IMG/VR virus record: IMGVR_UViG_3300032323_000716
Location: 51,831-115,830 of that record
From: a virus
Strand: one strand, 5' to 3'
Length of the DNA: 64,000 nt
Of the stretch, positions 1 to 64,000 are shown piece after piece. Numbering within the stretch: the first letter of the stretch is position 1; every line of letters begins with the position of its first letter. Both the position numbers and the translations under genes were made by a program. The notes beneath the pieces are model-generated. The model ran no database searches. It was not told where the DNA came from and saw nothing but the letters and a program-made list of their open reading frames with translations.

Positions 1-414
1 ATCTTTAAGATGCGGCAATTCTATAACATCACCTGAAATTAATTTTCTACCTATTTTTTCTACAGTATCTTGAATGTGAAAAGTTATGAATATAGTATCA
101 TTCTGTAAAAATAAACCAAACTGACTGAGATTAAAATCTGTATCTTGTATGTTATATGCGCCACGAAGTATATAAACATCGGGATCGTATTTTCTATCAC
201 GATTTTCTAAAAACAATAGATCCTGTATTTGTGTTACATCCGTGGTTGCATAATTAGGAGTAGACGGTGTGTCCCCCTGCACAGATACACCTGGTCCTAG
301 ATACCTGTGTAGAAGCACATCGGTGCCGCCCACTTGGAACATTTCCCAGACAGTTTTATCTATGAATTTAAAGTCGTTGCCCTTTTGCGGGCGATACAGC
401 GAAAGTCTTGGCAT
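1..414 (-). CDS. neck protein, T4 gp14-like (3' end truncated by window edge)
   Basis: Not in ORF track; read manually MPRLSLYRPQKGNDFKFIDK...GDVIELPHLKD, open to base 1; divergent from gp13-like gene; TAAATA 7 nt upstream. Confidence 0.6.
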   Translation of the reverse strand, partial: MPRLSLYRPQKGNDFKFIDKTVWEMFQVGGTDVLLHRYLGPGVSVQGDTPSTPNYATTDVTQIQDLLFLENRDRKYDPDVYILRGAYNIQDTDFNLSQFGLFLQNDTIFITFHIQDTVEKIGRKLISGDVIELPHLKD

Positions 415-447
415 AGTAGTATATTTACCGCTACGATAAATACTGTT

Positions 448-1206
448 ATGAGCAACATAGATCAAGCCCGCCAATCCGTATATGACTATTGTAAAACCAT
501 GCTGGGCGATGGTATGATAGACATAGAATTAGATCCTGTACATTATGAAACAGCATTAAATAGATCTTTGGGAGTTTTTCGTCAACGATCTGATAATGCT
601 GTGGAAGAAAGTTACGCTTTTTTGACCCTAACACAGGATCAAAACGACTATATTTTGCCCAAAGAAATACAACAGGTCAGACAGATCTATAGACGCAGTA
701 TTGGTTCTCGAACTGGAACAGGATCCGGCGGCACAGTATTTGAACCCTTTAACCTAGCCTACACAAATACCTATTTGTTAAGTTCAACTAACATGGGTGG
801 TTTGTTGACCTATGAATTATTCGCACAGTATCAAGAACTAGTAGGTAAGATGTTTGGCTCATTTATTAACTTCAGTTTCAATCCTCAAACTAGAAAACTT
901 ACAATTTTTCAAAGACCTAGAGGAGAAGAAGAAGTCATGCTTTGGGTGTATAATCAACGTCCAGATTTTGCTATCATTGAAGATACCTATGCAGGACAAT
1001 GGATCAAAGATTATAGTCTAGCAAACTGCAAAATGATGCTAGGGCAAGCCCGCGAAAAGTTTTCACAGATTGCAGGACCCACAGGCGGTTCAAGTCTAAA
1101 CGGTGCGGCTATGAAATCAGAAGCCACTACTGATTTGGATAGATTAACCAAAGAATTGGAAACACTGGTATCTGGTGGTCACGGATATACTTGGATAACC
1201 GGTTGA
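448..1206 (+). CDS. neck protein, T4 gp13-like
   Basis: Start moved to ATG448 (TAAATA-N5-ATG); IDIELD and WIKDYSLANCK...GG-LNG motifs typical of gp13 adaptors. Confidence 0.7.
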   Translation: MSNIDQARQSVYDYCKTMLGDGMIDIELDPVHYETALNRSLGVFRQRSDNAVEESYAFLTLTQDQNDYILPKEIQQVRQIYRRSIGSRTGTGSGGTVFEPFNLAYTNTYLLSSTNMGGLLTYELFAQYQELVGKMFGSFINFSFNPQTRKLTIFQRPRGEEEVMLWVYNQRPDFAIIEDTYAGQWIKDYSLANCKMMLGQAREKFSQIAGPTGGSSLNGAAMKSEATTDLDRLTKELETLVSGGHGYTWITG

Positions 1207-1232
1207 CATAATCTAAAACTATTTGTTATAAT
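1203..1232 (+). promoter_or_regulatory. sigma70-type promoter
   Basis: TTGACA-N18-TATAAT, GGAGG RBS downstream; -35 box overlaps upstream stop codon. Confidence 0.75.
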
Positions 1233-1252
1233 ATCCTTAATCGGAGGATATT

Positions 1253-1906
1253 ATGATCATAGGTATTTGCGGATTTATCGGCAGCGGCAAAGACACAGTC
1301 GCTGACTATCTTGTAAACTTTCACGAATTTAGACGAGAGTCATTTGCTAACACTCTTAAAGATGCTGTGAGTGCAGTGTTTGGTTGGGACCGAACCATGC
1401 TGGAAGGCAGAACTAAAGAAGCCAGAGAGTGGCGAGAGCAGGTAGATCCTTGGTGGGCTGCTAGACTTGATATGCCTACACTTACTCCTAGATGGGTACT
1501 ACAATATTGGGGTACAGAAGTATGCCGCAAAGCATTTCATGATGATATATGGATTGCTTCCCTAGAAAACAAAATTCGTAACTCGAAAGATCATGTGGTA
1601 ATTTCAGACTGCCGATTTCCCAACGAAATTAGTTCTATTAAAAATGCTGGTGGTCAAATAATTTGGGTACAGCGTGGTGAATTACCTGATTGGTATGATG
1701 TTGCTATAGATGCTAACCGTGGTAGTAATGTAGCGTTGAATGAACTTAAGATGCGTAAGATCCATGCTAGTGAAACTGCTTGGGTTGGCACAGACTTCGA
1801 TCATGTTATTGAAAATGACGGTGATATTTCTGATCTCTATACAAAGATTGCTTCAGTAATCAGCAATGAGGTCTCCTTGACGCCAGGTAATGCCCTCCTT
1901 GCCTAG
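1253..1906 (+). CDS. deoxynucleoside monophosphate kinase (T4 gp1-like)
   Basis: GFIGSGKDT P-loop, R..LQ.WGTE, VISDCRFPNE, HASE motifs. Confidence 0.9.
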   Translation: MIIGICGFIGSGKDTVADYLVNFHEFRRESFANTLKDAVSAVFGWDRTMLEGRTKEAREWREQVDPWWAARLDMPTLTPRWVLQYWGTEVCRKAFHDDIWIASLENKIRNSKDHVVISDCRFPNEISSIKNAGGQIIWVQRGELPDWYDVAIDANRGSNVALNELKMRKIHASETAWVGTDFDHVIENDGDISDLYTKIASVISNEVSLTPGNALLA

Positions 1907-2191
1907 AGTTTGGGCGCAGTTAGCACATACAGTTTTTAAGTTACTGGTTCTGCAGTTGTCGAGGTTTCCGTCTACATGAAACACTCGAAATACCTCTTTG
2001 TGCGGACTGCGGAACCCGCATTTATCGCAGGTATTTTTCATCCTATAGCCTGATCTGTACCACCTAGGTATACCATGATAATCTCCATGGGTTAAACAGG
2101 CTTCGCAGAGACTACGATAATAGATCCTATTGCCTTTTTTATAGTTTATGGCTTTGGGTCTTAGGCTACATTTGGCGCAAAGTGGTCTCAT
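1853..2191 (-). CDS. zinc-binding HNH-like protein
   Basis: CxxC pairs, HVDGN..N...NL..VCANC; start ATG2191 with TAAATA-N5. Confidence 0.65.
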   Translation of the reverse strand: MRPLCAKCSLRPKAINYKKGNRIYYRSLCEACLTHGDYHGIPRWYRSGYRMKNTCDKCGFRSPHKEVFRVFHVDGNLDNCRTSNLKTVCANCAQTLGKEGITWRQGDLIADY

Positions 2192-2296
2192 AAAATTATT
2201 TACACCTTTTCTTCCCCTTTTTAAATAAGGCATAGACAGCCGTTTTTGGCAATAGCCGCTAAATAATATGAGCAACTATTACCAGGAGATTAGGGA

Positions 2297-5200
2297 ATGG
2301 CACTAACATCACCAGGCGTACAAGTTACGGTAATTGACGAGAGTTTTTATACACCAGCAGAACCTGGTACTACTCCTCTTATTGTAATCGCTACAGCACA
2401 GGATAAATCAAATGCAGCAGGCACCGGCACTGCTGTAGGCACTACAGCCTCGAATGTCAATAAAGCATTCAAGATTACTAGCCAGAGGGAACTTGTAGAT
2501 ACCTTTGGTGTTCCATTTTTTGAACAGACTGCATCAGCAAGTCCTGTACACGGTGGAGAACGAAACGAATACGGTTTATTAGCAGCATACAGTTACCTAG
2601 GGGTAAGCAATGCAGCATTTATAGTTCGTGCAGACGTTGATCTAGCAGAACTAGCAGGACAAACATCCGCCCCGGGAGCAGAGCCAGCAAATGGCAAATG
2701 GTGGTTAGATACATTGTCAACATCTTGGGGTATCCAAGAGTGGAATGGCGCTGCATCGACTGTGGTTGGCGGTCAAAAATTCGCTAACAAAGTTCCGTTG
2801 GTTTTAACTGACGAAGATTTTAGCAAGTTAGACGGTGATCCTTTTGACCCTTTACCATCAGTAGGATCTGTGGGAGACTATGCAATAGTAGCACAAACTA
2901 TTGGCGCCGACTCCCCAGTAGAAACCAAAGAAAATATCAAATTATGGTATAAGAGTGCAGGCAATGGCGGCCTAGGCGACCGAGGCGTTACTGCAGGTAC
3001 TTGGGTACTAGTTGGTTCACCAGAATGGAAAGCCAGCCACCCAGCAGTTCAAGGCACTACAGCAGTATCAAGTGCTGTATCACACGATAATTTAGTTCTT
3101 AATGGCACGCCGATCACTGCAGGAAGTAGATCGGCCTCTACGTTGGCCACTGCAATTAATGGTCTAGCACCAGTTGGTATTTCTGCACAAGCAGTTAACA
3201 ACAGATTGTATATCTATTCAGATGGTACTTCAGTATCAGACGGTAGCACAACATCAGTAGACGGAGCATTAACTTTAGAAGGTAATTGGACACCGTTCGG
3301 TATTACCGCAGGTACATATTACTCACCTAAATTACAACAAACTCCTCATACACAGGTTCCTGCATTTAAGTCAACAGACGGTGCACCAAGACCAACAGGA
3401 TCAGTTTGGATTAAGACAACAACCCCAAATAGCGGTTCTAGATGGGTAATCAAGCGTTGGAATAGTGCAACTCAATTATGGGTAAGTTATTCTGCTCCTT
3501 TATATGCAACTACTAATTCTGCATTATACGGTTTAGATCGTAGCGGTGGTGGTATCAATATTGATCAAGAAGAAATTTTTGTACAAACTAATGCTACTGA
3601 AAGCAGCGGCAATGACAACAGTCCAGATACAGCAGAATATAGAATTTGGAGACGTGGCGGCCAAGGTGCTACAACTATCGAATCTGGTATTATTACAACA
3701 GCCACTTTCGGTACAGTTTCAGGTAATAGTTTTACTTTAAAACAAAGCCATCCTGGCTACGAAAGTTTGATTCAAACCACAGTTACTTTTAATTCAGCCA
3801 GTGATGCAGAAAGTGATGCACAGGCATTTGCAGCAGCAATTAACTCGGCAAACTTTGGATTTGATAATACTGATCCAGCCAGCCCTATTGCTTACACAAA
3901 TTATATCACAGCAGAAGTTACAGCAACTAACACAGTGATAGTAAGACATACAGCCGGCGGCGACATTAGATTCACAGACGGCACTGGAACTCCTATTGTT
4001 TCAGCATTTGGAACTGGTTACAGTCTTGAAGACCAAGATGGCACAGTTAACTTTTATGCATCAGGCAACGGAACAGAGTATATCGCAACTTTGTGGAAAC
4101 CGTTGGCCACAGAAAACTTTGCTGCTCAAGGAGATCAACCTCTAGCAGAAGCAGCCGACGGACAATTATGGTACAATCCTAATTTCTCTGAAGTTGATAT
4201 TATGGTTCATAATGGTAACACATGGGTTGGCTATAAGAACACACATTCATTATACACAGGAACTGATCCAGAAGGTGCTATTGTAAGTGCCAGCGAACCA
4301 ACAGCGCAGAGCGACGGCACAGCACTAGTAGATAACGATCTATGGATTAGTACAGCAGATCTTGAAAATTATCCTGCTATCTACAGATATACAAATGCAG
4401 GAACAACTTCTGCAGCATGGACATTGATTGATAAAACCGATCAAACCACAGAAGACGGTATCCTGTTTGCAGATGCTCGTTGGAATACTGACGGCGGATC
4501 AGGCGATGCAACTATTATTGAATTGCTAACCAGCAATTTCTTAGACTTTGATGCTCCAGATCCTGCACTATATCCAAAAGGTATGTTACTATGGAACCTA
4601 CGTAGAAGCGGTGGTAACGTTAAGCGTTATCAAAACAACTACGTTAATACAGCAGAAAACAATCCAAGATTCCAAGCGTCAAGAGCAGCAAATGGTTTAG
4701 ATCCTATTCTAGGCGATGCAATGACATCTTATTGGTCTGATCGTTGGACTACTGCTTCTCCAAACAACGAAGACGGTTCAGGATCATTTGGTCGCAAGGC
4801 TCAACGTGCTTTAGTTGTACAAAAACTAAAGAGCACAATTGATACAAGTTCAGAGATTCGCGACGAAGAGCGCAGAAACTTTAACTTAATTGCTTGCCCA
4901 GGATATCCAGAGACTCTAAGTAACTTGATTAACTTGAACTTAGATCGTGGCCTAACAGCGTTCGTAGTTGGTGACACACCATTGCGCTTGCCAGCAGATG
5001 CTACAAGCCTAACAGCATGGGGTACTAACGCTAATGGCGCATTAGACAACGGCGATACTGGCATTGTTAGTTACGATGAATATTGTGCTGTTTATTATCC
5101 AAACGGATTTACCACAGACCTAGGCGGTTCAAACGCAGTTGTTCCAGCATCGCACATGATGCTAAGAACAATCGCCCTAAGCGATCAAGTTTCTTATCCA

Positions 5201-5725
5201 TGGTTTGCACCAGCAGGCACACGTCGTGGCGGTATTACTAACGCAACAGCAGTTGGTTATATCGATTCTAATACTGGTGAATTCCAAAGCATAGCATTGA
5301 ATGAAGGTCAACGTGATACATTGTATGATCTAAAGGTAAATCCAATTCCGTTCTTTGTTGGTGTTGGTTTAGTTGCCTATGGTCAAAAGACTCGTGCAAG
5401 AAACGCAAGTGCATTGGATCGTATCAACGTAGCACGTTTGGTAGTATATCTACGCAGCCAATTACAAAAACTGGCTCGTCCATATATCTTTGAACCAAAT
5501 GATAAGATTACCAGAGACGAAATTAAAGGTGCAGTAGAAAGTCTATTGTTAGAATTGGTAGGCTTAAGAGCACTTTATGACTTTGCTGTGGTCTGCGATG
5601 AATCAAACAACACTGATGCTAGAATCGATCGTAATGAATTGTATGTAGATATTGCTATCGAGCCAACCAAAGCAGTTGAGTTCATCTACATACCATTGCG
5701 TATTAAGAACACAGGAGAGATTTAA
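2297..5725 (+). CDS. tail sheath protein (gp18-like), 1142 aa with large insertions
   Basis: N-term SPGVQVTVIDES; C-term WFAPAG.RRG, DRINVARL, FEPND, VVCDESNN, EFIYI. Confidence 0.95.
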   Translation: MALTSPGVQVTVIDESFYTPAEPGTTPLIVIATAQDKSNAAGTGTAVGTTASNVNKAFKITSQRELVDTFGVPFFEQTASASPVHGGERNEYGLLAAYSYLGVSNAAFIVRADVDLAELAGQTSAPGAEPANGKWWLDTLSTSWGIQEWNGAASTVVGGQKFANKVPLVLTDEDFSKLDGDPFDPLPSVGSVGDYAIVAQTIGADSPVETKENIKLWYKSAGNGGLGDRGVTAGTWVLVGSPEWKASHPAVQGTTAVSSAVSHDNLVLNGTPITAGSRSASTLATAINGLAPVGISAQAVNNRLYIYSDGTSVSDGSTTSVDGALTLEGNWTPFGITAGTYYSPKLQQTPHTQVPAFKSTDGAPRPTGSVWIKTTTPNSGSRWVIKRWNSATQLWVSYSAPLYATTNSALYGLDRSGGGINIDQEEIFVQTNATESSGNDNSPDTAEYRIWRRGGQGATTIESGIITTATFGTVSGNSFTLKQSHPGYESLIQTTVTFNSASDAESDAQAFAAAINSANFGFDNTDPASPIAYTNYITAEVTATNTVIVRHTAGGDIRFTDGTGTPIVSAFGTGYSLEDQDGTVNFYASGNGTEYIATLWKPLATENFAAQGDQPLAEAADGQLWYNPNFSEVDIMVHNGNTWVGYKNTHSLYTGTDPEGAIVSASEPTAQSDGTALVDNDLWISTADLENYPAIYRYTNAGTTSAAWTLIDKTDQTTEDGILFADARWNTDGGSGDATIIELLTSNFLDFDAPDPALYPKGMLLWNLRRSGGNVKRYQNNYVNTAENNPRFQASRAANGLDPILGDAMTSYWSDRWTTASPNNEDGSGSFGRKAQRALVVQKLKSTIDTSSEIRDEERRNFNLIACPGYPETLSNLINLNLDRGLTAFVVGDTPLRLPADATSLTAWGTNANGALDNGDTGIVSYDEYCAVYYPNGFTTDLGGSNAVVPASHMMLRTIALSDQVSYPWFAPAGTRRGGITNATAVGYIDSNTGEFQSIALNEGQRDTLYDLKVNPIPFFVGVGLVAYGQKTRARNASALDRINVARLVVYLRSQLQKLARPYIFEPNDKITRDEIKGAVESLLLELVGLRALYDFAVVCDESNNTDARIDRNELYVDIAIEPTKAVEFIYIPLRIKNTGEI

Positions 5726-5727
5726 AA

Positions 5728-6369
5728 ATGGCACTAACTTCACTTAATAGAATTTCAGTTCCGACTAGTAACGGCAACAGCGGCACCGCGCTGCTGATGC
5801 CTAAACTACAGTATCGCTTTAGAGTGATATTGTTAGGTTTCGGAGTAGAGGCCAGCACCGAATTGACCAAACAGGTCAGCGATGTAAAACGTCCTACAGT
5901 GACTTTTGAAGAGATGGAAATTCCTATCTACAATTCAAAAGTTAAACTAGCAGGTAAACCAAACTGGGATGATGTAACCATTAACCTACGTGATGATGCT
6001 AACGGCCAAGTTCAGAAACTAGTTGGTCAGCAGATTCAGAAACAATTTGATTTCATGGAACAGGCAAGTGCTCGTTCAGGTATCGATTATAAGTTCCAAA
6101 CTAACATTGAAATGTTAGATGGCGGTAACGGTGCTTTAGAACCAAGCATCCTTGAGAAGTGGGAACTATATGGTTGTTTCTTATCTAGCGTCGACTACGG
6201 TGAGGCTAATTATGCTAACAACGAGCCAATGACTGTCGCACTAACATTGAAATATGATAATGCTGTGCAGTTTGCTGGTGCAAATGGAGCAGGTCCAGAG
6301 CGTGGCATTGGTGCAGTAGTAGGAAGAACACTAGGCGAAGCAGTAACAGGAAGAAGCGGCGCAGCCTAA
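5728..6369 (+). CDS. tail tube protein (gp19-like)
   Basis: Follows sheath; PKLQYRFRV, KLAGKPNWDDVTINLRDD, WELYGCF motifs. Confidence 0.85.
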   Translation: MALTSLNRISVPTSNGNSGTALLMPKLQYRFRVILLGFGVEASTELTKQVSDVKRPTVTFEEMEIPIYNSKVKLAGKPNWDDVTINLRDDANGQVQKLVGQQIQKQFDFMEQASARSGIDYKFQTNIEMLDGGNGALEPSILEKWELYGCFLSSVDYGEANYANNEPMTVALTLKYDNAVQFAGANGAGPERGIGAVVGRTLGEAVTGRSGAA

Positions 6370-6390
6370 TAGTCTTATTGACTAATAAAG

Positions 6391-6415
6391 AACCCGGACT
6401 TTTCCGGGTTTTTTT
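6391..6415 (+). terminator. rho-independent terminator
   Basis: AACCCGGA-cttt-TCCGGGTT stem plus T-run after tail tube gene. Confidence 0.85.
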
Positions 6416-6432
6416 ATGGCATAAATATTTGT

Positions 6433-7515
6433 ATGGCCAATAAATTTACAAGATTTCTTACCGGTGTCGGCGACGGACTACTTAAACCCAAAGGTGGTCT
6501 AGCCGATTGGCGACACGCATCGAGACTGTTTTTAGACAACGGTTATCGATTAGCGCCTCGTACCAAATTTCTATACTATGTGAGATTTGAAATAGATAAA
6601 AATATTCTTACATCTCCGGTGTTTAGCAATAAACACGCAGACGAGATTGGTTATTTGATTAAGACCACAGACTTACCTAAATTTAAATTTGAAACTGTAA
6701 CAAAGAATCAATACAATCGCAAAAAGATTTTCTACAAAAATTTCTCATACGATGCTATCGATATGACGTTTCATGATGATAGTGCTGGCGTAATAAATGC
6801 GTTATGGGCATTGTATATGGGATCATATGTGCAGGATAGACACAATCCAGATAGGGCATTTTTTAAAACAGCACTAAGGCCCGAAGGCTCAGTGGTTGAC
6901 AGTTTTCGTTATGGTCTAGACCGACAAGGTCGTAGCACAGACTTTTTTAAATCTATTAGCATCTATACAATGAGCCGTAGAAGATTTCTCGGGTACACAT
7001 TGCTTAATCCAAAAATTACGTCCTGGAATCACGGTAATATGGATTATGCCGCCAGTGAATTTAACGAAAATTCTATGACTATAGAATATGAATCTGTAGC
7101 ATATAGCACAGGTAATGTTTCTAGAAATAGTCCAAAGGGATTCGCTAATCTCTATTATGATAATGTACCTAGTCCGTTGTCAGTGGCTGGTGGCGGTACA
7201 GCCACACTATTAGGCGAAGGCGGCGTACTTGACGGATTAGAATCCATATTCGGCGATGTTGCAGGCGGTGGAGCATTTGGTAGTGTAGGAGGTTTCTTAG
7301 GTACTGCTATTAAAACTATTAATACTGCAAAAAATTTCAAGAGTCTTTCTAAAGAAGGTCTAAGACAAGAAGCCATCAATGTATTAGCAAGTCCCACAAC
7401 ATTAAGAAACACAGTTAATACTATAGGAGGAGTTGTAGGTGCTGCTTTTCCTAAAAATTCTGGTACTGAAACTACTACAACAGCATCTCAGAAAAATCTA
7501 TTAGGAGGAGATTAA
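6433..7515 (+). CDS. tail-tube-like baseplate/tube initiator protein
   Basis: Tube-fold-like motifs (LPKFKFET, MTFHDD, MTIEYE), Gly-rich C-terminus, position after tube. Confidence 0.55.
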   Translation: MANKFTRFLTGVGDGLLKPKGGLADWRHASRLFLDNGYRLAPRTKFLYYVRFEIDKNILTSPVFSNKHADEIGYLIKTTDLPKFKFETVTKNQYNRKKIFYKNFSYDAIDMTFHDDSAGVINALWALYMGSYVQDRHNPDRAFFKTALRPEGSVVDSFRYGLDRQGRSTDFFKSISIYTMSRRRFLGYTLLNPKITSWNHGNMDYAASEFNENSMTIEYESVAYSTGNVSRNSPKGFANLYYDNVPSPLSVAGGGTATLLGEGGVLDGLESIFGDVAGGGAFGSVGGFLGTAIKTINTAKNFKSLSKEGLRQEAINVLASPTTLRNTVNTIGGVVGAAFPKNSGTETTTTASQKNLLGGD

Positions 7516-7516
7516 T

Positions 7517-7888
7517 ATGGCATTGACCAATCTTCCAATTAAACAAGATGCTGACAGTGCATCCGCCACTAAAGCATTTTTTGAAACATACGGCAATCTA
7601 CAATTAGAATTTACAGCCAACGAAGTTTCTGCTGCTATAGCCTTTTTTCAAAGCAGAGGCTTTTCAGACGACGCTGCTATAATTACTGCACAGGTATTAT
7701 TGCAGCAGGCTAAGATTGATGGGGTGTCAGTGTTTAAAATATTAGATACACTAAAAACTTTTGACGGTGTGCAGATTAGCGCACTGGTAGCCGAAATATT
7801 AAATAACAACAGAAACATAACCAGCGTACTAGGTTACAAAGTAGTTTCTGTTGAAAAACAAAATCAAACAAGAAATATCTATGCCTAA
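7517..7888 (+). CDS. hypothetical protein
   Basis: 123-aa ORF with AGGAG RBS in structural operon. Confidence 0.6.
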   Translation: MALTNLPIKQDADSASATKAFFETYGNLQLEFTANEVSAAIAFFQSRGFSDDAAIITAQVLLQQAKIDGVSVFKILDTLKTFDGVQISALVAEILNNNRNITSVLGYKVVSVEKQNQTRNIYA

Positions 7889-8321
7889 ATTTGCTCAGGG
7901 TCGCTTTGAAATGAAGAACCCTGACAAGTATGTAGGGAAGAAAACTCCACTGGCTCGCAGTAGTTGGGAATTTGTTTTCATGCGTATGTTAGATGAACAC
8001 CCCGGAGTAGAAAATTGGGCTAGTGAAAGTATACAAATACCTTACAGAGATCCGCTGACTGGCAGATATACAATTTATGTTCCTGATTTTTTTATAGTAT
8101 ATAAAGATAAAAACGGAAAAAAACATGCAGAAGTAGTAGAAGTTAAACCTAGCAATCAAATGATGTTAGAACGTGTGGGTAAGAGTCTTTATAATCAAGA
8201 ACAATACATAAAAAATATGGCTAAATGGGAAGCCGCAAATGCTTGGTGTAAACAGCAGAGCGTGAAATTTCGAGTAATTAACGAAGATGACATTTTCCAT
8301 CAAGGTGGGAAACGCAGATAA
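7881..8321 (+). CDS. head completion nuclease (gp4-like, TnsA-type)
   Basis: NPDKYVG, RSSWE, WASE, YVPDF, EVKP, KWEAA motifs; start ATG7881. Confidence 0.85.
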   Translation: MPKFAQGRFEMKNPDKYVGKKTPLARSSWEFVFMRMLDEHPGVENWASESIQIPYRDPLTGRYTIYVPDFFIVYKDKNGKKHAEVVEVKPSNQMMLERVGKSLYNQEQYIKNMAKWEAANAWCKQQSVKFRVINEDDIFHQGGKRR

Positions 8322-8328
8322 GTATAGT

Positions 8329-8808
8329 ATGACTAAAAAATTAGAAGAATTATTTAATCTAGAATCTGATGCCGAAAAGCCCACTGAAGTTGTAGAGCCA
8401 GTCAAAGAGCATCAGGAAGTTCGAAGCCTTGATGAAAGTTACAAAGCAGTGGCTGAAATAACCAAAGGTTTACCACAGATTAAAGAATTGGACGAATTAG
8501 ACGATAAAGAATTAGACAGTCTAGCAAAAAAAGCAGAAGACGCCTATGATGATCTTATGGATTTAGGCATGAATGTGGAAGTTAGGTATAGCGGACGTAT
8601 TTTTGAAGTAGCGGGAACTATGTTAAAAAACGCTATAGATGCTAAATCCGCTAAAATAGAGAAAAAATTAAAAGCAGTTGATCTTCAGTTGAAAAAGTAT
8701 AAGATAGATAAAGACAACAACGAAGACCCTAACGATGTTATTAACGGACAGGGTTACATCATAACAGATCGTAACGAACTGCTGAAAAAACTAGGCAATA
8801 AGGAATAA
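8329..8808 (+). CDS. putative terminase small subunit
   Basis: Helical/coiled-coil protein with RIFEVA motif and C-terminal ITDRNELLK, upstream of terL. Confidence 0.45.
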   Translation: MTKKLEELFNLESDAEKPTEVVEPVKEHQEVRSLDESYKAVAEITKGLPQIKELDELDDKELDSLAKKAEDAYDDLMDLGMNVEVRYSGRIFEVAGTMLKNAIDAKSAKIEKKLKAVDLQLKKYKIDKDNNEDPNDVINGQGYIITDRNELLKKLGNKE

Positions 8809-8816
8809 ATACACAT

Positions 8817-9383
8817 ATGAAAAGTTTTAGACAATATCTTGCCGAAAGCCAAAAAGTTTACAGTTTTAAGGTAAAAGTTGCGGGCGAACTTCCTGAGAAA
8901 TTTCAAGAAGGCCTAAAAAATCGCCTTGATCGCTGTAAAGTGTTAACACTAGAAAAAATCACTACAACTCCTATACAAAAGTTGCCTTTAGATTTTCCAG
9001 GAATGGAAAACAAAGAAGTACATGTATTCGAAGTAATTTGTGAATATCCTATTACCGGTCCAGAAATCATTCAAGACATCAAAGGTATGGGAATAGACGA
9101 AGCATGTTTCAGAGTAAGAGGCAGCAGCGAGCCTTCAGAAGAAGAACAAGTTATTGCTACTAGCGAAACAAAAAGCGAAGCACTATTAAGTGAAACAGAT
9201 CTTGATAAAAACTCAGGCAAGGTCAAACACAAAGATTATTTTGGTGATGATTTTAATAAGTCATTTCTAAAAGATTTAGAAAAATCAAGCAAGGCCCGTA
9301 AAAAAGATCAGGGACAGGCTGAATATAAACTGCCCAAGGCCAAGATCGACAAAGTAGGTACTAAGAGCCCAATGGGGAGTTAA
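8817..9383 (+). CDS. hypothetical protein, possible head-internal protein
   Basis: N-term MKSFRQYLAE resembles T4 capsid-targeting sequence; late promoter. Confidence 0.5.
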   Translation: MKSFRQYLAESQKVYSFKVKVAGELPEKFQEGLKNRLDRCKVLTLEKITTTPIQKLPLDFPGMENKEVHVFEVICEYPITGPEIIQDIKGMGIDEACFRVRGSSEPSEEEQVIATSETKSEALLSETDLDKNSGKVKHKDYFGDDFNKSFLKDLEKSSKARKKDQGQAEYKLPKAKIDKVGTKSPMGS

Positions 9384-9385
9384 TT

Positions 9386-10084
9386 ATGAATTTTCAAGAA
9401 TTATTAGCAAAGATGCAGCAGTTAGATCGACCTGCATCTACAGTAGAACAAATAACAGATGAGATGGGATGCGGCGATATGTCATCATCTATGCCACCAT
9501 CTATGCCACCGGCCAATGAGCCTCCTGTGGCTCCCCCTAGCATGAGCATTAATTTAAATGCTCAAGGTATGGACAACATTGAAGATCTAATGAAGTTGGT
9601 AACTAAAGTAAATCCAGACATGGATAAGCCTAACCTTCCTCCTTTACCTTCTATGGGCGACATGCCAAGCATTGCTTCAATTAAACCTGCTATGCCTCCT
9701 TTGAAGATGCTGCCAGATTTAGACAGCGAACCAGAAGGCGATCACCCAGAACCAGATGCAGATAATAAAATTGATGTTATTCAGAAGTCTATGGGAGATA
9801 TCGACGGTGACGGCGACCATGACATGGATGATCATGATGCTGAGAAGAAAGATAAGAAAGACGAAAAAGAAGCGTTTGGTAACTCACCAATCGGTGGTTC
9901 AGAGCCTGAGACAAAAGGGCTTGATGCTGCAATACCCGATGGCGACGATCTAAATAAACCTAAGAAGAGTTACAGCGATAAACCATATCGCGGTGATAAT
10001 CCAATGTCTACAGAAAGTGTTGATCTAAGAGCACAGATTCGTGCAGAACTGCAACGTAGATTAAACGAAGCAAAAAAATCTTAA
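9386..10084 (+). CDS. acidic Pro/Met-rich low-complexity protein
   Basis: 232-aa ORF, DIDGDGDHD EF-hand-like loop. Confidence 0.55.
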   Translation: MNFQELLAKMQQLDRPASTVEQITDEMGCGDMSSSMPPSMPPANEPPVAPPSMSINLNAQGMDNIEDLMKLVTKVNPDMDKPNLPPLPSMGDMPSIASIKPAMPPLKMLPDLDSEPEGDHPEPDADNKIDVIQKSMGDIDGDGDHDMDDHDAEKKDKKDEKEAFGNSPIGGSEPETKGLDAAIPDGDDLNKPKKSYSDKPYRGDNPMSTESVDLRAQIRAELQRRLNEAKKS

Positions 10085-10112
10085 AATAAAAAATGCGTGA
10101 TACACGCTAATC

Positions 10113-10140
10113 AAATAGGCTCTCCGGGGCCTATTTTTTT
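10113..10140 (+). terminator. rho-independent terminator
   Basis: AAATAGGC-tctccggg-GCCTATTT plus T-run. Confidence 0.75.
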
Positions 10141-10154
10141 CAGTAAATAATTGT

Positions 10155-11741
10155 ATGGCAAAATCATTAGACGGTGTATTAATCAAGAAGGCGCATGCCC
10201 CACAACGATATACATTAGAAGAAGTAAAACATCTTGAAGCATGCATGGATCCTATTACAGGACCTTTATACTTCTGCAAGAATTTTTTAAAAATACAACA
10301 TCCAGTTCGCGGCGCTATTAAGTTTGAGCCCTACGAATACCAAGAAAGACTAATACAGGCCTATCACGAAAACAAGCAATGTATTGCTATGTTGCCTCGT
10401 CAGATGGGCAAGACTACCTGTGCTACAGGCTATCTATTATGGTACACAATGTTTGTACCAGAAGCGCAGGTACTAATTGCTGCTCACAAGTATGAAGGTG
10501 CGCAGGACATTATGAATCGTTATCGTTATGGCTATGAAAACTTGCCTGACTTTGTTCGTGCTGGTGTCTATTCATATAATAGAAACACCATCGAATACGA
10601 TAACGGAAGTCGTATTCAGGCAACTACTACAACTGAAAATACTGGTCGTGGTAAATCTCTTTCATTGATCTATTGCGATGAGTTTGCATTTGTGCAGCCG
10701 CCAGAGAAAGCCAAAGAGTTCTGGACTGCGTTATCACCAACACTGTCAACAGGCGGTAAGTGTATCATTACATCAACACCAAACAGTGACGAAGATCAGT
10801 TTGCGCTTATTTGGACAGAAGCCAATAACAGATTTGACGAACATGGTAACGAACAGAAATTAGGTCTAAACGGGTTTCATAGTTATTTTGCACATTGGAA
10901 CGAACACCCAGATAGGGATGAAGAATGGGCAAAAGTAGAACGTGCAAAGATTGGTGAAGAGCGATTCCGTCGTGAGTTTGATTGTGAGTTCTTGATCTTT
11001 GACGAAACGTTAATCAATGCAGTAAAACTAGCAGAACTCAAAGGTGATGAACCTGTAATGACTATGGGTCAAACACGTTGGTATAAAGATATTGACCCAA
11101 GATGCACATACCTAGTGGCTTTAGATCCTAGTCTAGGCACAGGGGGAGACTACGCAGCCATACAGGTTTACGAAATGCCTTCGATGGAGCAGGTTGCAGA
11201 ATGGCGACATAATCTAACTCCAGTGCAGTCACAGACTAAAAACCTTAGAGAAATATGTAATTACATTGTGAACAGGGGTAAAGAAAAAGGCGGCAATCCT
11301 ACCATTTATTATTCAGTAGAAAATAATTCTGTAGGTGAAAGTGCTTTAATTTGTATCAGTAATATAGGCGAAGAAAACTTTCCAGGATTATTTTTGTCAG
11401 AACCTATACGTAAAGGTCATGTACGCAGATTCCGTAAAGGTTTTAATACTACTCATAAATCTAAGATCAGCACTTGCAGCCAACTAAAACACATGTTAGA
11501 AACTGGAAAAATGCGTATACACAGCAAGCCGTTAATCAGCGAACTAAAAACTTTTGTGGCTCACGGTATAGGTTTTGGAGCCAAGACTGGCGAACACGAT
11601 GACTTAGTTTCTAGCGTTCTATTAATATTACGCATGGCTGCTATCTTAGCAGACTGGGATCCTAAAGTTTATGAAAAAATGACAGATAAAATCACAGAAG
11701 ATCAACTGCCCATGCCAATTTTTGTAAGTACAGGGTTTTGA
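10155..11741 (+). CDS. terL: terminase large subunit (gp17-like)
   Basis: PRQMGKTT Walker A, YCDEFAF Walker B, TSTPN, RREF.CEF, nuclease D (ALDPS), HDDLV. Confidence 0.95.
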   Translation: MAKSLDGVLIKKAHAPQRYTLEEVKHLEACMDPITGPLYFCKNFLKIQHPVRGAIKFEPYEYQERLIQAYHENKQCIAMLPRQMGKTTCATGYLLWYTMFVPEAQVLIAAHKYEGAQDIMNRYRYGYENLPDFVRAGVYSYNRNTIEYDNGSRIQATTTTENTGRGKSLSLIYCDEFAFVQPPEKAKEFWTALSPTLSTGGKCIITSTPNSDEDQFALIWTEANNRFDEHGNEQKLGLNGFHSYFAHWNEHPDRDEEWAKVERAKIGEERFRREFDCEFLIFDETLINAVKLAELKGDEPVMTMGQTRWYKDIDPRCTYLVALDPSLGTGGDYAAIQVYEMPSMEQVAEWRHNLTPVQSQTKNLREICNYIVNRGKEKGGNPTIYYSVENNSVGESALICISNIGEENFPGLFLSEPIRKGHVRRFRKGFNTTHKSKISTCSQLKHMLETGKMRIHSKPLISELKTFVAHGIGFGAKTGEHDDLVSSVLLILRMAAILADWDPKVYEKMTDKITEDQLPMPIFVSTGF

Positions 11742-11752
11742 TAAATACACTT

Positions 11753-13462
11753 ATGAATGCAACTAACAATATTGCCACCGATTTATTCTATAAAATACGC
11801 AGCCGTTTTCGCGGTTTAAAATTAGGCGACGAAACCGGACAACTTACCATTAATCCAGAAGAAGCACGTTTTTTTGATTTTGATTACATGGAAGGCGAAA
11901 CACCAATCGGACACGTCAGCATCAGCCTAGCCGAAGACAATTCTATGAAAGTGTATTTTAGCACTGGCATAACAGAAGGCATGGACGCACCGCAAAAAAA
12001 TAACTGGTACGGATTTTTAAAAGAATTGCGTACTTTTGCCAAACGTAGATTAATGGCTTTTGATACTAGAGATATTTCTAAAGATAATTTAGACAAAAGA
12101 GATTACGAGTTCTTAAGTCAACATAACAAGCCTAAAGAACAACCAAATACTGTAATAACGCCCGTTGGAGAATCAGTCATGAATGAAAGCACACTTTATG
12201 GTACTAAGACCATGAGTTATCAGAAATTAATGGATACACGCCTTATCATCAAACACAATCAAGCAGTGATGGATGATACACAACCAGGTGCAAGAACAAG
12301 AAATATTTCTGCACTGTTTGTAGAAAATCAAGACGGTGAAAGATTCAAGTATCCTTTCATTCATCTAGCAGGCGCTAGAGCCATGCAACGTCATGTAGCC
12401 AACGGCGGACTACCATATGATGATCTTGGTAAAAGCATTATTCAGATGAGTGAAGAAATTGCACAACTAAAGAGTTTTGGAAATTATGTTGTTCGTAATG
12501 ACCTAATGAATTCAGATACTAATGGTATCGTAGAACGTAGTACACAGGCTTTAAACAATCTAAGAGAAACTATTCAGAAATTATCTAAGCAAACACATTA
12601 CGAATCATACAAAGAAAATTTCCAAGCCCAAGAACATTTAGAAATACCAGAAGAAGTTGTAGAAGAATACAAAGAAAAATTCACAGTTAGGAATTTTAAA
12701 GAAGACATTAAATCAGTATTTCCTGTTATCTATCGTCTGATGCAGGAAGGAAGCACATTAGGCTACGACGACATAGTCGCCATGACACAAGAAAGCACAA
12801 CCAACGACGAAGCCGAAATATTTGAGGATGACGAAGACGATTCATTTAGCAAATTTGAAAATTGGGTTATGACCTTAGGTGAAGAATCTGCTATTACATC
12901 GTCTGATGAGGAAGAACAAAAAGCAGCCATGAAAGAATTACAAGAACTTGTAGGAGAACACTTTCCTGCAGGCGCAGATGGCAATAATGCAATTCCAAGT
13001 TTAAAAGGCATCATTGACGATCCTCAATTATATCAGCAAATTAAACAACAGGCTAAAGAACAAGGCGAAGATAGTTGTGTGAGAGGGTTAGTTAAAGATT
13101 GGTTAGAATCCAATGCACCCGAAGTCGTAGATCAATTAGACTTTGGTGACTTTACCGAAGAGCCAATGGCAGGTGAAGAACCATCAGAAGAAGAGCCTCA
13201 AATGGCAGATGTTGATCAAGAACAATCACAGAGATTAAATGTACAAGAATTGGCAGAGTTTATAACTTCATTTTATGATCGACAGTCTGGAACTTTTCCA
13301 AAAGGTCCAGAAGGTGTAGCGATCATGGTAGGCAAGAAGTTCGGCGAACAGGCTGAAAGCGTGGCTCGTAAATTCGTAGAACGCATGGCTCCGCATCAGA
13401 GTACCGAACAAAATCCAGAACTGCAAGAATTGGCTCGTATCAAAGAACTTTCAGGCATGTAA
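11753..13462 (+). CDS. large acidic hypothetical protein
   Basis: Start ATG11753 (TAAATA-N5); Glu-rich C-half ending ELARIKELSGM. Confidence 0.6.
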   Translation: MNATNNIATDLFYKIRSRFRGLKLGDETGQLTINPEEARFFDFDYMEGETPIGHVSISLAEDNSMKVYFSTGITEGMDAPQKNNWYGFLKELRTFAKRRLMAFDTRDISKDNLDKRDYEFLSQHNKPKEQPNTVITPVGESVMNESTLYGTKTMSYQKLMDTRLIIKHNQAVMDDTQPGARTRNISALFVENQDGERFKYPFIHLAGARAMQRHVANGGLPYDDLGKSIIQMSEEIAQLKSFGNYVVRNDLMNSDTNGIVERSTQALNNLRETIQKLSKQTHYESYKENFQAQEHLEIPEEVVEEYKEKFTVRNFKEDIKSVFPVIYRLMQEGSTLGYDDIVAMTQESTTNDEAEIFEDDEDDSFSKFENWVMTLGEESAITSSDEEEQKAAMKELQELVGEHFPAGADGNNAIPSLKGIIDDPQLYQQIKQQAKEQGEDSCVRGLVKDWLESNAPEVVDQLDFGDFTEEPMAGEEPSEEEPQMADVDQEQSQRLNVQELAEFITSFYDRQSGTFPKGPEGVAIMVGKKFGEQAESVARKFVERMAPHQSTEQNPELQELARIKELSGM

Positions 13463-13479
13463 TTTATCAAATCATCCAT

Positions 13480-13509
13480 AAAGGGCACTTCGGTGCCCTT
13501 TTTCTTTTT
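13480..13509 (+). terminator. rho-independent terminator
   Basis: AAGGGCAC-TTCG-GTGCCCTT plus T-run. Confidence 0.9.
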
Positions 13510-13542
13510 GGTAAGATAAATCAAAAAAATAGCAGATAATCG

Positions 13543-13571
13543 TTGACCTTGCTAAATAAAAAGCGCATAAT
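13543..13571 (+). promoter_or_regulatory. sigma70 promoter with nested late TAAATA box
   Basis: TTGACC-N17-CATAAT; TAAATA within spacer. Confidence 0.6.
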
Positions 13572-13630
13572 ACTGTTATGCGAAAGGCATATAACAAGTC
13601 ATTTACATTAAGGCATAAGGAGGCTATAAA

Positions 13631-14602
13631 ATGGCAACACTAGCAGAAATTCGTGCTAAACTTCAAGAAGCACAAACCAAGAGCACAGGCTCTACATCAA
13701 GCGGCGGCGACAACGCAATTTACCCCCACTGGAATATGCAAGAAGGCAAAGAAGCCGTAGTACGTTTCTTACCTGACGGTAACCCCAACAACACTTTCTT
13801 CTGGGTAGAACGAGCAATGATCAAATTGCCGTTTGCAGGCATCAAAGGTGAAACAGATTCACGACCAGTACAGGTACAAGTTCCTTGTGTGGAAATGTAC
13901 AACGATGGTACAGCATGCCCAATCTTGTCAGAAGTACGTGGTTGGTTCAAAGACAAAAATCTAGAAGACATGGGTCGTAAGTATTGGAAAAAGCGTTCAT
14001 ATATTTTCCAAGGTTTCGTTGTTGAAGATCCTCTTAAAGAAGATTCACAACCAGAGAATCCAATCCGCAGATTTATCATTGGTCCTCAGATCTATCAGAT
14101 CATCCGTGCGGCATTGATGGACAGTGAAATTGAAGAACTGCCAACTGACGTACTGCGTGGTCTTGATTTCCGTATTGCTAAAACTAGCAAAGGCGGATTT
14201 GCTGACTACTCTACATCAAAGTGGAGCCGTAGAGAGCGTTCCTTATCGGATGTTGAAAAGGCTGCGATTGAATCACATGGTCTTTTTAATCTATCAGACT
14301 TTTTGCCAAAGAAACCCACAGACATTGAGTTGAAGGTTATGAAGGAGATGTTTGAAGCATCTGTTGATGGCGAAGCCTATGATATGGATCGTTGGGGACA
14401 ATACTTCAAACCAGCAGGTATGGGAGCAGCCACAGGCGATCCTAATAAACAAGTAGCGAGAGCAGCAGTAGCAGATGATCAGGTTGATGACGAACCAGCG
14501 CCTGTATCTAAGCCTGTTGTAGCCGAGACAGCACCAGCAAGTACTGAAAGTTCATCTAGAGCACAGGATATTCTTGCTAAGATTCGTGCCCGTCAGCAAT
14601 AA
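13631..14602 (+). CDS. single-stranded DNA-binding protein (gp32-like)
   Basis: VRFLP, CPI, YWKKRSY, GLDFRIAK, ADYSTSKW motifs; acidic tail. Confidence 0.85.
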   Translation: MATLAEIRAKLQEAQTKSTGSTSSGGDNAIYPHWNMQEGKEAVVRFLPDGNPNNTFFWVERAMIKLPFAGIKGETDSRPVQVQVPCVEMYNDGTACPILSEVRGWFKDKNLEDMGRKYWKKRSYIFQGFVVEDPLKEDSQPENPIRRFIIGPQIYQIIRAALMDSEIEELPTDVLRGLDFRIAKTSKGGFADYSTSKWSRRERSLSDVEKAAIESHGLFNLSDFLPKKPTDIELKVMKEMFEASVDGEAYDMDRWGQYFKPAGMGAATGDPNKQVARAAVADDQVDDEPAPVSKPVVAETAPASTESSSRAQDILAKIRARQQ

Positions 14603-14669
14603 TTAACACGGCTCGGGCCTCTAAGACATAGTTCTTACGCCCGAGTTCTTCTCACTATAGGATTCTAAA

Positions 14670-14861
14670 ATGGCAAAATTAACAAAATTAGCAAAAGTAA
14701 ATGAATCGATCACTATCAATCGTTATGATAACGCATGGATGGTTGAAATTGGTGGTCGTGATAAGAAAGAAGAATGGAAAAACACTAAGACTGTTTGCAA
14801 CACAGAAGAAGAATTATTTGCTGTGATCAAAGAGTGGAATTCAATGGATCTGGATAATTAA
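14670..14861 (+). CDS. hypothetical protein
   Basis: 63-aa ORF between SSB and recombinase. Confidence 0.6.
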   Translation: MAKLTKLAKVNESITINRYDNAWMVEIGGRDKKEEWKNTKTVCNTEEELFAVIKEWNSMDLDN

Positions 14862-14862
14862 T

Positions 14863-15942
14863 ATGGCAAAAGCATTTGATATTTCTAAATTTAGAAAGTC
14901 AATTACAAAGTCTATCGAAGGCTTGTCAATTGGCTTTAATGATCCGACAGATTGGGTCAGCACAGGTAATTACGCATTGAATTATCTAATCAGTGGCGAC
15001 TTTCATAAAGGTGTTCCGCTTGGTAAAGTAACTGTGTTTGCAGGCGAGTCAGGAGCAGGTAAGTCTTATATCTGTTCCGGTAATCTTATCAAGGCAGCAC
15101 AGGCACAAGGCATTTATCCTATTCTGGTTGATACAGAAAATGCACTTGACGAAGATTGGTTAAAAGCACTTGGTGTTGATACTAGTGAAGATAAGTTGTT
15201 GAAACTTAACATGGCTATGATTGACGATGTAGCAAAGACTATTACAGAATTTGTTGCAGAATATAAGGCAATGCCAGAAGAAACCCGTCCTAAAGTTTTG
15301 TTTATACTTGACTCACTAGGTATGTTGTTAACCCCAACAGACGTTAATCAATTCGAAGCAGGCGATCTAAAAGGTGACATGGGCCGTAAGCCTAAGGCAC
15401 TGACAGCATTGGTTCGTAACTGTGTTAACATGTTTGGTTCACTAAACATTGGTCTAGTAGCAACTAATCACACATACGCTTCACAAGATATGTTTGATCC
15501 AGATGACAAAATCTCAGGTGGCCAAGGTTTTATCTATGCATCGAGTATTGTCGTTGCTATGAAAAAACTCAAACTCAAAGAGGACGATGACGGTAATAAA
15601 ATTACAGAAGTGCGTGGTATTCGTGCTGCCTGTAAGATTATGAAAACTCGTTATGCAAAACCGTTTGAAAGTGTACAGGTTAAGATTCCTTACGAAACAG
15701 GTATGAATCCGTATAGCGGACTGGTAGATCTGGCCGAAGCAAAAGGGATGCTCAAGAAAGAAGGTAATAGCCTTGTATACGTAACACACGATGGCGAAAT
15801 CATTAAACAGTTCCGCAAGGCGTGGGAAAGAAATGACAACGGTGGCCTTGATGCTATTATGTCTGACATTTCAAAACATGGTGAAAAAACTGAATCTGGG
15901 ATAACTAAAGATGTTGTACCTGATTTGGAGAGCGCAGAATGA
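14863..15942 (+). CDS. uvsX: RecA-like recombinase UvsX
   Basis: GESGAGKS Walker A, DTENA, LDSLG, ISGG motifs. Confidence 0.9.
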   Translation: MAKAFDISKFRKSITKSIEGLSIGFNDPTDWVSTGNYALNYLISGDFHKGVPLGKVTVFAGESGAGKSYICSGNLIKAAQAQGIYPILVDTENALDEDWLKALGVDTSEDKLLKLNMAMIDDVAKTITEFVAEYKAMPEETRPKVLFILDSLGMLLTPTDVNQFEAGDLKGDMGRKPKALTALVRNCVNMFGSLNIGLVATNHTYASQDMFDPDDKISGGQGFIYASSIVVAMKKLKLKEDDDGNKITEVRGIRAACKIMKTRYAKPFESVQVKIPYETGMNPYSGLVDLAEAKGMLKKEGNSLVYVTHDGEIIKQFRKAWERNDNGGLDAIMSDISKHGEKTESGITKDVVPDLESAE

Positions 15943-16181
15943 AAGAAGATTTGATCGCAGATATTTGGACATTGGTTGTCGAACATATCCCCGAAAAACA
16001 TCGTAAAGATGTAGCGGCTGATTTTGTTAATACATTATTGGATTATGGCATCAAAGAATCAACCTTGCAAGGCCTACAAGGCATTGACGGGTATCTTGAT
16101 AATGCCATAGACTATGCAATTGATGATGAAGAAATCGAAGCCGAAGAAGACGATTACGATTACAATGAAGATGAGGATTAA
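15939..16181 (+). CDS. acidic hypothetical protein
   Basis: 80-aa ORF coupled to uvsX. Confidence 0.6.
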   Translation: MKEDLIADIWTLVVEHIPEKHRKDVAADFVNTLLDYGIKESTLQGLQGIDGYLDNAIDYAIDDEEIEAEEDDYDYNEDED

Positions 16182-16637
16182 ATGAATTGGTATGATCGGG
16201 TTTCTAAGGACATTTCGCAAATCCCCGATGCTGTGGCATTTTATGAGGCTGAGTTACTAGCAGCCAAACAAGACGCTCGTATATCGGGAAATATCGAAAG
16301 AGCGTCGGCATCAATGCCCGGTATTGTTGAAAACCGATTTAATCAACTTCAGGAAATTGAAGGCATTTTAGAATATCTCAATATTGAACTTCGTAGACTT
16401 CGTAGTCAGCATTTCCGTAAGTATCTCGAAAACTATCAACGTAGCCTATCCTCTAGAGACTGTGAAAAGTTTGTAGAAGGTGAGGCTGACGTTGTAGACT
16501 TTGAAAAAATTATCAACGACTTTGCTCTGTTGAGAAATAAATGGCTTGGTATTATTAAGGCCTTAGATATTAAACAATGGCAGTTATCAAATATCGTTAA
16601 ATTAAGAACTGCCGGATTAGAAGACGCAACATTATGA
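16182..16637 (+). CDS. uvsY: recombination mediator UvsY-like
   Basis: Helical 151 aa, KQWQLSNIVKLR C-term motif, near uvsX. Confidence 0.7.
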   Translation: MNWYDRVSKDISQIPDAVAFYEAELLAAKQDARISGNIERASASMPGIVENRFNQLQEIEGILEYLNIELRRLRSQHFRKYLENYQRSLSSRDCEKFVEGEADVVDFEKIINDFALLRNKWLGIIKALDIKQWQLSNIVKLRTAGLEDATL

Positions 16638-17410
16638 AAATAGGTATTTTAGGTTTAGGTTATGTAGGATCAGCAGTAGCATACTCGCATAGAAATCAAC
16701 AGGTAGTTGTAAGAGATCCTAAATTAGGAGACAGATCAGCGTCTATTGAAGAAATTAAAAATTGCGATGCTGTTTATGTATGTGTACCAACCCCTATGTT
16801 AGAAGATGGACACTGCGATGATTCTTACGTTAAATCTGTTTTAAAAGAATTACAAGATTATAAAAATGTAATTATATGCAAAAGCACAGTGCCACCTGGT
16901 GTTTATTTGAGATTACAAGATCAATATCCTAATCTTGTTCATGCACCTGAATTTCTTACAGCGGCTAACGCTACTGCTGATTATGAAATGTCGACGTGGG
17001 TATTAATTGGTGGCAATACTGATTATTGTCTTAAAGCCAAAGAAGTAATACAATCTAGTACTATTAAGGCACAACAGTTTCAATTTACTAATATTTCTAC
17101 TGCCAGTTTGTTCAAATACTTGGCCAATAGTTTTTTAGCAACTAAAGTAACTTTTATGAATGCGTTTTTCCAGTTAGCCAAAGAAGTGGAAGTCGACTGG
17201 GCTGAAATTAAAAATATTGCTAAGAATGACCCAAGACTTGGAACAAGTCATTGGGACGTCCCTGGACCAGATGGTCAATTCGGTTATGGCGGCGCATGTT
17301 TTCCAAAGGATGTTGCAGCCATTCTCGAACACGGCCTCGACATGGGAATTGAATTAGAACTTTTAGGCCGGGTTGAAGATATTAACAAGAAGAATCGAAA
17401 ATACGATTAA
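16634..17410 (+). CDS. UDP-glucose/GDP-mannose dehydrogenase family (short form)
   Basis: GLGYVG, CVPTP, KSTVPPG, PEFL, GYGGACFPKD catalytic Cys. Confidence 0.85.
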   Translation: MKIGILGLGYVGSAVAYSHRNQQVVVRDPKLGDRSASIEEIKNCDAVYVCVPTPMLEDGHCDDSYVKSVLKELQDYKNVIICKSTVPPGVYLRLQDQYPNLVHAPEFLTAANATADYEMSTWVLIGGNTDYCLKAKEVIQSSTIKAQQFQFTNISTASLFKYLANSFLATKVTFMNAFFQLAKEVEVDWAEIKNIAKNDPRLGTSHWDVPGPDGQFGYGGACFPKDVAAILEHGLDMGIELELLGRVEDINKKNRKYD

Positions 17411-19032
17411 AGATTTTCTTTTACGTATTCTTCGATAGTTTTTGTCACAGTCCAGCCAAAAGTTTCAGATAGTTTTGTATTATCCGCAAGTGTGATATAT
17501 GCTTCGCCCATCCTTGGCTCAATCATAGAAATGTCATCGGAAATCATAGCAGCCAATTCTAAAACAGAGTGATTAGTTCCTGATCCAACATTAAAAACTT
17601 CCCCATACTTATCGTGAGAATCGACTTGCATTGCTAATATGTTTGCGGCAACAACATCATTGACATGTGTAAAATCTCTACGTTGTGTGCCATCGGGTAC
17701 AATAGTCAAAGGTAATCCAGATTTTTTCTGTCTTAAAAATAATCCTACTACTGGTGCATACACACCTCTCACCGGTTCTCTAGGACCGTATACATTGAAA
17801 TAACGGAATATAATAGTTTTTAATCCAAACAATTTTGTGTACATACTACACAATTTCTCGCCTGCTACTTTAGATACAGAGTAAGGATTGAGACAATCGT
17901 CGGGCATAGTTTCTAACAGTGGCGGTTTATTAGCAAGCCCGTAAGCAGACGAAGTCGAACTATACATAACTTTTTTAACACCTGCCTCTCTGCTAGCCTG
18001 AAGAACTGTAGCAGTACCTAGTGCATTAGTTCTCACTGCGCCCAATGGGTTTAAAATAGTAGGTTGTATTCTTGATTCAGCAGCACAGTGAAATACATAA
18101 TCTATATTTTCATATAGATGTTTTGTACTTTCATAATCTGCAATATCTAATTTATGATAAGATGCTTTTTCATTAAAATAAAATTGTTCGTGTACAGCAG
18201 AACTTTCATTATCGATTACTGTAACTTGATGACCTAGTCCAATCAATGTATCTACAATATGCGATCCTATAAATCCTGCACCGCCGGTTACTAAAGATTT
18301 CATAATATTATTATTTTCCTTACTTAAATTGTCTTTTTGTTTTTTACCCCAGAAATGATAAAAATATTTTTCAAGATTAGAATCTTCAAATCCGCAATAT
18401 TTCTTTCCACTGGTATGATTACCATTCCAAAGATTTAAATATTTAAAATTATTTTTATTTAAGATTCTGTCTAATACATAAGTATCATACCTTCTTACAA
18501 ATTGTAAAATTTCTTCACTGTTCCAAAAACTTTCATATTGTTCTAAAAAATTATCTAATTCTGGATGTTTTAAATTAAAGGCGACAAAACCAGTGTCAAG
18601 TCCTAGGTCTTTGAGATAGGGATTTTCCCATTTATTTAGAGTTTCGTCTAATTTTATAATTTTTTTGTTGTTTACACTTAACAACTCATCTTCGCCTGGT
18701 ATAAGTTCTTCTATCTTAGGAATTCTTTTTACCTGAACATCTGCGTCTAGCCAAATACAATAATCGTAATGTTTTTTACTTTTTTTAATAGCAGATACAA
18801 TAGATCGACTTTTTCGCCAAAACTTAACTTCTATACCGGAAAGAAAAGAAGGACAAGTAGTAAGATCTAAACGAGTGTTTACAATCCGTTGATCATCTAT
18901 CAAAGATAAAATTTCTTTTTCAACAAAAAAATTACAATCGCCAGGTAATAGATCCCATGTATGCTTTACTTTGCTAAAAAAATGTTTGTGATACTCTTCA
19001 TTAAACCCTGTATTCCAAGAAACTTTTATCAT
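17407..19032 (-). CDS. glycosyltransferase-like domain fused to NAD-dependent sugar epimerase/dehydratase
   Basis: N-half WLDADV/DTGFVAFN; C-half TGGAGFIG, YSVSK, RYFNVYGP, RDFTHV. Confidence 0.8.
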   Translation of the reverse strand: MIKVSWNTGFNEEYHKHFFSKVKHTWDLLPGDCNFFVEKEILSLIDDQRIVNTRLDLTTCPSFLSGIEVKFWRKSRSIVSAIKKSKKHYDYCIWLDADVQVKRIPKIEELIPGEDELLSVNNKKIIKLDETLNKWENPYLKDLGLDTGFVAFNLKHPELDNFLEQYESFWNSEEILQFVRRYDTYVLDRILNKNNFKYLNLWNGNHTSGKKYCGFEDSNLEKYFYHFWGKKQKDNLSKENNNIMKSLVTGGAGFIGSHIVDTLIGLGHQVTVIDNESSAVHEQFYFNEKASYHKLDIADYESTKHLYENIDYVFHCAAESRIQPTILNPLGAVRTNALGTATVLQASREAGVKKVMYSSTSSAYGLANKPPLLETMPDDCLNPYSVSKVAGEKLCSMYTKLFGLKTIIFRYFNVYGPREPVRGVYAPVVGLFLRQKKSGLPLTIVPDGTQRRDFTHVNDVVAANILAMQVDSHDKYGEVFNVGSGTNHSVLELAAMISDDISMIEPRMGEAYITLADNTKLSETFGWTVTKTIEEYVKENL

Positions 19033-19036
19033 CTAA

Positions 19037-19837
19037 TTAATCCTTAGGAACATTATGCCAATAGGCAGGATATTTTTTTAAAGTTTCGAGAATACTTTTT
19101 GGGTAATTAACAACGCTAAGAACCTCACTGTCGGTTTTATGATTAATTGCTGCTTTGGTATCTTTTCTTTTAAAGGCTTCTAAGATTTGTTCAGGATCTC
19201 TATAATCAGTCTCAATACAACTAACAACTTTGTTTTTTATAATTTCATCTGACCCCATCCAAGACCAATGCCAACCGACCGACTCATCAAGTCCTATACA
19301 ATGATCTCGATTTTTTCTTTTGGCTATATCTTTGCTACCCTTATATAAATCGTGTGGAGTTTCAAACATAAATCGTTTAGCCACGACACTACCCTTCCAT
19401 CCTCTAAATAACTTTTGATCAAATTTGTACATGTACATTTCTAAACCACAAGAAACAGGCTTATTATTTTGCTCTAATGCATTGAGGATTTTTTCAAATT
19501 TTTCAGGATTTAAAATTTCATCTAAATCGCCATGTATAACAATATCATTGCTATTACACTGATCTAAACGATCCTTAAACCCTTTACGCATGCCTGTCTC
19601 GCAGTAACTTCTGTGAGGATGGTCCTCTTCAAGATTAATACTTAGAACTTCTAATTTTTCACCAAACCGTTTCTTATATCTATCAATATTATTTTTTAAG
19701 AAAAATTCTTTAGGACGACTGCTTAGTGTTCGATCAGCCTCTACAACTATCCATTTATCAACATAAGTATCACTTATTTCTAAGTGAATATCTAACATGT
19801 CAAATTCATTATTAAAAAGAAATGTGTCTATTATCAT
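19037..19837 (-). CDS. glycosyltransferase family 17-like
   Basis: DTFLFNNEFDML, VVEAD.T.S, GDLDEI, GWHWSW. Confidence 0.75.
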   Translation of the reverse strand: MIIDTFLFNNEFDMLDIHLEISDTYVDKWIVVEADRTLSSRPKEFFLKNNIDRYKKRFGEKLEVLSINLEEDHPHRSYCETGMRKGFKDRLDQCNSNDIVIHGDLDEILNPEKFEKILNALEQNNKPVSCGLEMYMYKFDQKLFRGWKGSVVAKRFMFETPHDLYKGSKDIAKRKNRDHCIGLDESVGWHWSWMGSDEIIKNKVVSCIETDYRDPEQILEAFKRKDTKAAINHKTDSEVLSVVNYPKSILETLKKYPAYWHNVPKD

Positions 19838-19840
19838 ATT

Positions 19841-20482
19841 TTAAAACTTATAAATTATTTGATATTTGTCATACATTGGAAATACATTTTTTGATTCCAG
19901 ATATTCAACAATCATTCTACCCTTTCCAGATCGACGTCCATCTAATAGATAAGCGTTATCATCTATTGCAACTATCGCTCCTTCTTTAAGAGAATTTTCG
20001 ATAGACTTAAATTCTTTGAGATGATGATTAGCACTATCAAAATCGTCGTGCCATTTAACATCCCATGAATCTAAATAAAACAAATCGATAGCATCTAAAT
20101 TATTTAAAGAAGAAAGCCAAGTAACGCTGTCTGAACAAAAAGATTTGTAGTACTTTTCATCGATAAAACTATTCGCCGTATCAACTGCAGATTGATTTAT
20201 ATCTACTGACCTAACAAAACCACCATGCAATTTTACCATCTCAGCAAATAAAAAACCACTATTACCGTCTTTCCAATTATTTGGATTTCTAACTGTCCCT
20301 GTTTCAATTATTTGAAAATCATTATTTTTCTTTTGTAACAGAAGTTCAAACATTAATTTAAAACCCTGCCCTCGATCATATAAACCTGGTTTACAATTTC
20401 TTTTTTCGCATGCTCCTGGTTTTGATACTACTTGATCAAGCAACGGTTGATAATTTTGTTTATAAGTTTCTAGCCAATTCAT
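19841..20482 (-). CDS. class I SAM-dependent methyltransferase
   Basis: IIETGT, SVDI, DSVTWL, IDLFYLDS, IDD motifs. Confidence 0.75.
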   Translation of the reverse strand: MNWLETYKQNYQPLLDQVVSKPGACEKRNCKPGLYDRGQGFKLMFELLLQKKNNDFQIIETGTVRNPNNWKDGNSGFLFAEMVKLHGGFVRSVDINQSAVDTANSFIDEKYYKSFCSDSVTWLSSLNNLDAIDLFYLDSWDVKWHDDFDSANHHLKEFKSIENSLKEGAIVAIDDNAYLLDGRRSGKGRMIVEYLESKNVFPMYDKYQIIYKF

Positions 20483-20485
20483 TTT

Positions 20486-21175
20486 TTACCCTAATAAAAT
20501 TTGGTGATCGAATTCTACAGATTGATTTGATTCATCAGGAATTGGAATATTCCAATGTCGTTTACACATAATAAATTCAAATGTTTTTAAATCATCAAAC
20601 TCTTTACAACGATCTGGGAGATAAAAAAATGCATTAACTCCCCTTGTGTCTACAGTTAAAAATTTATACCCAACGGAAGATAATAGAGTTTTAAATGCAG
20701 AAAGACTAGCACCACAGTTTTTAATATGATACCTATCTAAATTGGGTTTAACTGAGCAAATCAAATTTGGGCCATAGAAAGAAAGGTATTCTGTGCAAAT
20801 AATTGACGGAAAAAATTTATTAGAAAGTAATTCTTTTAATATCCAAAAGTCGATACTATCGATGTCTAAACTAAAGAAATCAGGTGACAAAGTAGGCCAA
20901 CTATTGATTAAATCTTTTATATTTGATAAATTGATTTGTTTAACATTATGTGTATAATTAGGATGAAACCATGCCTGGTCTAACATATCGTGCCCAATGC
21001 CATTATACCCATGATTTTCTATCAAATTTCTTAACATGTTTTCGGTTCCGTTACCCGAACCTATTTCAATTGCTGTAAAATTTTGTTTGATTAATCGAGA
21101 AATCATTGTGTGAATAATACCATCTTCTAAATTCTGAGAGAAGTTTTTATATTCGTAAGATAATCTGTTTTTCAT
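20486..21175 (-). CDS. FkbM-related methyltransferase-like protein
   Basis: SQNLEDGII, EIGSG.G, FFSLDIDSID, GASL, GVNAFF; start ATG21175. Confidence 0.65.
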   Translation of the reverse strand: MKNRLSYEYKNFSQNLEDGIIHTMISRLIKQNFTAIEIGSGNGTENMLRNLIENHGYNGIGHDMLDQAWFHPNYTHNVKQINLSNIKDLINSWPTLSPDFFSLDIDSIDFWILKELLSNKFFPSIICTEYLSFYGPNLICSVKPNLDRYHIKNCGASLSAFKTLLSSVGYKFLTVDTRGVNAFFYLPDRCKEFDDLKTFEFIMCKRHWNIPIPDESNQSVEFDHQILLG

Positions 21176-21214
21176 AAGAATATTTACCAATAAACGTAGC
21201 ACATAAATATTCAT

Positions 21215-21979
21215 ATGAAAAACATTGTAATTGTTACCGGCGGCTTTGACCCCATACATTCCGGGCATATTGCCTACATACAAGAAGCACGAAAATTAGG
21301 AGATTTCCTAGTTATAGGAGCCAATTCAGACGAGTGGCTCAGGCGTAAAAAGAAAAAAGAATTTATGCCTTGGATTGAACGTGCAGCCGTGCTATCTGCC
21401 TTATCTAATGTTGATCGTGTAATCAACTTTGATGACAGCGACAACAGCGCCAAGGATGCAATTAGAAAAGTAAGGTCTATATATCCTAATGATCATATTA
21501 TTTTTGCCAACGGCGGAGATCGAACTAATGCTAATATTCCTGAAATGGATATCAAAGATGAAAATCTAGAGTTTGTTTTTGGAGTAGGTGGCGAACATAA
21601 AATGAATTCAAGTTCTTGGATATTGCAAGAATGGAAAGCGCCTAAGACTGAGCGTCAATGGGGCTATTGGCGGGTTTTACACGAGCAAGGCCAAGAGGTA
21701 AAGTTAAAAGAACTAACCGTTGCTCCCGGCAAAATGCTGTCAATGCAGAAGCATAAAGAAAGAGCAGAACATTGGTTTGTGGCTGACGGTACTGCTACAG
21801 TTTATACTATCAATTCAAGTACTGATGCAGAATTGCACGGAGTATATAAAAAATTCCAACATATTCATATCAATCGTCAAGAGTGGCATCAATTGTGCAA
21901 CGAAGGGGACACTCCCCTAAAGGTTATTGAAATTCAATACGGTGAAAATTGTATAGAAGAGGATATAGAAAGATTATGA
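21215..21979 (+). CDS. cytidylyltransferase fused to mannose-6-phosphate isomerase-type cupin
   Basis: TGGFDPIHSGH, ANGGDR, SSSW; C-term RQWG, LSMQKH..RAEHW, EIQYG..EEDIER. Confidence 0.85.
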   Translation: MKNIVIVTGGFDPIHSGHIAYIQEARKLGDFLVIGANSDEWLRRKKKKEFMPWIERAAVLSALSNVDRVINFDDSDNSAKDAIRKVRSIYPNDHIIFANGGDRTNANIPEMDIKDENLEFVFGVGGEHKMNSSSWILQEWKAPKTERQWGYWRVLHEQGQEVKLKELTVAPGKMLSMQKHKERAEHWFVADGTATVYTINSSTDAELHGVYKKFQHIHINRQEWHQLCNEGDTPLKVIEIQYGENCIEEDIERL

Positions 21980-22662
21980 TAGTGGTTGACAAGTGGTATG
22001 CACCATTTGAGGATTTTTTCTCTCATCTTCCGGGAGGAGAAAGAATAGAAAATTTTGGTAAAGAATCTAGACTAGAAGCATTAAAATTTGTTTTAAAAAA
22101 AAGATCAGTTATAGATATAGGTGCTCACATAGGAATAAGTGTAAATCATTGGTCGACAGAATTTGATAGTGTCTATGCATTCGAACCTCTAAAAGAACAT
22201 TATGATTGTCTAATTAAAAATACTGAAACGTTAAACAATATAAAATCCTACAATTATGGGTTGGGAAACTTTGAGGGTACTACAAAAGGCGCTTACCGTA
22301 GTTTAAAAAATAGCGGATCCTTTCAAATTATAGATAGTAATTATGTACAGCCTAGAAACGAAAATAAGATTAGAAATCTTGTAGATATAGAAATAAAAAA
22401 ATTAGACTCTTTTGAATTTGAAAATATAGATCTTATTAAAATTGACGTAGAAGGATGGGAATTTGAAGTTATTCAAGGGGCTATTGAAACTATTAAAAAA
22501 CATAAACCTGTTTTAATGATAGAAGTGTTAGTTGACCACCCTAACAAAACTTTAAAAACAGGCTATGACAGTAATAAATTAAATGATTTGCTAAAAGATC
22601 TAAATTATAAAGAATCGGCGCATATCATTCCAGACGATAAGATTTTTACACCAAATGAATAA
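21976..22662 (+). CDS. FkbM family methyltransferase
   Basis: IDIGAHIG, AFEP, IKIDVEGWE, PVLMIE. Confidence 0.85.
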   Translation: MIVVDKWYAPFEDFFSHLPGGERIENFGKESRLEALKFVLKKRSVIDIGAHIGISVNHWSTEFDSVYAFEPLKEHYDCLIKNTETLNNIKSYNYGLGNFEGTTKGAYRSLKNSGSFQIIDSNYVQPRNENKIRNLVDIEIKKLDSFEFENIDLIKIDVEGWEFEVIQGAIETIKKHKPVLMIEVLVDHPNKTLKTGYDSNKLNDLLKDLNYKESAHIIPDDKIFTPNE

Positions 22663-23455
22663 TTGGATATTTCTCAGTAAAGAAGGCAAAGATGAATATG
22701 TCAATATGTTTGCTATCGGCAGCGGCGGCCGTGTTATAAACACAGACGACTTTGATTATAGAGACAGCGATGACCCTATTGTTCTTAGAGGTATCTTAAA
22801 ACATAAGATAATGAAAAAATGTTGGCTGGATGGCCGAGATTTTTATTTTATGGATACAGGATATATGGGTAATCATCGAGGACCTTTAAATCCTATGGGA
22901 TGGAAATTTTATCATCGAATTGTTAAAAATGATTTGCAACACAGTGAGATGATCAAAAGACCAGATGATCGTTTTCGTAAGTTAGCCATTCCGTTACACG
23001 ATTGGAAAAAAGGCGGAAGAAAAATCTTAATTGCTAAGCCAGACGAAAAGCCTATGAAATTCTATGGTTTGGAATTAGACGAGTGGTTACAAGAAACTAT
23101 TAATACTATTAAAAAATATACTGATAGACCTATTGAAGTTAGAGAAAGAGTTAAGAGTAGAGTAGAACGTACTATTAATAGCACACTAAAAGAAGCACTA
23201 GATAACGATGTTCATTGCCTAGTTACTTTTAACAGTAATTCGGCCACAGAGGCAGTAATGTATGGATACCCGGCATTTACTTTATCGCAGACACATGCCG
23301 CATCTCCTGTGACTAGCCAAGACCTTAGTAAAATAGAAACACCTTTTTATCCAGACAAAGATTTAGTTTATGCATGGGCCTGCCACTTGGCCTATGGACA
23401 ATTTCATATAGATGAACTTAAAGATGGCTCAGCATGGAGAATTTTAAATGAGTGA
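22655..23455 (+). CDS. capsule-biosynthesis (KpsS/KpsC-like) GT-B protein
   Basis: MDTGY, VTFNSNSATEAVMYGYP C-terminal motif; paralog of 24914 and 28831. Confidence 0.5.
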   Translation: MNNWIFLSKEGKDEYVNMFAIGSGGRVINTDDFDYRDSDDPIVLRGILKHKIMKKCWLDGRDFYFMDTGYMGNHRGPLNPMGWKFYHRIVKNDLQHSEMIKRPDDRFRKLAIPLHDWKKGGRKILIAKPDEKPMKFYGLELDEWLQETINTIKKYTDRPIEVRERVKSRVERTINSTLKEALDNDVHCLVTFNSNSATEAVMYGYPAFTLSQTHAASPVTSQDLSKIETPFYPDKDLVYAWACHLAYGQFHIDELKDGSAWRILNE

Positions 23456-24917
23456 TGGTTTTTTACCTGTTTATGTAGGTTATGATTATAGAGAAGATAT
23501 TGCATATAAAGTCTGCGAATATTCTATCTATAAAAATACGCCAAGTGCCGAAGTTAAGCCTCTTAAACAAGATCAATTAAGAAGAGACGGTTATTACACT
23601 AGAGAAGTTGATCCTTTAAGTTCTACAGAATTTACGTTTACTAGATTTTTAGTTCCACACCTTATGAATCTCGAAGGGTGGGCATTATTCTGTGACTGCG
23701 ACTTTGTATGGGATGGTGATATACAGAGAGTATTTGACCAGGCAGATTCTAGATACGCCGTTATGGTAGTTAAACATAATTACAATCCTACAAACACTGT
23801 TAAGATGGATGGCAAAACACAGAGTCAATATCCAAGAAAAAATTGGAGTTCAATGATATTATGGAATTGCAGCCATCCATCTAATGCCAAACTTACTTTA
23901 GAAGATATTAATAATCAGTCCGGTTCTTATTTGCATAGATTTCAATGGCTAGATGATTCAGAAATAGGCGAACTAAATGTTCAATACAATTTTTTAGTAG
24001 GACATAACAAGCCCGAACAATGCCACAGTGGTAAACCGGTAGCCTATCATTGGACTGAGGGAGGTCCTTGGTTCCCTCAATACATGGACTGCGAATATAA
24101 AACTATCTGGTATCAATATCTTATTGAATATTCTAACGAATTAAGCAGAAACAATGTAACTGCTTATTCTCCTATTACATGGGTTACTTCTCTTTCCAGA
24201 GAATATTGGGAATACTGCGCCAAACACACTATGCCTACATGGAGTAGACTGCCGGGAGATGTAGTAGTGGTATGGGACGATAAACCTGTAGATTTTCCTG
24301 TTGGCAGAACTTACAATTTTTGGAAAGAAGTGGCCAGTCCTGACGATCCGTGGGTCAAGGAAGGCATGGGCGGAAGCAAAGCCGATAGATTTTGGAAAAA
24401 AAGTCGTGTACAGGTATGGGCTGCAAGAAAATTCAAAGGCATAGTCATATGGATTGACGCTGACATAGCCGTAACTGCACCGTTGAGTCGTCCTCGAGCA
24501 TTGGAATTGTTACATCCGGGAAAAAATGTTTGGGGAACACTAGACTGCGGCAGTGATCATCCACAAAAGTATGATCACATTGATACTGGAATTGTATCTT
24601 TTAATTCAAGACATTTAGAATTTGATAAATTTATCAAAGAATATTCCTTAATGTGGTATAACGGAAAGATATATGAATGTAGACAACCGTATGATCACTA
24701 TGCAGTAACAATGCTAAGTAAAAAATGGCCTGTGCAAACTTTTGTACCGCATTGGTCTAAGTGGGCTTCGTCTACAGACGAATATCCAAACAGATTTAAC
24801 ATGCAGAACAGTTATGTCAAAGATTATTTCGAACATTATCTAGGAATAGAGAAAAAAGAACAATTAAAAAGACTAAACGGCGACGAAGTAGTTTCCAAAA
24901 AGGAAAAGAAAAAATGA
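23448..24917 (+). CDS. two-domain glycosyltransferase
   Basis: N-half STEFTFTRFLVP, FCDCD, YPRKNWSS, HWTEGGPW; C-half WIDAD, DTG..SFN. Confidence 0.75.
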   Translation: MSDGFLPVYVGYDYREDIAYKVCEYSIYKNTPSAEVKPLKQDQLRRDGYYTREVDPLSSTEFTFTRFLVPHLMNLEGWALFCDCDFVWDGDIQRVFDQADSRYAVMVVKHNYNPTNTVKMDGKTQSQYPRKNWSSMILWNCSHPSNAKLTLEDINNQSGSYLHRFQWLDDSEIGELNVQYNFLVGHNKPEQCHSGKPVAYHWTEGGPWFPQYMDCEYKTIWYQYLIEYSNELSRNNVTAYSPITWVTSLSREYWEYCAKHTMPTWSRLPGDVVVVWDDKPVDFPVGRTYNFWKEVASPDDPWVKEGMGGSKADRFWKKSRVQVWAARKFKGIVIWIDADIAVTAPLSRPRALELLHPGKNVWGTLDCGSDHPQKYDHIDTGIVSFNSRHLEFDKFIKEYSLMWYNGKIYECRQPYDHYAVTMLSKKWPVQTFVPHWSKWASSTDEYPNRFNMQNSYVKDYFEHYLGIEKKEQLKRLNGDEVVSKKEKKK

Positions 24918-25852
24918 AATTTGTAGTCTACCAGGCATGCTTACCTGCGACAAATAAAAACCTAGAAAAAAATGAAATTTTAAATAGATTTCCTTTGGGC
25001 GTAGCCTATCTAGGTCAAGATGAAGTGATTATTCACGAACAAAGAAATCTTATAGAAGCAGATGTAGCCATGATGGTAGGTTGGGTACATGAAGATTCCG
25101 CTGATACTCCGCATTTGGTATTTCGTAAACAGGTTATCGATGATCAAAGAAAAAGAAATAAAAAAGTTCTATTAGCAGATTCAAATTTATTCCTTTACAA
25201 AGATAAGAGTAATCCTCATCATTATCTTAGATATAGTTACAATGGAATTTTCCCCAATACTGGAGAATATTGTGATCAAGATATTGATCCTAATAGATGG
25301 AAACACTTATCTCAGAACATAGGCATTGGTCTAAAAGACTATCGAACTAACGGTAATCATATTTTGTTATGTCTACAACGTAACGGAGGTTGGAGTATGG
25401 GCGGGTTTGATGTAGTCGACTGGACTGCACAAATTATAAAAGAATTAAGAAAGTACACTGACAGGGAAATAGTCATTAGAGCACACCCAGGAGATAAAAA
25501 ATCTAAAAATTATCTTTCTCCAAACAATCTAATTAAGAAAATTGGATTTTTAAAAGGGGTTCGTCTTAGTCGAGACGGTGTTGACCTATTAGGAGATCTC
25601 AAACATTGCTGGGCTGTAGTAAATTATAACTCTAGTCCTACTGTAGGAGCAGCCATTGAGGGATTCCCTGTGTTTGTAACAGATCCTAATCGTAGCCAAT
25701 GTAAAGAGATCGCAAATACTGATTTGTCAAAAATAGAAAATCCAGAGTTGCCTGACAGACAGCAATGGGCTGAACGTCTTGCCATGTTCCATTGGAACTT
25801 TAATGAAATAGCCAACGGTGAATGTTGGTCGCACATGAGAAAATATGCTTAA
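24914..25852 (+). CDS. capsule-biosynthesis (KpsS/KpsC-like) GT-B protein
   Basis: LLCLQ, IRAHP, VNYNSS..GAAIEGFPV. Confidence 0.55.
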   Translation: MKFVVYQACLPATNKNLEKNEILNRFPLGVAYLGQDEVIIHEQRNLIEADVAMMVGWVHEDSADTPHLVFRKQVIDDQRKRNKKVLLADSNLFLYKDKSNPHHYLRYSYNGIFPNTGEYCDQDIDPNRWKHLSQNIGIGLKDYRTNGNHILLCLQRNGGWSMGGFDVVDWTAQIIKELRKYTDREIVIRAHPGDKKSKNYLSPNNLIKKIGFLKGVRLSRDGVDLLGDLKHCWAVVNYNSSPTVGAAIEGFPVFVTDPNRSQCKEIANTDLSKIENPELPDRQQWAERLAMFHWNFNEIANGECWSHMRKYA

Positions 25853-26561
25853 TATCGAAGTTATTACCAGTTTTAATCAACATTACTACAACCTCATTGG
25901 TAAAGACGCTGTTTCTACTTGGTTAAAGTATTGGCCAAATGACATGTCTCTAACCTGTTATGTGGAAGAATTTAACTTACCACACGATTCTCGAATAAAA
26001 CAAATTTCTTTTGACACATTTGAAAAAGAATATTTTTTATTTCAAGAAACAGAGCATAAACAGGTTAAGAAATTCTCTAAAAAAGCATGGAGTTTTATAC
26101 ATGCCATGCAGCACTCCACTGCCGATAGGATTGTATGGCTAGATGCTGATGTTTTACATACCGACTACATTGAGAAAAAATTTCTCAATGGAATATTGCC
26201 TGATGATGTATTAAGTACCCACATGGGTGTAACATATTATTCAGCAAAAGACGGTACTCCTGGCAGGTGGTTTGTTCCTGAGACAGGGTTTTTTGCCGTT
26301 AATACCAAACATAAACTTTTTGATCAATTTAGATCAGAATATAGACGTCATTACGTAGAACGTGATCATACAAATATGAGAAGATTCTACGACAACGACG
26401 TATATGGATATGTATTTGAGAAATTAAAAGCCCCGGGTAATGATCTTTGTAAAGATTTTACCAAGGGCTACAAAACACCAATGAGGCACACTGTATTGGC
26501 ACCTTATATGCAACACTATAAGGCTAAGCACAGCAAAGCAGAATTTAATTCTGACGACTGA
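25845..26561 (+). CDS. GT-A glycosyltransferase-like protein
   Basis: KFSKK, WLDADV, ETGFFAVN, HYKAK. Confidence 0.65.
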   Translation: MLNIEVITSFNQHYYNLIGKDAVSTWLKYWPNDMSLTCYVEEFNLPHDSRIKQISFDTFEKEYFLFQETEHKQVKKFSKKAWSFIHAMQHSTADRIVWLDADVLHTDYIEKKFLNGILPDDVLSTHMGVTYYSAKDGTPGRWFVPETGFFAVNTKHKLFDQFRSEYRRHYVERDHTNMRRFYDNDVYGYVFEKLKAPGNDLCKDFTKGYKTPMRHTVLAPYMQHYKAKHSKAEFNSDD

Positions 26562-27369
26562 CCCAATACTTTTCAGTTCTGGGTCTTATAAAATCAGTAT
26601 TAAGACTTTTTCCGTAATTTTTTCTGTTACCTTTGAGGTGATCTAGGTACGCACCCCACTCACTGTTGATTAGAGGATGGCCTTCACCTTTAATCAAGCC
26701 TTTACACCAATCATTCCACTGCCATTCTGGATGTCTTAGTTTAACTTCTTTGCGAACTTCGTCAAAGACCCAGCAATCGTTCCATTCACTAAATTGGAAT
26801 AGTCTACCGCTATCATAGGCCTGTTGAAATTCAAACAAGAATTCTTGGGTAAAGGGATCTTTAAGATTCATAGAATACAAACCACACTCTGTAAACTTCT
26901 TTTCTCTACCTAAAAATCCTAGACCGATATGAGGTTGCGACATTTTTTCAATAAAATGATGCGGAATAGGTGTATGACATACCATATCAGCGTCCATCCA
27001 GAACAACAGATCAGCATCGGTGTTACGTGCCGCATGGCAGACCGAATAGATCTTATGGCTGAAGCGTATAGCATCCCATCTAAACCCAACTCCTGGCCTT
27101 TTTCCTTTCTTATCAGGAGGACCTGTAGGAACCTCACCTCTGGCTCGTGGATCGTTGCCCCATTTATTTTTAAATGCTACTAGATCCGGACAGGAATCGT
27201 GCAAATCTCTTACTATAAGATTTTCTGAAGACTCGGATATGCTATGATCTTGGGGATACGCATATAATGTAATATCTTCTGGCCAAGTTTTTAAGAATGT
27301 TTGAATCATTCTCTTGGCATATTTGTCATACCCTTCCTTATGGAAGGTAGTAACTACGGCTTTTTTCAT
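26545..27369 (-). CDS. GT-A glycosyltransferase-like protein
   Basis: RFSHK, WMDAD, ECGLY, DCWVFD, HLKG. Confidence 0.7.
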   Translation of the reverse strand: MKKAVVTTFHKEGYDKYAKRMIQTFLKTWPEDITLYAYPQDHSISESSENLIVRDLHDSCPDLVAFKNKWGNDPRARGEVPTGPPDKKGKRPGVGFRWDAIRFSHKIYSVCHAARNTDADLLFWMDADMVCHTPIPHHFIEKMSQPHIGLGFLGREKKFTECGLYSMNLKDPFTQEFLFEFQQAYDSGRLFQFSEWNDCWVFDEVRKEVKLRHPEWQWNDWCKGLIKGEGHPLINSEWGAYLDHLKGNRKNYGKSLNTDFIRPRTEKYWVSRQN

Positions 27370-28349
27370 TTATTAGAATATCTCTTGATGTCTGCTTCAA
27401 CCATCATTTTAACAAGTCCGTCAAAATCTGTTCTACGCTTCCAACCTAGTACAGTTTCTGCCTTTGCAGGATTGCCGCATAGACTATGTAATTCTGCAGG
27501 ACGTACAAATGCCGGGTTGGTTTCAATATATTTTTGCCAATCTTCAATGCCAGCATGTTTAAATGCACGTTCTAATAAATCGCCAATTGTATACTGTACT
27601 CCGGTAGCAATAACATAGTCGCCTGGCTCTGGTTGTTGTAACATTAACCACATGGCTTCAACAAAGTCGCCAGCAAATCCCCAGTCACGTTTTGCATCTA
27701 GATTGCCTAAGACAATTTTATCAGCAAGGCCCATTTTGATTTTAGCAACGCCGTCTGTAATTTTACGTGTGACAAATTCTTTACCTCTAATTGGTGATTC
27801 GTGATTAAACAAAATACCATTTGATGCATGTAGGCTATAACTTTCACGGAAATTTACAGTCATCCAGTAGGCATACAACTTGGCAACACCGTACGGGCTA
27901 CGAGGCCAGAATGGAGTTTTTTCATCTTGCTGTCCTCCGGAGATTTCTATGCTGTTTCCAAACATTTCTGAGGTACTGGCTTGATAATATTTGGTATCAG
28001 GATTGTGTTGCTTGATAGCATTTAGGATATTTAACGGGCCAACCGCATTAACTTCGGTAGTTAGTTTATTGAGATCCCAACTGGCTCCAACGAAACTTTG
28101 TGCAGCAAGATTATAAAATTCACTTGGCTTTAAACTTTTGACCAAATGATTCATACAGCCGTCATCTGTGATATCGCCGGTGATCAATTCCACTTCATTT
28201 TCAATTCCTAAGAATTTAATATTGTCTAAATTTGGATTAGAATAACGTTTGACTAGCCCGTACACTTTATAATTTTTTTCTAAAAGTAATTTAGCAAGAT
28301 ACGGCCCATCTTGCCCTGTCATCCCTGTGACAAATGCGATTTTTTTCAT
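27366..28349 (-). CDS. gmd: GDP-mannose 4,6-dehydratase
   Basis: TGMTGQDG, YNLAAQSFV, QASTSEMFG, PRSPYGVAK, NHESP, RDWG. Confidence 0.95.
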   Translation of the reverse strand: MKKIAFVTGMTGQDGPYLAKLLLEKNYKVYGLVKRYSNPNLDNIKFLGIENEVELITGDITDDGCMNHLVKSLKPSEFYNLAAQSFVGASWDLNKLTTEVNAVGPLNILNAIKQHNPDTKYYQASTSEMFGNSIEISGGQQDEKTPFWPRSPYGVAKLYAYWMTVNFRESYSLHASNGILFNHESPIRGKEFVTRKITDGVAKIKMGLADKIVLGNLDAKRDWGFAGDFVEAMWLMLQQPEPGDYVIATGVQYTIGDLLERAFKHAGIEDWQKYIETNPAFVRPAELHSLCGNPAKAETVLGWKRRTDFDGLVKMMVEADIKRYSNK

Positions 28350-28397
28350 AGCGATCCTATATAAAGTAAGCAGTTTATTTATTAAAGCAGAAAACGC

Positions 28398-28793
28398 TCA
28401 TCGCAATTTCCACTGAAAGTAAGTTTTGTGGATTTCTACAATTTGGTAGTTGTGAGATTTCAAAAAATTTTGATTTTCCTTAGAAATCAATTCTGGACCT
28501 TCGATGATTATCAAAGAACTCCATCTTTTGAACAACGGTAATAGATCTACTAGATGATTTTGATGATCCAAGTCGAGTAAAATTAAATCAACATCGTGTA
28601 AAGAATGAATATTGTCAAAATTTTCTCTATAAACGATATTTCTCGCACGTATGATCCGCCGATGATTGTCAACTAGAAAAATTGTGTTATAAGAATCTAT
28701 GATTTCTTGAACATTTCCCCAAGCATTGCCAACGACCAAGACATTTCGGGCTTTTTTGTTTAACTTTTTTATCCGTTTAGCAAATTTACTCAT
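28398..28793 (-). CDS. hypothetical protein (possible degenerate Rossmann fold)
   Basis: 131-aa ORF with NVLVVG strand. Confidence 0.55.
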   Translation of the reverse strand: MSKFAKRIKKLNKKARNVLVVGNAWGNVQEIIDSYNTIFLVDNHRRIIRARNIVYRENFDNIHSLHDVDLILLDLDHQNHLVDLLPLFKRWSSLIIIEGPELISKENQNFLKSHNYQIVEIHKTYFQWKLR

Positions 28794-28830
28794 GGTTTAA
28801 TTATTAAATACTAGGATATTTATATTCTAG

Positions 28831-29658
28831 ATGAAATTCAAATTATGGAGAGAGCATGGTGCTCTCAATAGCCCTCCTATCTTTGCCGCTGTTGAGCAGG
28901 GACTCAAAAAAATCGGCATGACTGTGGTCGACAGAGATCAAGACATTGATGTGATATGGTCAGTTTTGTGGCAAGGTCGTATGATGCCAAATAAAATCAT
29001 CTACGAAAAGGCCAAATTATTGAACAAGCCAATAATGATCATAGAAGTTGGTAATCTCTTAAGAGGAAGCACTTGGAGAATCAGTCTTGATCATATACAT
29101 GGTTTGGGAACTTTTGCCAACAGCAATAATCTTGATATACACAGACCAAAAAAATTAGGTATAGCATTAAAAAATATCAAAAATTCTAGAAAAGATTCCA
29201 TACTGATTGCCTGCCAACATGCCAATAGTCTACAATGGGCAGGCCAGCCTACTATAGGACATTGGGTGTACAAGACTGTTGAAGAAGTGCGTCAATACTC
29301 TGACAGGCCTATAATAGTTCGACCCCATCCGAGATCACCTATTTCCATAAAATTGCCAGGAGTTGAAGTTATTACGCCTGCAAAAGTACCTAACACCTAT
29401 GATGACTTTAATATTTCGTATGACCATCATTGTGTGATCAATTACAATAGTGGTCCGGCTGTAAAGGCTGCCATAGAAGGAACACCAGTCATCTGTGACC
29501 AAACCAGTTTGGCATGGCCTGTCTCAGATAAAATTGAAAATTTAGACAAAATTTCACTTCCGGATAGAGAAGATTGGTTTTTAAAACTTTGTCATACCGA
29601 ATGGACTGTGCCTGAATTGCAAAACGGTGAACCATTTTCTAGATTGTTTTTAAAATAA
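28831..29658 (+). CDS. capsule-biosynthesis (KpsS/KpsC-like) GT-B protein
   Basis: IEVG, LIACQ, VRPHP, INYNSGPAVKAAIEGTP. Confidence 0.55.
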   Translation: MKFKLWREHGALNSPPIFAAVEQGLKKIGMTVVDRDQDIDVIWSVLWQGRMMPNKIIYEKAKLLNKPIMIIEVGNLLRGSTWRISLDHIHGLGTFANSNNLDIHRPKKLGIALKNIKNSRKDSILIACQHANSLQWAGQPTIGHWVYKTVEEVRQYSDRPIIVRPHPRSPISIKLPGVEVITPAKVPNTYDDFNISYDHHCVINYNSGPAVKAAIEGTPVICDQTSLAWPVSDKIENLDKISLPDREDWFLKLCHTEWTVPELQNGEPFSRLFLK

Positions 29659-29662
29659 AAAC

Positions 29663-29691
29663 TTGACTTTTAGTCCTTAGGTGTGTACAAT
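29663..29691 (+). promoter_or_regulatory. sigma70-type promoter
   Basis: TTGACT-N17-TACAAT, 6 nt before ATG29698. Confidence 0.65.
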
Positions 29692-29697
29692 AATAAT

Positions 29698-30897
29698 ATG
29701 TCAAATTTGTCATATATAGAAGATATTTTTAATCAGTTCTACACTTTGATCTATCAACAACAACTGTTGATTTCAAAACAAGATCTTACGGCTACTTATA
29801 GCCTACATGAATATTGTGTGGACGACAATAAATTTCTCACATTGAATCAATCCAACTATCTTTTAAAGATTTTATCCAGATATCAATCCGAATCTGCTCA
29901 ACTAGGTTTAGATTATAAAGATAATCTAATTAGTCCACAATGGAAAAAAGTCTTTAGGACTTTGGATCTTTCTAAGAAAGTTTTTGTCGAACAAGACAAA
30001 GACAAAAAATGGTGGATTTGCCTCAAATTTCCATTTTCTCTCAAAGAAACTTTTGACAACGAAATTAAAAATGAAAGATCAAATAGTGATAACAATAAAT
30101 GGGATCACGACAGAAAATTAAGGTTAGTTGAAGTTTATAAACACAATGTAATGCACATAAACGAGTTTGTAAATCATCATGGATTTGACATAGATAACAC
30201 GTTTTTATCGCTGGTCAGCGAAGTTGAAGAGATCTGGCAGCAACAAGATTCTATCACTACCTATGCAGTATACGAAGACAACTCAGTTAGACTGGTCAAT
30301 GCAGTAGCCGATGCAGAGACCTATTTTAATGAGAGAAAAACTGGCATTTACGAAGAGGACATTTTCTTGGCAAAAACCATGGGATATCCACTGAGATTGT
30401 CAAAAATTGCTGATTCGGTTTTAGAGAACATTTGTTCAAAAAATACAAATCAGTTTTGGTTAAAAGAAAATAATAAATTTTTTGAACTTCATAACCAGGC
30501 AGGTGGTAAGTCTGCAATCCTTTTAGATAGGAATACCAAAGATATTGTAGGATGGTTGAAAAAATTCGTTTATGAAGCAGAAAATGCTGGTTGTAAAGAT
30601 CAGATTAAAATCTGTTTTAGAGAAAGCGGAGACGATCATTCTGGATTGAATTCTTGGATCAAAGAAAATAATCTAGGCGGAAAAGTCGAACAAGGTAAGA
30701 TTTTTATTTTTCTACAAAAGCCACCTAAGTGGTTGTTTAGAGACAAAATAGATGTTAAAATTGTAGGTACGAATTGCTATGTACCACCACTAAGCGATTC
30801 TATAACAGCACCGTGGTTATTTGCTCATCCTTGTCTATGTTATCTAGGAGACATAAAGCCAACGGTCATAAGGAACTATAAAATTGTCAGTGTGTAA
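29698..30897 (+). CDS. hypothetical protein upstream of helicase
   Basis: ~400-aa ORF overlapping uvsW start. Confidence 0.6.
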   Translation: MSNLSYIEDIFNQFYTLIYQQQLLISKQDLTATYSLHEYCVDDNKFLTLNQSNYLLKILSRYQSESAQLGLDYKDNLISPQWKKVFRTLDLSKKVFVEQDKDKKWWICLKFPFSLKETFDNEIKNERSNSDNNKWDHDRKLRLVEVYKHNVMHINEFVNHHGFDIDNTFLSLVSEVEEIWQQQDSITTYAVYEDNSVRLVNAVADAETYFNERKTGIYEEDIFLAKTMGYPLRLSKIADSVLENICSKNTNQFWLKENNKFFELHNQAGGKSAILLDRNTKDIVGWLKKFVYEAENAGCKDQIKICFRESGDDHSGLNSWIKENNLGGKVEQGKIFIFLQKPPKWLFRDKIDVKIVGTNCYVPPLSDSITAPWLFAHPCLCYLGDIKPTVIRNYKIVSV

Positions 30898-32338
30898 GTT
30901 AGTAATCAAAGACGAAGTTAATATCAAAGTTGAAGGACTCAGTGTCGAAACTAGACGTAAAGTTGTCAACGCACTGAAATATGATCTGCCCTATGCAAGA
31001 CACATGCCGGCTTATAAATTAGGTAGATGGGACGGCACAAAAACATTTTTTGGTATTGGCGGAACTGGTTATCTTGCACATCTAGATGTTATACTTCCTA
31101 TTATAGAAGACTCTGGATACGACATTGAAGTTGAAGATTTACGTGAAAATAATTCACTAAAGTTTGTACCGATAGGAGAAAACTATTGGGCTGATCAAGG
31201 TAAGACTTGGCCTAAAGGTCATCCGCAAGCAGGCCAACCTATCGTGCTTAGAGATTATCAGTATGACGTTGTTAACAAGTTTTTAGAAAATCCACAATCA
31301 TTACAGGAGGTAGCAACAGGTGCAGGCAAAACAATTACTACAGCGACGTTGTCGCATCTTTGTGAACCGTATGGTCGTACGATGGTTATTGTTCCGAACA
31401 AATCGCTTGTTGTCCAAACTGAAGAAGACTACAAAAATCTAGGCCTTGATGTCGGTGTGTATTTCGGTGATAGAAAAGAATTAAATCGCACACATACTAT
31501 CTGCACTTGGCAGAGTTTAAATGTGTTAGAAAAGAAAGGCTATGACGATGATACGCTAACACTAGCAGAATTCTGCGAAGGTGTATGTGCTATTATTATT
31601 GACGAAGTTCATCAAGCCAAGGCAGATGTGTTAATGAGATTGGCTACACAAAACTTCCGTAACTGTCCTATACGGTGGGGACTCACAGGCACAATACCTA
31701 GAGAAAAGTGGGAATTTCAAAGCCTATTAGCCAGCATAGGACCTGTAATTAATCGTGTCAGTGCCCATGATCTGCAACAGAAAGATGTGTTGGCTCAATT
31801 AGATATACAGGTATTGCAGACCACTGATGTACAAGTTTTTAGATCCTATCAAGAAGAATATACCTGGTTAGTCAGTGACGAAAGGCGGCTAGATTGGATT
31901 GCACAAAAAATACAATCTATCTCAGAAAACGGTAATACTCTTGTTCTAGTAGGAAGAATAGATACTGGAGACAAGATAATAAAAAGAATTCCCGATGCAG
32001 TTTTTATCAATGGTTCTGTAAAATTAGACGACAGGAAAGAAGAATATGATGAGATTAAAACGAGCGATGGCAAGATTATTGTGGCGACTTATGGTGTGGC
32101 CGCTGTGGGTATTAATATCCCTAGGATTTTTAATCTGGTTCTTTTGGAGCCCGGAAAAAGCTTTGTCAGGGTTATACAAAGTATTGGGCGAGGCATTAGA
32201 CGAGCAGAAGACAAAGACTTCGTACAAATCTGGGACATCACTTCGACCTGTAAGTATGCCAAACGACACCTTACGGAACGTAAGAAGTATTACAAAGAAG
32301 CCAAATATCCATTTACATTAACTAAAATTATTCTATGA
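30884..32338 (+). CDS. uvsW: SF2 DNA helicase UvsW-like
   Basis: LRDYQ, ATGAGKT, DEVH, GLTGT, QSIGRGIR. Confidence 0.9.
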   Translation: MSVCKLVIKDEVNIKVEGLSVETRRKVVNALKYDLPYARHMPAYKLGRWDGTKTFFGIGGTGYLAHLDVILPIIEDSGYDIEVEDLRENNSLKFVPIGENYWADQGKTWPKGHPQAGQPIVLRDYQYDVVNKFLENPQSLQEVATGAGKTITTATLSHLCEPYGRTMVIVPNKSLVVQTEEDYKNLGLDVGVYFGDRKELNRTHTICTWQSLNVLEKKGYDDDTLTLAEFCEGVCAIIIDEVHQAKADVLMRLATQNFRNCPIRWGLTGTIPREKWEFQSLLASIGPVINRVSAHDLQQKDVLAQLDIQVLQTTDVQVFRSYQEEYTWLVSDERRLDWIAQKIQSISENGNTLVLVGRIDTGDKIIKRIPDAVFINGSVKLDDRKEEYDEIKTSDGKIIVATYGVAAVGINIPRIFNLVLLEPGKSFVRVIQSIGRGIRRAEDKDFVQIWDITSTCKYAKRHLTERKKYYKEAKYPFTLTKIIL

Positions 32339-33042
32339 ATTTCTTTAAGCCTAAAAATAAAAAAATACAATTACAATGCCATACAACTATGCAGAGTCTT
32401 ATAGATCTGTTTCCTCCAGAGGTTAATAAAGAAGGATTGCCTAGTTGGTATAAAGACTTGCCTAAAGAAGAAGGTTGGGTAACAATTAGACATTGTAACG
32501 GATTTCAAGACCTTTATAAGAATAGTATTATAATTAGATCTTGGTCCGACATAGACATTGAAGTAAGACCGGACGGATCTATAGCGTATGATTTTGCCTG
32601 TAAAGATGAAATTAAAGTACCGCTAGAAAGACATCACATTGACAGTCAGGCAGCCAATGCATGGCCTGGATATTGCAATATAAAATTGATGAGTCCTTGG
32701 TATTTTAAAACAGAAAATATGCATAAATGGTTGATGTTGGCACCCACATGGGATCAAAAAGATCCGTTAGAGTTTGGTATAGTTCCGGGTGTTGTTGAAT
32801 TCAAATATCAACATGTAACAAATATCAATTGTCTATTAAAATTAAAACCCGAACCTTATACAATCCATATCAAGGCAGGCCAAGCACTGGTACAACTATT
32901 GCCGCTGTTTGATGAAGATTGGGAAATGAATATTGAATTATTTGATGACCGAGACTGGGTAAAATATTTCGGAAGATGGAATCATGCGTTTGGTCTGTCT
33001 TACCAAAAAACGAGAGCGATGCTGGAGAAAAAGAAAAAATGA
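32335..33042 (+). CDS. hypothetical protein (beta-rich, dUTPase-like fold possible)
   Basis: P.WYK, KLMSPW, PGVV, IKAGQALVQL motifs. Confidence 0.5.
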   Translation: MNFFKPKNKKIQLQCHTTMQSLIDLFPPEVNKEGLPSWYKDLPKEEGWVTIRHCNGFQDLYKNSIIIRSWSDIDIEVRPDGSIAYDFACKDEIKVPLERHHIDSQAANAWPGYCNIKLMSPWYFKTENMHKWLMLAPTWDQKDPLEFGIVPGVVEFKYQHVTNINCLLKLKPEPYTIHIKAGQALVQLLPLFDEDWEMNIELFDDRDWVKYFGRWNHAFGLSYQKTRAMLEKKKK

Positions 33043-33545
33043 GAATATTAACACTAAACAATAGAGCCTTTGATTTAAATGAATTACCAGATGAGGTCGA
33101 CGAAGATACTAGATTCAGTGTACTAGATAATAGTAACCCACAAGATCCAGATTTCTTTTTTATGCCTTTGATATTTTTGGAATCGTTTAATAGTCCGGCA
33201 ATATTATTAAACATAGGCGGACACGAAGTACAAATGCCGTTGGATTGGTGCATGGTAGTCGGTGACAAAGAATGCGGGCTTGACCCAGAAGTACTACCGC
33301 TGACTAGCATTAATGAACGAGGGTTTGATGCACTGATTTTTAATCCTGTTAACGGATTTAGAGCAGAGTACATGCCAATTGAAATATTAAACATCTATCA
33401 AGATGTAAGATGGTACTTTCCTAAAATGAAAAACGGTCAATTGTTAACTGTGCCATTACATGATGGCGATAGTCCACCATGTGCGTTTTTTGTCAAAGAA
33501 GTTTCTAGACAAAGCGAAGTTCTACAATTACACAAAATGATATAA
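33039..33545 (+). CDS. hypothetical protein
   Basis: Start ATG33039 overlaps upstream stop. Confidence 0.6.
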   Translation: MRILTLNNRAFDLNELPDEVDEDTRFSVLDNSNPQDPDFFFMPLIFLESFNSPAILLNIGGHEVQMPLDWCMVVGDKECGLDPEVLPLTSINERGFDALIFNPVNGFRAEYMPIEILNIYQDVRWYFPKMKNGQLLTVPLHDGDSPPCAFFVKEVSRQSEVLQLHKMI

Positions 33546-33778
33546 TGCCATTAGACAGTATAATGTACCAAAATGATGCATTTAACCGTCGTTGTATAGG
33601 TTGGCAGTTAAAGTACTCACTATGGCCAAGACGCTGTTATTATACTGGTAAAATGTTATGGTTTACATTAGCGTATATGGGAACATCTGTGTTGACTGGG
33701 CCAGGTGAATCTATAGTTGAATATAGATGGTGCGAAAGACACGAATACTTATTTTTAAAAATTAGAGGAACAATATGA
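33545..33778 (+). CDS. hypothetical protein
   Basis: 77-aa coupled ORF. Confidence 0.55.
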   Translation: MPLDSIMYQNDAFNRRCIGWQLKYSLWPRRCYYTGKMLWFTLAYMGTSVLTGPGESIVEYRWCERHEYLFLKIRGTI

Positions 33779-34131
33779 AAGCAGGAAAAGTATGGGGACA
33801 AACAGAACTCCTTGAAGCCAACGGTGTGTTAGAGTTTCACCGTATTGAAGCCAAAAAAGGCGGCACATGTTCCAAACATAAACACAAATATAAATGGAAT
33901 GGTTTCTTTGTAGAAAAAGGCGAAATGATTATTCGTGTTTGGAAAAACAATTATGACCTAGTTGACGAAACACTACTAAAAGCAGGTGAATACACAAAGG
34001 TAGCACCTGGAGAATTTCATCAATTCGAAGCAGTTACTGACTGTGTTGCCTTTGAACTCTATTGGGCAGAATTTGATCACGACGACATCGAACGTGAAAC
34101 TGTAGGATTTGCAAAAAATGGGAAATCTTAA
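33775..34131 (+). CDS. cupin domain protein
   Basis: KVWG, CSKHKH, PGEFHQF, DIER. Confidence 0.75.
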   Translation: MKAGKVWGQTELLEANGVLEFHRIEAKKGGTCSKHKHKYKWNGFFVEKGEMIIRVWKNNYDLVDETLLKAGEYTKVAPGEFHQFEAVTDCVAFELYWAEFDHDDIERETVGFAKNGKS

Positions 34132-34393
34132 ACCTGGTGCTACTTATACCTACGAACACCAAGATGGTGTTGTGTATGCTACCGAATCTGGTACAACAGA
34201 TAAAAAGGTTATTGGCTGGGACTATAAATTTGATCCACGAACCGGCGACGGTAGACCGTTACGCGAACATATTTTAGAAGATAAAATGTGGGGAGATATT
34301 CGTCGGATGGCTCTAACCAATCCTGCTTTACAAAAGGCGTTGGATCGTGCTATAATGCTTTATCACCTGAGTAAAGAAAATGGGAAAAAATAA
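34118..34393 (+). CDS. hypothetical protein
   Basis: Coupled ORF, start ATG34118. Confidence 0.55.
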   Translation: MGNLKPGATYTYEHQDGVVYATESGTTDKKVIGWDYKFDPRTGDGRPLREHILEDKMWGDIRRMALTNPALQKALDRAIMLYHLSKENGKK

Positions 34394-34859
34394 ACACGTA
34401 GACCTATTCAAAGATATGATACCCGCAGTGGACATGGGTATCAAAGAATTGTGGGATGCCTCTCCAGAAGAAGGTCGCAAAGAGATCAAAGGCGATCTAT
34501 GGACTCTCAATAGATATATCAGTAGTTGCAAAACCAATAACAGAGAACTACAAGAACATTATGTTCTAACTACTAACGAGTTTTACAATAAAAATTGGGC
34601 GGGAATACAACATCATCCCAAATTGCAATGGCTCACGTTAGTAATGTGCGGCCATGAAAGTAAAAAAACTCAATTCCATGAATGGATTCCGTTAAAAGTT
34701 CATAAGAATAAAAAAGAAGAATTTTTAGCAGAACAATTTCCTAATATGAAAATGGCTGACATTGAAACACTAGCAGCCATTACAACTGATGAAGAAATCA
34801 AAGAATATGCTCAGAGCCTTGGTTGGGACAAAAAACAAATCAATGGAATTAAACTATAA
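34380..34859 (+). CDS. putative clamp-loader small subunit (gp62-like)
   Basis: LNRYIS, HPKLQW, FHEWI pattern; replication context. Confidence 0.5.
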   Translation: MGKNKHVDLFKDMIPAVDMGIKELWDASPEEGRKEIKGDLWTLNRYISSCKTNNRELQEHYVLTTNEFYNKNWAGIQHHPKLQWLTLVMCGHESKKTQFHEWIPLKVHKNKKEEFLAEQFPNMKMADIETLAAITTDEEIKEYAQSLGWDKKQINGIKL

Positions 34860-35526
34860 GTGTGAATACTGTCAAAAACTTTTTGCCAAAGAAAAAACTT
34901 TGGTTGTGCATATCTGTGAACAAAAACGTAGACATATCAGTCGAAATGAAAAACATGTACAAGCAGGACTTTTGACCTTTCAGAAATTTTATGACTTCGC
35001 ACAAAAAGGTAAAACAAAAAAAACATTTGACGATTTTGTAGATAGTCCGTATTACACAGCATTTGTAAAATTTGGCAGTTTTCTTGTTAACACTAATCCT
35101 ATCTATCCAGAAATGTTTATAGACTATGTAGTAAAAAGCGGCGTTAAAATAGATCATTGGTGCAGAGATGAACTATATGACACCTACATCAGCGAGTTGA
35201 TCAAGAACGAACCGGCCGACGGTGCAATACAAAGATCTATAACTACTATGATGGATTGGTCTGATAAAAACAATGCTCCTTGGGAACACTATTTTGCATA
35301 TGTAAATTTAAACAGAGCCACCCATGATATTAAAGAAGGATTAATAAGTCCTTGGCTAGTATTAAATACAAAGTCCGGTAAAGAGATGCTTCAACGTATG
35401 AATGATGAGCAGTTAGAAATCATTGGTGCTGTCATAGATCCGCAGTATTGGATAAGAAAGTTTAAATCTTTGCCGGCAGACATTGAATTGATCAAAGACG
35501 TAGTCAAGGAGGCTAAGATACTATAA
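34843..35526 (+). CDS. zinc-finger protein
   Basis: N-term C-x2-C-x3-F-x8-H-x-C. Confidence 0.6.
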   Translation: MELNYKCEYCQKLFAKEKTLVVHICEQKRRHISRNEKHVQAGLLTFQKFYDFAQKGKTKKTFDDFVDSPYYTAFVKFGSFLVNTNPIYPEMFIDYVVKSGVKIDHWCRDELYDTYISELIKNEPADGAIQRSITTMMDWSDKNNAPWEHYFAYVNLNRATHDIKEGLISPWLVLNTKSGKEMLQRMNDEQLEIIGAVIDPQYWIRKFKSLPADIELIKDVVKEAKIL

Positions 35527-35777
35527 TGAGCAAGAGAAAAATTGTTGAAGAAAAGATTAAAGAATTAGAAGAAGCCATTGAAGAAGAGACTCTTGCTGAA
35601 AATGAAGAATACATCTCTAGAGATGATTTAGATATTGAAGTTCGGGTAATGCAAGATGAACCGGTGATTATGGTACAGTTTTCTGGCTTTGAAGATCACG
35701 AAGATGCAGAAGAATATGCACAATTTCTAGCAGATAATTTACCGTTATTGTTGTTTGAAACTACAAGGATACAGTAA
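35526..35777 (+). CDS. acidic hypothetical protein
   Basis: 83-aa coupled ORF. Confidence 0.55.
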   Translation: MSKRKIVEEKIKELEEAIEEETLAENEEYISRDDLDIEVRVMQDEPVIMVQFSGFEDHEDAEEYAQFLADNLPLLLFETTRIQ

Positions 35778-36355
35778 TGCCAGATATTGATATAGATTTC
35801 GTTGATAGAGATCAGGCACTGAGTTTATTCAAACACAAAGTGGCTAGTCGAGTTGACAATCAAAGTCTAGTTAAACATAATACAGGTGTATATTTTCATC
35901 AAGTGCCTGTAGATTTAAAAACTGGATTATGTGAGATTCCCTACGAGCAAGCAGAAGATCAAGGCTTCTTTAAAATTGACTTTCTTAATGTAGGAATCTA
36001 TAAAGGTGTTCGAGATGAAAATCATTTGTTGCAATTAATGAACACAGAACCATTGTGGGATTTATTAGAACAAGACGAGTTTAGCAATCTGTTATTTCAT
36101 GTCAATGGTCACGGTAACGTTTTAAGAGCCATGAAGCCTGCAAGCATAGAACAATTGGCTTCTGTGTTAGCAGTGATCAGACCTGCTAAAAGATACTTAA
36201 TTGGTAAAGACTGGAACACAGTCATGTCTGAAGTATGGGTCAAGCCTGAGAATGATGAATACTACTTTAAGAAAAGTCATGCTATTGCTTACGCTACGGC
36301 CATAGTAGTACAGATGAATTTAATTTGCGAAGGCATATCTTACGGATACAATTAA
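35777..36355 (+). CDS. minimal DNA polymerase III alpha (DnaE)-like catalytic core
   Basis: PDIDIDF, KHNTGV, KIDFL, IRPA, FKKSHAIAYA motifs in 192 aa. Confidence 0.8.
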   Translation: MPDIDIDFVDRDQALSLFKHKVASRVDNQSLVKHNTGVYFHQVPVDLKTGLCEIPYEQAEDQGFFKIDFLNVGIYKGVRDENHLLQLMNTEPLWDLLEQDEFSNLLFHVNGHGNVLRAMKPASIEQLASVLAVIRPAKRYLIGKDWNTVMSEVWVKPENDEYYFKKSHAIAYATAIVVQMNLICEGISYGYN

Positions 36356-36864
36356 TGGCAAAAATAAAAAACAAATTACCAATCACTGTTTCTTGGGAAG
36401 GTCCAGAAAAAAGAGAACTGTATCTCGATTCAATGATAAAAGAAAATAATTGGAATATCGGAGTTGAAATAGGTGTACGATTTGGCCGAACCTTATTTTA
36501 TCTTTTAGATAACAATCCTAATTTAAAAATGTACGCTGTGGACATCGACACTAGTCAATTTTATAATCAACTAGTAAGCGCACGATACGCAGATAGATTA
36601 GTTGTATTAGAAGGAGACAGTTCGACACTGGCTTCAACTATTAAAGAAACTGTTGATTTTGTTTTTATAGATGGCGCACATTCTAAAAAGGCAGTGATCA
36701 AAGATATAACTGAATATAGAAAAATACTTAAAGATGATAGAGGATTGACTGGTCATGATATAGACTATCCGTCTATACAGTCTGCACTATCTGATCTAGG
36801 TATTAATTATGATGTAGGTCCAGATAATGTTTGGACTTTTAAATCAACCGGGCTTTCTAATTAA
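36355..36864 (+). CDS. class I SAM-dependent methyltransferase
   Basis: VEIGV..G, GDS, DFVFIDGAH, GHD. Confidence 0.8.
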   Translation: MAKIKNKLPITVSWEGPEKRELYLDSMIKENNWNIGVEIGVRFGRTLFYLLDNNPNLKMYAVDIDTSQFYNQLVSARYADRLVVLEGDSSTLASTIKETVDFVFIDGAHSKKAVIKDITEYRKILKDDRGLTGHDIDYPSIQSALSDLGINYDVGPDNVWTFKSTGLSN

Positions 36865-37215
36865 CGTAATAGACTTACGTTTAATTCTTTTTACAATAAT
36901 ATCATTTAGGCTTGTGCAAGGCCCAAAAAGCACCTTAACGTCTTTGGTGCTAAAGTTTCTTATTGAATAGCGAAACTCCGTAATTTCTTTGTTTAGAAAA
37001 ATATTGATAGGAATTTGACGATTGCTTTCCCACCACCAAACTTCACCTAATTCTAAAAATCTCTGTTTTTCCCAGTCTGTACGTATACTAGCATAATCAT
37101 ACATGCTAGTAACCTGAGAATCTTGATTAATGACAATGCCTACATATTCTGCATTGACGTGATTTAGCACGGTTATGAATGGAAAATTTTCTTGTAGGTT
37201 TTCAGTTATACGCAT
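36844..37215 (-). CDS. hypothetical protein
   Basis: 123-aa ORF, WWWESNRQIPI motif. Confidence 0.6.
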   Translation of the reverse strand: MRITENLQENFPFITVLNHVNAEYVGIVINQDSQVTSMYDYASIRTDWEKQRFLELGEVWWWESNRQIPINIFLNKEITEFRYSIRNFSTKDVKVLFGPCTSLNDIIVKRIKRKSITLIRKPG

Positions 37216-37242
37216 AGATAAATATTGCTAGGGTTCCAAATT

Positions 37243-38313
37243 ATGCAATTAATTTCAGTTTATTTATATCCAAACAGGGTCGATGCTTATACAAATTATC
37301 TGGCCTCTTGGAAAACAGAGAGGTATCGTAAAGTGTACAATCGCAATCTAAAAATATTCCGCGGTGCAGATAATCGCATCGATATACAAATACGCAATTC
37401 AGACGAAAAGCCGTATGATGTATCAATCTATGATGATTTTGTGTTTAATCTTGTAAACAAAGAAACTAAAGAATTAATCCTTAGCAAAGCCTGTACAGTT
37501 CAAAGTGCCGCTACTGGAAAAGTATATGTAACCCTAACTGAAAATGAATTAACAGATATAGAGCCTGGATTTTATCAGTACTCTGTTATCGGTCAAACAC
37601 GCAGCGACAGCGATGCTAGTTTAGTCACAGCAAGAACTCCTTTTTATATCGATTCACAATACGGTGCATTTGCCACCATTGAAATCTTTGGTGATGTTTT
37701 TGGCGAACCTCTTGATAGTGTTAAGATTGATGAATTTAGAGATTTTAGAGTTAACAACGCTAGCCAAGAAAAATATCTACTATCAAGTATTATAGATGCA
37801 AGACCTAATCTTAGCACACCTCAATCTTTGCATACTTTTCAATTTTACTTTACCAATTACACAGGCACTGTAGTTATCCAAGGCAGTCAAAGTGATGGAG
37901 GTAATCCACAAGTATGGGTAGATCTAGATACTGAAGAGATGGTTAATCAATCAACGCCAACTTATAAAAATATCACAGGCAAGTATAATTGGTTTAGGAT
38001 TAGATTTGGTAATACATTTAATAATTCGGCTAGATTCGTAATTGGACAAACATTTAATGGTTCATATGCAGTTAGTGTCTACGACGGCGGGTCTGGATAT
38101 ACTGTAGGACAACAATTGGTAATCACTGGAGACCTATTAGGGGGCTTTTCTGGTGTAAACGACTTGAATATCACTGTAACTTCTGTGAATGTAAACGGTG
38201 CAGTGACTGGAATAACATTCACCGGCGTTTCAGCACCAAACGATCGAAGTTATGTTTTGGGTGCGACTGGAACTCCTACCGCAGGGGCTATTGACAAAAT
38301 CTTATACAGATAG
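37243..38313 (+). CDS. putative virion structural protein (Ig/beta-rich)
   Basis: Beta-rich; C-term GGSGYTVG repeat typical of tail/baseplate appendages; TAAATA upstream. Confidence 0.5.
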   Translation: MQLISVYLYPNRVDAYTNYLASWKTERYRKVYNRNLKIFRGADNRIDIQIRNSDEKPYDVSIYDDFVFNLVNKETKELILSKACTVQSAATGKVYVTLTENELTDIEPGFYQYSVIGQTRSDSDASLVTARTPFYIDSQYGAFATIEIFGDVFGEPLDSVKIDEFRDFRVNNASQEKYLLSSIIDARPNLSTPQSLHTFQFYFTNYTGTVVIQGSQSDGGNPQVWVDLDTEEMVNQSTPTYKNITGKYNWFRIRFGNTFNNSARFVIGQTFNGSYAVSVYDGGSGYTVGQQLVITGDLLGGFSGVNDLNITVTSVNVNGAVTGITFTGVSAPNDRSYVLGATGTPTAGAIDKILYR

Positions 38314-38319
38314 TATAAT
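38291..38319 (+). promoter_or_regulatory. sigma70 promoter (perfect consensus)
   Basis: TTGACA-N17-TATAAT, 6 nt before primase ATG. Confidence 0.8.
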
Positions 38320-38325
38320 CTGTGT

Positions 38326-39348
38326 ATGACGTTAGTCGTAGACAAATTTAGATCTCTCTTACCTCGACTCAAAACTAGCCCTAGCGGCTGGATGAGTTTC
38401 AATGCTCCTTGTTGTCATCATCGAGGACATCGAACCGACACTAGAAAACGTGCCGGTGTTGTTTTAACCGAAGGTATTATTTACAACTGTTTTAATTGTA
38501 AATTTAGTACAGGATGGACTCCTGGATCGACACTATCTCCTAAGTTTAAAACTCTTTGTCAATGGTTGGGTGCAAATGATGATACAATCAAAGAGTTAAC
38601 CTTTGAAGCCTTAAAGACTGAAGGCGAAGGATATGTTCCTACAACATTCGTTGAACAAAAGATAGATTTTGAAACCAAAGAGTTACCAGAAGGCTCGATG
38701 CCGTTGCTAGACTGGGTCGAAAGTGCGTATTATCAAGATTTAGAAGATCTATTAGATCCTGCTATTTCTTATCTAGTAAGCAGAGGATTTGATCCGTTCG
38801 ATGGAAATTTTTATTGGAGTCCTGCTCCTGGTTACGAAAACAGAGTAATCATACCTTTTTTCTACGAAGGAAAGATAGTAGGCAACACAGCCAGAAAAAC
38901 CACGCAAGGCCGTCCTAAATATCTATCAGATCAACACCCCTTCTTTGTGTTTAACACTGATGCACAGGTAGAAAATCATAGATACGTATTTGTAGTAGAA
39001 GGACCGTTTGATGCTTTATCAATAGGTGGCGTAGCACTACTCACTAACGAAGTCAGCGAGCAACAATCGAGAATAATTAATAATATGAACAAGGATGTCA
39101 TAGTAATTCCTGATCAAGATAAAGCAGGGTTAACTTTGATAGATCAAGCGGCAAAATTAGGTTGGAAGGTTGCTTTTCCAACATGGGATGAATCAATCAA
39201 AGACTGTGCGGATGCTGTGTCCAAATATGGTAAATTGTTTGTTATAGTAGATGCTATTAAAACAGCCACAGACAATCCTGTCAAGATTGAAATAGAGAAA
39301 CGAAAATTGCTAAACAAATTTACCGAGTTGGAGAAAAACGATGTTTAA
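38326..39348 (+). CDS. DNA primase (gp61/DnaG-like)
   Basis: N-term Zn-binding (PCC..., YNCFNC), RVIIPF, PKYL, TOPRIM VVEGPFD and PDQD. Confidence 0.85.
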   Translation: MTLVVDKFRSLLPRLKTSPSGWMSFNAPCCHHRGHRTDTRKRAGVVLTEGIIYNCFNCKFSTGWTPGSTLSPKFKTLCQWLGANDDTIKELTFEALKTEGEGYVPTTFVEQKIDFETKELPEGSMPLLDWVESAYYQDLEDLLDPAISYLVSRGFDPFDGNFYWSPAPGYENRVIIPFFYEGKIVGNTARKTTQGRPKYLSDQHPFFVFNTDAQVENHRYVFVVEGPFDALSIGGVALLTNEVSEQQSRIINNMNKDVIVIPDQDKAGLTLIDQAAKLGWKVAFPTWDESIKDCADAVSKYGKLFVIVDAIKTATDNPVKIEIEKRKLLNKFTELEKNDV

Positions 39349-39457
39349 AGCCTTGAAAGATTTTTTTACTTGGCCATGGAGACGATATCAACAAAATCGT
39401 GCATGGAAGAAAAGATTAGAAGAACTTAAGAAAAGAGACCCGTTCATTTACAAATGA
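39341..39457 (+). CDS. small basic protein (38 aa)
   Basis: Below ORF-track cutoff; MFKALKDFFTWPWRRYQQNRAWKKRLEELKKRDPFIYK, overlaps both neighbours. Confidence 0.55.
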   Translation: MFKALKDFFTWPWRRYQQNRAWKKRLEELKKRDPFIYK

Positions 39458-40422
39458 TTACTTGGGGAATTAATGCTCTTAATCATGATGCTAGTATTGC
39501 TGTTGTTAATAATGGCGAGTTAAGATTTTGGAAACGCAGTTCTGAATACACAGGTGTTGCTGGAGATCAATATCTGTGTTCTAGAATTTATCATGATGCT
39601 CTTAACGCCAGTAATGGGCGAGGACCAGACGAAATAGTTTGGTATGAACATCCTCTTTGGAAAAAATGCAGACAGTTCTATGCAGGACAGTTCTATGCAG
39701 CCTTTGATTTAAATGATATGCCTAGTAGGTATCTTAAAAAATTAGGTTGGCCTAATTTTAAGATGTCGTATATCAGTCATCATCTAAGTCATGCTGCCGC
39801 AGGTTACTATACATCTCCTTTTAAAGAGGCTTCTGTAGTTGTTCTAGATGCAATTGGCGAGTGGGAAAGTATGTCAATATGGAAAGCCCAAGACATGAAA
39901 CTTACTAGAGTTTTCAGCAGATCTTACCCTACTAGTCTTGGTATATTTTATTCGGCATTTACAGACTTAATTGGTCTAAAGCCGTTAGGAGAAGAACATG
40001 TATTGCAGAAACTTAGCGAACAAGGCGATCCTTCTAGATATAGAGAACAGGTTAAAAAATATTGGAGAGACGATCTAACTCTTAGATATAATTTACACAA
40101 GGGTGTTTGGAATTGGTCCGATCTCGACATGGATGATCAAGGTAAAAAAGATCTTGCTGCCGCAGTACAAGAACAGTTTGAATTACAGGCACAGAAAGTA
40201 TTCGACTGGGCAAAGAAACTTGCACCTAGTGATAATCTAGTTTATATGGGCGGTTGTGCAATGAACAGTAAATTCAATAACTCCCTGTCAGATCAATATA
40301 AAAAGATTTGGAGTTTGTCTATACCCGGAGATGCCAGCAGTGCTATAGGGGCTGCACTGTATAAACAACAGAAAAGAGTTACTTTACCTTTTTCTCAGGT
40401 AAAGCACATAGGGATTAAATGA
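39454..40422 (+). CDS. carbamoyltransferase N-terminal (Kae1-like) domain only
   Basis: HDAS, HHLSHAA, DAIGE, SLG.FY, AAAVQ, GGCAMN, GDASSAIGAA. Confidence 0.85.
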   Translation: MITWGINALNHDASIAVVNNGELRFWKRSSEYTGVAGDQYLCSRIYHDALNASNGRGPDEIVWYEHPLWKKCRQFYAGQFYAAFDLNDMPSRYLKKLGWPNFKMSYISHHLSHAAAGYYTSPFKEASVVVLDAIGEWESMSIWKAQDMKLTRVFSRSYPTSLGIFYSAFTDLIGLKPLGEEHVLQKLSEQGDPSRYREQVKKYWRDDLTLRYNLHKGVWNWSDLDMDDQGKKDLAAAVQEQFELQAQKVFDWAKKLAPSDNLVYMGGCAMNSKFNNSLSDQYKKIWSLSIPGDASSAIGAALYKQQKRVTLPFSQVKHIGIK

Positions 40423-40535
40423 TCAAAAATTTATACACTTATGGCAATTCTCATTATTATAAGGCTTTACTTTCTATACCAAGAAAGTGTATAATAGCAA
40501 AAGGATATGTATTTCATGATTGATTACGTTATAAC

Positions 40536-41957
40536 ATGATAAAAGACTACGGATACGAAGAACAAAAACTATATTTAGAATTGATGTTGGCAGACGCTGA
40601 GGTGTTTGTTCGTTGTCAAGGAATTTTTGATCACACATTGTTTGATCGCAAACTACAAGATGCCGCTGAATTCATCAACGAATATGCTAAACAATATTCT
40701 GTATTGCCCGACTACGAAATGGTCAATGCTACTTGCAAGATACAGTTGAGAAAACCTGATGACGCCAAAGAAGGACATCTCGAATGGCTCATGGATGAGT
40801 TTGAAAATTTTACAAGACACAAAGCATTAGAACGTGCTATCATTGGATCTGCAGATCTTTTAGAAAAGAAAGATTATGGCGCAGTAGAAGTCATGATCAA
40901 AGAAGCAGTACAGATAGGTCTTGCCAAAGACATGGGCACAGACTATTTTGCAGATCCTCGTTCTAGATTGATGCGTATCAAAGATAAGAATGGACAGATT
41001 AGCACTGGGTGGCCTAGTCTTGATCGTAGACTGTTTGGTGGCATGAACAGGGGCGAACTGAATATCTTTGCAGGTGGTTCAGGAGCAGGTAAATCTTTGT
41101 TCTTGGCTAACCTTGGTGTGAACTGGGCATTGAATGGTTTGAATGTTGTTTATCTAACATTAGAACTTTCTGAAGATCTAGTTTGTATGCGTATGGATGC
41201 AATGACCACTGGCGTACATACTAAAGAGATTTTTAAAGAATTAGATGATGTAGAAATGAAGGTTAGAATCATCGGAAAGAAATCAGGAGCATATCAGGTC
41301 AAATATATGCCTTCCGGTAAAACTGCCAATGACATTCGTGCTTATCTCAAAGAATACGAAATTAAAACTGGACGTAAAGTTGATGTGCTGTTAGTAGACT
41401 ATTTGGACTTGCTCATGCCAATCAGTAAAAAGATTAGTCCTGCAGATTTGTTTATCAAAGACAAATATGTGTCAGAAGAACTGCGTAATCTTGCAGTTGA
41501 AAGACAATGCATCTTAGTTACTGCGGCACAGTTGAACCGTGGTGCTGTTGAAGAAGTTGAGTTTGATCACAGTCATATTTCGGGCGGTCTGTCAAAGATT
41601 CAAACTGCGGATAACGTGTTTGGTATCTTTACCAGCCGTGCAATGCGTGAACGTGGTCGTTATCAAATACAATTAATGAAAACTCGTTCATCTAGTGGTG
41701 TGGGACAAAAAGTGGATCTAGAATTTAATTTAGAGACACTTAAGATTAGCGATCTGCCAGAAGATGAACAAGAAAGTCATAATGGTGCCGGAAGAGGCGC
41801 CAGCAGTATTATTGAAAATATCAAGCGTAAGACAGAAGTACAAAGAGAAGAACCAGGCGAAGGAGCCCCTATTGGCAAGGTCCGCGGACAGGTAGAAAGT
41901 ACAAAGTTACGCGAAATCTTGAATAAAATAGGCACAGATGAAGACGCACCGTTTTGA
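40536..41957 (+). CDS. replicative DNA helicase (gp41/DnaB-like)
   Basis: GGSGAGKS, TLELSE, VDYLDL, TAAQLNR, MKTR. Confidence 0.9.
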   Translation: MIKDYGYEEQKLYLELMLADAEVFVRCQGIFDHTLFDRKLQDAAEFINEYAKQYSVLPDYEMVNATCKIQLRKPDDAKEGHLEWLMDEFENFTRHKALERAIIGSADLLEKKDYGAVEVMIKEAVQIGLAKDMGTDYFADPRSRLMRIKDKNGQISTGWPSLDRRLFGGMNRGELNIFAGGSGAGKSLFLANLGVNWALNGLNVVYLTLELSEDLVCMRMDAMTTGVHTKEIFKELDDVEMKVRIIGKKSGAYQVKYMPSGKTANDIRAYLKEYEIKTGRKVDVLLVDYLDLLMPISKKISPADLFIKDKYVSEELRNLAVERQCILVTAAQLNRGAVEEVEFDHSHISGGLSKIQTADNVFGIFTSRAMRERGRYQIQLMKTRSSSGVGQKVDLEFNLETLKISDLPEDEQESHNGAGRGASSIIENIKRKTEVQREEPGEGAPIGKVRGQVESTKLREILNKIGTDEDAPF

Positions 41958-42177
41958 ACTTTATCATTGGCACACACGCAACGGTAAAGATATAATAGAA
42001 GTAGACTGGCCTAAAGTACATAAAACTGTAGGCATTGATCTAATAAATTGGATCAACAAACAGCCTAAAGAAAAATGTCAATTAGTAGTAGATAAACTAA
42101 ATGACGATTTCAAATTAATGGCTGAATTTTATGATGAACAAACAGTAATGACCTATCATTTAATGTGGGCTAAATAA
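41938..42177 (+). CDS. hypothetical protein
   Basis: 79-aa ORF overlapping helicase end. Confidence 0.55.
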   Translation: MKTHRFELYHWHTRNGKDIIEVDWPKVHKTVGIDLINWINKQPKEKCQLVVDKLNDDFKLMAEFYDEQTVMTYHLMWAK

Positions 42178-42180
42178 TGG

Positions 42181-42894
42181 ATGCGTCTACGAGAATTAAA
42201 CGAACGTGCAGAATTTGTCACAGTTAACAGAACCCTAAATCCAAAGATTTGGAAGGGCGATCAATTAGATCCCGCTGTTAAATCTAAATTAATAGAAATC
42301 GCTCGTGCCTTTGAGGAATTCGTCGGAATTGATCTAGAGGTAGAAGATTATACTATCACTGGTTCTAATGCCAACTATACCTGGACACAGTATTCAGATC
42401 TTGATCTACATCTTATTGTTCCCGGCACTCCATCAGATGAACAGCGTGAGTTGTTCAATGCTAAAAAAGCCCTATGGGCAGAACAGCACAATATCACTAT
42501 TAAAAGTCTGCCTGTAGAATGTTATGTTCAAGGCGAAGACGAACCTCATCATTCAACCGGTGTTTATAGTATTGCTAAAGATCGCTGGTTAATAGAGCCT
42601 AAGAAGGTCGAACCCAAGATCGACGATGCTTCAGTAGAAGCCAAAAAAGATTCAGTGATGCATGATGTTGAAATAGCCATGCTTAGTAAAGATCTAAACA
42701 AGTTACGCATAGTCAAAGAAAAAATAACTAAGATGCGCAAAGCAGGTTTAGAAAGAGCAGGAGAATGGTCTGTAGAAAACGTAGTATTCAAGATACTACG
42801 AAATCTCGGTATTATAGATCAACTCAGTGAAAAAATAAGAGAGCTCGAAGATCAAGAACTCTCTTTGGAACAACAGACTAACGTTATTAATTAA
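42181..42894 (+). CDS. Pol-beta-superfamily nucleotidyltransferase-like protein
   Basis: TGS-x9-SDLDLH signature, VECYV third acidic residue. Confidence 0.7.
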   Translation: MRLRELNERAEFVTVNRTLNPKIWKGDQLDPAVKSKLIEIARAFEEFVGIDLEVEDYTITGSNANYTWTQYSDLDLHLIVPGTPSDEQRELFNAKKALWAEQHNITIKSLPVECYVQGEDEPHHSTGVYSIAKDRWLIEPKKVEPKIDDASVEAKKDSVMHDVEIAMLSKDLNKLRIVKEKITKMRKAGLERAGEWSVENVVFKILRNLGIIDQLSEKIRELEDQELSLEQQTNVIN

Positions 42895-43580
42895 TCGTTC
42901 TTATTGCCAAACAGTTGCAGTAGGCTCAAGAAGATATTAATAAAATCTAGATATAGTGTCAAAGCACCTAGGATCTCTAGATTACCTTCATTTTCCACAG
43001 AAACCATTTCACGGATACGTTGCGTATCATATGCAGTCAAGCCTGTGAAAATAACGATAGCCAATGCTGAAATAACCATAGCGGCTACACTGCTACCAAT
43101 AAAAATATTAACAACACTGGCAATAACGATAGCAATCAAACCTACGAACAGGAATGATCCAAGACTGGTAAGATCACGTTTAGTGAAGTAACCATAAAAA
43201 CTCATTACGCCAAATAGGATAGCACCGCCCATAAATGCTGATACGATACTGCCCAAACTGTAGACTACAAAAATTGTAGCAAAACTTAGACCCATTAGAG
43301 CAGCAAATCCATGTAGTGCTAATGTAGCCACAGGCTTGGTCATTTTATAGATACCAAATCCTAGTGCAAAGATGGCTACCAAAGGTGCAAAAATTACAAC
43401 CCATTTCATAGCACCCGTAAAGAAAAATGCCATAGCAGCAGGTGAACTGGCCACTAACAAACTGACAATCATTGAAGTAAGAATGGCCAAACCCATATGA
43501 CCGTATACACGACCCATGGCAGAATTGATCTGATCAGCAGTCCTATATCCAAAAGGTGCGTCAGCGATAAAACTATTCAT
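42891..43580 (-). CDS. Bax inhibitor-1/YccA family membrane protein
   Basis: ~7 hydrophobic helices, AYDTQRI, ALTLYLDFINIF. Confidence 0.9.
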   Translation of the reverse strand: MNSFIADAPFGYRTADQINSAMGRVYGHMGLAILTSMIVSLLVASSPAAMAFFFTGAMKWVVIFAPLVAIFALGFGIYKMTKPVATLALHGFAALMGLSFATIFVVYSLGSIVSAFMGGAILFGVMSFYGYFTKRDLTSLGSFLFVGLIAIVIASVVNIFIGSSVAAMVISALAIVIFTGLTAYDTQRIREMVSVENEGNLEILGALTLYLDFINIFLSLLQLFGNKND

Positions 43581-43609
43581 AGTAACATCTCCTAGTTAAG
43601 ATAGTGTTT

Positions 43610-43638
43610 ATTATACACTAATTTATCAGGTATGTCAA
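43610..43638 (-). promoter_or_regulatory. sigma70 promoter for BI-1 gene
   Basis: TTGACA-N17-TATAAT on minus strand. Confidence 0.75.
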
Positions 43639-43641
43639 TGA

Positions 43642-44505
43642 TCAGCGGTCTAATTGGCCTGTTTTGACACCGACTCGTTTGGCCCAGGGTATAATTGGAC
43701 GGAATCGATCTTTGTTCGATCTGTTCTTTTCTAGAACAATCATTTCCAATTCTTTTTCACAGAATTCTTGATCGTCTAACATACCTTCTATTAAAAAGTT
43801 TCTATGAAAGCCCTGTGTGAGATCTAATTCTTGATCTGTAACTAGACTTTGGAAAACTTTTTTAGATAGTATTTCGTGATTACGCAAGCAGAGATGATTG
43901 TACCTAGCATCTACTCCATGCCAGTATCGATTGCTTACTTCGCCTTCAGGATCTTGAAATTCGTGATATTGTACATCACTCATCAGACTGCCCTTGGCTA
44001 TTTTCAATTCTTCAAACTCCATGCCTTGATCTAGATCTTGATCAAAGCATTTAATGATCAACGGTTTTTTTAATTTTCTACGCTGTACTTGATAGGCCAC
44101 ATAGGCCAATCTATTATTAACATTCATAAGATCTATCATGGGACGCTGAATGTAACGTATGTATAGTTCAATGGCTTTGGCTTCTTCTTTGGTAACCCAA
44201 CGGTCTAGATCTATGACGTTGGCATTGGACATTTCAGGTAGTCGATCTAGAAACCACACACGACTAGGATGTGTAAGACAAATGATCAAATGATCATCAG
44301 CAGTCATTTCATAATTCAACCATATCTGCAGATGCGTCCATAACCAATCTTGACTACTGCCTATGAGACTGTTGTTGATCAACTGTGATTCATGTCCGAG
44401 ATGGTTTTTTAATTTTTCATTGACCAATCTAGGCCAAGTCATAGTGTTGTCACCTTTGGGTGGACTTGATGCGAAACTGTCGCCTATAACGAATAATCTA
44501 CTCAT
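43642..44505 (-). CDS. SGNH/GDSL hydrolase-like protein
   Basis: VIGDSF block I, C-term RYNHL. Confidence 0.55.
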   Translation of the reverse strand: MSRLFVIGDSFASSPPKGDNTMTWPRLVNEKLKNHLGHESQLINNSLIGSSQDWLWTHLQIWLNYEMTADDHLIICLTHPSRVWFLDRLPEMSNANVIDLDRWVTKEEAKAIELYIRYIQRPMIDLMNVNNRLAYVAYQVQRRKLKKPLIIKCFDQDLDQGMEFEELKIAKGSLMSDVQYHEFQDPEGEVSNRYWHGVDARYNHLCLRNHEILSKKVFQSLVTDQELDLTQGFHRNFLIEGMLDDQEFCEKELEMIVLEKNRSNKDRFRPIIPWAKRVGVKTGQLDR

Positions 44506-44506
44506 G

Positions 44507-45391
44507 TTATTTTAACTTTAACCAAGGATATTTTTTCTTTTTTTCTTGCTGTCTAGTAAATTCTAGTTTGTGCCAATCCAGTTCTCTACGACAGAAATCT
44601 TCGTCTTCTAAAACTCCGTCTTTTAGCAGACCCTGCACAAAGCCACTGTTTAGATCAACAGTGGTCTGCTTCATAAACGAATCAATGATCTTATCGGCCA
44701 CGATGCTGTGATTGCTAAGGCAGAGATGATTGTATCTACAGTCTACCCCTTTGAAAAATGTAGTGCTGTCTTCCTCACCTACCAAGTATTCCAGAGCCTG
44801 TACTGAGAACAGATTACCTTGAGCCCAATTTAATTCTTCTATGGATTCTACTTCAGTGATATCCGAAGCAAAACAATTTATCATCAAAGGTCTACGTAGA
44901 CCACGCTTTAGCACTTCATAGGCCAGGCTCTTCATACGGTTAGTCTGATGCAGTGTATCCAATTCAGGACGTTGTATGTGCTGCATGAACATCTGTATGG
45001 CCAGTGTTTGATCTTTGGTTAGATACTGCTCTAGATTGATTATGTAATGATTACTGAGATTTGGATGCTCGTCTATGTACCAAAAACGATTTGGATGCGT
45101 GACTGCTACGATCATATAATCTTCAGGTTCTAAGAGATTCATGGCCTTGTTGATCTGTGTCCAGCAGAAATCCTGCGCGACTCCGTATTGGCTGTAATTG
45201 ACCACGGCCAATTCCTGATGCTGCCTGCTCAGGCCTGAGGCTACCAAATTTAACCAAGTCTGCGTTTTGGGTCTAGGATTGCCCTGCGTCCAAGTATCGC
45301 CGGGTGTGGCATAGAGTCCGAAAGTATCTGACCCTGTGTAGATCTGTGGAGGTACTGTAAAACTGTCTCCGAAAACATAAAGTGTAGGCAT
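44507..45391 (-). CDS. SGNH/GDSL hydrolase-like protein (paralog)
   Basis: VFGDSF, THP.R.W, IQRP, GVDCRYNHLC shared with neighbour; start ATG45391 by alignment. Confidence 0.55.
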   Translation of the reverse strand: MPTLYVFGDSFTVPPQIYTGSDTFGLYATPGDTWTQGNPRPKTQTWLNLVASGLSRQHQELAVVNYSQYGVAQDFCWTQINKAMNLLEPEDYMIVAVTHPNRFWYIDEHPNLSNHYIINLEQYLTKDQTLAIQMFMQHIQRPELDTLHQTNRMKSLAYEVLKRGLRRPLMINCFASDITEVESIEELNWAQGNLFSVQALEYLVGEEDSTTFFKGVDCRYNHLCLSNHSIVADKIIDSFMKQTTVDLNSGFVQGLLKDGVLEDEDFCRRELDWHKLEFTRQQEKKKKYPWLKLK

Positions 45392-45468
45392 ATGTTTAAT
45401 TATCTGTTTCGCCATTTCCTGGGGTTTTTCTTGACAGAAGTTAAATACACATATTATAATAACGAATC

Positions 45469-45903
45469 ATGCTAGAAAAAATCACCGAACTCACTGAAGA
45501 ACTATTGCGACTACTCAAGGACGATCCAGTGCGTCCTGAAATCCCTGCGGATTTTCGTGTAGACGAACACGGATCAGTTTTTGTACTAAAGAACGATCAA
45601 GGCGAAACAGTGGCAGTGACCTGTGTGAAATTTCTAGCAGGCATACCAGAAACTGTGGAAGATCTGCACACTTTGGCCAGAGATTCTACCACTGCGGTAT
45701 TTTATACCATATGGTCATATGCTGCTGGTGCAGGCCGTGAATTGATTGAACAGGCACAGCAGGACATCAAAGTCCGTATGCCCGCAGTGAATACTTTTGT
45801 TACACTAAGTCCTAAAACTGAAATGGCTCGTAGATTTCACCTGAAAAACGGTGCAGAAGTCTATAGAGAAAATCCAGATACAGTCAACTATCTATATCAC
45901 TGA
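45469..45903 (+). CDS. GNAT-fold protein resembling malonyl-CoA decarboxylase catalytic domain
   Basis: TAVFYTIWSY..GAGRELI and FVTLSP; promoter TTGACA-N18-TATAAT at 45431-45460. Confidence 0.55.
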   Translation: MLEKITELTEELLRLLKDDPVRPEIPADFRVDEHGSVFVLKNDQGETVAVTCVKFLAGIPETVEDLHTLARDSTTAVFYTIWSYAAGAGRELIEQAQQDIKVRMPAVNTFVTLSPKTEMARRFHLKNGAEVYRENPDTVNYLYH

Positions 45904-46103
45904 TAGCCGGGTTTAGAACCCACTTCATATCTAGTGATTTCTGCTACCCATGTGTCTCTGCTGCGATCAGCCTGAGTTTGAGCAAAGCGTTGCGCTTCTT
46001 GATTGGCAGTTTCCTGATCAGTGATCACATAGCCGTCTAGAAACTGCTTTTGTAGGCGTATGTTGGTGCGTGTGTTACGTGCCATGATTTTCCATGCTTG
46101 CAT
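45897..46103 (-). CDS. hypothetical protein
   Basis: 68 aa, GGGAG RBS, TAAATA upstream. Confidence 0.55.
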   Translation of the reverse strand: MQAWKIMARNTRTNIRLQKQFLDGYVITDQETANQEAQRFAQTQADRSRDTWVAEITRYEVGSKPGYQ

Positions 46104-46202
46104 GATATCACTCCCTGTTTGTAATATTTAGCCCTTGGGTGGACAATTTTTTGGCGAAGCCCAGCGCAAAAATTTTAGCGCGAAGCGTTTAGCGCAGATT
46201 TT

Positions 46203-46769
46203 TTAAGGAGCCTTAGGCATACCCCGAACCGTGTAGTTAAAGTTTAGAACTATACGAGTTTCATGCTGATCCGGAGTAGTACTGCTGTGCATATGTTCTC
46301 CGGGAAAGTCTATCCACGAATTAGCAGTAGGTGTTTGTCGCAGCCATTCTGTGTAGCGTCTACTAGGCGCAGTTTCTTCAAAGATCACTGTATCACCACT
46401 AGAAGTCATGGGATACCATATGCCCGCACGATGCGGGTACTGTTGGTCTTTGTGGGGGGTATGCTGTATCTGTCTAGGAGTACGTGTGCTGAGTCCCAGT
46501 CTAATACGTAGAATTTCCTGTAGTTCTTGTCCTGTGCGATCACAGGCAGCAATCAGTATCTGTATAGCATTTTCTGCCAAAGGACTAGCAGGTTCGTCAT
46601 TTTTGTAGACAAGATGGCTGAACGATCCTGCATATTCAGGTAACTGTGCAAGATCGTTAGGGTTAGCAGTATAGGGTAGATAGAACCAGGGTATTTCTTT
46701 GCTGGTAAATTTATGCGACTGATATTCAAACAGTTGCGGCGATAGTAGATCCGTGACTTGATGTATCAT
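46203..46769 (-). CDS. 2OG-Fe(II) oxygenase-like protein
   Basis: HxD (PHKD), GDT, distal H (HSS), R.V.NFN. Confidence 0.7.
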   Translation of the reverse strand: MIHQVTDLLSPQLFEYQSHKFTSKEIPWFYLPYTANPNDLAQLPEYAGSFSHLVYKNDEPASPLAENAIQILIAACDRTGQELQEILRIRLGLSTRTPRQIQHTPHKDQQYPHRAGIWYPMTSSGDTVIFEETAPSRRYTEWLRQTPTANSWIDFPGEHMHSSTTPDQHETRIVLNFNYTVRGMPKAP

Positions 46770-46779
46770 CACGTACTTA

Positions 46780-47211
46780 TTATATGTTTAACAGTTGTAA
46801 TCTACGATCTGGATGCAGCATGGAACAAAGGAACTTCTGTATGTGATAGAACCAATTGCCCAACTGTGTAAAACGGCTGTCATGACTGAAGTCAGCCAAG
46901 GTGTAATATGTTGAAATACCCAGTGTAGCATAGTAGTCCATGGGTATGCCACGACGCTGTCCATAATCGGGTTGTAGACTGCAGAATATCAGTGTTGAGT
47001 CTGCAAACTCTCTAAATGGCCCGGGTCTATATGCAGAATACAGTCTAAGATATGATTCTGCAAATGAAGGAGTGGGTATAAAATCGGGCCTATCAAAACG
47101 CTCTACTAGTATGTCAGTAAGATACTCCAACAGCAATTCAGGCGCAGCAAAACCCACTTGCGCACTGTGATCTAGGACCAAGGTCCTAAACTGCTCACGG
47201 ACCGCCATCAT
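46780..47211 (-). CDS. hypothetical protein
   Basis: 143-aa ORF. Confidence 0.55.
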   Translation of the reverse strand: MMAVREQFRTLVLDHSAQVGFAAPELLLEYLTDILVERFDRPDFIPTPSFAESYLRLYSAYRPGPFREFADSTLIFCSLQPDYGQRRGIPMDYYATLGISTYYTLADFSHDSRFTQLGNWFYHIQKFLCSMLHPDRRLQLLNI

Positions 47212-47222
47212 GTTAGTACAGT

Positions 47223-47435
47223 TTAAACTGGTCTTAGTCCGTGTACTGCAGGATTGTATTCAGCAGGGTTTGATGCAGATGCTAATACTTCTGGTACGTC
47301 TGGTGTGATACCTTCATCAGGCACAAATGGATGTGCTTTAGGTGCTTCTACAGTGTTATCACTGTTTTGACGCTCAGCATTTAGTTTAGCAGTATCTTCG
47401 CCGTTCTTGATAAATTCTTTAGTGGTTTTAGCCAT
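47223..47435 (-). CDS. hypothetical protein
   Basis: Start ATG47435 with AAGGAG RBS and TAAATA. Confidence 0.55.
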   Translation of the reverse strand: MAKTTKEFIKNGEDTAKLNAERQNSDNTVEAPKAHPFVPDEGITPDVPEVLASASNPAEYNPAVHGLRPV

Positions 47436-47439
47436 TTGA

Positions 47440-47709
47440 TTATTGCTCCTTGTATTGATATTTATCAGTACGGCCCCAGGAAATCCTTGCCCATATACGA
47501 TCATACAAGTAGAATGAAGTCATCCATATGGCATTTATAACCAGTGTGGGAACCAGTGCAGATTCAAGGCTTTGTCCAGCGACTAAGAGCATGATATAGG
47601 TAGTGATCAAAACCCATATACGATATATGACTGTTTTAACTAGGCTGCGTGTGCGAGTTTCGTAGATCACAGTAGAATTAACTCTAAGAGTATGATAATA
47701 TCTACCCAA
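47440..47709 (-). CDS. DUF2061-like small membrane protein
   Basis: ETRTRSLVKTVIYRI ... YDRIWARISWG. Confidence 0.65.
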   Translation of the reverse strand: MGRYYHTLRVNSTVIYETRTRSLVKTVIYRIWVLITTYIMLLVAGQSLESALVPTLVINAIWMTSFYLYDRIWARISWGRTDKYQYKEQ

Positions 47710-47737
47710 TCTAACGGTGGCTGTGTAATGGGTACAA

Positions 47738-47914
47738 TCATCGTAGATACTCTATATAGTAGCAGACAGCGGCCAGCACAACAATCACAAAAACCCACGC
47801 CCATGCGTCCCAGTGATTGACTTCACCGTGCTTACAGTAGTAGATATCCTGATCTGGATCATAATGATAGACACGGCCGTTGCGTGTGACTGTTTCGTTA
47901 TAGAGATCGTTCAT
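47738..47914 (-). CDS. small membrane protein
   Basis: C-terminal hydrophobic helix. Confidence 0.5.
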   Translation of the reverse strand: MNDLYNETVTRNGRVYHYDPDQDIYYCKHGEVNHWDAWAWVFVIVVLAAVCYYIEYLR

Positions 47915-48088
47915 ACATATATGTAGCCCAAATGGGTCCTGCAGGGTAAAAAATTGGCCGCGCAAAAAATTTGAGTAGTAACTTTATCTATTCAGGGTGG
48001 TGATTTTAGACCATTAGTCATAAGTTAGCACATACTAACATATACACACTATGCCGGCCACCCCACCATGCCCCACCACCGACCACCA

Positions 48089-48289
48089 TCAACACCTCGG
48101 AGTCTGGTAGGGTCCACACTGTCTCAGATGGCCACAGCATCTGCGCTCTGCTGCGTTGTCCCAGTTAGGCAGTTGCTCGAAGAGACTCTGCCCCGGCTTA
48201 GGATCCCACGCAGCATCTCTAGGATCGCGTGTTGCGCAGCCTGCTAACAGTAGACTAACTGCAGATGCGGCTAATACAGTCTTTAACAT
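48089..48289 (-). CDS. putative lipoprotein
   Basis: Signal peptide with LLAGC lipobox; Cys-rich C-term. Confidence 0.6.
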   Translation of the reverse strand: MLKTVLAASAVSLLLAGCATRDPRDAAWDPKPGQSLFEQLPNWDNAAERRCCGHLRQCGPYQTPRC

Positions 48290-48479
48290 CTTCAGTGATC
48301 TCTGTGTGTTGATCCATTACTGCTGCGATCATTAGTTGATGTATGACCACAGCATCCTTCTTATAGTCTGCGGGCATACTGTTAATAAGAGTCTGCACAT
48401 GTTCTTGACTCTCACAGTTCCAAAGCAGATCAGCAATCTGATACTGTTGATGAGTTAGGCCTTCTAGAGTAATAGTCAT
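48255..48479 (-). CDS. hypothetical protein
   Basis: 74-aa coupled ORF. Confidence 0.55.
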   Translation of the reverse strand: MTITLEGLTHQQYQIADLLWNCESQEHVQTLINSMPADYKKDAVVIHQLMIAAVMDQHTEITEDVKDCISRICS

Positions 48480-48700
48480 TAACTGTCCTTGATCTTCTTG
48501 AGTATGTTCTCACGTTCTAAACGATCTACTTCTGTTTGATATACGAAACGAATACCATATGCAAAGAACACCACAGCCCATGCTAGGCCTACCCATTCTA
48601 TGCCCAAGTAGTGAACAGCCACTGAGTTAGCAGCACCCAGCAGCAGTGCTGAGGTTGCAAATAAGACTGTGCGTTTTAGTGCTATTTGTTTTAGATTCAT
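48479..48700 (-). CDS. small membrane protein
   Basis: Two hydrophobic segments. Confidence 0.55.
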   Translation of the reverse strand: MNLKQIALKRTVLFATSALLLGAANSVAVHYLGIEWVGLAWAVVFFAYGIRFVYQTEVDRLERENILKKIKDS

Positions 48701-48701
48701 A

Positions 48702-48887
48702 TCAACTGTCCTTAACTAACTCTACACCAATATACATCAACATAAGGCTAGTCACTGTGACGCCAATTGAAGCAATCAGTTCTGAGGTATTCATGCTGGC
48801 TTCTACGCCGCCAACACCAAATCCTGCGCCCACAATGCCCGCAATCACTGCGATCATTCCCACTTTAACTTTGATTAATTCCTGCAT
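48702..48887 (-). CDS. small membrane protein
   Basis: Two hydrophobic segments, GAGAGCGA RBS. Confidence 0.55.
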   Translation of the reverse strand: MQELIKVKVGMIAVIAGIVGAGFGVGGVEASMNTSELIASIGVTVTSLMLMYIGVELVKDS

Positions 48888-48953
48888 CATTCGCTCTCTT
48901 TCTTTGTGTGTATGTGTCAATTATACTGTCAATTCGTTGAGTTGTCAACCAAA

Positions 48954-49274
48954 TTAACGAGGAATACGCACAACAATGCCCTGTGCTGTAGCCACAACTT
49001 CATAGCCCTTGTCTTCTAGAATGCTAACTGCCTGTTTAGAGATCGTTTTATCACGAGCAATTTGGCCTGCAATCTTTACAGCAATAAACTTCTTGCGATA
49101 GTTAATGTATGAGTTAGCATAAGCGTAGGCAGTGTCCAGAATGTCCAGGGCTCGTTGTGCTAGGCACTGCTGCTCCCTAGTGTATGTGCAGGCCATCTCT
49201 CTGTTGCGATAGTGTGCGTTGACTGCTGCTTTGTATGCGTTGTCTTCTGCTGATCGTGTGTTAAGTTGTTTCAT
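48954..49274 (-). CDS. hypothetical protein
   Basis: Own promoter and AGGAGCGC RBS. Confidence 0.6.
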   Translation of the reverse strand: MKQLNTRSAEDNAYKAAVNAHYRNREMACTYTREQQCLAQRALDILDTAYAYANSYINYRKKFIAVKIAGQIARDKTISKQAVSILEDKGYEVVATAQGIVVRIPR

Positions 49275-49328
49275 GTTGCGCTCCTGTTTGTGTATATGTG
49301 TTTATTATAAGGCCGCGAGCCCAAATGG

Positions 49329-49565
49329 TCAACCAAAATAGCGGAATAACCCGCCACAGCATACGGCGATTGCCACTGCGTTGATCAGCATCTGCGGACG
49401 GTTGTTAACACGCACAGTCCAGACGAAGAAGCAAACACCACCTAGCAATCCGAACACAATGTTCCAAGGATGCAGTTCGGGGAAGTAGCTCATGATCACG
49501 TACATGGCCAAGATGTTGGCTGTACCTAACCACTGGATTGTTTCGTCTATGTGTTTGTATGTCAT
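49329..49565 (-). CDS. small membrane protein
   Basis: Three hydrophobic segments; -10 box 6 nt upstream of ATG. Confidence 0.6.
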   Translation of the reverse strand: MTYKHIDETIQWLGTANILAMYVIMSYFPELHPWNIVFGLLGGVCFFVWTVRVNNRPQMLINAVAIAVCCGGLFRYFG

Positions 49566-49596
49566 GTAGTTATTATACGGTCATTTAGCCAAAATG

Positions 49597-49827
49597 TCAA
49601 CCATTTTTCGTGTTGCAGAATTGCCACATCTTTAACTCTGCGCCACGCAGTCCCAGCAGGACTCCCTCGAAGTCCCTGTAGGAGCAGCAGCCTACGATGT
49701 TTGGATATACTCTGTATCCATAGACCTCAACACTCTTTAGAGAGCGTGTGACCGCAGCCTTGGCGGGTCCTGGTTTGGTATAGTACTTGACCAGATTGCC
49801 GTCGTCATCGTAGGTAACCCAGCCCAT
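49597..49827 (-). CDS. hypothetical protein
   Basis: 76-aa coupled ORF. Confidence 0.55.
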   Translation of the reverse strand: MGWVTYDDDGNLVKYYTKPGPAKAAVTRSLKSVEVYGYRVYPNIVGCCSYRDFEGVLLGLRGAELKMWQFCNTKNG

Positions 49828-50063
49828 TAGTCTATGACCTTTACCACTTGATAGCCATAGATCTTCAACTTGCGGATTGCAGCCTGAATCTCTTGATGTG
49901 TGTCGTTGAGGTCATCTAAGCAGTTTTTAACTTCTTTCAAGTTGTCTGCTGTGCAGGTCTGACCTGAGTAGATATGACGGCACTCGTAGTAGCGGTCATC
50001 ATCATCTTGAATCAGTTGGTATGTGCCAAATGTCTTATAGACCGCGATTTCGCCTGCTTTCAT
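49827..50063 (-). CDS. hypothetical protein
   Basis: AAGGAGCGAACT RBS. Confidence 0.6.
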   Translation of the reverse strand: MKAGEIAVYKTFGTYQLIQDDDDRYYECRHIYSGQTCTADNLKEVKNCLDDLNDTHQEIQAAIRKLKIYGYQVVKVID

Positions 50064-50134
50064 AGTTCGCTCCTTTGTTGCTGGTGTAAATGTATTATAC
50101 GGTCTTTTGGATAGCCCGTCAACCCTTAGGGTCT

Positions 50135-50524
50135 TTATACGTTGTTTTTCTGCAACAGTCTGCTGCCGTTATCTTCGGAGATGATTAGGCGAACATTTGT
50201 AAGGTTTTCTTTGAGTCTGTCAATCAGTTGATCACGATCAATTCCCTGACCTAGGAACTGATTGTTGTCCAATCTGTAGGCATAGAGCATGCCGTGGACT
50301 TCTTCGATCTTGATCTCCATGGGAGTCAACGTGGATTCCTCAGCAGCATTCTGTGGATTCTCAGTGGTTAGATCGATGTCGTTATCGCGGGCTAACTTGC
50401 GCAGTTGCTGTTCCGTGACGCCCAAATCACGTAGGATCTCTCTGAAACTCAGGGCCATCCATGCTCGGCTCACGGCGGAACCTAACCAACAACCTACTAT
50501 GAATGCTATAATTAGTTCTATCAT
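50135..50524 (-). CDS. membrane-anchored hypothetical protein
   Basis: N-term hydrophobic helix; TATAAATA-N5-ATG. Confidence 0.6.
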   Translation of the reverse strand: MIELIIAFIVGCWLGSAVSRAWMALSFREILRDLGVTEQQLRKLARDNDIDLTTENPQNAAEESTLTPMEIKIEEVHGMLYAYRLDNNQFLGQGIDRDQLIDRLKENLTNVRLIISEDNGSRLLQKNNV

Positions 50525-50546
50525 ATGAATATTTATAGGTAGGGTT

Positions 50547-50580
50547 AAAAAAGAGGGTGTGGCTGTTATACCACACCCCC
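50547..50580 (-). terminator. rho-independent terminator containing TGT-N12-ACA palindrome
   Basis: GGGTGTGG...CCACACCC followed by T-run on minus strand. Confidence 0.75.
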
Positions 50581-50584
50581 AATG

Positions 50585-50618
50585 TACCCAGAACCAGGAG
50601 CGAACTGTTTACTGGGTA
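50585..50618 (-). ncRNA. candidate anti-RBS hairpin RNA 1
   Basis: Stem TACCCAG/CTGGGTA with apical AGTTCGCTCCTG, complementary to early-gene RBS. Confidence 0.5.
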
Positions 50619-50920
50619 ACTGCTGCTGCTGCCTTCGCGACAGTGGCTTTTGTTGCCTGCGGCTTGGCCACAGGATTCTTCTTGGCTACGTAAGTGATCG
50701 CGTCTGCGACTGCCTTACGGCCTTTTGCGAAATCAGTCTCAGTCAAATGCTGCGCGATTTCGCCTTTGGTCATCTCGCGGGGAAGATCCGCCAACTCGAT
50801 GTCTGTGTGGCCGTTCTTGGCCAAGATCTTGATGCGCATCACATCATTGGCAAAACGAATCTTAGTCTTACCATCTAGTGTTGAAACACCTGCTACTGCA
50901 AACTTTTTATCTGTTGCCAT
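50609..50920 (-). CDS. small basic protein with Lys/Ala-rich tail (putative nucleic-acid binding)
   Basis: 103 aa, C-term AKKNPVAKPQATKATVAKAAAA; own promoter; RBS lacks GGAGCGA. Confidence 0.6.
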   Translation of the reverse strand: MATDKKFAVAGVSTLDGKTKIRFANDVMRIKILAKNGHTDIELADLPREMTKGEIAQHLTETDFAKGRKAVADAITYVAKKNPVAKPQATKATVAKAAAAVTQ

Positions 50921-51000
50921 TTTGTTACCTCTTTATGTGTGTGTAAAATAAACTACTCGAGTTACTATTATAACATCGAACTTACCAAAGCGTCAACCAT

Positions 51001-51183
51001 TCATTTACCCAAATTAGACACTTGAATGGTTACCGCTTCTTTCTCGTCTAAGGCCGCGATAAACTCATCGTCAAAGACCAGATCCTGCATGTTCATGTCG
51101 ATCATCTGTTCGACACGAGCCAAATCACTGTCGCCGTCGCTGGCGCAGATGATCTCAAATTGAAATTTAAAGATTCTGGGCAT
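51001..51183 (-). CDS. hypothetical protein
   Basis: 60-aa ORF with AAGGAG RBS. Confidence 0.5.
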   Translation of the reverse strand: MPRIFKFQFEIICASDGDSDLARVEQMIDMNMQDLVFDDEFIAALDEKEAVTIQVSNLGK

Positions 51184-51460
51184 CTTCCCAAAACTCCTTG
51201 CGTAATTGAAACATCACTAACGCTTCCTCTTTAAGGTATACAGCACTCTTTTCAGAGTCCCAAGCCCAAACAGGTTGCACTCCATCGAAGTTCTCAGGTC
51301 GAGCCAATGCTTGCTCTGCTGATGGGCCAAACTGTGTCCAAAGCCAGTTGCGGACTCGAATCCACTGTTTGATCCTGACCTGTGGACCACCGTAGAACTC
51401 AACCCTATGCGTAAAGAAGCCATAGCCGTTGTAGTTGCGGTTCAGTTTGACCACATGCAT
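51167..51460 (-). CDS. hypothetical protein
   Basis: 97 aa, W..W..FGP motif. Confidence 0.55.
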   Translation of the reverse strand: MHVVKLNRNYNGYGFFTHRVEFYGGPQVRIKQWIRVRNWLWTQFGPSAEQALARPENFDGVQPVWAWDSEKSAVYLKEEALVMFQLRKEFWEDAQNL

Positions 51461-52089
51461 TATGCTACCACCAAACCTAACTTCTTGCGTTCTTCAACGC
51501 CTTCTGTGATCCAATCTGTGAGTTCTTCATCATCTTCTTGGAACTCACGGATGCCTTCGGAGATGCAGAACATTTCATCTAGATCGCTAGGGATAGTTGC
51601 TTCTACTTCATCGGCACTCATGTCACCGATCTCGTAGTAGTCATCACTGCCCTCTTCCCAAATACCACAGTAGGCCATGCCTGACTCATAGTAATAGGCA
51701 CGAACAGTGTAGCCCTGCTCGTAGAGTTCTTGATAGACTCCCTGTGGTGGGCTCCACGCTGAATCAAACGATGCAGTCATAGTCTTACCACTATCGGAAA
51801 CATCAGCCTGACTGTCGCCACCGCAGTCCCACTTAGTGCCCCAACGGCTGACCTGATAGTCATACCAGTCCTTGGCACCGTAGAGTTCAACATTGCGTTC
51901 CATCTGTGCTTCGTGTGCATCACGCTCTGGACCCTCAGGAACAGAACCTGACACTGTTTCTGTGAGATCCTTGGGTGTAGGAATCACATGACTGCAGAAC
52001 TCACCGTTATTCAAAGCATCTGCCAAAGCACGGATCTTCGCAGGATCTTCGTGGCTTATTTCTACAAAGTTGTTGCACCAATTAGGCAT
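51460..52089 (-). CDS. DUF1281/YubB-like ferredoxin-fold protein
   Basis: MPNWCNN, WYD...WGTKWD, FDSAWSPP, YYESGM. Confidence 0.7.
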   Translation of the reverse strand: MPNWCNNFVEISHEDPAKIRALADALNNGEFCSHVIPTPKDLTETVSGSVPEGPERDAHEAQMERNVELYGAKDWYDYQVSRWGTKWDCGGDSQADVSDSGKTMTASFDSAWSPPQGVYQELYEQGYTVRAYYYESGMAYCGIWEEGSDDYYEIGDMSADEVEATIPSDLDEMFCISEGIREFQEDDEELTDWITEGVEERKKLGLVVA

Positions 52090-52098
52090 ATTCGCTCC

Positions 52099-52284
52099 TT
52101 AATCGTAGTCAGCGGAACTCAATTCAACAGCACCTTCGATCTCGCTGTATAGATCGTAGATCTTCTGGACGATGATACGCTTCTGTCCAGGACGAACGGG
52201 CAGTTCTGACACCAGTTCTTCGATCTCATCCAATTTGGTATCGATGTCCTGGATAACCATATCTAGTTCACTCATCGCACTCAT
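52099..52284 (-). CDS. acidic helical hypothetical protein
   Basis: AGGAGAGCGA RBS, own promoter. Confidence 0.55.
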   Translation of the reverse strand: MSAMSELDMVIQDIDTKLDEIEELVSELPVRPGQKRIIVQKIYDLYSEIEGAVELSSADYD

Positions 52285-52294
52285 ATCGCTCTCC

Positions 52295-52483
52295 TTAGTA
52301 GATGTTAGTATTATACAACCGTTCATCCAAATTGTCAACCAAATTCTGTTCAATCTCTGTGGCGCTTTTGCCACAGATCTGTTCCATGGTCCTTAGAATC
52401 TTTCGCTGTGCCATGGGGGTAGTTTCAGGGGATTCCAAGGCTTCTACAGCCCGTTTGATATATTGGAACTCTTCTAGGGTCAT
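52295..52483 (-). CDS. hypothetical protein
   Basis: Coupled ORF whose C-term reads through next promoter. Confidence 0.45.
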   Translation of the reverse strand: MTLEEFQYIKRAVEALESPETTPMAQRKILRTMEQICGKSATEIEQNLVDNLDERLYNTNIY

Positions 52484-52776
52484 ACCGTCACCACCTTCCA
52501 TGGATCTACTTGGTCTGAATTCTTGATCTGTTTGGCCAACAGTTCGTTCTTTTGATTCTGTGCAGTGCGTAGCAGTTGCTCACGGATCTCTGCCCTGCGA
52601 GCCTTAGGCAGTTCAGAGATAACTTCTGCCAACACTGATGAGAAATAACCACAGGCGTAAGCATAGGAACCATCGCAGTTCTCACGTGAAGCCTGCTCGA
52701 CTTCGTTAATGGCGTTGCGAGTAGACCGGCTCTCGTCTAGGTATTCGTTAAACTTCTCTTGTGCTGATTTAGGCAT
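52480..52776 (-). CDS. hypothetical protein
   Basis: AGGAGAGCGA RBS, own promoter. Confidence 0.6.
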   Translation of the reverse strand: MPKSAQEKFNEYLDESRSTRNAINEVEQASRENCDGSYAYACGYFSSVLAEVISELPKARRAEIREQLLRTAQNQKNELLAKQIKNSDQVDPWKVVTV

Positions 52777-52813
52777 TTGTCGCTCTCCTTAGTATGTGTA
52801 TATTATAGCACCA

Positions 52814-53035
52814 CTAAACCAAATTGTCAACCGATTTGTAGTCTTTAACCATACGGTACAAAGGGTCAATTTCTTCCGAGTTTTCCAATTCAAAGTCATC
52901 GGAGAGCCAATCGATCCATTCCTCGAGGACAGGGCTGGCATCCCGGACCAACTCACGTGCTTCCTCCTCGGATTCTGCTTCTACCTGAAAGGTTTCAGCC
53001 ACGATGCTGTTGCGCCAGAATGTAAACTTTTTCAT
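52814..53035 (-). CDS. acidic hypothetical protein
   Basis: VEAESEEEARE motif. Confidence 0.55.
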   Translation of the reverse strand: MKKFTFWRNSIVAETFQVEAESEEEARELVRDASPVLEEWIDWLSDDFELENSEEIDPLYRMVKDYKSVDNLV

Positions 53036-53358
53036 ACAGACTCCACGTGCTTACAAGCACCACGGAACGTGAACCCCGGGCAGGTACAGGTCTTTTCCTC
53101 TACATTAACGTAGTAGGAATTGCCCTTAGACCCCTTGACTTCCACAGTTGCATTCTTGGCTGCATTCTTTGGGGATTTAAATGCTCCGGAGTCTGCTTTC
53201 TCAAACTTTCGGCCCCTCTTATCGAATCCTTTGATTCCTGATTTGAAATAGAAAGGATCCGTGGTGCCCTGCTTGATATAGGCAATCAAAGTAGTGCCAT
53301 CCAACAGGTAAACGTGGGGAGGAAACTGTCCCCCTGTGGTCTCACGCAGTGCTTCCAT
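53032..53358 (-). CDS. SWIM zinc-finger protein
   Basis: GSKGNSYYV...CTCPGF..RGACKH. Confidence 0.75.
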   Translation of the reverse strand: MEALRETTGGQFPPHVYLLDGTTLIAYIKQGTTDPFYFKSGIKGFDKRGRKFEKADSGAFKSPKNAAKNATVEVKGSKGNSYYVNVEEKTCTCPGFTFRGACKHVESV

Positions 53359-53624
53359 CAACGGTAATCCTTCTTGTCACCAAAACGCTCGTTGTAGTCG
53401 TAGCCCGCCATGTATTCAGCGATCTCGTCTTGGGTAAGGTTCTCTACAGGCTCACCTTGGTAGGACCCCATTGGATACCAATGAGGATCGCGTCTACGAC
53501 CGTAGTATGAGTCTGCTGATCCACGATCATACAGGCCACCGTGGCGCTTACGATCGAACTGTGGGCCTTTAAGGGCACGGATCACAGCCTTTTGTTCATC
53601 TTCAGTCATTAAATGTATATACAT
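53358..53624 (-). CDS. hypothetical protein
   Basis: HGGLYDRGSADSYY, EY.AGY motifs; AGGAGCGAA RBS. Confidence 0.6.
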   Translation of the reverse strand: MYIHLMTEDEQKAVIRALKGPQFDRKRHGGLYDRGSADSYYGRRRDPHWYPMGSYQGEPVENLTQDEIAEYMAGYDYNERFGDKKDYR

Positions 53625-53633
53625 CTTCGCTCC

Positions 53634-53801
53634 TTATTTCATTGGGCCGTTAAACAATCCACCTAGCGAACCAAAGGCAAACTTCCACTCTAGTTCACGG
53701 CGTTCTTCTGCAGTTGCGTTGGGGAACTCTTTACGCACAAAGTTCTGGATGTCTTTGAGGATAAGTCCTGCTACGTCTTTTGCTGGAATAATTGATGCCA
53801 T
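53634..53801 (-). CDS. hypothetical protein
   Basis: Start ATG53801 after AGGAGCGAAC. Confidence 0.55.
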   Translation of the reverse strand: MASIIPAKDVAGLILKDIQNFVRKEFPNATAEERRELEWKFAFGSLGGLFNGPMK

Positions 53802-53872
53802 TTGTTCGCTCCTTCTATTCACTATACCTATAGTATAACACCGAAAGTCCAAACTGTCAACCAAAAACTGCC

Positions 53873-54052
53873 TTAGCAGTCCGGGTCAAAACTAGCCCAC
53901 TCCTCTTGCTCCGTAGGCTGCCCGTCATCTGCATCAGCAGCCTCTGCTTCCAAACAGTAAACAACCTCTAGGATTTGGTTGCCCAAATAGTTCTTACCAG
54001 CAGCAAACAACACATCCGCTACCGCTTCCAACTGTTCAATTTCCTGTTGCAT
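53873..54052 (-). CDS. acidic hypothetical protein
   Basis: Start ATG54052; C-term DGQPTEQEEWASFDPDC. Confidence 0.55.
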   Translation of the reverse strand: MQQEIEQLEAVADVLFAAGKNYLGNQILEVVYCLEAEAADADDGQPTEQEEWASFDPDC

Positions 54053-54140
54053 AATTAACTCCTTATCGTTTACTATACCTATAGTATAACGCCAGTTGTC
54101 CAAAATGTCAACCAAAATAAAAGCCCTTTCGGGCTTAGGG

Positions 54141-54488
54141 TTAATCCAATCTTGATCCTGCGTAGGCTTCGAAGCCATACCTCTTGAACACCGCAGCAGC
54201 CGCAGCAGCCCCGGCCTCGAGTGTGTCCACGTTCTGGCAGCCGAATCCGCTGGGGTTATACATCTGCAGGCCGCCTGTGTATGAAGGACGAATATTGCAC
54301 TCTTTCAGTGCGCGGCCAATCTTTGTGTTACCTTTGACACCGTAGATGTTCACCCAGGCAAAGCCGCAGGCGAATTGATCCTTACCACCCAGGCGCATAT
54401 GGAAATACTCTGCTGCCGCAGCATACGCAGCAGTCTTGGCTTCGTTGACAATTGCTGGGATCTGCTCAGGGGTTGCTGTGATAGTCAT
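54141..54488 (-). CDS. hypothetical protein
   Basis: CGFAWV and C-term SRLD motifs; AGGAGCGAA RBS. Confidence 0.6.
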   Translation of the reverse strand: MTITATPEQIPAIVNEAKTAAYAAAAEYFHMRLGGKDQFACGFAWVNIYGVKGNTKIGRALKECNIRPSYTGGLQMYNPSGFGCQNVDTLEAGAAAAAAVFKRYGFEAYAGSRLD

Positions 54489-54566
54489 CTTTCGCTCCTT
54501 TGTGTTAAACAATACCCATAGTATAGCACCATGGGTATCAAATGTCAACCAAAATGTAGAAAGACC

Positions 54567-54893
54567 CTAGTGGCGTCTGGGTTGCTTTAGCAGTTCCGCT
54601 TCTTTACGCAGTCTGCCGGCCTGTTTATACATCTCGTCGGCACTCCTGCGCAGTTCTTCGGCCCGAGCCTGGCTGAGACTGGTCCCACCGAACTCACGTG
54701 AAATGTAGTAGTCAACGAGACGGTTCTTGATCATAGTAGGCAGATTGTCGCCGTGATCTTCAGGTACGATAAAGCGAACAGGGCAATGACCCCATCCGCC
54801 TTTTTCTATGTATTCTGCATAATAGCGTCTATGATCCTTGTTAGTTGGATCAAACGCCACTAAAGGACGCATTAGATATTCTAATCTGCTCAT
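54567..54893 (-). CDS. hypothetical protein
   Basis: FDPTNKDHR, WG.CPVRF; TATAAATA-N6-ATG. Confidence 0.6.
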   Translation of the reverse strand: MSRLEYLMRPLVAFDPTNKDHRRYYAEYIEKGGWGHCPVRFIVPEDHGDNLPTMIKNRLVDYYISREFGGTSLSQARAEELRRSADEMYKQAGRLRKEAELLKQPRRH

Positions 54894-54894
54894 G

Positions 54895-55068
54895 TCAACT
54901 ATTTATAGTGTTAAATGGGTCACAGTCCATGACATAGCAGGCCTCGGGCTGATCACTGACTACTTCTTTAATAGTCTCTTTGATATCCTGCCAGTCTGCG
55001 TCTTCGTCCATGAGCACACCGTCTTCGTCATAGAAAGGATCTTCAAACAACATTCCGAATCCACTCAT
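54895..55068 (-). CDS. small acidic protein (57 aa)
   Basis: Manual translation MSGFGMLFEDPFYDEDG...DPFNTINS; coupled to upstream ORF. Confidence 0.45.
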   Translation of the reverse strand: MSGFGMLFEDPFYDEDGVLMDEDADWQDIKETIKEVVSDQPEACYVMDCDPFNTINS

Positions 55069-55190
55069 TTAACGGTCTCCTTCATGACTTCTTGGGTTTT
55101 ACCTACGGCCTTATCAATGGCGTTTGCTACTCCGGTAACGCCTACAGTGGCCACGAACATACCTGCTACGAATGCAAGAAGAACTTTCAT
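55065..55190 (-). CDS. small membrane/secreted peptide (41 aa)
   Basis: MKVLLAFVAGMFVATVGV...; AGGAGCGA RBS. Confidence 0.55.
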   Translation of the reverse strand: MKVLLAFVAGMFVATVGVTGVANAIDKAVGKTQEVMKETVK

Positions 55191-55200
55191 ATATCGCTCC

Positions 55201-55293
55201 TTAACCTACAAAGATCCAATAAGAACCTACAGCCACCGCATAGACAGCGACAGCGTAGCCCAGTTGCTTTACATCTTCTAACAGCCAATCCAT
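55201..55293 (-). CDS. small membrane peptide (30 aa)
   Basis: MDLAVRRCKQLGYAVAVYAVAVGSYWIFVG; AGGAGCG RBS, own promoter. Confidence 0.45.
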   Translation of the reverse strand: MDWLLEDVKQLGYAVAVYAVAVGSYWIFVG

Positions 55294-55402
55294 ATACCGC
55301 TCCTTCCTTACCATATGTATATTATACGATCAATCTACCCAGTTGTCAACCGCCTCTTAGCAGCGGGGTCAGTGGCTAAAAAGCCACACCCGCCGGCACT
55401 CG

Positions 55403-56596
55403 TCAAGCGGACTCTGTTTCCTTCTCGTAGATCACAGTCTGACCAAAGGGTGCTTCTGCTTGTGTATTACCCTTGACGATAAAGATTGTATCGCAGTAGT
55501 CCTCGTTGCCCCAACCACCACAAGGGTAGCCGTCTGTGAACATAATGAACTTCTTAGGCTGGATACCGTTCTCTTCCATGAATGTCCAGTTGACTTCGAA
55601 GTCTGTGCCACCACCGCCCATAGGTTCGTAGTTAAGCAGGTCCTCACTGTTGTCGTGTGTGATTCTTTGGAAGTTATAGATCTCTGTGTCAAAGCACCAT
55701 AGGCTAATAGCAAAGTCCTCGTACTGGTCCATGATGCCCTTGATCTCTGAAAGAAATACAGTTGCATCCTCTTCACCAATAGAACCTGACATATCAATAG
55801 AAACGGCCACGTCAATAGTAGTTGCTTCTTTCATGCCCGGAAGGATTGCGCCACTGTGCATACTCTTACGGTTAGGGCGTGTAAAGGAGTAGTCGTTGCG
55901 GATGATGCTTTGGATCTCTTGACGAACAAGAGTGCGCCAGTCCATCTTAGGCTCAGTCAATGACTTGATCATACGCATAATGCCTGCGGGAGTCTTACCT
56001 GCACCAGCGGCCGCGGCACTCTGGATCATAGCCTGCTTGATCTCATCACGGATCTTCTGTGCTTCCTCTTTGCTCATAGTGGGCTTCTTGCCATCACCCT
56101 CTTCACCAGGAGCACCCTCTTTGATATGCTCGTCCAGCAGTTCACCGATCTGCTTGAGCAGTTCAGGCATACTGATCTTCTCTGCTTTCTCATAGAGATC
56201 ATCGTAGATCTCTTCCCAGGCCATACCACGGTATTTGCTGTCTAAGCAGATCTTAACTTCAGTGATCTTCTCACCAATACGCTCATCTACGAGGATCTGG
56301 TTGACTGCAAAGTCCTGTGCGATATTAGACAGTTGACGATCACGGCTACCAACACGACCGAAGTGATCTAGGATACAGTGGAGGATTTCGTGTGCGAACA
56401 AGAACTCTAGTTTCTTAACGCTGAGTTTCTCTACGAATTTTGTAGAATAATAAAAGTCACGGCCGTTAGTTGCGGCGGTTGGGCACCAGTCATCTGCTCT
56501 GACCAGTTTCATACGAGTTGCCATGTTGCCGAAGAACGGCGCCTTGAGCAGTAGGCCTACTCGTGCAGTTGTTAGTTTCTCTACGATTGGATCCAT
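55403..56596 (-). CDS. metallopeptidase-like + vWA domain protein (DUF2201-type)
   Basis: TAATNG, HEILH zincin motif, DMSGS MIDAS, GGGTDF, FTDG. Confidence 0.85.
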   Translation of the reverse strand: MDPIVEKLTTARVGLLLKAPFFGNMATRMKLVRADDWCPTAATNGRDFYYSTKFVEKLSVKKLEFLFAHEILHCILDHFGRVGSRDRQLSNIAQDFAVNQILVDERIGEKITEVKICLDSKYRGMAWEEIYDDLYEKAEKISMPELLKQIGELLDEHIKEGAPGEEGDGKKPTMSKEEAQKIRDEIKQAMIQSAAAAGAGKTPAGIMRMIKSLTEPKMDWRTLVRQEIQSIIRNDYSFTRPNRKSMHSGAILPGMKEATTIDVAVSIDMSGSIGEEDATVFLSEIKGIMDQYEDFAISLWCFDTEIYNFQRITHDNSEDLLNYEPMGGGGTDFEVNWTFMEENGIQPKKFIMFTDGYPCGGWGNEDYCDTIFIVKGNTQAEAPFGQTVIYEKETESA

Positions 56597-56652
56597 TAGT
56601 CGCTCTCCTTACTATGTATATATTATAGCACCTTCAGGCACCCTTGTCAACC

Positions 56653-56687
56653 AAAAAAAAAGGGTGTTGCGTTTCCACAACACCCCC
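56653..56687 (-). terminator. rho-independent terminator containing TGT-N12-ACA palindrome
   Basis: GGGTGTTG...CAACACCC plus T9 on minus strand. Confidence 0.8.
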
Positions 56688-56703
56688 TGCTATGGGCGAG
56701 GTC

Positions 56704-57789
56704 TTAATTCTCCATAGCACTGAGAACATACTTGCCGAACCGCTTGTGGAACTCGTCGAACGAGTCCATCTTAGTTGCATCCAACGGCAAGTTGTAATTA
56801 GTAAGGGCAGTCTTGGCACCCATCACTACCAACTCTGTTGGGAAGTTCTGCATCATATACTGGAAGAAGCGATCAGCCATTGCATCCCAACCTTTGACCT
56901 TCTTCTCTGCACGATCCTTCAACTCATAGCAAAGGCTAACTGTCAAAGAATACATCGCAGACACTTCCTTGATCTGCAGGTCCTTGACCTTACCATCGAG
57001 GATGTCATCTGCCTTAGGCAGTTTACCAGCGATCTTACGGTGAGCCATGAACTTATTGCCCAAGCCATCACCAACGGCACCCGCGATCAAGTTCTGCAGG
57101 GTATCGTTATCAACATCGTCGTCAGTGAGCAGATCACTGACAAAGCACCATGAACGAGGAGTTGCAAACGCCTTAGACGCTGACTTAGGATCAAAGTCGT
57201 AGAGGTCTTGCTTGGCAAAGCCTACATAACCTACAACCTCAGGGTGGATCTTGTTGAGCGTAGCCCAATCTTGCCAGTCATCAAAGTCCACTTTCATTTC
57301 CAAGTGAACGAAGCGGTTAGCCAACGGAGCAGGCATACGATAGGTAACACCACGGTCACCTTCACGGTTACCAGCGGCGACCACGTCAACGCCCTTAGGC
57401 AATACATAGGTGCCTACTCGACGGTTAAGGATCAACTGATAGGCCGCGGCCTGAACAGCCGGAGGAGCAGAGTTCAACTCATCCAAGAAGATGATAGCAG
57501 TAGACTCTGGGTCCATAGGCAGTTCGCTTGGGGGAGCCCAAACCATCTTGCCCTGCTCTGAGTTGTAATAAGGGATACCTTTAATGTCAGTAGGTTCCCA
57601 AAGGGCTAGGCGAACGTCAATGACTTCGCGACCTGCGTCATCACCGATCTGCTTGACGAGATCGGATTTACCAATGCCTGGAGGGCCCCACAAGAATGCA
57701 GGACGGCGAACTGCCAGGGCTTTACGGATTGCCTTTTTGGCTGACTTAGGGCCAACTTGGCGGACGGAAATATCAGTGCTCTTGCTCAT
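56704..57789 (-). CDS. MoxR-like AAA+ ATPase
   Basis: GPPGIGKS, FLDELN, AAGN, PLANRF, TPRSW. Confidence 0.9.
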   Translation of the reverse strand: MSKSTDISVRQVGPKSAKKAIRKALAVRRPAFLWGPPGIGKSDLVKQIGDDAGREVIDVRLALWEPTDIKGIPYYNSEQGKMVWAPPSELPMDPESTAIIFLDELNSAPPAVQAAAYQLILNRRVGTYVLPKGVDVVAAGNREGDRGVTYRMPAPLANRFVHLEMKVDFDDWQDWATLNKIHPEVVGYVGFAKQDLYDFDPKSASKAFATPRSWCFVSDLLTDDDVDNDTLQNLIAGAVGDGLGNKFMAHRKIAGKLPKADDILDGKVKDLQIKEVSAMYSLTVSLCYELKDRAEKKVKGWDAMADRFFQYMMQNFPTELVVMGAKTALTNYNLPLDATKMDSFDEFHKRFGKYVLSAMEN

Positions 57790-57865
57790 TAAGACCTCGC
57801 TTTAAAAAATTAAACTAACTATCAATCTCTCAGTGTTAATAGTATAACACCAACCGGTTCATTTG

Positions 57866-58501
57866 TCAACCGATGATTTTCACAAAATTTAACTGTGTTG
57901 TTTTATTGCCACGTTGTTGCTTGACCTTGCCCTTGATACGGACTGTGCCTTCTAGGGCGGAACTGAACCAGAAATCAATGATGCTTTCTCCCATACGGGC
58001 ATCGATCTTGTGCTTTTGATACTCGTTGCTGAATCGTGTGCGGATCACTTGGATTTCGCCTACGATCACATCCCCAGGCTGCCCCTGCAGTTGCTCTGAA
58101 GTGAAGATCTCACGTTTGAGTTCAGTCTGTGCTTGATCGCGTCTGGCCACATCAGGCAAGCAGCCTATCACAGCAAAGTCGTACATATCCTTGCCAGTGA
58201 ACTCTTCTTTGGTAGCGATACGCATAGCAGTCTGCTGGAACTCGTTGAGTTGTCCTGAGATAGCCTTAAAGGTATAGGTTTTGAAATGATCCCGGGCGCA
58301 GCGTCCTGCAGCGATATCTGATTCTGTGGCGATGTTTAGGGTACCTTCACGCAGCCATGTCTTGATCATGACTTTGTTAGGACGCTTTATGGGATTCTTT
58401 TGATCCACTTCGAAGTTCCAAACATCTTCCTTGATGTAGCCACCGTTGATACGATCGGCTGCAACAGCCAGGCCCCATACTTGATCTGCAGTGAAGTTCA
58501 T
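57866..58501 (-). CDS. hypothetical protein (possible C-terminal OB fold)
   Basis: Start ATG58501 after AGGAGCGAAC; IKGKVK...TQLNFVK C-term. Confidence 0.55.
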   Translation of the reverse strand: MNFTADQVWGLAVAADRINGGYIKEDVWNFEVDQKNPIKRPNKVMIKTWLREGTLNIATESDIAAGRCARDHFKTYTFKAISGQLNEFQQTAMRIATKEEFTGKDMYDFAVIGCLPDVARRDQAQTELKREIFTSEQLQGQPGDVIVGEIQVIRTRFSNEYQKHKIDARMGESIIDFWFSSALEGTVRIKGKVKQQRGNKTTQLNFVKIIG

Positions 58502-58599
58502 TGTTCGCTCCTTCATAATGTACTTATTATACGATCTCTAGCCCAATCTGTCAACCGGAGGAGTGCCGGCGGGTGTGGCGAAAATACAACACTAGGACC

Positions 58600-58630
58600 A
58601 AAAAGAAAGGCCGCATATAGCGACCTTTCT
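58600..58630 (-). terminator. rho-independent terminator
   Basis: AGAAAGGTCGC-TATAT-GCGGCCTTTCT-TTTT on minus strand. Confidence 0.75.
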
Positions 58631-58668
58631 CAAACTCCGCCCCGGGAGCGAATCGGCTTGGAATTTGA
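58630..58668 (-). ncRNA. candidate anti-RBS hairpin RNA 2
   Basis: Stem TCAAATTCC/GGAGTTTGA, inner CCG/CGG, loop ATTCGCTCC complementary to early-gene RBS. Confidence 0.5.
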
Positions 58669-58679
58669 AGGGGGTTTAC

Positions 58680-58955
58680 TTAAACAGTAATGCCCATTGC
58701 CTTGGCTTTGTAACCAAGAGCAACGATTTCACGGCTTGGCATGCCCAACTCATACTCAGTAACAGTAACGCCATTACCTGCTGTGCGAGTGTTGCTGTAA
58801 ACAGCATAACCGTTTTGACGGATGCGGCTTGCTTCAGCGGCCAAGTTCTTAACACCGAAACGCTTGCTGGCTTCTGCTTGTGTCAACTTGTCACCAGACT
58901 TGAGTGCTGTAAAAACCTTGAATGTCTTTGTTTCTTTAGAAAATGTATATTTCAT
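58680..58955 (-). CDS. small basic winged-HTH-like protein
   Basis: LT..EA..RFGV.NL.A..S.IR..GY pattern followed by beta-wing; RBS lacks GGAGCGA. Confidence 0.6.
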   Translation of the reverse strand: MKYTFSKETKTFKVFTALKSGDKLTQAEASKRFGVKNLAAEASRIRQNGYAVYSNTRTAGNGVTVTEYELGMPSREIVALGYKAKAMGITV

Positions 58956-59046
58956 TTGAATGTTTCCTTTAAATTTAAAGCTGATAAAATGTTATTCAGC
59001 GTCCGTTAATTATAGCAACCTTGCGATCTAAATGCAACCATCAAGA

Positions 59047-59238
59047 TTACCGTTTTACCTTGACACTGGGTCCAATCAAAGAACCCAGGATCAAAGCGGC
59101 TGCCCACGTCCAAAATGTGTAGGGGATAGCCAACACAGGGAACAGGGTGTTCAGGGCCCAAATAGTCAGCAACGGACCCAGAATGATGAGGAATAGGATT
59201 AGTGCCACTATCCCTAGAAATTTAACGACTGTGCCCAT
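59047..59238 (-). CDS. small membrane protein
   Basis: Highly hydrophobic, start ATG59238. Confidence 0.6.
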   Translation of the reverse strand: MGTVVKFLGIVALILFLIILGPLLTIWALNTLFPVLAIPYTFWTWAAALILGSLIGPSVKVKR

Positions 59239-60338
59239 TAGTAGGCTCCTTTCATAACAGTGACCTTGGCCATGTTCTGCCAATTAGCAGGGAAACTCTT
59301 ACGCAGATCTGCTACTTTCAGTACAGTACGCAATGACAGTTCACGCATAGTACCACGGTGATCATTGATGAATTTAACTACCTCGTCCTTGGCAATGTCT
59401 TCTAACTCGTATGAGTCCAACATGCCGTCCTTAACGATCTGCTGGATACGCAGGATCTTCTCGCGATCTGTGTCCATGCGCAGGTCGATATAATGACAGC
59501 GTGACTCTAAGGCACTCAGGTGATCCTGCAGTTTCTTAGAACGCACATTCTCAAACTTCAAGTTTGTGATAAAGATAGCACCACCCTTGAACTCAAACTT
59601 GTCCGGGATACCTTCGCTACGCAGGAGTCGCGAGTCCGTGTTCCACGAGATAGTACGCTTCTTAGAACTGTCCAAAGCGGCCTTAAGGATGTTAAGCGCA
59701 ATGTCGTCCAAAAGAATGCTGTCGCAGTCATCGAACACAAGGATGTTCTTAGCGTCTGAGAACTGATAGAGTTTTGAGTACAAGCCAATGGCACTCATAG
59801 CACCCTTGACGATCTCATAGCGTGGCTTACGCTCGCCCAAGGTGTTAAACAGGTCGTCTTTGGCAAGTACTTCTTCAACACCAAACGACTTACCCACACC
59901 TGGAGGGCCTGTGACGATCATAGCACGGACATCGCCTGCTTTCACAGCCTTGGTCATGTCCTTGAGGATCTCAAAGCGCATACGGGTACGCTCAATGATC
60001 TCTTCGTCAGTTTCGTGTGCTACAGCCTCGTCTGAGACTTTGATCTGTGTAAAGTCCGTGATCTCGGCACCCTTGACAGTTTTAGATTTCAGTGCAGTCA
60101 GCATGCTTACTCCTTGAGGGATGGGTTTAGCAGAACCCGCGACATTGTAAGCACCCTGCTCACAACGGATACGGATTGAACGATCTGGGAAACCGGGCTG
60201 GCTACCGCCCTCTACAGTGACATAGCCTTCGCCACCCTTAGAAACTTTGAAGTCTTCTACTAGTTTAAAGGTCATGCCTGCAACATTAGTAGGCTGGCCC
60301 TTAATGTTGTAATAGCCCTCTGTGAAAGTAATATACAT
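59238..60338 (-). CDS. AAA+ / P-loop ATPase
   Basis: GPPGVGKS, VFDDCD, FITN, SRC; start ATG60338 after AGGAGCGAAC. Confidence 0.8.
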   Translation of the reverse strand: MYITFTEGYYNIKGQPTNVAGMTFKLVEDFKVSKGGEGYVTVEGGSQPGFPDRSIRIRCEQGAYNVAGSAKPIPQGVSMLTALKSKTVKGAEITDFTQIKVSDEAVAHETDEEIIERTRMRFEILKDMTKAVKAGDVRAMIVTGPPGVGKSFGVEEVLAKDDLFNTLGERKPRYEIVKGAMSAIGLYSKLYQFSDAKNILVFDDCDSILLDDIALNILKAALDSSKKRTISWNTDSRLLRSEGIPDKFEFKGGAIFITNLKFENVRSKKLQDHLSALESRCHYIDLRMDTDREKILRIQQIVKDGMLDSYELEDIAKDEVVKFINDHRGTMRELSLRTVLKVADLRKSFPANWQNMAKVTVMKGAY

Positions 60339-60424
60339 CTGTTCGCTCCTGTGTATGTTCATCATTCTATTATTATAATGCCAATGCTCGCAATTGTCAA
60401 CCACTAACCCTATGCCCTGTAGGG

Positions 60425-60844
60425 TTATTCTTCTTCTGCTGTTAGGTGCTCAACGGTGTTTTGGGCTAGGGCATCGGACAGCAGTACCAAACCCCCTTTG
60501 ATCAAGCCGGGCACATCGTAGACGGCACCCACGTACCACTCCCCGTCCTTCATCACGTAGTAATACTCACCGTGACAGCCTTCAACCTGCTCGAGGAACT
60601 CTTCAAAGGTATGTGCCACTGAGTAGCCCACGTTCTCTTCGCCGCGATCTGTGTAGAAGTTCATTTCCTCTACAGTCTCTTTGACACCACTGTTGTCCCC
60701 ACGTGCAACTAGGGCATTGGCCTTCACTGAGTCATAGTGTTTGTGCAGCAATTCACCGGTGTATTCCAAATAGCCATCGTAGTGGCAGTAGACGCTTTTG
60801 CAGACTGTGCCATGCATGACACCCACTCGTGAACGTGTACCCAT
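60425..60844 (-). CDS. hypothetical protein
   Basis: MGTRS, YCHYDGY, EYYY motifs. Confidence 0.6.
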   Translation of the reverse strand: MGTRSRVGVMHGTVCKSVYCHYDGYLEYTGELLHKHYDSVKANALVARGDNSGVKETVEEMNFYTDRGEENVGYSVAHTFEEFLEQVEGCHGEYYYVMKDGEWYVGAVYDVPGLIKGGLVLLSDALAQNTVEHLTAEEE

Positions 60845-60899
60845 TTCGTCGCTCCTTTGTTAAACAATAAGTCTATTATACTGCCAAAATAAAGCCCTG

Positions 60900-61292
60900 T
60901 CAACCCCACTGGGCTTCGAAGGCTGCTTCCTGTTCCTGCAGCATAGCAGCAAGATCTACGCCAAACTTGGCACTCCAAGCCTTGAGGAACTTTTTGCCCA
61001 CATCGCAGGAAACGTAGTCGTCGCCCTGCATGCCCTGCTCGCTGTAGGAAACATCTGAGCCCTGCAGGCCGTGTGTGTCCAGGAACTGCCTAAGTTCGCT
61101 GATGAACTGTTTGTCCGTGTAGATCAGACCCTGCTTGTTAACATCCCACGAGTCTGTGTGGAAATAGACACGTAGTTCACCAAAGTCCAGTTCATCGCTG
61201 ATATAGCCCAGACGCATGTCTGTGATACGTACAGCCTGTTCTGTGTTAGACCAATAGCCGCCACCGCCTGTGTGCATGATAACTTCTGACAT
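60900..61292 (-). CDS. hypothetical protein
   Basis: GLIYTD, YSEQGMQG motifs. Confidence 0.6.
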   Translation of the reverse strand: MSEVIMHTGGGGYWSNTEQAVRITDMRLGYISDELDFGELRVYFHTDSWDVNKQGLIYTDKQFISELRQFLDTHGLQGSDVSYSEQGMQGDDYVSCDVGKKFLKAWSAKFGVDLAAMLQEQEAAFEAQWG

Positions 61293-61302
61293 TGCTTGCT
61301 CC

Positions 61303-61662
61303 TTAACTGCTTTTGATAGTCAACATTGTAAACTGTTTTGCCAAATAGGTCAACCGATCTTTGGCCTCTACCATGGCATCTAGTACTAGATCTTCGCCCA
61401 CGTCGCTGAGGCTGTCTTTGGCATCTTCATAGAGCATGCCCCCGCAGCAGGCTGAGCCCAACTCTACACCTTCTGCTATGACCCTAGCACGTAACACAAA
61501 CCAGTCTAGATCCCCACGATCGATCTTAGCGCACATGTCTGCGATGTCGTAGGCACTGTCGTCAAAACAGTCGTTGGGATGTACGTCTTCCCAGGTCTTG
61601 TCTAAGACCACTACGAACCCTTCCTGCTCGCGTTCTAACAGTGTGTCCCAGTGTCTTTGCAT
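61303..61662 (-). CDS. hypothetical protein
   Basis: AGGAGCGAACT RBS. Confidence 0.6.
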   Translation of the reverse strand: MQRHWDTLLEREQEGFVVVLDKTWEDVHPNDCFDDSAYDIADMCAKIDRGDLDWFVLRARVIAEGVELGSACCGGMLYEDAKDSLSDVGEDLVLDAMVEAKDRLTYLAKQFTMLTIKSS

Positions 61663-61714
61663 AGTTCGCTCCTATGTTGAATTAGCGAGGGCTCTCTCGT
61701 TGGCCCTCTCCACG

Positions 61715-61912
61715 TTACTGCTTAGGTGCAAACATCCGTCTGCCTGCTGCCATAAACATATTATACGCTACTCTGTCCTCTTTGTCAAGATCATCGTAGC
61801 AGAATTCCATGTCTTTTAAGCCCGCTAGGATGTCACCCCCAGTGTGCAGTTCAGCATAGTTCTGCACTAGTGTGCAGGCATCTCCTAGTTCCATGTACAA
61901 GGGTGTACCCAT
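61715..61912 (-). CDS. hypothetical protein
   Basis: 65-aa coupled ORF. Confidence 0.55.
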   Translation of the reverse strand: MGTPLYMELGDACTLVQNYAELHTGGDILAGLKDMEFCYDDLDKEDRVAYNMFMAAGRRMFAPKQ

Positions 61913-62229
61913 TATATGCCTCTCTTGTCAGTGTTGTAAAAAGGGTTCTGTTCGCGGATTAATTCACGCTCACGTGTGTGTGCAGCCTGCTTGCCGCGGA
62001 TGATCTCAAGCACACGAACATCAATGTCTTCTTTGCTCTCATAGCCGCGTAGCAGTTCGCACAGAGTCCAGGACTTGGTCTCACGTTGCGCACGATACCA
62101 GTGCTTGGCCATTCGGCTACGAACGCTCTTTAATACAGTAGTTTCAGTCTTGGCCGTAACGCCAATGTATACGCCCTCAGGACCCTGTATTTGGTATATG
62201 ATGTGATTGCGATCGTTTCGTTTCTTCAT
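61912..62229 (-). CDS. GIY-YIG nuclease domain protein
   Basis: IIY...YIGVT, R..H, E..LI, N motifs. Confidence 0.7.
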   Translation of the reverse strand: MKKRNDRNHIIYQIQGPEGVYIGVTAKTETTVLKSVRSRMAKHWYRAQRETKSWTLCELLRGYESKEDIDVRVLEIIRGKQAAHTRERELIREQNPFYNTDKRGI

Positions 62230-62371
62230 ATTAGTATTATACGATCACAGCACCAATCTGTCAACCAAACGGATCAAAACCCTAGTCAGAGTAGGGTTAT
62301 CCAAACTGTAGCCAAAATGCCACAGCCTAGGCACTCTCCTTCTGTGCCAGGTCAGTTAGTGCTTACTAACC

Positions 62372-62485
62372 CTATTTCGTGACCCAAAGAATGATCGCGA
62401 CCGCAGCAAGGAAGATCCCGAGAAAGATCCCACACTGCTGCAGAGTTGTGGTACGTGCCCAGATGCTAGTGTGTTGATCGTTCAT
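62372..62485 (-). CDS. small membrane peptide (37 aa)
   Basis: Manual translation MNDQHTSIWARTTTLQQCGIFLGIFLAAVAIILWVTK. Confidence 0.4.
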   Translation of the reverse strand: MNDQHTSIWARTTTLQQCGIFLGIFLAAVAIILWVTK

Positions 62486-62526
62486 TGCTGCTGTTTCCTT
62501 TCCCTGCTGCTGTTGTGCTGCTGTTA

Positions 62527-62601
62527 TGGCCCGGCGACTAGGAATCGAACCTAGATTGACGGCTTAGAAGGCCGCTGTATTATCCATTATACTATCGCCA
62601 G
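62527..62601 (-). tRNA. tRNA-Arg(TCT)
   Basis: Cloverleaf, acceptor CTGGCGA/TCGCCGG, anticodon loop CT-TCT-AA, GGTTCGATTCC, encoded CCA. Confidence 0.92.
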
Positions 62602-62605
62602 ATTC

Positions 62606-62683
<78 letters not shown>

Positions 62684-62689
62684 CAAATA

Positions 62690-63025
62690 TTACTGCTGCT
62701 GTTGCTGCTGCTGGTGTTCTAGTAGATCTTGTTCCACTTCCTCCGCCATGCGCTGCTGCATGTCATGTTGCTTGACCATCTTATATAATGGATCCAAACG
62801 TTTGACAAACACATTAGGCGCTGATTCTGCTGCACGATCCAGATCAAAGGTTCCGGGATAGTGACGCAGCAATGATCGTGCTTCTTCGCGAACTGCCTTG
62901 GGCACACGGGCATAATGCCCACCCGCTAGTCGCTGCAAAAACAGTTCAGTGTGCCTAACTGCACGGTATCTTTCATCTGGTAATGTCAACTCTCTGCTCC
63001 TAGATAACAGCCTTTTCTTCTGCAT
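62690..63025 (-). CDS. hypothetical protein with poly-Gln tail
   Basis: TLPDERYRA, RVPK.VR..A..LLRHYP motifs. Confidence 0.6.
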   Translation of the reverse strand: MQKKRLLSRSRELTLPDERYRAVRHTELFLQRLAGGHYARVPKAVREEARSLLRHYPGTFDLDRAAESAPNVFVKRLDPLYKMVKQHDMQQRMAEEVEQDLLEHQQQQQQQ

Positions 63026-63063
63026 GTGTGTATTATACTGTCAACTGCTAGTATAGTCAATAC

Positions 63064-63616
63064 CCTACAGCGGGGCCTTAGCCTTTTTTGGATAACTGCC
63101 ACAGAGTTCTTGTGGTGTGTCCCCTAGCACATAGATCAAAGTATTTGTGTGCTAGGCTGTGACTGGTAGTAGAGATCACCACATGCCCTCTGTGATCATA
63201 GACAGTATACATATAGACTGTGTTGCGCAACTCTGATCTTAGTGTAACATACAGTGACATCTATTATTTAAACTCATATCCTACAGCGGGGCCACCGTGT
63301 ATACACAGTTTTTACGGTCCAGGACGCTACTTCTAAGGTGGATTATGGTGGTTCTATGGTGGTGAAATGGTGGAATCCGAATCGTTTGAGCAGAGTCTAG
63401 ATAAATTTGTAGGCAAAAATTTTTCTCTAGAGTGGTGGCACGAGAGGCATAGTTCAAATACCACACAATTTCACACTTTTCTGCACTTTTCCACACCCTT
63501 TTGACCATCCCACCATGCATACAGGCCTCTATACGCATCTAAGGGATCAGTAAATCACACTTACTGAGTGTTTTTACACATATACGCACACATACACACT
63601 ATCCTGCAGCGGGGCC
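63064..63616. repeat. three copies of 14-bp CCT(A/G)CAGCGGGGCC
   Basis: 63064-63077, 63280-63293, 63603-63616. Confidence 0.8.
63078..63260 (-). CDS. hypothetical protein
   Basis: 60 aa, TAAATA-N4-ATG. Confidence 0.4.
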   Translation of the reverse strand: MSLYVTLRSELRNTVYMYTVYDHRGHVVISTTSHSLAHKYFDLCARGHTTRTLWQLSKKG

Positions 63617-63740
63617 TTGTACTGTACTGATCACTCAACTACACTTTTTACTATAAAGAATACTACTACTATGACTGTCACAGTCAATGCCCATGCTGTC
63701 ATTGCTGAGTTCCTTATTGCTCTAAGGTCATCATCTCTGA

Positions 63741-63992
63741 TCATTCTATGCTCTCTGTTTCTATAGTATCTTCTTGTATACAGTAAGTAGCATCTATAAC
63801 AGTACCATCCGTTAACTCACAGCGTTCTATTTCACAGTTATCTATATTAATTCTCTCGAGGCGAAGCCCGAAGCCCAATCGCGAGTTACGAGCACGTTGG
63901 GCGATTCTTGCGCCAGCAAGAGTCTTATAGTAACGCAATCGTTCTAGAGTATCTTTATGTGTAAGAAAGTATACTGTACGTACTTCTGCCAT
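63741..63992 (-). CDS. hypothetical protein
   Basis: 83-aa ORF, YKTLAGARIA motif. Confidence 0.55.
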   Translation of the reverse strand: MAEVRTVYFLTHKDTLERLRYYKTLAGARIAQRARNSRLGFGLRLERINIDNCEIERCELTDGTVIDATYCIQEDTIETESIE

Positions 63993-64000
63993 TGTGTTTA

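Follow-up and report, generated by a model that had tools for sequence, protein, structure and literature searches.

A private extension of the Shine-Dalgarno sequence in the early array of a jumbo phage, probably recognized by an RNA of the phage itself

The c4 antisense RNA of phages P1 and P7 (Citron and Schuster 1990, as cited in PMC8201110) is reported to pair, by its exposed segments, with the ribosome-site region of an mRNA from the same operon, and in icaR of S. aureus a 3'UTR segment reportedly pairs with the Shine-Dalgarno (SD) region of the same mRNA and represses its translation. The Cuckoo / CcsR (alpha-r14) sRNAs of Alphaproteobacteria consist of 2-4 hairpins with variable stems and an identical anti-SD loop motif, CCUCCUCCC (PMC4615179, PMC8034643). 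In Firmicutes, the sRNAs with C-rich loops (S. aureus RNAIII and the RsaE/RoxS type) bind the SDs of several mRNAs by unpaired loops and block initiation (PMC3053349). The RegB nuclease of phage T4, by which early mRNAs are inactivated, requires a target of 11 nt that consists of GGA and a consensus downstream of it (PMC1702504); the reader there is a protein acting with ribosomal protein S1, and a degenerate A-rich run serves as the context (PMC1702504, PMC3014915).

The stretch considered here (the window) comprises 64,000 nucleotides, positions 51,831 to 115,830 of the IMG/VR record IMGVR_UViG_3300032323_000716. The record, from an uncultured jumbo myovirus, has a completeness of 33%, and much of the phage genome lies outside it. 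Judged by its sequence context, the tag reported here is a private 3' extension of the SD, of the form AGGAG(AG)CGA(A), on about half of the genes of one array, and its complement occupies the loops of two hairpins. As in Cuckoo / CcsR, hairpins with variable stems share one loop, and the phage hairpins sit in the 3'UTRs of small genes. Unlike these cellular RNAs, they are phage-encoded, the loop UUCGCUCC is the complement of the private extension and not a generic anti-SD, and the presumed targets are the phage's own early genes, so that ordinary host sites should be spared; an Rfam scan of the hairpins matched no family, so they do not belong to alpha-r14. The likeness to C-rich-loop sRNAs is an unpaired loop matching the SD region of several mRNAs; those, however, set UCCC/CCCC against the G-rich SDs of host regulons, have neither private tag nor phage origin, and lack a module of 3'UTR plus terminator right after the stop codon. 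Like c4, the candidate RNA is phage-encoded and complementary to the ribosome-site region of phage mRNA, but c4 has one target (icd/ant) and serves temperate-phage immunity, whereas here each loop faces some 14-16 sites in the early array of a lytic jumbo phage. T4 RegB resembles the proposed control in acting post-transcriptionally on a class of early mRNAs through the SD (GGAG) and its downstream context, here proposed from sequence; it differs in being a protein nuclease, while here the search found no RegB homologue, and a complementary RNA is encoded instead. As in icaR, there is a cis version in this array: the ATPase mRNA has an RBS that complements the 3' end of the same mRNA, and relatives show compensatory changes; the tag-hairpin pair, unlike icaR, would act in trans and on many targets. 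Our literature search found no publication on a tag/anti-tag hairpin system.

The array and its tagged genes are as follows.

48900..62300 (-): promoter array, at least 14 consensus sigma-70-type cassettes (GG)TTGACA-N17-TATAAT
61666..61673 (-): tag AGGAGCGA, 119-aa gene 61303-61662 (gap to the ATG 3 nt), without own promoter, comes after a hairpin
60849..60856 (-): tag AGGAGCGA, 139-aa gene 60425-60844, own TTGACA-N17-TATAAT promoter
60343..60350 (-): tag AGGAGCGA(ACAG), 366-aa P-loop-like gene 59238-60338, own promoter
58505..58512 (-): tag AGGAGCGA, 211-aa gene 57866-58501, own promoter
56600..56609 (-): tag variant AGGAGAGCGA, 397-aa DUF2201 gene 55403-56596 (metallopeptidase and VWA-like), own promoter
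55297..55304 (-): variant AGGAGCGG, 30-aa ORF 55201-55293, own promoter
55194..55201 (-): tag AGGAGCGA, 41-aa ORF 55065-55190, without own promoter
54492..54499 (-): tag AGGAGCGA, 115-aa gene 54141-54488, own promoter
53806..53813 (-): tag AGGAGCGA, 55-aa gene 53634-53801, own promoter
53627..53634 (-): tag AGGAGCGA, 88-aa gene 53358-53624, without own promoter
52780..52789 (-): tag variant AGGAGAGCGA, 98-aa gene 52480-52776, own promoter
52286..52295 (-): tag variant AGGAGAGCGA, 61-aa gene 52099-52284, own promoter
52092..52099 (-): tag AGGAGCGA, 209-aa gene 51460-52089, without own promoter
50067..50074 (-): tag AGGAGCGA, 78-aa gene 49827-50063, own promoter
49278..49285 (-): variant AGGAGCGC, 106-aa gene 48954-49274, own promoter
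48891..48898 (-): variant GAGAGCGA, 62-aa gene 48702-48890 (no gap to the ATG), own promoter

The cassettes drive small genes through leaders of 18-26 nt, and the G+C content of the array is 46-49% against 31-43% in the remaining window. Judging from the consensus sigma-70 promoters (promoter type alone defines "early" here), these small genes are probably transcribed by the host RNA polymerase and immediate-early.

The initial annotation had listed 16 sites of a shared RBS extension, and every one is real: ten are AGGAGCGA, three AGGAGAGCGA and three the variants AGGAGCGG, AGGAGCGC and GAGAGCGA, all standing before the ATG of a minus-strand ORF at a gap of 0-4 nt, mostly 3. The window contains 12 copies of TCGCTCCT, the plus-strand form of the gene-strand tag AGGAGCGA, versus 1.09 expected from dinucleotide shuffles, a count reached in 0 of 100 shuffles, and TCGCTCTCCT three times versus 0.09. 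Outside the tagged starts, the whole 115,830-bp record has just two more copies of AGGAGCGA, one within a coding region (window 19975-19982) and one on the opposite strand (50596-50603), the latter being an anti-tag hairpin. With genes called by a home-made ORF and RBS scorer and no trained gene finder, GAGCGA falls within -22..-1 at 14 of 28 array genes (48.7-61.7 kb) and at 0 of the 101 other genes of the record (Fisher p = 2e-11); among starts that bear GGAG the figures are 13/19 and 0/32 (p = 6e-8), and the base after GGAG at non-array genes is mostly A (GGAGAA). The motif is indeed absent from the late and replication starts of the record, as had been claimed. It is restricted to the array, but the idea of a "temporal-class tag" should be put more cautiously, since only about half of the array genes, not all early genes, are marked. 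It was also correctly noted that CGA lies outside the usual anti-SD pairing; paired in register it gives three mismatches.

The complement of the tag is found in the following elements.

58631..58667 (-): anti-tag hairpin 1; 91-aa winged-helix (HTH_39) gene 58680-58955, whose 3'UTR contains it
58600..58629 (-): intrinsic terminator directly 3' of hairpin 1, GAAAGGUCGC...GCGGCCUUUC and then a U run
50584..50620 (-): anti-tag hairpin 2; 103-aa gene 50609-50920, whose stop codon it spans
50547..50580 (-): intrinsic terminator directly 3' of hairpin 2

Hairpin 1 has the outer stem CAAAUUCC/GGAGUUUG, a 3x3 internal loop, the inner stem CCG/CGG and a 9-nt loop, AUUCGCUCC, at 58645-58653; in hairpin 2 the outer stem is GUUACCCAG/CUGGGUAC, the inner stem CAG/CUG, and the anti-tag UUCGCUCCU lies at 50596-50604. 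The complement UUCGCUCC occupies the unpaired 9-nt loop in both, and the gene strand of the array (18 kb) has no copy of TCGCTC or CGCTCC other than these two. Among 36 distinct copies, the 17-nt core CCGATTCGCTCCCGGGG is invariant or at least 90% conserved and the flanks vary; in the outer stem, both partners have changed at each of the 8 pairs. The stem scores 0.415 for covariation versus 0.142 after shuffling (0/500 reach 0.415) and at most 0.157 in slid controls, and minimum-energy folds leave the anti-tag wholly unpaired in 53 of 68 unique copies, with a terminator immediately after. These results show that the anti-tag hairpin is an RNA structure.

In the loop, UUCGCUCC exactly complements GGAGCGAA, which in 61 close relatives is among the three commonest 8-mers at gene starts (187/1127; AGGAGCGA 250/1127). 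The predicted loop-RBS duplex has -12.3 to -14.3 kcal/mol at standard AGGAGCGA sites and about -9.8 to -11.8 at variants; for an E. coli-type anti-SD on the standard sites, -6.5 to -9.5 kcal/mol is predicted. The mean predicted loop-RBS energy is -8.9 in the array versus -4.2 at other genes (p = 8.5e-8). In the variant with the AG insert, the distance from GAGCGA to the ATG is unchanged and GGAG is shifted 2 nt upstream, so what is conserved is the part matching the loop.

A comparison of 160 related loci supports the pairing from another side. Loci with the loop of the window's lineage, loop A (n=70), carry tag A at 26.1% of 1511 starts. In a sister lineage (n=13), a hairpin with covarying stems has the invariant loop B, GGUAGUGU, and 31.3% of 383 starts have in their leaders the motif ACACUA, which complements UAGUGU exactly, with tag A at 9.1%; it speaks against the pairing that single-stranded CGCUCC matches the dominant GGAGCA tag of that lineage over at most 5 bp. 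Where neither loop is present (n=77), the tags occur at 1.5% and 1.9% of starts; 19 "far" loci without tag and loop have the ATPase in a different context and are hence uninformative. Three loci have both loops, and both tags too. The raw co-occurrence rests on few evolutionary events, since no more than 3-4 independent contrasts enter the tree-corrected test, which is underpowered (loop B versus tag B 3 to 0, p = 0.25); the loop is nearly invariant in the window's lineage, and base-by-base compensatory changes of loop and tag are not seen. The hairpin-bearing gene families are themselves tag-free (0/61 and 0/20), a pattern that we read as self-immunity. One relative, L216, has tags and lacks the hairpin 3' of its HTH gene; in its genome (356 kb, 96%-complete), all nine gene-strand tags lie within one early array of about 7 kb, which closes with twin anti-tag elements at a different place than in the window. 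The predicted anti-tag loop was present once this near-complete genome was inspected, and the prediction held.

The initial annotation had offered as readers of the tag antisense hairpins, an RNA-binding protein or a RegB-like nuclease. The exact complement in the loop, the covarying stems, the co-occurrence and the different matched pair of the sister lineage strongly favor the hairpins. That a protein (a repressor of the T4 RegA type or a GGAG endoribonuclease of the RegB type) reads the tag, the loops being unrelated or a decoy for its RNA partner, appears unlikely: an SD with a defined 3' context on early genes is what such a protein would need, and much of the genome is out of view, but neither the record nor four partial relatives nor the 96%-complete tag-bearing relative gave a match to PF10715 or PF01818 at E <= 1, and a protein leaves the exact complement in conserved loops, the tag-free hairpin genes and the second lineage's pair unexplained.

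An element of translation efficiency, acting on ribosomal proteins or on rRNA beyond the 3' tail with the loops as a coincidence, would agree with the fixed distance to the ATG; of 71 sampled 16S genes, moreover, 27 contain a universally conserved segment to which GGAGCGAAC is identical, and some ribosome mimicry is conceivable. We consider it distinctly improbable, as this phage's late and replication genes, served by the same ribosomes, avoid the tag, which is unpaired with the anti-SD, and the complementary loops and lineage-specific pairs would still need a reason.

A DNA operator can be proposed, since tag and anti-tag are one site in duplex DNA: a protein, e.g., the winged-helix one encoded immediately upstream of hairpin 1, would bind GGAGCGAA/TTCGCTCC in either orientation and stop early transcription. 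The HTH_39 gene adjoins, and the site lies 15-25 bp downstream of a promoter at 12 of 16 tagged genes. Yet the other four, internal genes without own promoters, are tagged as well, on one strand and at a spacing fixed to the ATG, not to the promoter; the HTH gene is found in 59 loci without loop or tag (tag A 1.5%); and reverse-oriented copies in loops of hairpins with covarying stems indicate an RNA-level constraint, which makes the operator very improbable.

A functionless tag, spread with duplicated promoter/leader/RBS cassettes or by gene conversion and kept by descent, would suit an array of repeated promoter cassettes and a family (D7) in which four tag regions are 74-91% identical over 23 nt including the first codons. 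It is hardly credible, because CGA is kept while the leader stretch from the -10 box to the SD has diverged (following GGAG, C has 1.3 bit, G 1.1 bit and A 0.9 bit vs about 0.5-0.6 bit in orthologous leaders generally), the tag is present at promoter-less genes and precedes at least 59 distinct, unrelated protein families in the 61 close relatives, whose ATPase is just 80-92% identical, and its complement is conserved independently. Taken together, the comparison indicates that the tag is under selection and conserved beyond shared descent. Finally, an unusual host 16S tail that pairs with GGAGCGA and makes the tag a longer SD, the case that the initial annotation had set against itself, has practically no chance and is refuted across sequenced species: none of 185,579 species genomes matched the 16S pattern GTCGTAACAAGGTARCC-N18-34-TCGCTCC, a positive control with CACCTCC at the end of the pattern gave at least as many matches as could be listed, and other phage genes carry AAGGAGAA-type sites that fit the ordinary CUCCUU tail.

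We believe, with a probability of roughly 60%, that ribosome sites with the tag are blocked by pairing with the 3' ends that carry the hairpins; both the pairing in the cell and the repressive effect are what we infer from sequence. The extension adds no pairing with 16S rRNA; it turns the RBS into an 8-9-nt perfect complement of the loop AUUCGCUCC. The two conserved hairpins stand between stop codon and intrinsic terminator where two untagged, presumably early transcripts end, and these 3' ends, as part of the mRNA or as a processed 3'UTR-derived small RNA, would contact the tagged sites loop to single strand; a contact of 8-9 bp may need a chaperone. Both hairpin transcripts have sigma-70 promoters of the same kind as the presumed targets, so there is no evident timing by which a late RNA shuts off early genes; delayed feedback or the build-up of a stable 3' fragment may set it instead. 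Most likely, then, the tag is what an RNA made by the phage recognizes in order to control the synthesis of early proteins: the loop would cover the SD and spacer of tagged mRNAs, a chosen subset of early mRNAs would be translationally repressed, destabilised or both, and the late genes of the phage, with their GGAGAA-type sites, and the mRNAs of the host would be spared.

The record from which the window is taken (115,830 bp, a single virus, with the window as its last 64 kb) has a CheckV completeness of about 33%. Its tail sheath, terminase and T4-type replisome place it as a jumbo myovirus, and its relatives reach 340-380 kb. The ATPase and the tail sheath share 41-51% amino acid identity (tblastn) with Pseudomonas phage PA5oct, Sinorhizobium phage Phosso and Agrobacterium phage Atu_ph07, all distant relatives (41-47% for the tail sheath); this does no more than place the phage near these. 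No megablast match among GenBank phages was found for the array, i.e., the small genes on the minus strand at about 48.7 to 62.3 kb of the window. The G+C content of the array is 46-49% vs 31-43% elsewhere in the window and exceeds that of the remaining record by about 8-10 points. The features concerned are as follows (window coordinates).

48900-62300, minus strand: at least 14 promoter cassettes (GG)TTGACA-N17-TATAAT, near-consensus and of sigma-70 type, each leading into one or two small genes
62527-62683, minus strand: tRNA-Arg(TCT) and tRNA-Met(CAT), bordering the early array on its upstream side
58680-58955, minus strand: gene of the 91-aa winged-helix (HTH_39) protein, upstream of hairpin 1
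58631-58667, minus strand: hairpin 1, behind the 91-aa winged-helix gene
50584-50620, minus strand: hairpin 2, behind a 103-aa gene

The leaders of promoter-bearing array genes are 18-26 nt long. Consensus sigma-70-type promoters of their own, together with short leaders, are typical of host-polymerase-dependent early genes; the promoter type thus suggests that the array genes are early.

The initial annotation described an extended ribosome-binding site of the AGGAG(AG)CGA type (AGGAGCGAA; the tag, or tag A) at 16 positions of the array. All 16 are real sites: each precedes the ATG of a minus-strand ORF by 0-4 nt, in most cases by 3. On the gene strand, AGGAGCGA occurs 12 times in the window (1.09 expected) and AGGAGAGCGA three times (0.09 expected). 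The further claim, that the tag is not seen at starts of late or replication genes, stands as well: over the genes of the whole 115,830-bp record, GAGCGA is found in the initiation region of 14/28 array genes vs 0/101 others (Fisher p = 2e-11), and among GGAG-bearing starts in 13/19 vs 0/32. The base following GGAG at non-array genes is mostly A, and the sole copy outside the array (19975-19982) lies within a coding region. In the long relatives the tag is likewise confined to the array; the 356-kb, 96%-complete genome of one of them (locus L216) has 9/9 gene-strand copies within one array of about 7 kb.

The ATPase gene of the array, used as query, gave 80 IMG/VR loci, of which 61 are close (ATPase at least 80% identical). 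The close loci contain 284 gene-strand copies of AGGAGCGA vs 6 on the opposite strand, and at least 59 distinct protein families are preceded by the tag. An SD-positioned GGAG is directly followed by CGA at 302/872 of their starts and by AGC at a further 70/872, mostly in the AG-insert form GGAGAGCGA; CGC, CGG and CGT are the next commonest. The AG-insert variant leaves the distance from GAGCGA to the ATG unchanged, with GGAG shifted two bases upstream. Four genes without a promoter of their own also carry the tag, which argues that it is part of the ribosome site and not of a promoter cassette.

TCGCTC or CGCTCC occurs on the gene strand of the array in only two copies, both between a stop codon and an intrinsic terminator. 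They lie in the 9-nt loops of hairpins 1 and 2 and represent the complement of the tag (the anti-tag; loop A). In relatives, 36 distinct copies of the hairpin show little or no variation in the core CCGATTCGCTCCCGGGG, with variable flanks. The fold is uniform: 6-9 bp of outer stem, then a 3x3 internal loop, an inner stem CCG/CGG and the 9-nt loop AUUCGCUCC. Of 68 unique copies, 53 fold with the anti-tag fully unpaired. In an ungapped alignment, double-sided changes are found at 8/8 pairs of the outer stem, and stem covariation is 0.415 vs 0.142 for shuffled alignments (0/500 reach it; slid controls at most 0.157). The hairpin is therefore a structure at the RNA level with a protected loop.

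The loop sequence UUCGCUCC is the exact complement of GGAGCGAA, which is among the commonest 8-mers at gene starts. Complementarity is perfect over 8-9 nt at AGGAGCGA sites and extends over 6-7 nt at variants, for 16 sites in total. The predicted loop-tag duplex has -12.3 to -14.3 kcal/mol at standard AGGAGCGA sites and about -9.8 at AG-insert sites; an E. coli-type anti-SD on the standard sites is predicted at -6.5 to -9.5 kcal/mol. The mean predicted loop duplex is -8.9 kcal/mol for array genes vs -4.2 for all other genes (p = 8.5e-8). The gene families that carry the hairpins have no tag themselves (0/61 and 0/20), as expected if intramolecular pairing must be avoided; the HTH_39 gene has a long leader without a tag (-10 box at -59). 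Base-by-base covariation of loop and tag is unobtainable in the lineage of the window, since the loop is nearly invariant there.

For the species genomes searched, we reject a reading of the tag as an extended Shine-Dalgarno sequence. In-register pairing after AGGAG sets CGA against 3'-CAC-5' of the 16S tail (three mismatches of three), and none of 185,579 species genomes has a 16S tail with TCGCTCC at 18-34 nt from the conserved GTCGTAACAAGGTARCC. A control pattern ending in CACCTCC matched across all phyla among the matches listed. The initial annotation, which noted that CGA does not pair with the usual anti-SD, is borne out: the complementary host tail that would speak against it did not appear in these genomes.

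A separate observation concerns another part of the 16S gene. GGAGCGAAC, found at window 60343-60353 and in other tags, is identical to a conserved 16S segment just upstream of AGGATTAGATACCC in 27/71 sampled 16S genes (loci L081-L200), some of them from records of Actinomycetota, Flavobacteriaceae and Bacillota; the remaining 44/71 have GGAGCAAAC instead. The hairpin loop would therefore also be complementary to host 16S in G-variant hosts. The chance probability of this identity is about 0.02 by a rough estimate.

With a homologue 60% identical to the HTH protein as query, 79 loci from broader lineages were added. The 48%-identical homologue P0138 matched no viral contig. Tables of 7-mer presence and absence were too noisy, and longer motifs were used for the comparison of 160 loci. 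The 3'UTRs behind the HTH gene sort into types. The hairpin of a sister lineage (lineage B) has the covarying stems CCUGGG/CCCAGG, CCUCGG/CCGAGG and CCCGGG/CCCGGG and the invariant loop GGUAGUGU (loop B), and its early leaders read TATAAT..UACACACUAAGGAGCA..AUG. The leader motif ACACUA (tag B), which ranks second among the 6-mers at lineage B gene starts, is exactly complementary to UAGUGU.

Table. Frequency of the two tags at gene starts by type of loop
Loop A: 70 loci, 1511 starts; tag A 26.1%, ACACUA 3.7%
Loop B: 13 loci, 383 starts; tag A 9.1%, ACACUA 31.3%
Neither loop: 77 loci, 1375 starts; tag A 1.5%, ACACUA 1.9%

Both tags are present in three loci having both loops. L216 has tags and an HTH gene with no hairpin behind it; its 356-kb genome has twin anti-tag elements at a different place, where they close the tagged array, and the prediction that a tag implies a loop held in this relative. 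The second twin element is a hairpin with the loop AUUCGCUCC that doubles as a terminator; gene starts with CATAAATA-like boxes begin directly after it. Such boxes, which resemble the T4 late promoter TATAAATA, are often seen upstream of gene starts outside the early array:

L280 (G005, a relative), 5357-7000: CATAAATA-like boxes
own record, genome positions 58263, 61985 and 73045: CATAAATA-like boxes

An underpowered test of independent pairs on the 91-aa HTH tree, which is weakly resolved and offers just 3-4 contrasts, goes 3 to 0 for loop B and tag B (p = 0.25). The match between the single-stranded CGCUCC of lineage B and the dominant GGAGCA tag is limited to 5 bp. Neither tag nor loop occurs at the 19 'far' ATPase loci; we dropped them as evidence, since the ATPase lies there in another, AT-rich context. 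We also discarded an apparent third pair, GGAGUUGAA/UUCAACUC (loci of 'group C'), as GGAGTTGAA there encodes the conserved C-terminus of a paralogue family and is not a tag of the ribosome-binding site. In L243, L267 and other 'group C/D' loci, a family of small paralogous genes shares the conserved end ...CAUUU(U/C)GGAGUUGAAGA-AUG, with the SD of the next gene supplied by the conserved C-terminal coding sequence; this junction looks like a tag, yet is coding sequence.

The mRNA of the MoxR-type ATPase presents a related case in cis. Its ribosome-binding site and start, GCGAGGUCUUAAUG, are exactly complementary to AUUAAGACCUCGC, which spans its own stop codon:

57787-57800 and 56696-56708, minus strand: cis-pairing segments of the ATPase mRNA

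The two segments change together in relatives (ACUGGAG/CUCCAGU, GGAGAGGUCA/UGACCUCUCC, AGGGGGUUU/AAACCCCCU), which points to a conserved 5'-3' pairing that would occlude the ATPase ribosome site. Given these compensatory changes, occlusion of ribosome sites by 3' ends may be a recurring device in this phage group.

We presume, with a probability of about 0.6, that the hairpin-bearing 3' ends pair with the tagged ribosome sites and lower the translation and/or stability of this subset of early mRNAs. The pairing would cover the SD and the spacer; the acting form could be whole mRNAs or processed fragments shielded by the terminator. The tag extension would provide the specificity, since host and late phage sites have no more than GGAG in common with the loop. 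Considering that tagged and hairpin transcripts apparently come from the same promoter class, we infer delayed negative feedback rather than a switch made late. A broader proposal, which we put forward tentatively and at slightly less than even odds, is that a lytic jumbo phage has a private, orthogonal translational control: an SD barcode on selected immediate-early genes would be read by the hairpin loops of early 3'UTRs and serve as a self-timed RNA off-switch that spares host and late phage mRNAs, with replacement of matched pairs in sister lineages (GGAGCGAA/UUCGCUCC vs ACACUA/UAGUGU).

The tag could instead be read by a protein of the RegA or RegB kind, which we find improbable: searches at E <= 1 covering the record (33% complete), four partial relatives and the 96%-complete tag-bearing relative gave no match to RegB (PF10715) or RegA (PF01818), and a protein reader leaves the complementary loops unexplained. 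It is also unlikely that the tag is a DNA-level operator for the adjacent winged-helix protein, the gene of which is found in 59 loci that lack both loop and tag; the spacing of the tag is fixed relative to the ATG and not to the promoter, and its reverse-oriented copies are in RNA hairpins with covarying stems. A ribosome-directed enhancer would not account for the absence of the motif from the 101 other genes of this phage. Retention purely by descent through cassette duplication is contradicted by the conservation profile of orthologous leaders (about 0.5-0.6 bit per position in the leader, 2.0 in GGAG, and 1.3, 1.1 and 0.9 in the C, G and A of the tag).

In the literature searched, we found no earlier case of a phage-encoded anti-SD sRNA directed at early genes and no publication of the tag-hairpin system; the PA5oct paper contains nothing on such tags. 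The closest known RNAs are the anti-SD hairpin-loop sRNAs (cuckoo/CcsR, RsaE-like), with which the phage hairpins share covarying variable stems with an invariant unpaired loop, as well as complementarity of the loop to the ribosome-binding sites of several mRNAs. Next in closeness, with a similar working, are the C-rich-loop sRNAs of Firmicutes and the c4 antisense RNA of P1/P7 (cited in PMC8201110); the phage hairpins belong to neither family. They also match no Rfam covariance model, cuckoo and alpha-r14 included: cmscan of window 46000-64000 (E <= 5) returned only two tRNAs and one chance hit. They are phage-encoded, and the loop is aimed at a private extension and not at the generic SD. 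The tag-hairpin element would work like these known RNAs, yet belongs to none of their families.

As far as known, temporal control in lytic phages is mainly transcriptional (sigma factors, RNA polymerase modification), with a few proteins acting on mRNA (T4 RegA, RegB). HTH_39 homologues number more than 2,400 in metagenomes, on contigs up to 381 kb; with the lineage so abundant, the mechanism, if true, would be widespread, yet missing from Rfam and from the literature searched. It would also offer synthetic biology a natural orthogonal pair of ribosome-binding site and repressor RNA. For the phage itself, an RNA reading a private barcode in the ribosome-binding site would be a simple and evolvable way to regulate one class of genes, with host and late messages left untouched.

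Follow-up and report, generated by a model that had tools for sequence, protein, structure and literature searches.

Does the early region of a giant phage encode RNA elements that act on its own genes through a shared ribosome-binding site (RBS)? The window analysed here, a 64,000-nt stretch of the IMG/VR record IMGVR_UViG_3300032323_000716, comes from an uncultured jumbo phage (~350 kb) and makes up its early region; two small minus-strand genes in the window end in terminator-linked hairpins with loops complementary to the RBSs of surrounding genes (Table 1). A first-pass annotation had proposed that these hairpins form a multi-target sRNA switch, perhaps aided by the upstream protein, silencing early genes at the early-to-middle transition. 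Overall, this interpretation is partly supported: we tentatively favour, at a little under an even chance, a conserved family of 3′-end hairpins in which the loop is an anti-RBS seed that pairs with tagged early RBSs and lowers their translation.

Table 1. Features of the two hairpin loci and of the tagged RBSs (window coordinates; sequences of minus-strand features are given as read on that strand).
Feature	Position	Strand	Details
Gene 1 promoter	50967..50996	-	TTGACG, 18 nt, TATAAT, TG extension
Gene 1, 103-aa basic protein	50609..50920	-	RBS AAAGAGG, without target motif
Hairpin 1	50585..50618	-	7-bp outer stem, internal loop, 3-bp inner stem CAG/CUG, loop UUCGCUC
Hairpin 1, 5′ arm	50618-50612	-	UACCCAG
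Hairpin 1, UAAA	50611-50608	-	contains gene 1 stop codon (50611-50609)
Hairpin 1, inner stem	50607-50605	-	CAG
Hairpin 1, loop	50604-50598	-	UUCGCUC
Hairpin 1, inner stem	50597-50595	-	CUG
Hairpin 1, GUU	50594-50592	-	
Hairpin 1, 3′ arm	50591-50585	-	CUGGGUA
Candidate anti-RBS seed 1	50597..50604	-	UUCGCUCC
Intrinsic terminator 3′ of hairpin 1	50547..50580	-	11-bp stem, then T6
Gene 2 promoter	59009..59037	-	TTGCAT, 17 nt, TATAAT
Gene 2, 91-aa winged-helix protein (HTH_39)	58680..58955	-	RBS AAAGGAAAC, without target motif
Hairpin 2	58630..58668	-	9-bp outer stem, internal loop, inner stem CCG/CGG, loop AUUCGCUCC
Hairpin 2, 5′ arm	58668-58660	-	UCAAAUUCC, then AAG
Hairpin 2, inner stem	58656-58654	-	CCG
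Candidate anti-RBS seed 2 (loop)	58653..58645	-	AUUCGCUCC
Hairpin 2, inner stem	58644-58642	-	CGG, then GGC
Hairpin 2, 3′ arm	58638-58630	-	GGAGUUUGA
Intrinsic terminator 3′ of hairpin 2	58598..58629	-	
AAA-ATPase gene (phrog_1250)	59238..60352	-	directly 5′ of gene 2 and hairpin 2
Target-type RBS, 119-aa gene	61665..61672	-	GGAGCGAA; net predicted binding -8.5 kcal/mol
Weaker target-type RBS	60849..60855	-	GGAGCGAC
Target-type RBS, AAA-ATPase gene	60342..60349	-	CAGGAGCGAAC; net predicted binding -12.1 kcal/mol
Target-type RBS, 211-aa gene	58504..58511	-	140 nt 3′ of hairpin 2; predicted -11.7 kcal/mol
Target-type RBS, 115-aa gene	54491..54498	-	
Target-type RBS, 55-aa gene	53805..53812	-	
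Target-type RBS, 88-aa gene	53626..53633	-	
Target-type RBS, 209-aa gene	52091..52098	-	9-nt match to seed 2
Target-type RBS, 78-aa gene	50066..50073	-	11-nt match to seed 1
Further tag variants	~55194, 56600, 52780, 52288, 49278		forms GGAGCGAU, GGAGAGCGA, GGAGCGCA

The window contains 10 copies of the motif GGAGCGAA, where 0.99 would be expected (none of 100 shuffles reached 10), and the remainder of the 115.8-kb contig contains none. Eight copies lie on the minus strand, every one 2–5 nt upstream of an ATG, i.e. as an RBS; the other two, on the plus strand, coincide with the loops of hairpins 1 and 2. RBSs of the GGAG(AG)CGA type precede ~16 early genes of the window. The loop is, as annotated, the exact complement of this clade-specific extended RBS, with matches of 11 nt at 50064, 61663 and 60341, 10 nt at 53804 and 58503, and 9 nt at 52090. 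Both genes carrying a hairpin have the promoters first described (TTGACG-N18-TATAAT and TTGCAT-N17-TATAAT) and lack the target RBS, an avoidance which holds in every lineage examined. Two descriptions need amending. Hairpin 1 is not strictly downstream of its ORF, because its 5′ arm comprises the last codons and stop of gene 1. Both proteins are basic as stated (pI 9.8 and 9.9 for genes 1 and 2), and gene 2 encodes a winged-helix protein; for gene 1 only charge points to nucleic-acid binding, and comparison of its AF2 model (pLDDT 82) with the PDB gave no match to a known fold.

It is highly improbable that the loop copies are ordinary plus-strand RBSs or a coincidence. A 114-aa plus-strand ORF (58665–59009) does begin 20 nt past the plus-strand GGAG of hairpin 2, however neither loop copy has a start codon at RBS distance, the hairpin 1 motif falls within a plus-strand ORF (50582–50878) rather than before it, and no plus-strand promoter was found nearby. 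Stems vary freely among relatives, hence there is no conserved plus-strand reading frame, and conservation in more than 100 contigs excludes chance.

Both hairpin sequences read exactly as annotated, and in RNAfold the claimed folds are those of minimum free energy; with terminators included, the z-scores are -4.7 (hairpin 1) and -2.9 (hairpin 2). The loops are predicted to be accessible rather than buried, as opening the seeds would cost 0.2–2.7 kcal/mol; seed 2 lies at the low end (0.2 kcal/mol), with per-base unpaired probabilities of 0.77–0.99. Once the inner stem opens, the complementarity of seed 1 reaches 11 nt (AGUUCGCUCCU), and its computed duplex with AGGAGCGAACU has an energy of -18.2 kcal/mol. 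Net predicted binding was -7.4 to -12.1 kcal/mol for tagged RBSs, -0.3 to -1.8 kcal/mol for the carrier genes' own RBSs (AAAGAGGUAA for gene 1), and -1.5 to -4.1 kcal/mol for most other untagged RBSs, with the exception of the GGAGCAAG RBS at 61292 (-8.0 kcal/mol). Since the carrier RBSs are not complementary and the loops are free in the predicted folds, pairing within the window would have to be intermolecular, i.e. in trans.

More than 100 related viral contigs from uncultured giant phages share the loop, (A)UUCGCUCC, almost without change. There the hairpins close early transcripts at their 3′ ends, in three settings: downstream of gene 1 (~20 distinct lineages), downstream of gene 2 (~30) and in the 3′UTR of the AAA-ATPase gene (~70). 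No Rfam family matches the element. In relatives the hairpins are often tandem, some phages having two to three with unrelated stems, and the last one is in many cases itself the terminator, as a U-run follows directly. Constraint on the loop far exceeds that on the stem, the "variable stem, fixed loop" pattern which the first-pass annotation had suggested looking for. Inner stems in the AAA-ATPase 3′UTR covary (CUG/CAG, CGG/CCG, GUG/CAC, CCA/UGG and GCG/CGC). For the outer helix of hairpin 2, the covariation score was 0.389, compared with 0.142 for shuffled data (0 of 500) and at most 0.17 when partners were slid. Arm-swap tests gave p values of 2e-9, for the covarying arms of hairpin 1 orthologues in ~20 distinct relatives (native arm duplex -11.1 versus -5.7 kcal/mol swapped), and 1e-6. 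In hairpin 2, eight of nine outer-helix pairs show compensatory changes, while the 17-nt core CCGAUUCGCUCCCGGGG is the same in all of 27 distinct relatives.

Such covariation of unrelated outer stems would not be needed in a double-stranded DNA site, and we consider it improbable that the 15-bp quasi-palindrome CCGATTCGCTCCCGG is a DNA operator or REP-like module, used in either orientation, with the RNA hairpin incidental. A module of this kind would fit with the adjoining winged-helix gene and with relatives in which the reverse complement of the 15-mer, CCG-GGAGCGAAU-CGG, lies right before the start codons of unrelated genes as an RBS within a small hairpin. It would also fit with the antisense strand folding as well as the sense strand, owing to which G–U pairs give no clue to the relevant strand. 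However, 59 of 60 unique instances lie on the gene sense strand with a U-run next, the behaviour of an RNA element, and the RBS copies stand at a constant distance from the ATG without CCG/CGG on either side. Whereas REP elements have stems that are alike between copies, those of the phage hairpins differ.

Hairpins and tagged RBSs also occur together. In a comparison of 28 related contigs, a GGAGCGA-N2-7-ATG cluster with sufficient flank was always accompanied by hairpins on the same strand (contigs G016 and G025 break off where their tag cluster ends) and distant relatives had neither, a clade-wide presence/absence that may stem from one or few evolutionary events, the statistics ignoring phylogeny. 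At 120 loci, picked by the 15-mer alone, 347 RBS tags were on the same strand as the hairpin versus 17 on the opposite strand. The expectation that the loop would track the RBS motif fails in one lineage, G014, which counts in part against the first-pass annotation: it keeps two UCGCUCC loops, but most of its early genes have GGAGCA(C/A) as RBS and only one has GGAGCGA. Where it persists without the matching RBS extension, the loop may therefore bind something else, and this lineage fits either a fixed multi-target seed with shifting targets or a loop with a different binding partner.

Such a partner could be a protein or the ribosome, the hairpin serving as a 3′-end recognition site for a termination, read-through or stability factor and the RBS complementarity being a by-product or having some other purpose. 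Besides G014, the context downstream of gene 2 agrees with this, as the inner stem CCG/CGG and the next two G residues are also invariant there, an invariance that base pairing of the loop would not by itself require and that counts against the anti-RBS reading. Tandem hairpin pairs are moreover common, always immediately before a terminator or as one, and a small winged-helix gene often adjoins the element. We nevertheless regard a recognition site as unlikely, as exact complementarity over 8–9 nt to the RBS tag used by this very clade would be very improbable by chance and inner stems of very different sequence are tolerated. Further, in some relatives single-stranded copies of the seed (GGUUCGCUCC, for instance) immediately precede the hairpin on its 5′ side, which is easier to reconcile with base pairing than with a protein that recognises a particular shape. 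The analysis yielded no candidate binder, the gene 1 product having no known fold, and the features of the lambda nut site are not found in the phage hairpins.

Most relatives have the hairpins in the 3′UTR of the AAA-ATPase gene itself, the commonest home of the element and probably the ancestral one. RBS class is gene-specific and conserved: among orthologues in distinct lineages GGAGCGA was found in 0 of 19 gene 1 RBSs and GGAGC in 0 of 36 gene 2 RBSs, whereas 74 of 102 AAA-ATPase RBSs carry GGAGCGA compared with 397 of 1072 other genes (37%; odds ratio 4.5). Because the carrier genes never have the tag and the AAA-ATPase gene often does, pairing of the loop with RBSs explains the element best, as judged from sequence. 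Full-length AAA-ATPase mRNAs from diverse relatives paired the RBS with the 3′UTR loop in 8 of 11 minimum-energy folds, with a probability of 0.5–0.99. This pairing and the frequent tagging of the AAA-ATPase RBS make cis action a serious part of the story, and in relatives the loop probably also pairs in cis, as far as the folding models indicate.

Closure of an mRNA between its 5′ and 3′ ends is known to control translation or decay in icaR of Staphylococcus aureus and hbs of Bacillus subtilis. The phage hairpin could similarly be, in essence, a cis element of the AAA-ATPase unit that pairs with its own RBS, closes the message and limits translation or controls decay, all other matches being secondary. 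Beyond the tag enrichment and the folds, this draws on the ~70 lineages in which the first hairpin often abuts or overlaps the AAA-ATPase stop codon, and on the synteny of hairpin 2, which only gene 2 separates from the AAA-ATPase gene in the window. We doubt that it is the whole explanation, however: gene 1, which hairpin 1 terminates, has a separate promoter and lacks a complementary RBS in every lineage examined, and for the 1.77-kb AAA-ATPase–gene 2 transcript of the window itself a cis pairing probability of only 0.1 was predicted. Long-range fold predictions are unreliable, ribosomes load before the 3′UTR is synthesised, and a purely cis element leaves the tag on ~15 other early genes unexplained.

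If the loop acts as an anti-RBS seed, the unpaired (A)UUCGCUCC would base pair with the extended Shine-Dalgarno sequence GGAGCGAA(C/U) on ~16 early genes. The predicted duplex of 8–11 bp would have about twice the stability of AAGGAG:CUCCUU pairing with 16S rRNA, hence it should compete with the 30S subunit and reduce translation of tagged messages. In many relatives a hairpin in the 3′UTR of a tagged AAA-ATPase message could also close that message on itself. The candidate hairpins would be transcribed from early promoters simultaneously with their proposed targets, and shut-off would therefore require hairpin-bearing 3′ ends to outlive the messages, which we assume. Pairing inside infected cells, its outcome as repression and not protection, and its timing are all inferences from the sequence. 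The conserved loop thus points to a form of RNA control, not described before, that would slow early protein synthesis.

The two minus-strand hairpins at the 3' ends of gene 1 (encoding a basic 103-aa protein) and gene 2 (encoding an HTH_39 winged-helix protein) are real and conserved, and we found no earlier description of them. Their sequences are exactly those of the first-pass annotation, and RNAfold returns the folds described there for both; the placement of hairpin 1 directly after its ORF, however, does not hold for the 5' arm, which is formed by the terminal codons of gene 1 together with its stop. Both loops carry a seed complementary to the extended early-gene ribosome-binding site (RBS) GGAGCGAA, of GGAGCGA type and termed the tag here. 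It occurs ten times in the window where about one copy is expected, with no further copy in the remaining contig. Eight of the ten copies are minus-strand RBSs lying 2-5 nt ahead of an ATG, and the only plus-strand copies, at the 8-mer and 7-mer level alike, are the two loops. The 9-11-nt loop/RBS matches quoted previously are correct. Loop complements in the window comprise eight exact 8-mers and about eight variants at translation initiation regions, and we count about 16 genes with GGAG(AG)CGA-type RBSs, where about 14 early targets had been suggested; the accompanying shut-off of translation stands as a proposal only.

Coordinates of the hairpins and associated features (window positions, or positions in the related viral locus, L, that is named)
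Feature	Position	Strand	Remarks
Early-gene block	48000-64000	-	
Structural and replication parts	1-48000		
129-aa gene	50135-50524	-	past the terminator of hairpin 1
Terminator of hairpin 1	50547-50580		
Hairpin 1	50585-50618	-	3' end of gene 1
Gene 1	50609-50920	-	
MoxR-type ATPase gene	56704-57789	-	
Motif G(A)CCGGCACUCC	58560-58570	-	between the terminator of hairpin 2 and the next promoter (-35 box)
Terminator of hairpin 2	58598-58629		
Hairpin 2	58630-58668	-	downstream of gene 2
Gene 2	58680-58955	-	
AAA-ATPase homologue (phrog_1250)	59238-60338	-	immediately 5' of gene 2 and hairpin 2
Two tRNA genes	62530-62683	-	within the early region
Terminator with anti-SD or diverged loop, L149 (contig G017)	~1290-1330		next to seed hairpin
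Terminator with anti-SD or diverged loop, L427			next to seed hairpin
Reverse-oriented core, L152	~427-441	-	
Reverse-oriented core, L142	~8498	-	
Reverse-oriented core, L179	7015		
Reverse-oriented core, L181			
Reverse-oriented core, L182			
Reverse-oriented core, L202			

The window makes up the final 64 kb of an IMG/VR viral contig that measures 115.8 kb; the completeness of the contig is estimated at 33%, so the whole phage would have about 350 kb. Judged by its MoxR-type and AAA ATPases (40-51% identity), the nearest cultured relative is the Pseudomonas jumbo phage PA5oct, and both the RBS tag and the hairpins are absent from the PA5oct syntenic region. The early-gene block has numerous small ORFs behind short CA-rich leaders, two tRNA genes and about 20 TTGACA-17-TATAAT promoters that are perfect or nearly so. 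Its G+C content is 47%, where the structural and replication parts have 34-41%. The MoxR-type ATPase gene has a distinct RBS of its own, AGCGAGGUCUUAA-AUG, kept in many lineages, a further sign of gene-specific RBS types in these phages.

In predicted structures the seed is unpaired and accessible, with an unpaired probability of 0.77-0.99 for hairpin 2 and opening costs of 0.2 kcal/mol for hairpin 2 and 2.7 kcal/mol for hairpin 1. Duplex energies are -12.4 kcal/mol for the 8-bp match and -18.2 kcal/mol for the 11-bp match, compared with -6.2 kcal/mol for AAGGAG:CUCCUU. Including opening costs, predicted net binding is -7.4 to -12.1 kcal/mol for tagged RBSs and -0.3 to -1.8 kcal/mol for the host genes' (gene 1 and gene 2) own RBSs. 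A genome-wide duplex scan that included stem bases was noisy, and its top five sites were all RBSs. The seed is thus complementary to the initiation regions of several mRNAs, as in loop-seed anti-SD RNAs.

To follow the elements beyond the window we fetched homologues from viral contigs, 49 loci for gene 1 and at least 177 for gene 2; 80 of the latter were retained. About 20 distinct lineages (protein identity 64-88%) keep CCG-AUUCGCUCC-CGG (or CAG-UUCGCUC-CUG) downstream of gene 1, and the outer stem of the hairpin 1 orthologues tracks the changing C-terminal codons of the gene. Downstream of gene 2, a 17-nt core is invariant in 27 distinct sequences and the outer stem is variable. A variable stem around a fixed loop had been anticipated and is what we see: the loop is kept while outer and inner stems vary with compensation, so conservation is higher in the seed than in the helices around it, which covary. 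A whole-segment arm-swap test was blurred by terminator sequence, and an arm-only duplex test was used instead, giving -11.1 kcal/mol for native versus -5.7 kcal/mol for swapped arms (p 2e-9) and -9.9 versus -6.6 kcal/mol (p 1e-6). In a covariance-model alignment, compensatory changes were found at eight of nine outer pairs, and the covariation score was 0.389 versus 0.142 in shuffles (0/500) and at most 0.17 with partners slid. Pairing cells made up 86% of this alignment versus 70% in shuffles, a comparison that somewhat favours structure because the alignment was fitted to the model. Sense and antisense folding energies did not differ. Some relatives carry single-stranded extra seed copies immediately 5' of the hairpin.

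Two other origins of the motif were rejected. Plus-strand ORFs were dismissed since neither loop copy has a start codon at RBS spacing and the stems are free to vary. A REP-like palindrome was dismissed as the stems are unrelated between copies and 59 of 60 unique hairpin instances lie in gene (sense) orientation; the 15-mer hairpin core (inner stem plus loop) does occur in relatives in reverse orientation, serving as an RBS.

Loop and tag are associated across the related viruses. Among GGAG-type RBSs in 6-kb loci, GGAGCGA accounts for 209 of 544 where the loop is present and for 7 of 159 where none was seen, the seven coming from one locus with a variant loop and two truncated loci. In 28 larger contigs, every tagged-RBS cluster with enough flank has same-strand hairpins, with two contigs (G016 and G025) breaking off at the cluster. 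In loci selected only by the 15-mer, 347 tags lie on the same strand and 17 on the opposite one; some of these loci, a minority, are chance matches in unrelated G+C-rich phages. Tag and hairpins are both missing from the distant relatives, one of them a 97% complete genome.

The RBS class is a property of the gene. As first proposed, the host genes lack the target RBS: the tag is found in 0 of 19 gene 1 lineages and 0 of 36 gene 2 lineages, compared with 74 of 102 for the AAA gene and 397 of 1072 for other genes (counts without phylogenetic correction). The observed classes, GGAGCGAA, GGAGCA and an AGGAAA type, are each conserved gene by gene. On whether the loop tracks the RBS motif the lineages give a mixed picture: the seed is near-constant across them, and its presence or absence co-occurs with that of the tag across clades. 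One lineage, G014, however, keeps two hairpins with the 7-nt loop UCGCUCC although, of its 24 early RBSs of GGAG type, 10 read GGAGCA(C/A/G) and one reads GGAGCGA; orthologues of genes tagged in the window are untagged there. The loop therefore predates the RBS extension or is under tighter constraint. This pattern would fit a multi-target seed, and could equally reflect a loop with another partner. The latter would be in keeping with an element recognised by a protein, a reading that we consider improbable. The stretch GGAGCGAACA is, we assume, conserved in the 16S rRNA (helix 24, 5' strand) of Actinobacteria, Bacilli and some other groups, with Proteobacteria presumably carrying GGAGCAAACA there; the GGAGCGA and GGAGCA classes differ at the same position as these variants, which may be coincidence.

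In most lineages of the phage group the hairpins lie in the 3'UTR of the AAA-ATPase gene (phrog_1250), which has one to three same-loop hairpins in about 70 distinct lineages. Their inner stems differ yet stay complementary (CUG/CAG, CGG/CCG, GUG/CAC, CCA/UGG and GCG/CGC). The first hairpin frequently abuts or overlaps the stop codon, and the last is often directly followed by a U-run, hence the last hairpin is then itself the terminator. In some relatives the terminator hairpin adjoining the seed hairpins displays the canonical anti-SD UUCCUCCCC in its loop, in others a diverged CUAGGCUCC, with GCUCC alone common to all variants.

This arrangement raises the question of whether the element acts purely in cis. 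In icaR (S. aureus) and hbs (B. subtilis) the 3'UTR holds an anti-SD motif that can pair with the message's own SD, and AAA-type transcripts of the relatives have just this layout and fold accordingly in silico: motif and complementary SD share one transcript in 74 of 102 cases, and in full-length AAA messages the RBS is predicted to pair with a 3'UTR loop in 8 of 11 diverse relatives, with probabilities of 0.5-0.99. An AAA-gene 2 read-through transcript in the window could likewise hold both motif and complementary SD. The same calculation on this 1.77-kb transcript, however, gave a cis pairing probability of only 0.1, the hairpin 1 message never has the tag, and the monocistronic messages of gene 1 and gene 2 contain no complementary SD. 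Unlike icaR and hbs, the element is also repeated at several transcript ends, including messages with a non-complementary RBS (gene 1 and gene 2), and its complement is common to about 16 genes. Because AAA-gene 2 pairing is low, the hairpin 1 message is untagged and both window loops stay open in the predicted folds of their own messages, any pairing in this genome must be largely intermolecular. We regard a purely cis-acting element as unlikely.

In several relatives the hairpin core recurs in reverse-complemented form, as CCG-GGAGCGAAU-CGG, 0-5 nt ahead of the ATG of unrelated genes. Products of these genes include a secreted CsgF-like protein (about 155 aa), a membrane protein (about 90 aa) and a further secreted protein (683 aa). 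In most cases (G/A)TAAATA(C), resembling a T4-type late promoter, lies 10-16 nt upstream. The reverse-oriented core may be an RBS shown in a loop, and as such a perfect loop-loop (kissing) partner for the 3' hairpins. Its position directly ahead of unrelated start codons could equally hint at a module acting at the DNA level, an explanation that we consider highly improbable for the hairpins.

Lambda-type nut sites place boxA and boxB between an early gene and a terminator, and the hairpins share with them a small conserved-loop hairpin, a preceding small HTH gene, a following intrinsic terminator and the loop CGCUC as in boxA. A nut site was nevertheless rejected: the loop is 7-9 nt and the inner stem 3 bp, overlap with boxA is limited to CGCUC, and the boxA consensus CGCUCUUUA and the 5-bp stem with GNRA-like pentaloop are missing; the loop is moreover complementary to an RBS, which nut sites are not.

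Searches with Rfam covariance models across 46000-64000 (E-value limit 5) recovered the two tRNAs only and no family for the hairpins. Among deposited phages, megablast with the region returned nothing and blastn with the hairpin 2 stretch only terminator-like pieces. The gene 1 product, conserved in at least 49 viral contigs, has a confident AlphaFold model (core pLDDT >90, beta-beta-alpha-beta-alpha-alpha); it belongs to no Pfam or PHROG family and had no match above Z 3.1 with Foldseek against the PDB and a wide VIA search. The 129-aa gene past the hairpin 1 terminator encodes a hydrophobic N-terminus, lacks a Shine-Dalgarno or convincing promoter of its own, and likewise begins a few bases past the terminator in three related loci (L017, L020 and L039), hence its expression may depend on terminator read-through. 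A second conserved motif, G(A)CCGGCACUCC, occupies the same place in at least 12 gene 2 relatives.

Staphylococcal and Bacillus small RNAs (RNAIII hairpins, RsaE/RoxS and UCCC-motif Rsa RNAs) expose C-rich anti-SD seeds in loops. As in these, the seed here is short, pyrimidine-rich, complementary to the SD regions of several mRNAs and far more conserved than the stems. However, those RNAs are cellular and have their own genes, whereas the hairpins are phage 3'UTR/terminator elements of coding messages, known from sequence; and where their seeds target a generic SD, the seed here would aim at an extension specific to the phage (CGAA), with which no pairing by the 16S tail is possible. Phages P1 and P7 encode the c4 antisense RNA, a stem-loop whose loops pair around an RBS and block translation, as is proposed for the hairpins. 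It differs in having a single target operon (icd-ant), in being processed from the same transcript upstream of its target and in serving lysogenic immunity, and neither sequence nor structure is similar. Regulatory RNA that is released from the 3' end of an mRNA or stays there, beside or inside an intrinsic terminator, is also represented by NarS, a 3'UTR-derived base-pairing sRNA of enterobacteria (PMC7038943), and by terminator loops that act 'likely without base-pairing' (PMC11979758), neither of which is phage-encoded or aimed at a common RBS tag. Enterobacterial 3'UTR sRNA seeds are usually single-stranded and Hfq-bound, in contrast to the hairpin loop here. Phage transcriptome papers (PA5oct, PAK_P3, phiKZ-like and 201phi2-1) report small RNAs and no comparable element; sRNA2 of PAK_P3 has an 11-nt match to tRNA T-loops (PMC4933390).

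The closest functional analogue is the T4 RegB endoribonuclease/RegA translational repressor, through which early messages are shut off jointly via their initiation regions. Strong RegB sites have in common the extended early-gene SD GGAGRAYARAA, read by RegB with S1 (PMC3014915), a class tag comparable to GGAGCGAA; the T4 readers are proteins, whereas the reader proposed here is an RNA loop. A RegB-like reader was not detected with Pfam PF10715 in five genomes of the group, a search in which the control matched nowhere either.

The most economical reading is that an anti-RBS seed is shown at the 3' ends of early transcripts. The seed's partner would be the GGAGCGAA tag, reached in trans (necessarily so in the window) and, on the AAA-type messages of relatives, in cis; we put this trans-capable pairing at only slightly short of an even chance. 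The effect is assumed to be repression, and its timing and any protein helper are what we infer. That these phages sort their genes by RBS tags, one of them read by an RNA loop at early 3' ends, is possible, if doubtful. On this reading loop and tag would be an SD/anti-SD pair of the phage's own, open to only partial pairing by the host 16S tail, and tagged messages would be silenced by accumulating early 3' ends, or by their own 3' end once transcribed, as an RNA-only and self-timing equivalent of T4 RegA/RegB.

To our knowledge, nearly all that is known of post-transcriptional control in lytic phages concerns proteins (RegA, RegB and gp32), and we know of almost no catalogued phage small RNA with a known target. 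The hairpins are a deeply conserved RNA motif outside Rfam that spans a large group of jumbo phages, uncultured and from freshwater, and whose evident candidate target is the RBS common to a temporal gene class. If confirmed, they would provide a natural orthogonal SD/anti-SD pair, useful in synthetic biology, and would mean that a phage can tag a class of genes by an extended Shine-Dalgarno and read that tag by RNA.

Follow-up and report, generated by a model that had tools for sequence, protein, structure and literature searches.

A putative anti-Shine-Dalgarno element at the 3' end of an early ATPase mRNA of a giant phage

The mRNA of an early AAA ATPase gene of a giant phage probably carries at its 3' end a cis-acting anti-Shine-Dalgarno (anti-SD) element which, in a way similar to icaR, closes the ribosome-binding site (RBS) of the complete transcript. 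The complementarity of both ends, its conservation and covariation in relatives, a hairpin that displays the element and the predicted fold are what we have observed or computed. Self-regulation through pairing of the 5' and 3' regions is known in few natural bacterial mRNAs (icaR, hbs and hok), and the comparative support found here is unusually strong, with dozens of natural double mutants and a stop codon that covaries with the spacer of the Shine-Dalgarno (SD) sequence. This stop-codon covariation, the display hairpin and, in the relatives, a further private contact that links the 5' end with the terminator loop are new features, and the fixed geometry ties initiation to termination. With ~100 nt of control sequence, the element provides a compact model to study the silencing of completed transcripts, whether terminating ribosomes reopen masked starts, and also how giant phages meter an early AAA ATPase under a near-consensus promoter.

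The ATPase gene and its complementary ends

The window, that is the whole stretch of DNA analyzed, comprises the last 64 kb of a viral record of 116 kb. As this record is estimated to be only 33% complete, the source virus is a giant phage. The gene (56704..57789) and the rest of its transcription unit are located on the minus strand. It is an ORF of 361 aa with the ATG at 57789-57787 and a TAA stop at 56706-56704, and it encodes a MoxR-type AAA+ ATPase, with matches to AAA_5 and AAA_3, besides a weak one to bpMoxR, and to the PHROGs family phrog_1297 ('ATPase'). A consensus scan found a sigma-70-type promoter (57841..57869) with the structure TTGACA-17-(TG)TATACT, an 11/12 match with a TG extension, whose -35 box contains the TGA stop of the upstream ORF. 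The transcript presumably starts at A57834 (ACUGAGAGA...), 7 nt past the -10 box, leaving a 5' leader at 57801..57834; this start was deduced from the -10 spacing, and the transcript ends from consensus motifs. The scan and the fold also indicate an intrinsic terminator (56650..56688), a G+C-rich hairpin of 12-13 bp with its loop in the GGAAAC region followed by U9; by the scan, the hairpin proper takes up 56688-56659, with the U-run next to it. Promoter and terminator bracket the two arms described below, which therefore belong to a single transcription unit, as a preliminary description of this DNA had stated.

In the early region (46000-64000, minus strand) there are at least 20 near-perfect sigma-70 promoters within 18 kb, nearly one per small early gene, and 11 of them match TTGACA-17-TATAAT at 12/12. 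The location of the TGA stop of an upstream ORF inside the next -35 box (GGTtgaCA) recurs there, e.g., at 57866, 60900, 49597, 49329 and 54895. Two adjacent tRNA genes, tRNA-Met (CAU) and tRNA-Arg (UCU), are found at 62527-62683, also on the minus strand. The ATPase is followed by a gene (55403-56596, minus) that has its own promoter and the domains DUF2201_N + DUF2201 (VWA-like); the PHROGs label 'HNH endonuclease' (phrog_1314) that it receives looks doubtful for that domain pair. Many neighbouring early genes carry the tag AGGAG(AG)CGA at their RBS. Comparison of the RBSs of the region bears out the earlier claim that the ATPase gene is different, its RBS being unlike this tag and the AGGAGCGA type of its neighbours.

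The 5' arm, GCGAGGUCUUAAU (57788..57800), consists of the SD (GAGG) and the spacer, and reaches two bases into the AUG; on the DNA of the minus strand it reads GCGAGGTCTTAAT (57800-57788), directly before and at the ATG. The 3' arm, or anti-SD, is AUUAAGACCUCGC (56696..56708; DNA of the minus strand ATTAAGACCTCGC, 56708-56696), and runs across the stop codon TAA (56706-56704). It spans from -2 to +10 of the stop, so that the 3' UTR contributes 8 of its 13 nt and the stop codon 3. Direct reading of the sequence confirms that both 13-nt arms are exact reverse complements, separated by 1079 nt. In an inverted-repeat search the arms grow to 28 nt (56696-56723 / 57773-57800; 82%), the second-longest inverted repeat of the window. 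The extension is in register, giving 13 bp, an internal loop of 7 nt and another 8 bp (AGCACUGA / UCAGUGCU), with the 5' side of these 8 bp in codons 4-6 (57773..57780) and the 3' side in the region of the Ser-Ala codons (56716..56723), where it shares bases with the 5' arm of the display hairpin.

The window has 4 perfect inverted 13-mers with both copies within 2.5 kb, compared with 3.3 +/- 2.2 in block shuffles, so that the bare 13-mer repeat is not above chance. What makes it real, in our view, is that the extension keeps the register, that the arms coincide with SD and stop and, most importantly, that relatives conserve the pairing. In the whole 116-kb record the motif GAGGTCTTAA is confined to the two arms and, among the ~47 minus-strand ORFs at 46-64 kb, a strong duplex with the own 3' end was found in the ATPase gene alone. 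Pairing of this kind as a general habit of early genes was considered and rejected, as the only other ORF with a low value has a TTG start that is implausible. The Rfam covariance models gave no match with E <= 1 at 55000-59000 on either strand.

Pairing of both ends in the relatives

The search for related loci provided 80 viral contigs, 61 of them with distinct pairs of 5' and 3' end sequences. A tree of the coding sequences, in which both ends were left out, separated with 100/100 support a clade of 46, with 80-92% aa identity to the window, from a clade of 15, with 70-74%. When the 23 nt around the RBS were compared with the whole locus of ~7 kb, the best partner was the stop region in 32 of the 46 loci (mean z -3.9) and in none of the 15 of the sister clade. 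In the clade of 46, perfect complementarity ran at its longest for a median of 10 nt (range 6-13), versus 4 in 7301 control windows, and this stretch overlapped the stop codon in 40 of these loci.

We tested 20 pairs in an alignment of the full mRNAs. Standard pairs made up 85.5% of the cells versus 31-46% with the partners slid, changes on both sides appeared in 45 cells (a number reached by 0/500 shuffles) and the covariation score was 0.182 versus 0.121 shuffled and 0.02-0.06 slid, values that undercount covariation since lineages with indels in the anti-SD fall out of register in this alignment. The 5' and 3' ends of the same locus paired with -16.8 kcal/mol, compared with -13.9 kcal/mol for ends coming from different loci, and 0/5000 permutations matched this value.

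The individual replacements are very diverse. The basal locus L058 has the compensated helix GGGGGUUU/AAACCCCC; another variant is GGGGUCUUA/UAAGACCCC, with a G.U intermediate in L056, and GGAGAGGUCA/UGACCUCUCC, AGAGGUUA/UAACCUCU and UGGAGGUC/GACCUCCA are each found in a separate lineage of the tree. The change from GCGAGG/CCUCGC to ACGAGG/CCUCGU appears in two separate clades, and the same helix is also found converted into GGAGG/CCUCC and UGGAGG/CCUCCA; AGAGG/CCUCU and ACUGGAG/CUCCAGU are further compensated versions. Even the stop codon covaries with the spacer between SD and AUG, UAA going with UUA, UAG with CUA in two lineages (L030; L049/L053) and UGA with UCA (L046). The anti-SD is displaced 3-6 nt beyond a new TGA stop in L052, L037 and L054/55, and in L002 it is located 18-27 nt past the stop, out of reach of a terminating ribosome. 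Given the many compensated variants, that of the basal locus included, the pairing appears to be ancestral to the clade of 46 while its sequence has turned over. These data strongly support that the pairing between SD and stop region is under selection, being conserved or compensated in the relatives. The preliminary description had proposed a cis version of an anti-RBS logic and regarded compensatory changes at both ends of homologous loci as its check; many such changes, specific to lineages, are found across the 46 contigs, and together with the folding they strongly support the long-range pairing of RBS and stop region.

The pairing was looked for, and is absent, in the 15 contigs of the sister clade and in the cultured phages PA5oct (51% aa identity) and Sinorhizobium phage Phosso (41%). 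In the sister clade (L062-L080) the homologous ATPase genes have a ribosome site of the GAAAG type and end directly in a GGCCC...GGGCC terminator; anti-SD, display hairpin and ACUGAGA start motif are missing there. As the sister clade has none of its parts, the whole 5'-3' apparatus seems to be a derived trait of one clade.

The anti-SD is presented in the window by a local structure. The isolated 3' end folds as an 8-bp hairpin (56688..56719; z -4.4), with the terminator immediately after, in which the stem UGCUAUGG / CCAUAGCA pairs the last codons (Ala-Met-Glu) with the first bases of the 3' UTR and encloses a loop of 16 nt containing the stop codon and the anti-SD. Position 3 of the Ala codon covaries in the relatives with its partner in the 3' UTR (UA 14, AU 11, CG 8, GC 4). 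Besides, the stem contains 13 G.U versus 3 A.C in the alignment rows that have the anti-SD in the same register as the window and, since G.U well exceeds A.C, the display hairpin is probably an RNA structure of the sense strand. A YUNR U-turn in its loop was considered and dropped as uninformative, because every stop codon with a pyrimidine before it conforms to YUNR. The covariation of the Ala third base is with the 3' arm of this local hairpin and not with the start region, for which reason we regard the 8-bp extension as specific to a lineage and rejected it, together with the AUGGC/GCNAU pairing, as a conserved element. Wobble counts were also rejected as proof that the long helix acts at the RNA level; they are uninformative, with G.U 2 and A.C 15, the latter mostly at the fraying ends, so that the argument for RNA rests on the display hairpin and the turnover of the sequence.

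Most relatives have a second contact between both ends. In 42 of 45 the predicted transcript begins with ACUG(A/G)GA, 7 nt past the -10 box, and in 38 of these 42 the loop of the terminator hairpin is complementary to it: ACUGAGA goes with UCUCAG in 32 and ACUGGGA with CCCAG in 6. One further locus has a G.U and none an A.C, and the G/C form is found at four or more places of the coding sequence tree. Both motifs are private to the ATPase unit (35/39 and 42/44 of their occurrences in 270 kb), and as a transcript start ACUGRGA is private to the ATPase gene of the relatives. An example is found in locus L017, between L017:2950-3000 and L017:4115-4125. Furthermore, in 11 loci CUGAGAA is repeated just 5' of the SD, which gives a bipartite and colinear match to the two 3' loops. 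In the window the 5' motif is kept (57828-57834) and the terminator loop is different, with UCUCAGU found instead in the last codons; the motif of the terminator loop appears to have been lost here.

Predicted folding, mechanism and alternatives

Folding of the 1184-nt transcript starting at A57834 gave a minimum free energy (MFE) structure that contains the long-range helix, with pair probabilities of 0.97-1.0. Of the 5' fragments folded, with lengths up to 1110 nt, most gave the SD a predicted probability of ~0.3-0.4 of being unpaired and that of 250 nt one near zero; in the full transcript it was 0.00. The preliminary description had held that only nascent transcripts are translated, which seems a reasonable inference from this behaviour of the model. 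Among the relatives, the MFE structure of the whole mRNA has the helix between SD and stop in 12 of 24 diverse loci of the close clade and in 0 of 10 of the sister clade, i.e., the helix is not always the predicted thermodynamic winner. Seen in only 12/24 relatives, it lends weak support when taken from whole-mRNA MFE, which we did not accept as proof of pairing.

We infer the masking of initiation, its timing, the effect of termination and the action in cis rather than in trans, and the mechanism would run as follows. On the nascent 1.18-kb transcript SD and AUG would be accessible and ribosomes could load; coupled transcription and translation could allow many of them to do so before closure. 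When the last ~90 nt have been made, the last codons and the first bases of the 3' UTR would form the local hairpin, whose loop would present 10-13 nt, stop codon included, complementary to SD, spacer and edge of the AUG. Pairing of loop and SD, over 13 + 8 bp in the window, would shut the RBS. The full 13-bp helix is impossible within a loop of 16 nt while the stem is closed, and either the pairing remains partial or the hairpin has to open. Nucleation between loop and SD followed by opening of the display hairpin is the likely path, and the opening would free the 5' arm of the hairpin and let the 8-bp extension form in the window, since this extension uses part of that arm. The complete message would then take no new ribosomes and may become a substrate for RNases, as in icaR. 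For icaR, too, an mRNA open during its synthesis and shut on completion has been argued (PMC3868564), and the proposal agrees with the effects of distal anti-SD-like sequences in vivo (PMC12697547). A helix of 13 + 8 bp with an internal loop would be of a plausible size for cleavage by RNase III. The predicted outcome is a self-limiting burst of protein per transcript, starting from a near-consensus early promoter, in which the output of each transcript would be limited without dependence on mRNA decay.

The position of the stop codon adds a further element, which the preliminary description had left aside. The helicase of the ribosome works ~11 nt 3' of the P-site codon (Takyar et al. 2005, as cited in PMC12697547). 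A ribosome placed on the stop codon would cover nearly all of the anti-SD and would have to melt the helix; as the stop codon is inside the anti-SD and within the ribosome footprint, each terminating ribosome should reopen the site, and permanent closure would come only once ribosome traffic lapses. Tentatively, the element may thus be a ribosome-gated switch, in which the terminating ribosome melts the helix of stop and spacer, the freed start can be briefly reloaded, and shut-off becomes irreversible when traffic lapses. In most relatives the second clamp, between the 5' ACUGAGA and the terminator loop UCUCAG, would keep both ends joined in the meantime. If true, the mRNA of a dsDNA phage would contain a per-transcript burst counter, or a prokaryotic closed loop that relays termination to re-initiation. 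Opening coupled to termination does not seem to be universal, since the anti-SD of L002 is beyond the reach of the terminating ribosome.

Action in trans is an unlikely alternative to the closing of the RBS in cis. A small RNA derived from the 3' end, or the 3' end of one mRNA, would in that case pair with the RBS of other copies and produce a delayed negative feedback. An anti-SD in a hairpin loop beside a terminator is the usual anatomy of 3'-derived sRNAs (for the class, PMC6393394), and for icaR cis and trans were not separable (PMC3868564). The window itself provides a similar case. The 3' UTRs after the ORFs 50920-50609 and 58955-58680 (~50585-50605 and ~58625-58660, minus strand) hold UUCGCUCC, with hairpin loops UUCGCUC, and UUCGCUCC is the complement of GGAGCGAA, a ribosome-site tag common to many early genes of the window. 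These hairpins, being complementary to a shared early RBS, must act in trans. The ATPase element, in contrast, matches only its own, differently built RBS, which is the only target in 116 kb (the record being ~33% of the genome). Overlap with the stop codon is near-constant (40/46) and would have no role in a trans mechanism, no internal promoter or processing site was identified, and pairing in cis, with the two partners in the same molecule, should be kinetically favoured. Cis is the better fit to the overlap with the stop codon and to a single target within 116 kb, and the anti-RBS hairpin logic of this phage group would come in a private cis form and a shared trans form.

We consider it rather improbable that the end-to-end pairing serves mainly the stability of the mRNA, with little effect on translation, by shielding the 5' region and the 3' end from ribonucleases of the host or the phage. 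This is what the hbs mRNA would suggest, where a 14-bp interaction between 5' and 3' UTR inhibits endonucleolytic cleavage of the leader (PMC5737220), and the covarying contact between 5' end and terminator loop of the relatives (32 + 6 loci, one G.U) would hide the 5' end. However, the conserved partner is precisely SD and spacer rather than a generic segment of the leader, the window itself is devoid of the contact between 5' end and terminator loop, and masking of the SD normally lowers initiation and destabilises the mRNA (PMC12697547). Much less credible still is an inverted repeat acting at the DNA level, as operator or recombination sites recognised by a protein and flanking the gene, or a repeat due to chance. 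The chance frequency of the bare 13-nt repeat in the window would agree with it, and the wobble statistics of the long helix say nothing in either direction. Nevertheless, the helix sequence is almost wholly different between lineages while the complementarity is kept, and a protein site on DNA would conserve the sequence and not the complementarity. Besides, one arm is always the SD and the other is always in the loop of an RNA hairpin rich in G.U, and gene order and position are constant. An antisense gene using the mirrored SD was also examined and rejected: in the window the plus-strand frame running over the 3' arm stays open for 148 codons, but it is not conserved, with very variable lengths and a stop within 4-5 codons in 9 of the 46 relatives.

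Comparison with known systems

Long-range masking of the RBS has been argued to be common and hard to find (PMC12697547). In reporters of Bacillus subtilis, the RBS pairs in vivo with anti-SD-like 8-mers placed hundreds of nt further downstream, which inhibits initiation and favours decay, and anti-SD-like sequences are depleted in natural genes (Gill et al. 2025, preprint, PMC12697547). Those were synthetic substitutions, whereas the phage anti-SD is actively conserved at a constant position, suggesting that it is used and not accidental. The literature searched contains no report of an element of this kind in the mRNA of a dsDNA phage, and this is weak evidence of absence.

The fold-back inhibition of hok had been put forward as the model for this gene in the preliminary description. 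In the hok mRNA of plasmid R1 a stem between 5' and 3' elements (tac/fbi) locks the fold, another box, located upstream, masks the SD, and slow trimming of the 3' end activates the mRNA (PMC9841398). The likeness holds for the pairing of both ends over a long distance, and full-length hok mRNA is translationally inert, so that translation is limited in time. It fails for the wiring, as the 3' element of the phage pairs with the SD itself and not with an element of the tac type, and an indirect masking of the SD such as that of hok was not found. The stable terminator hairpin located 3' of the phage anti-SD would also hinder simple trimming. Finally, hok comprises a toxin ORF and an antisense RNA, Sok, while the phage product is a 361-aa AAA ATPase with no antisense partner seen.

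The hbs mRNA of B. subtilis is similar in having a long-range pairing of ~14 bp between the two UTRs of one mRNA that affects the access of ribonucleases. There the pairing protects the mRNA and overlaps an RNase Y site of the leader (Braun et al. 2017, PMC5737220); unlike the pairing proposed here, it is not a mask of the SD.

In icaR of Staphylococcus aureus, an anti-SD in the 3' UTR blocks the formation of the initiation complex and creates a site for RNase III (Ruiz de los Mozos et al. 2013, PMC3868564). As in the phage, the anti-SD at the 3' end of the mRNA complements that mRNA's own SD region, and there too the choice between cis and trans was left open (PMC3868564). The properties that characterize icaR and that we find in the phage element are an anti-SD at the 3' end of the same transcript and a pairing that is conserved or compensated in relatives. 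The motif of icaR, UCCCCUG, is deep in a 3' UTR of ~390 nt (PMC3868564), while the phage element includes the stop codon and is located in the loop of a partly coding hairpin directly before the terminator, and its relatives add the second contact of the 5' end with the terminator loop. The gene here is an early one of a phage, and its support is comparative (covariation, 46 contigs) while that of icaR is experimental. With these differences, hok resembles the phage element in outcome and not in wiring, hbs resembles it in geometry, and icaR is the closest known system.
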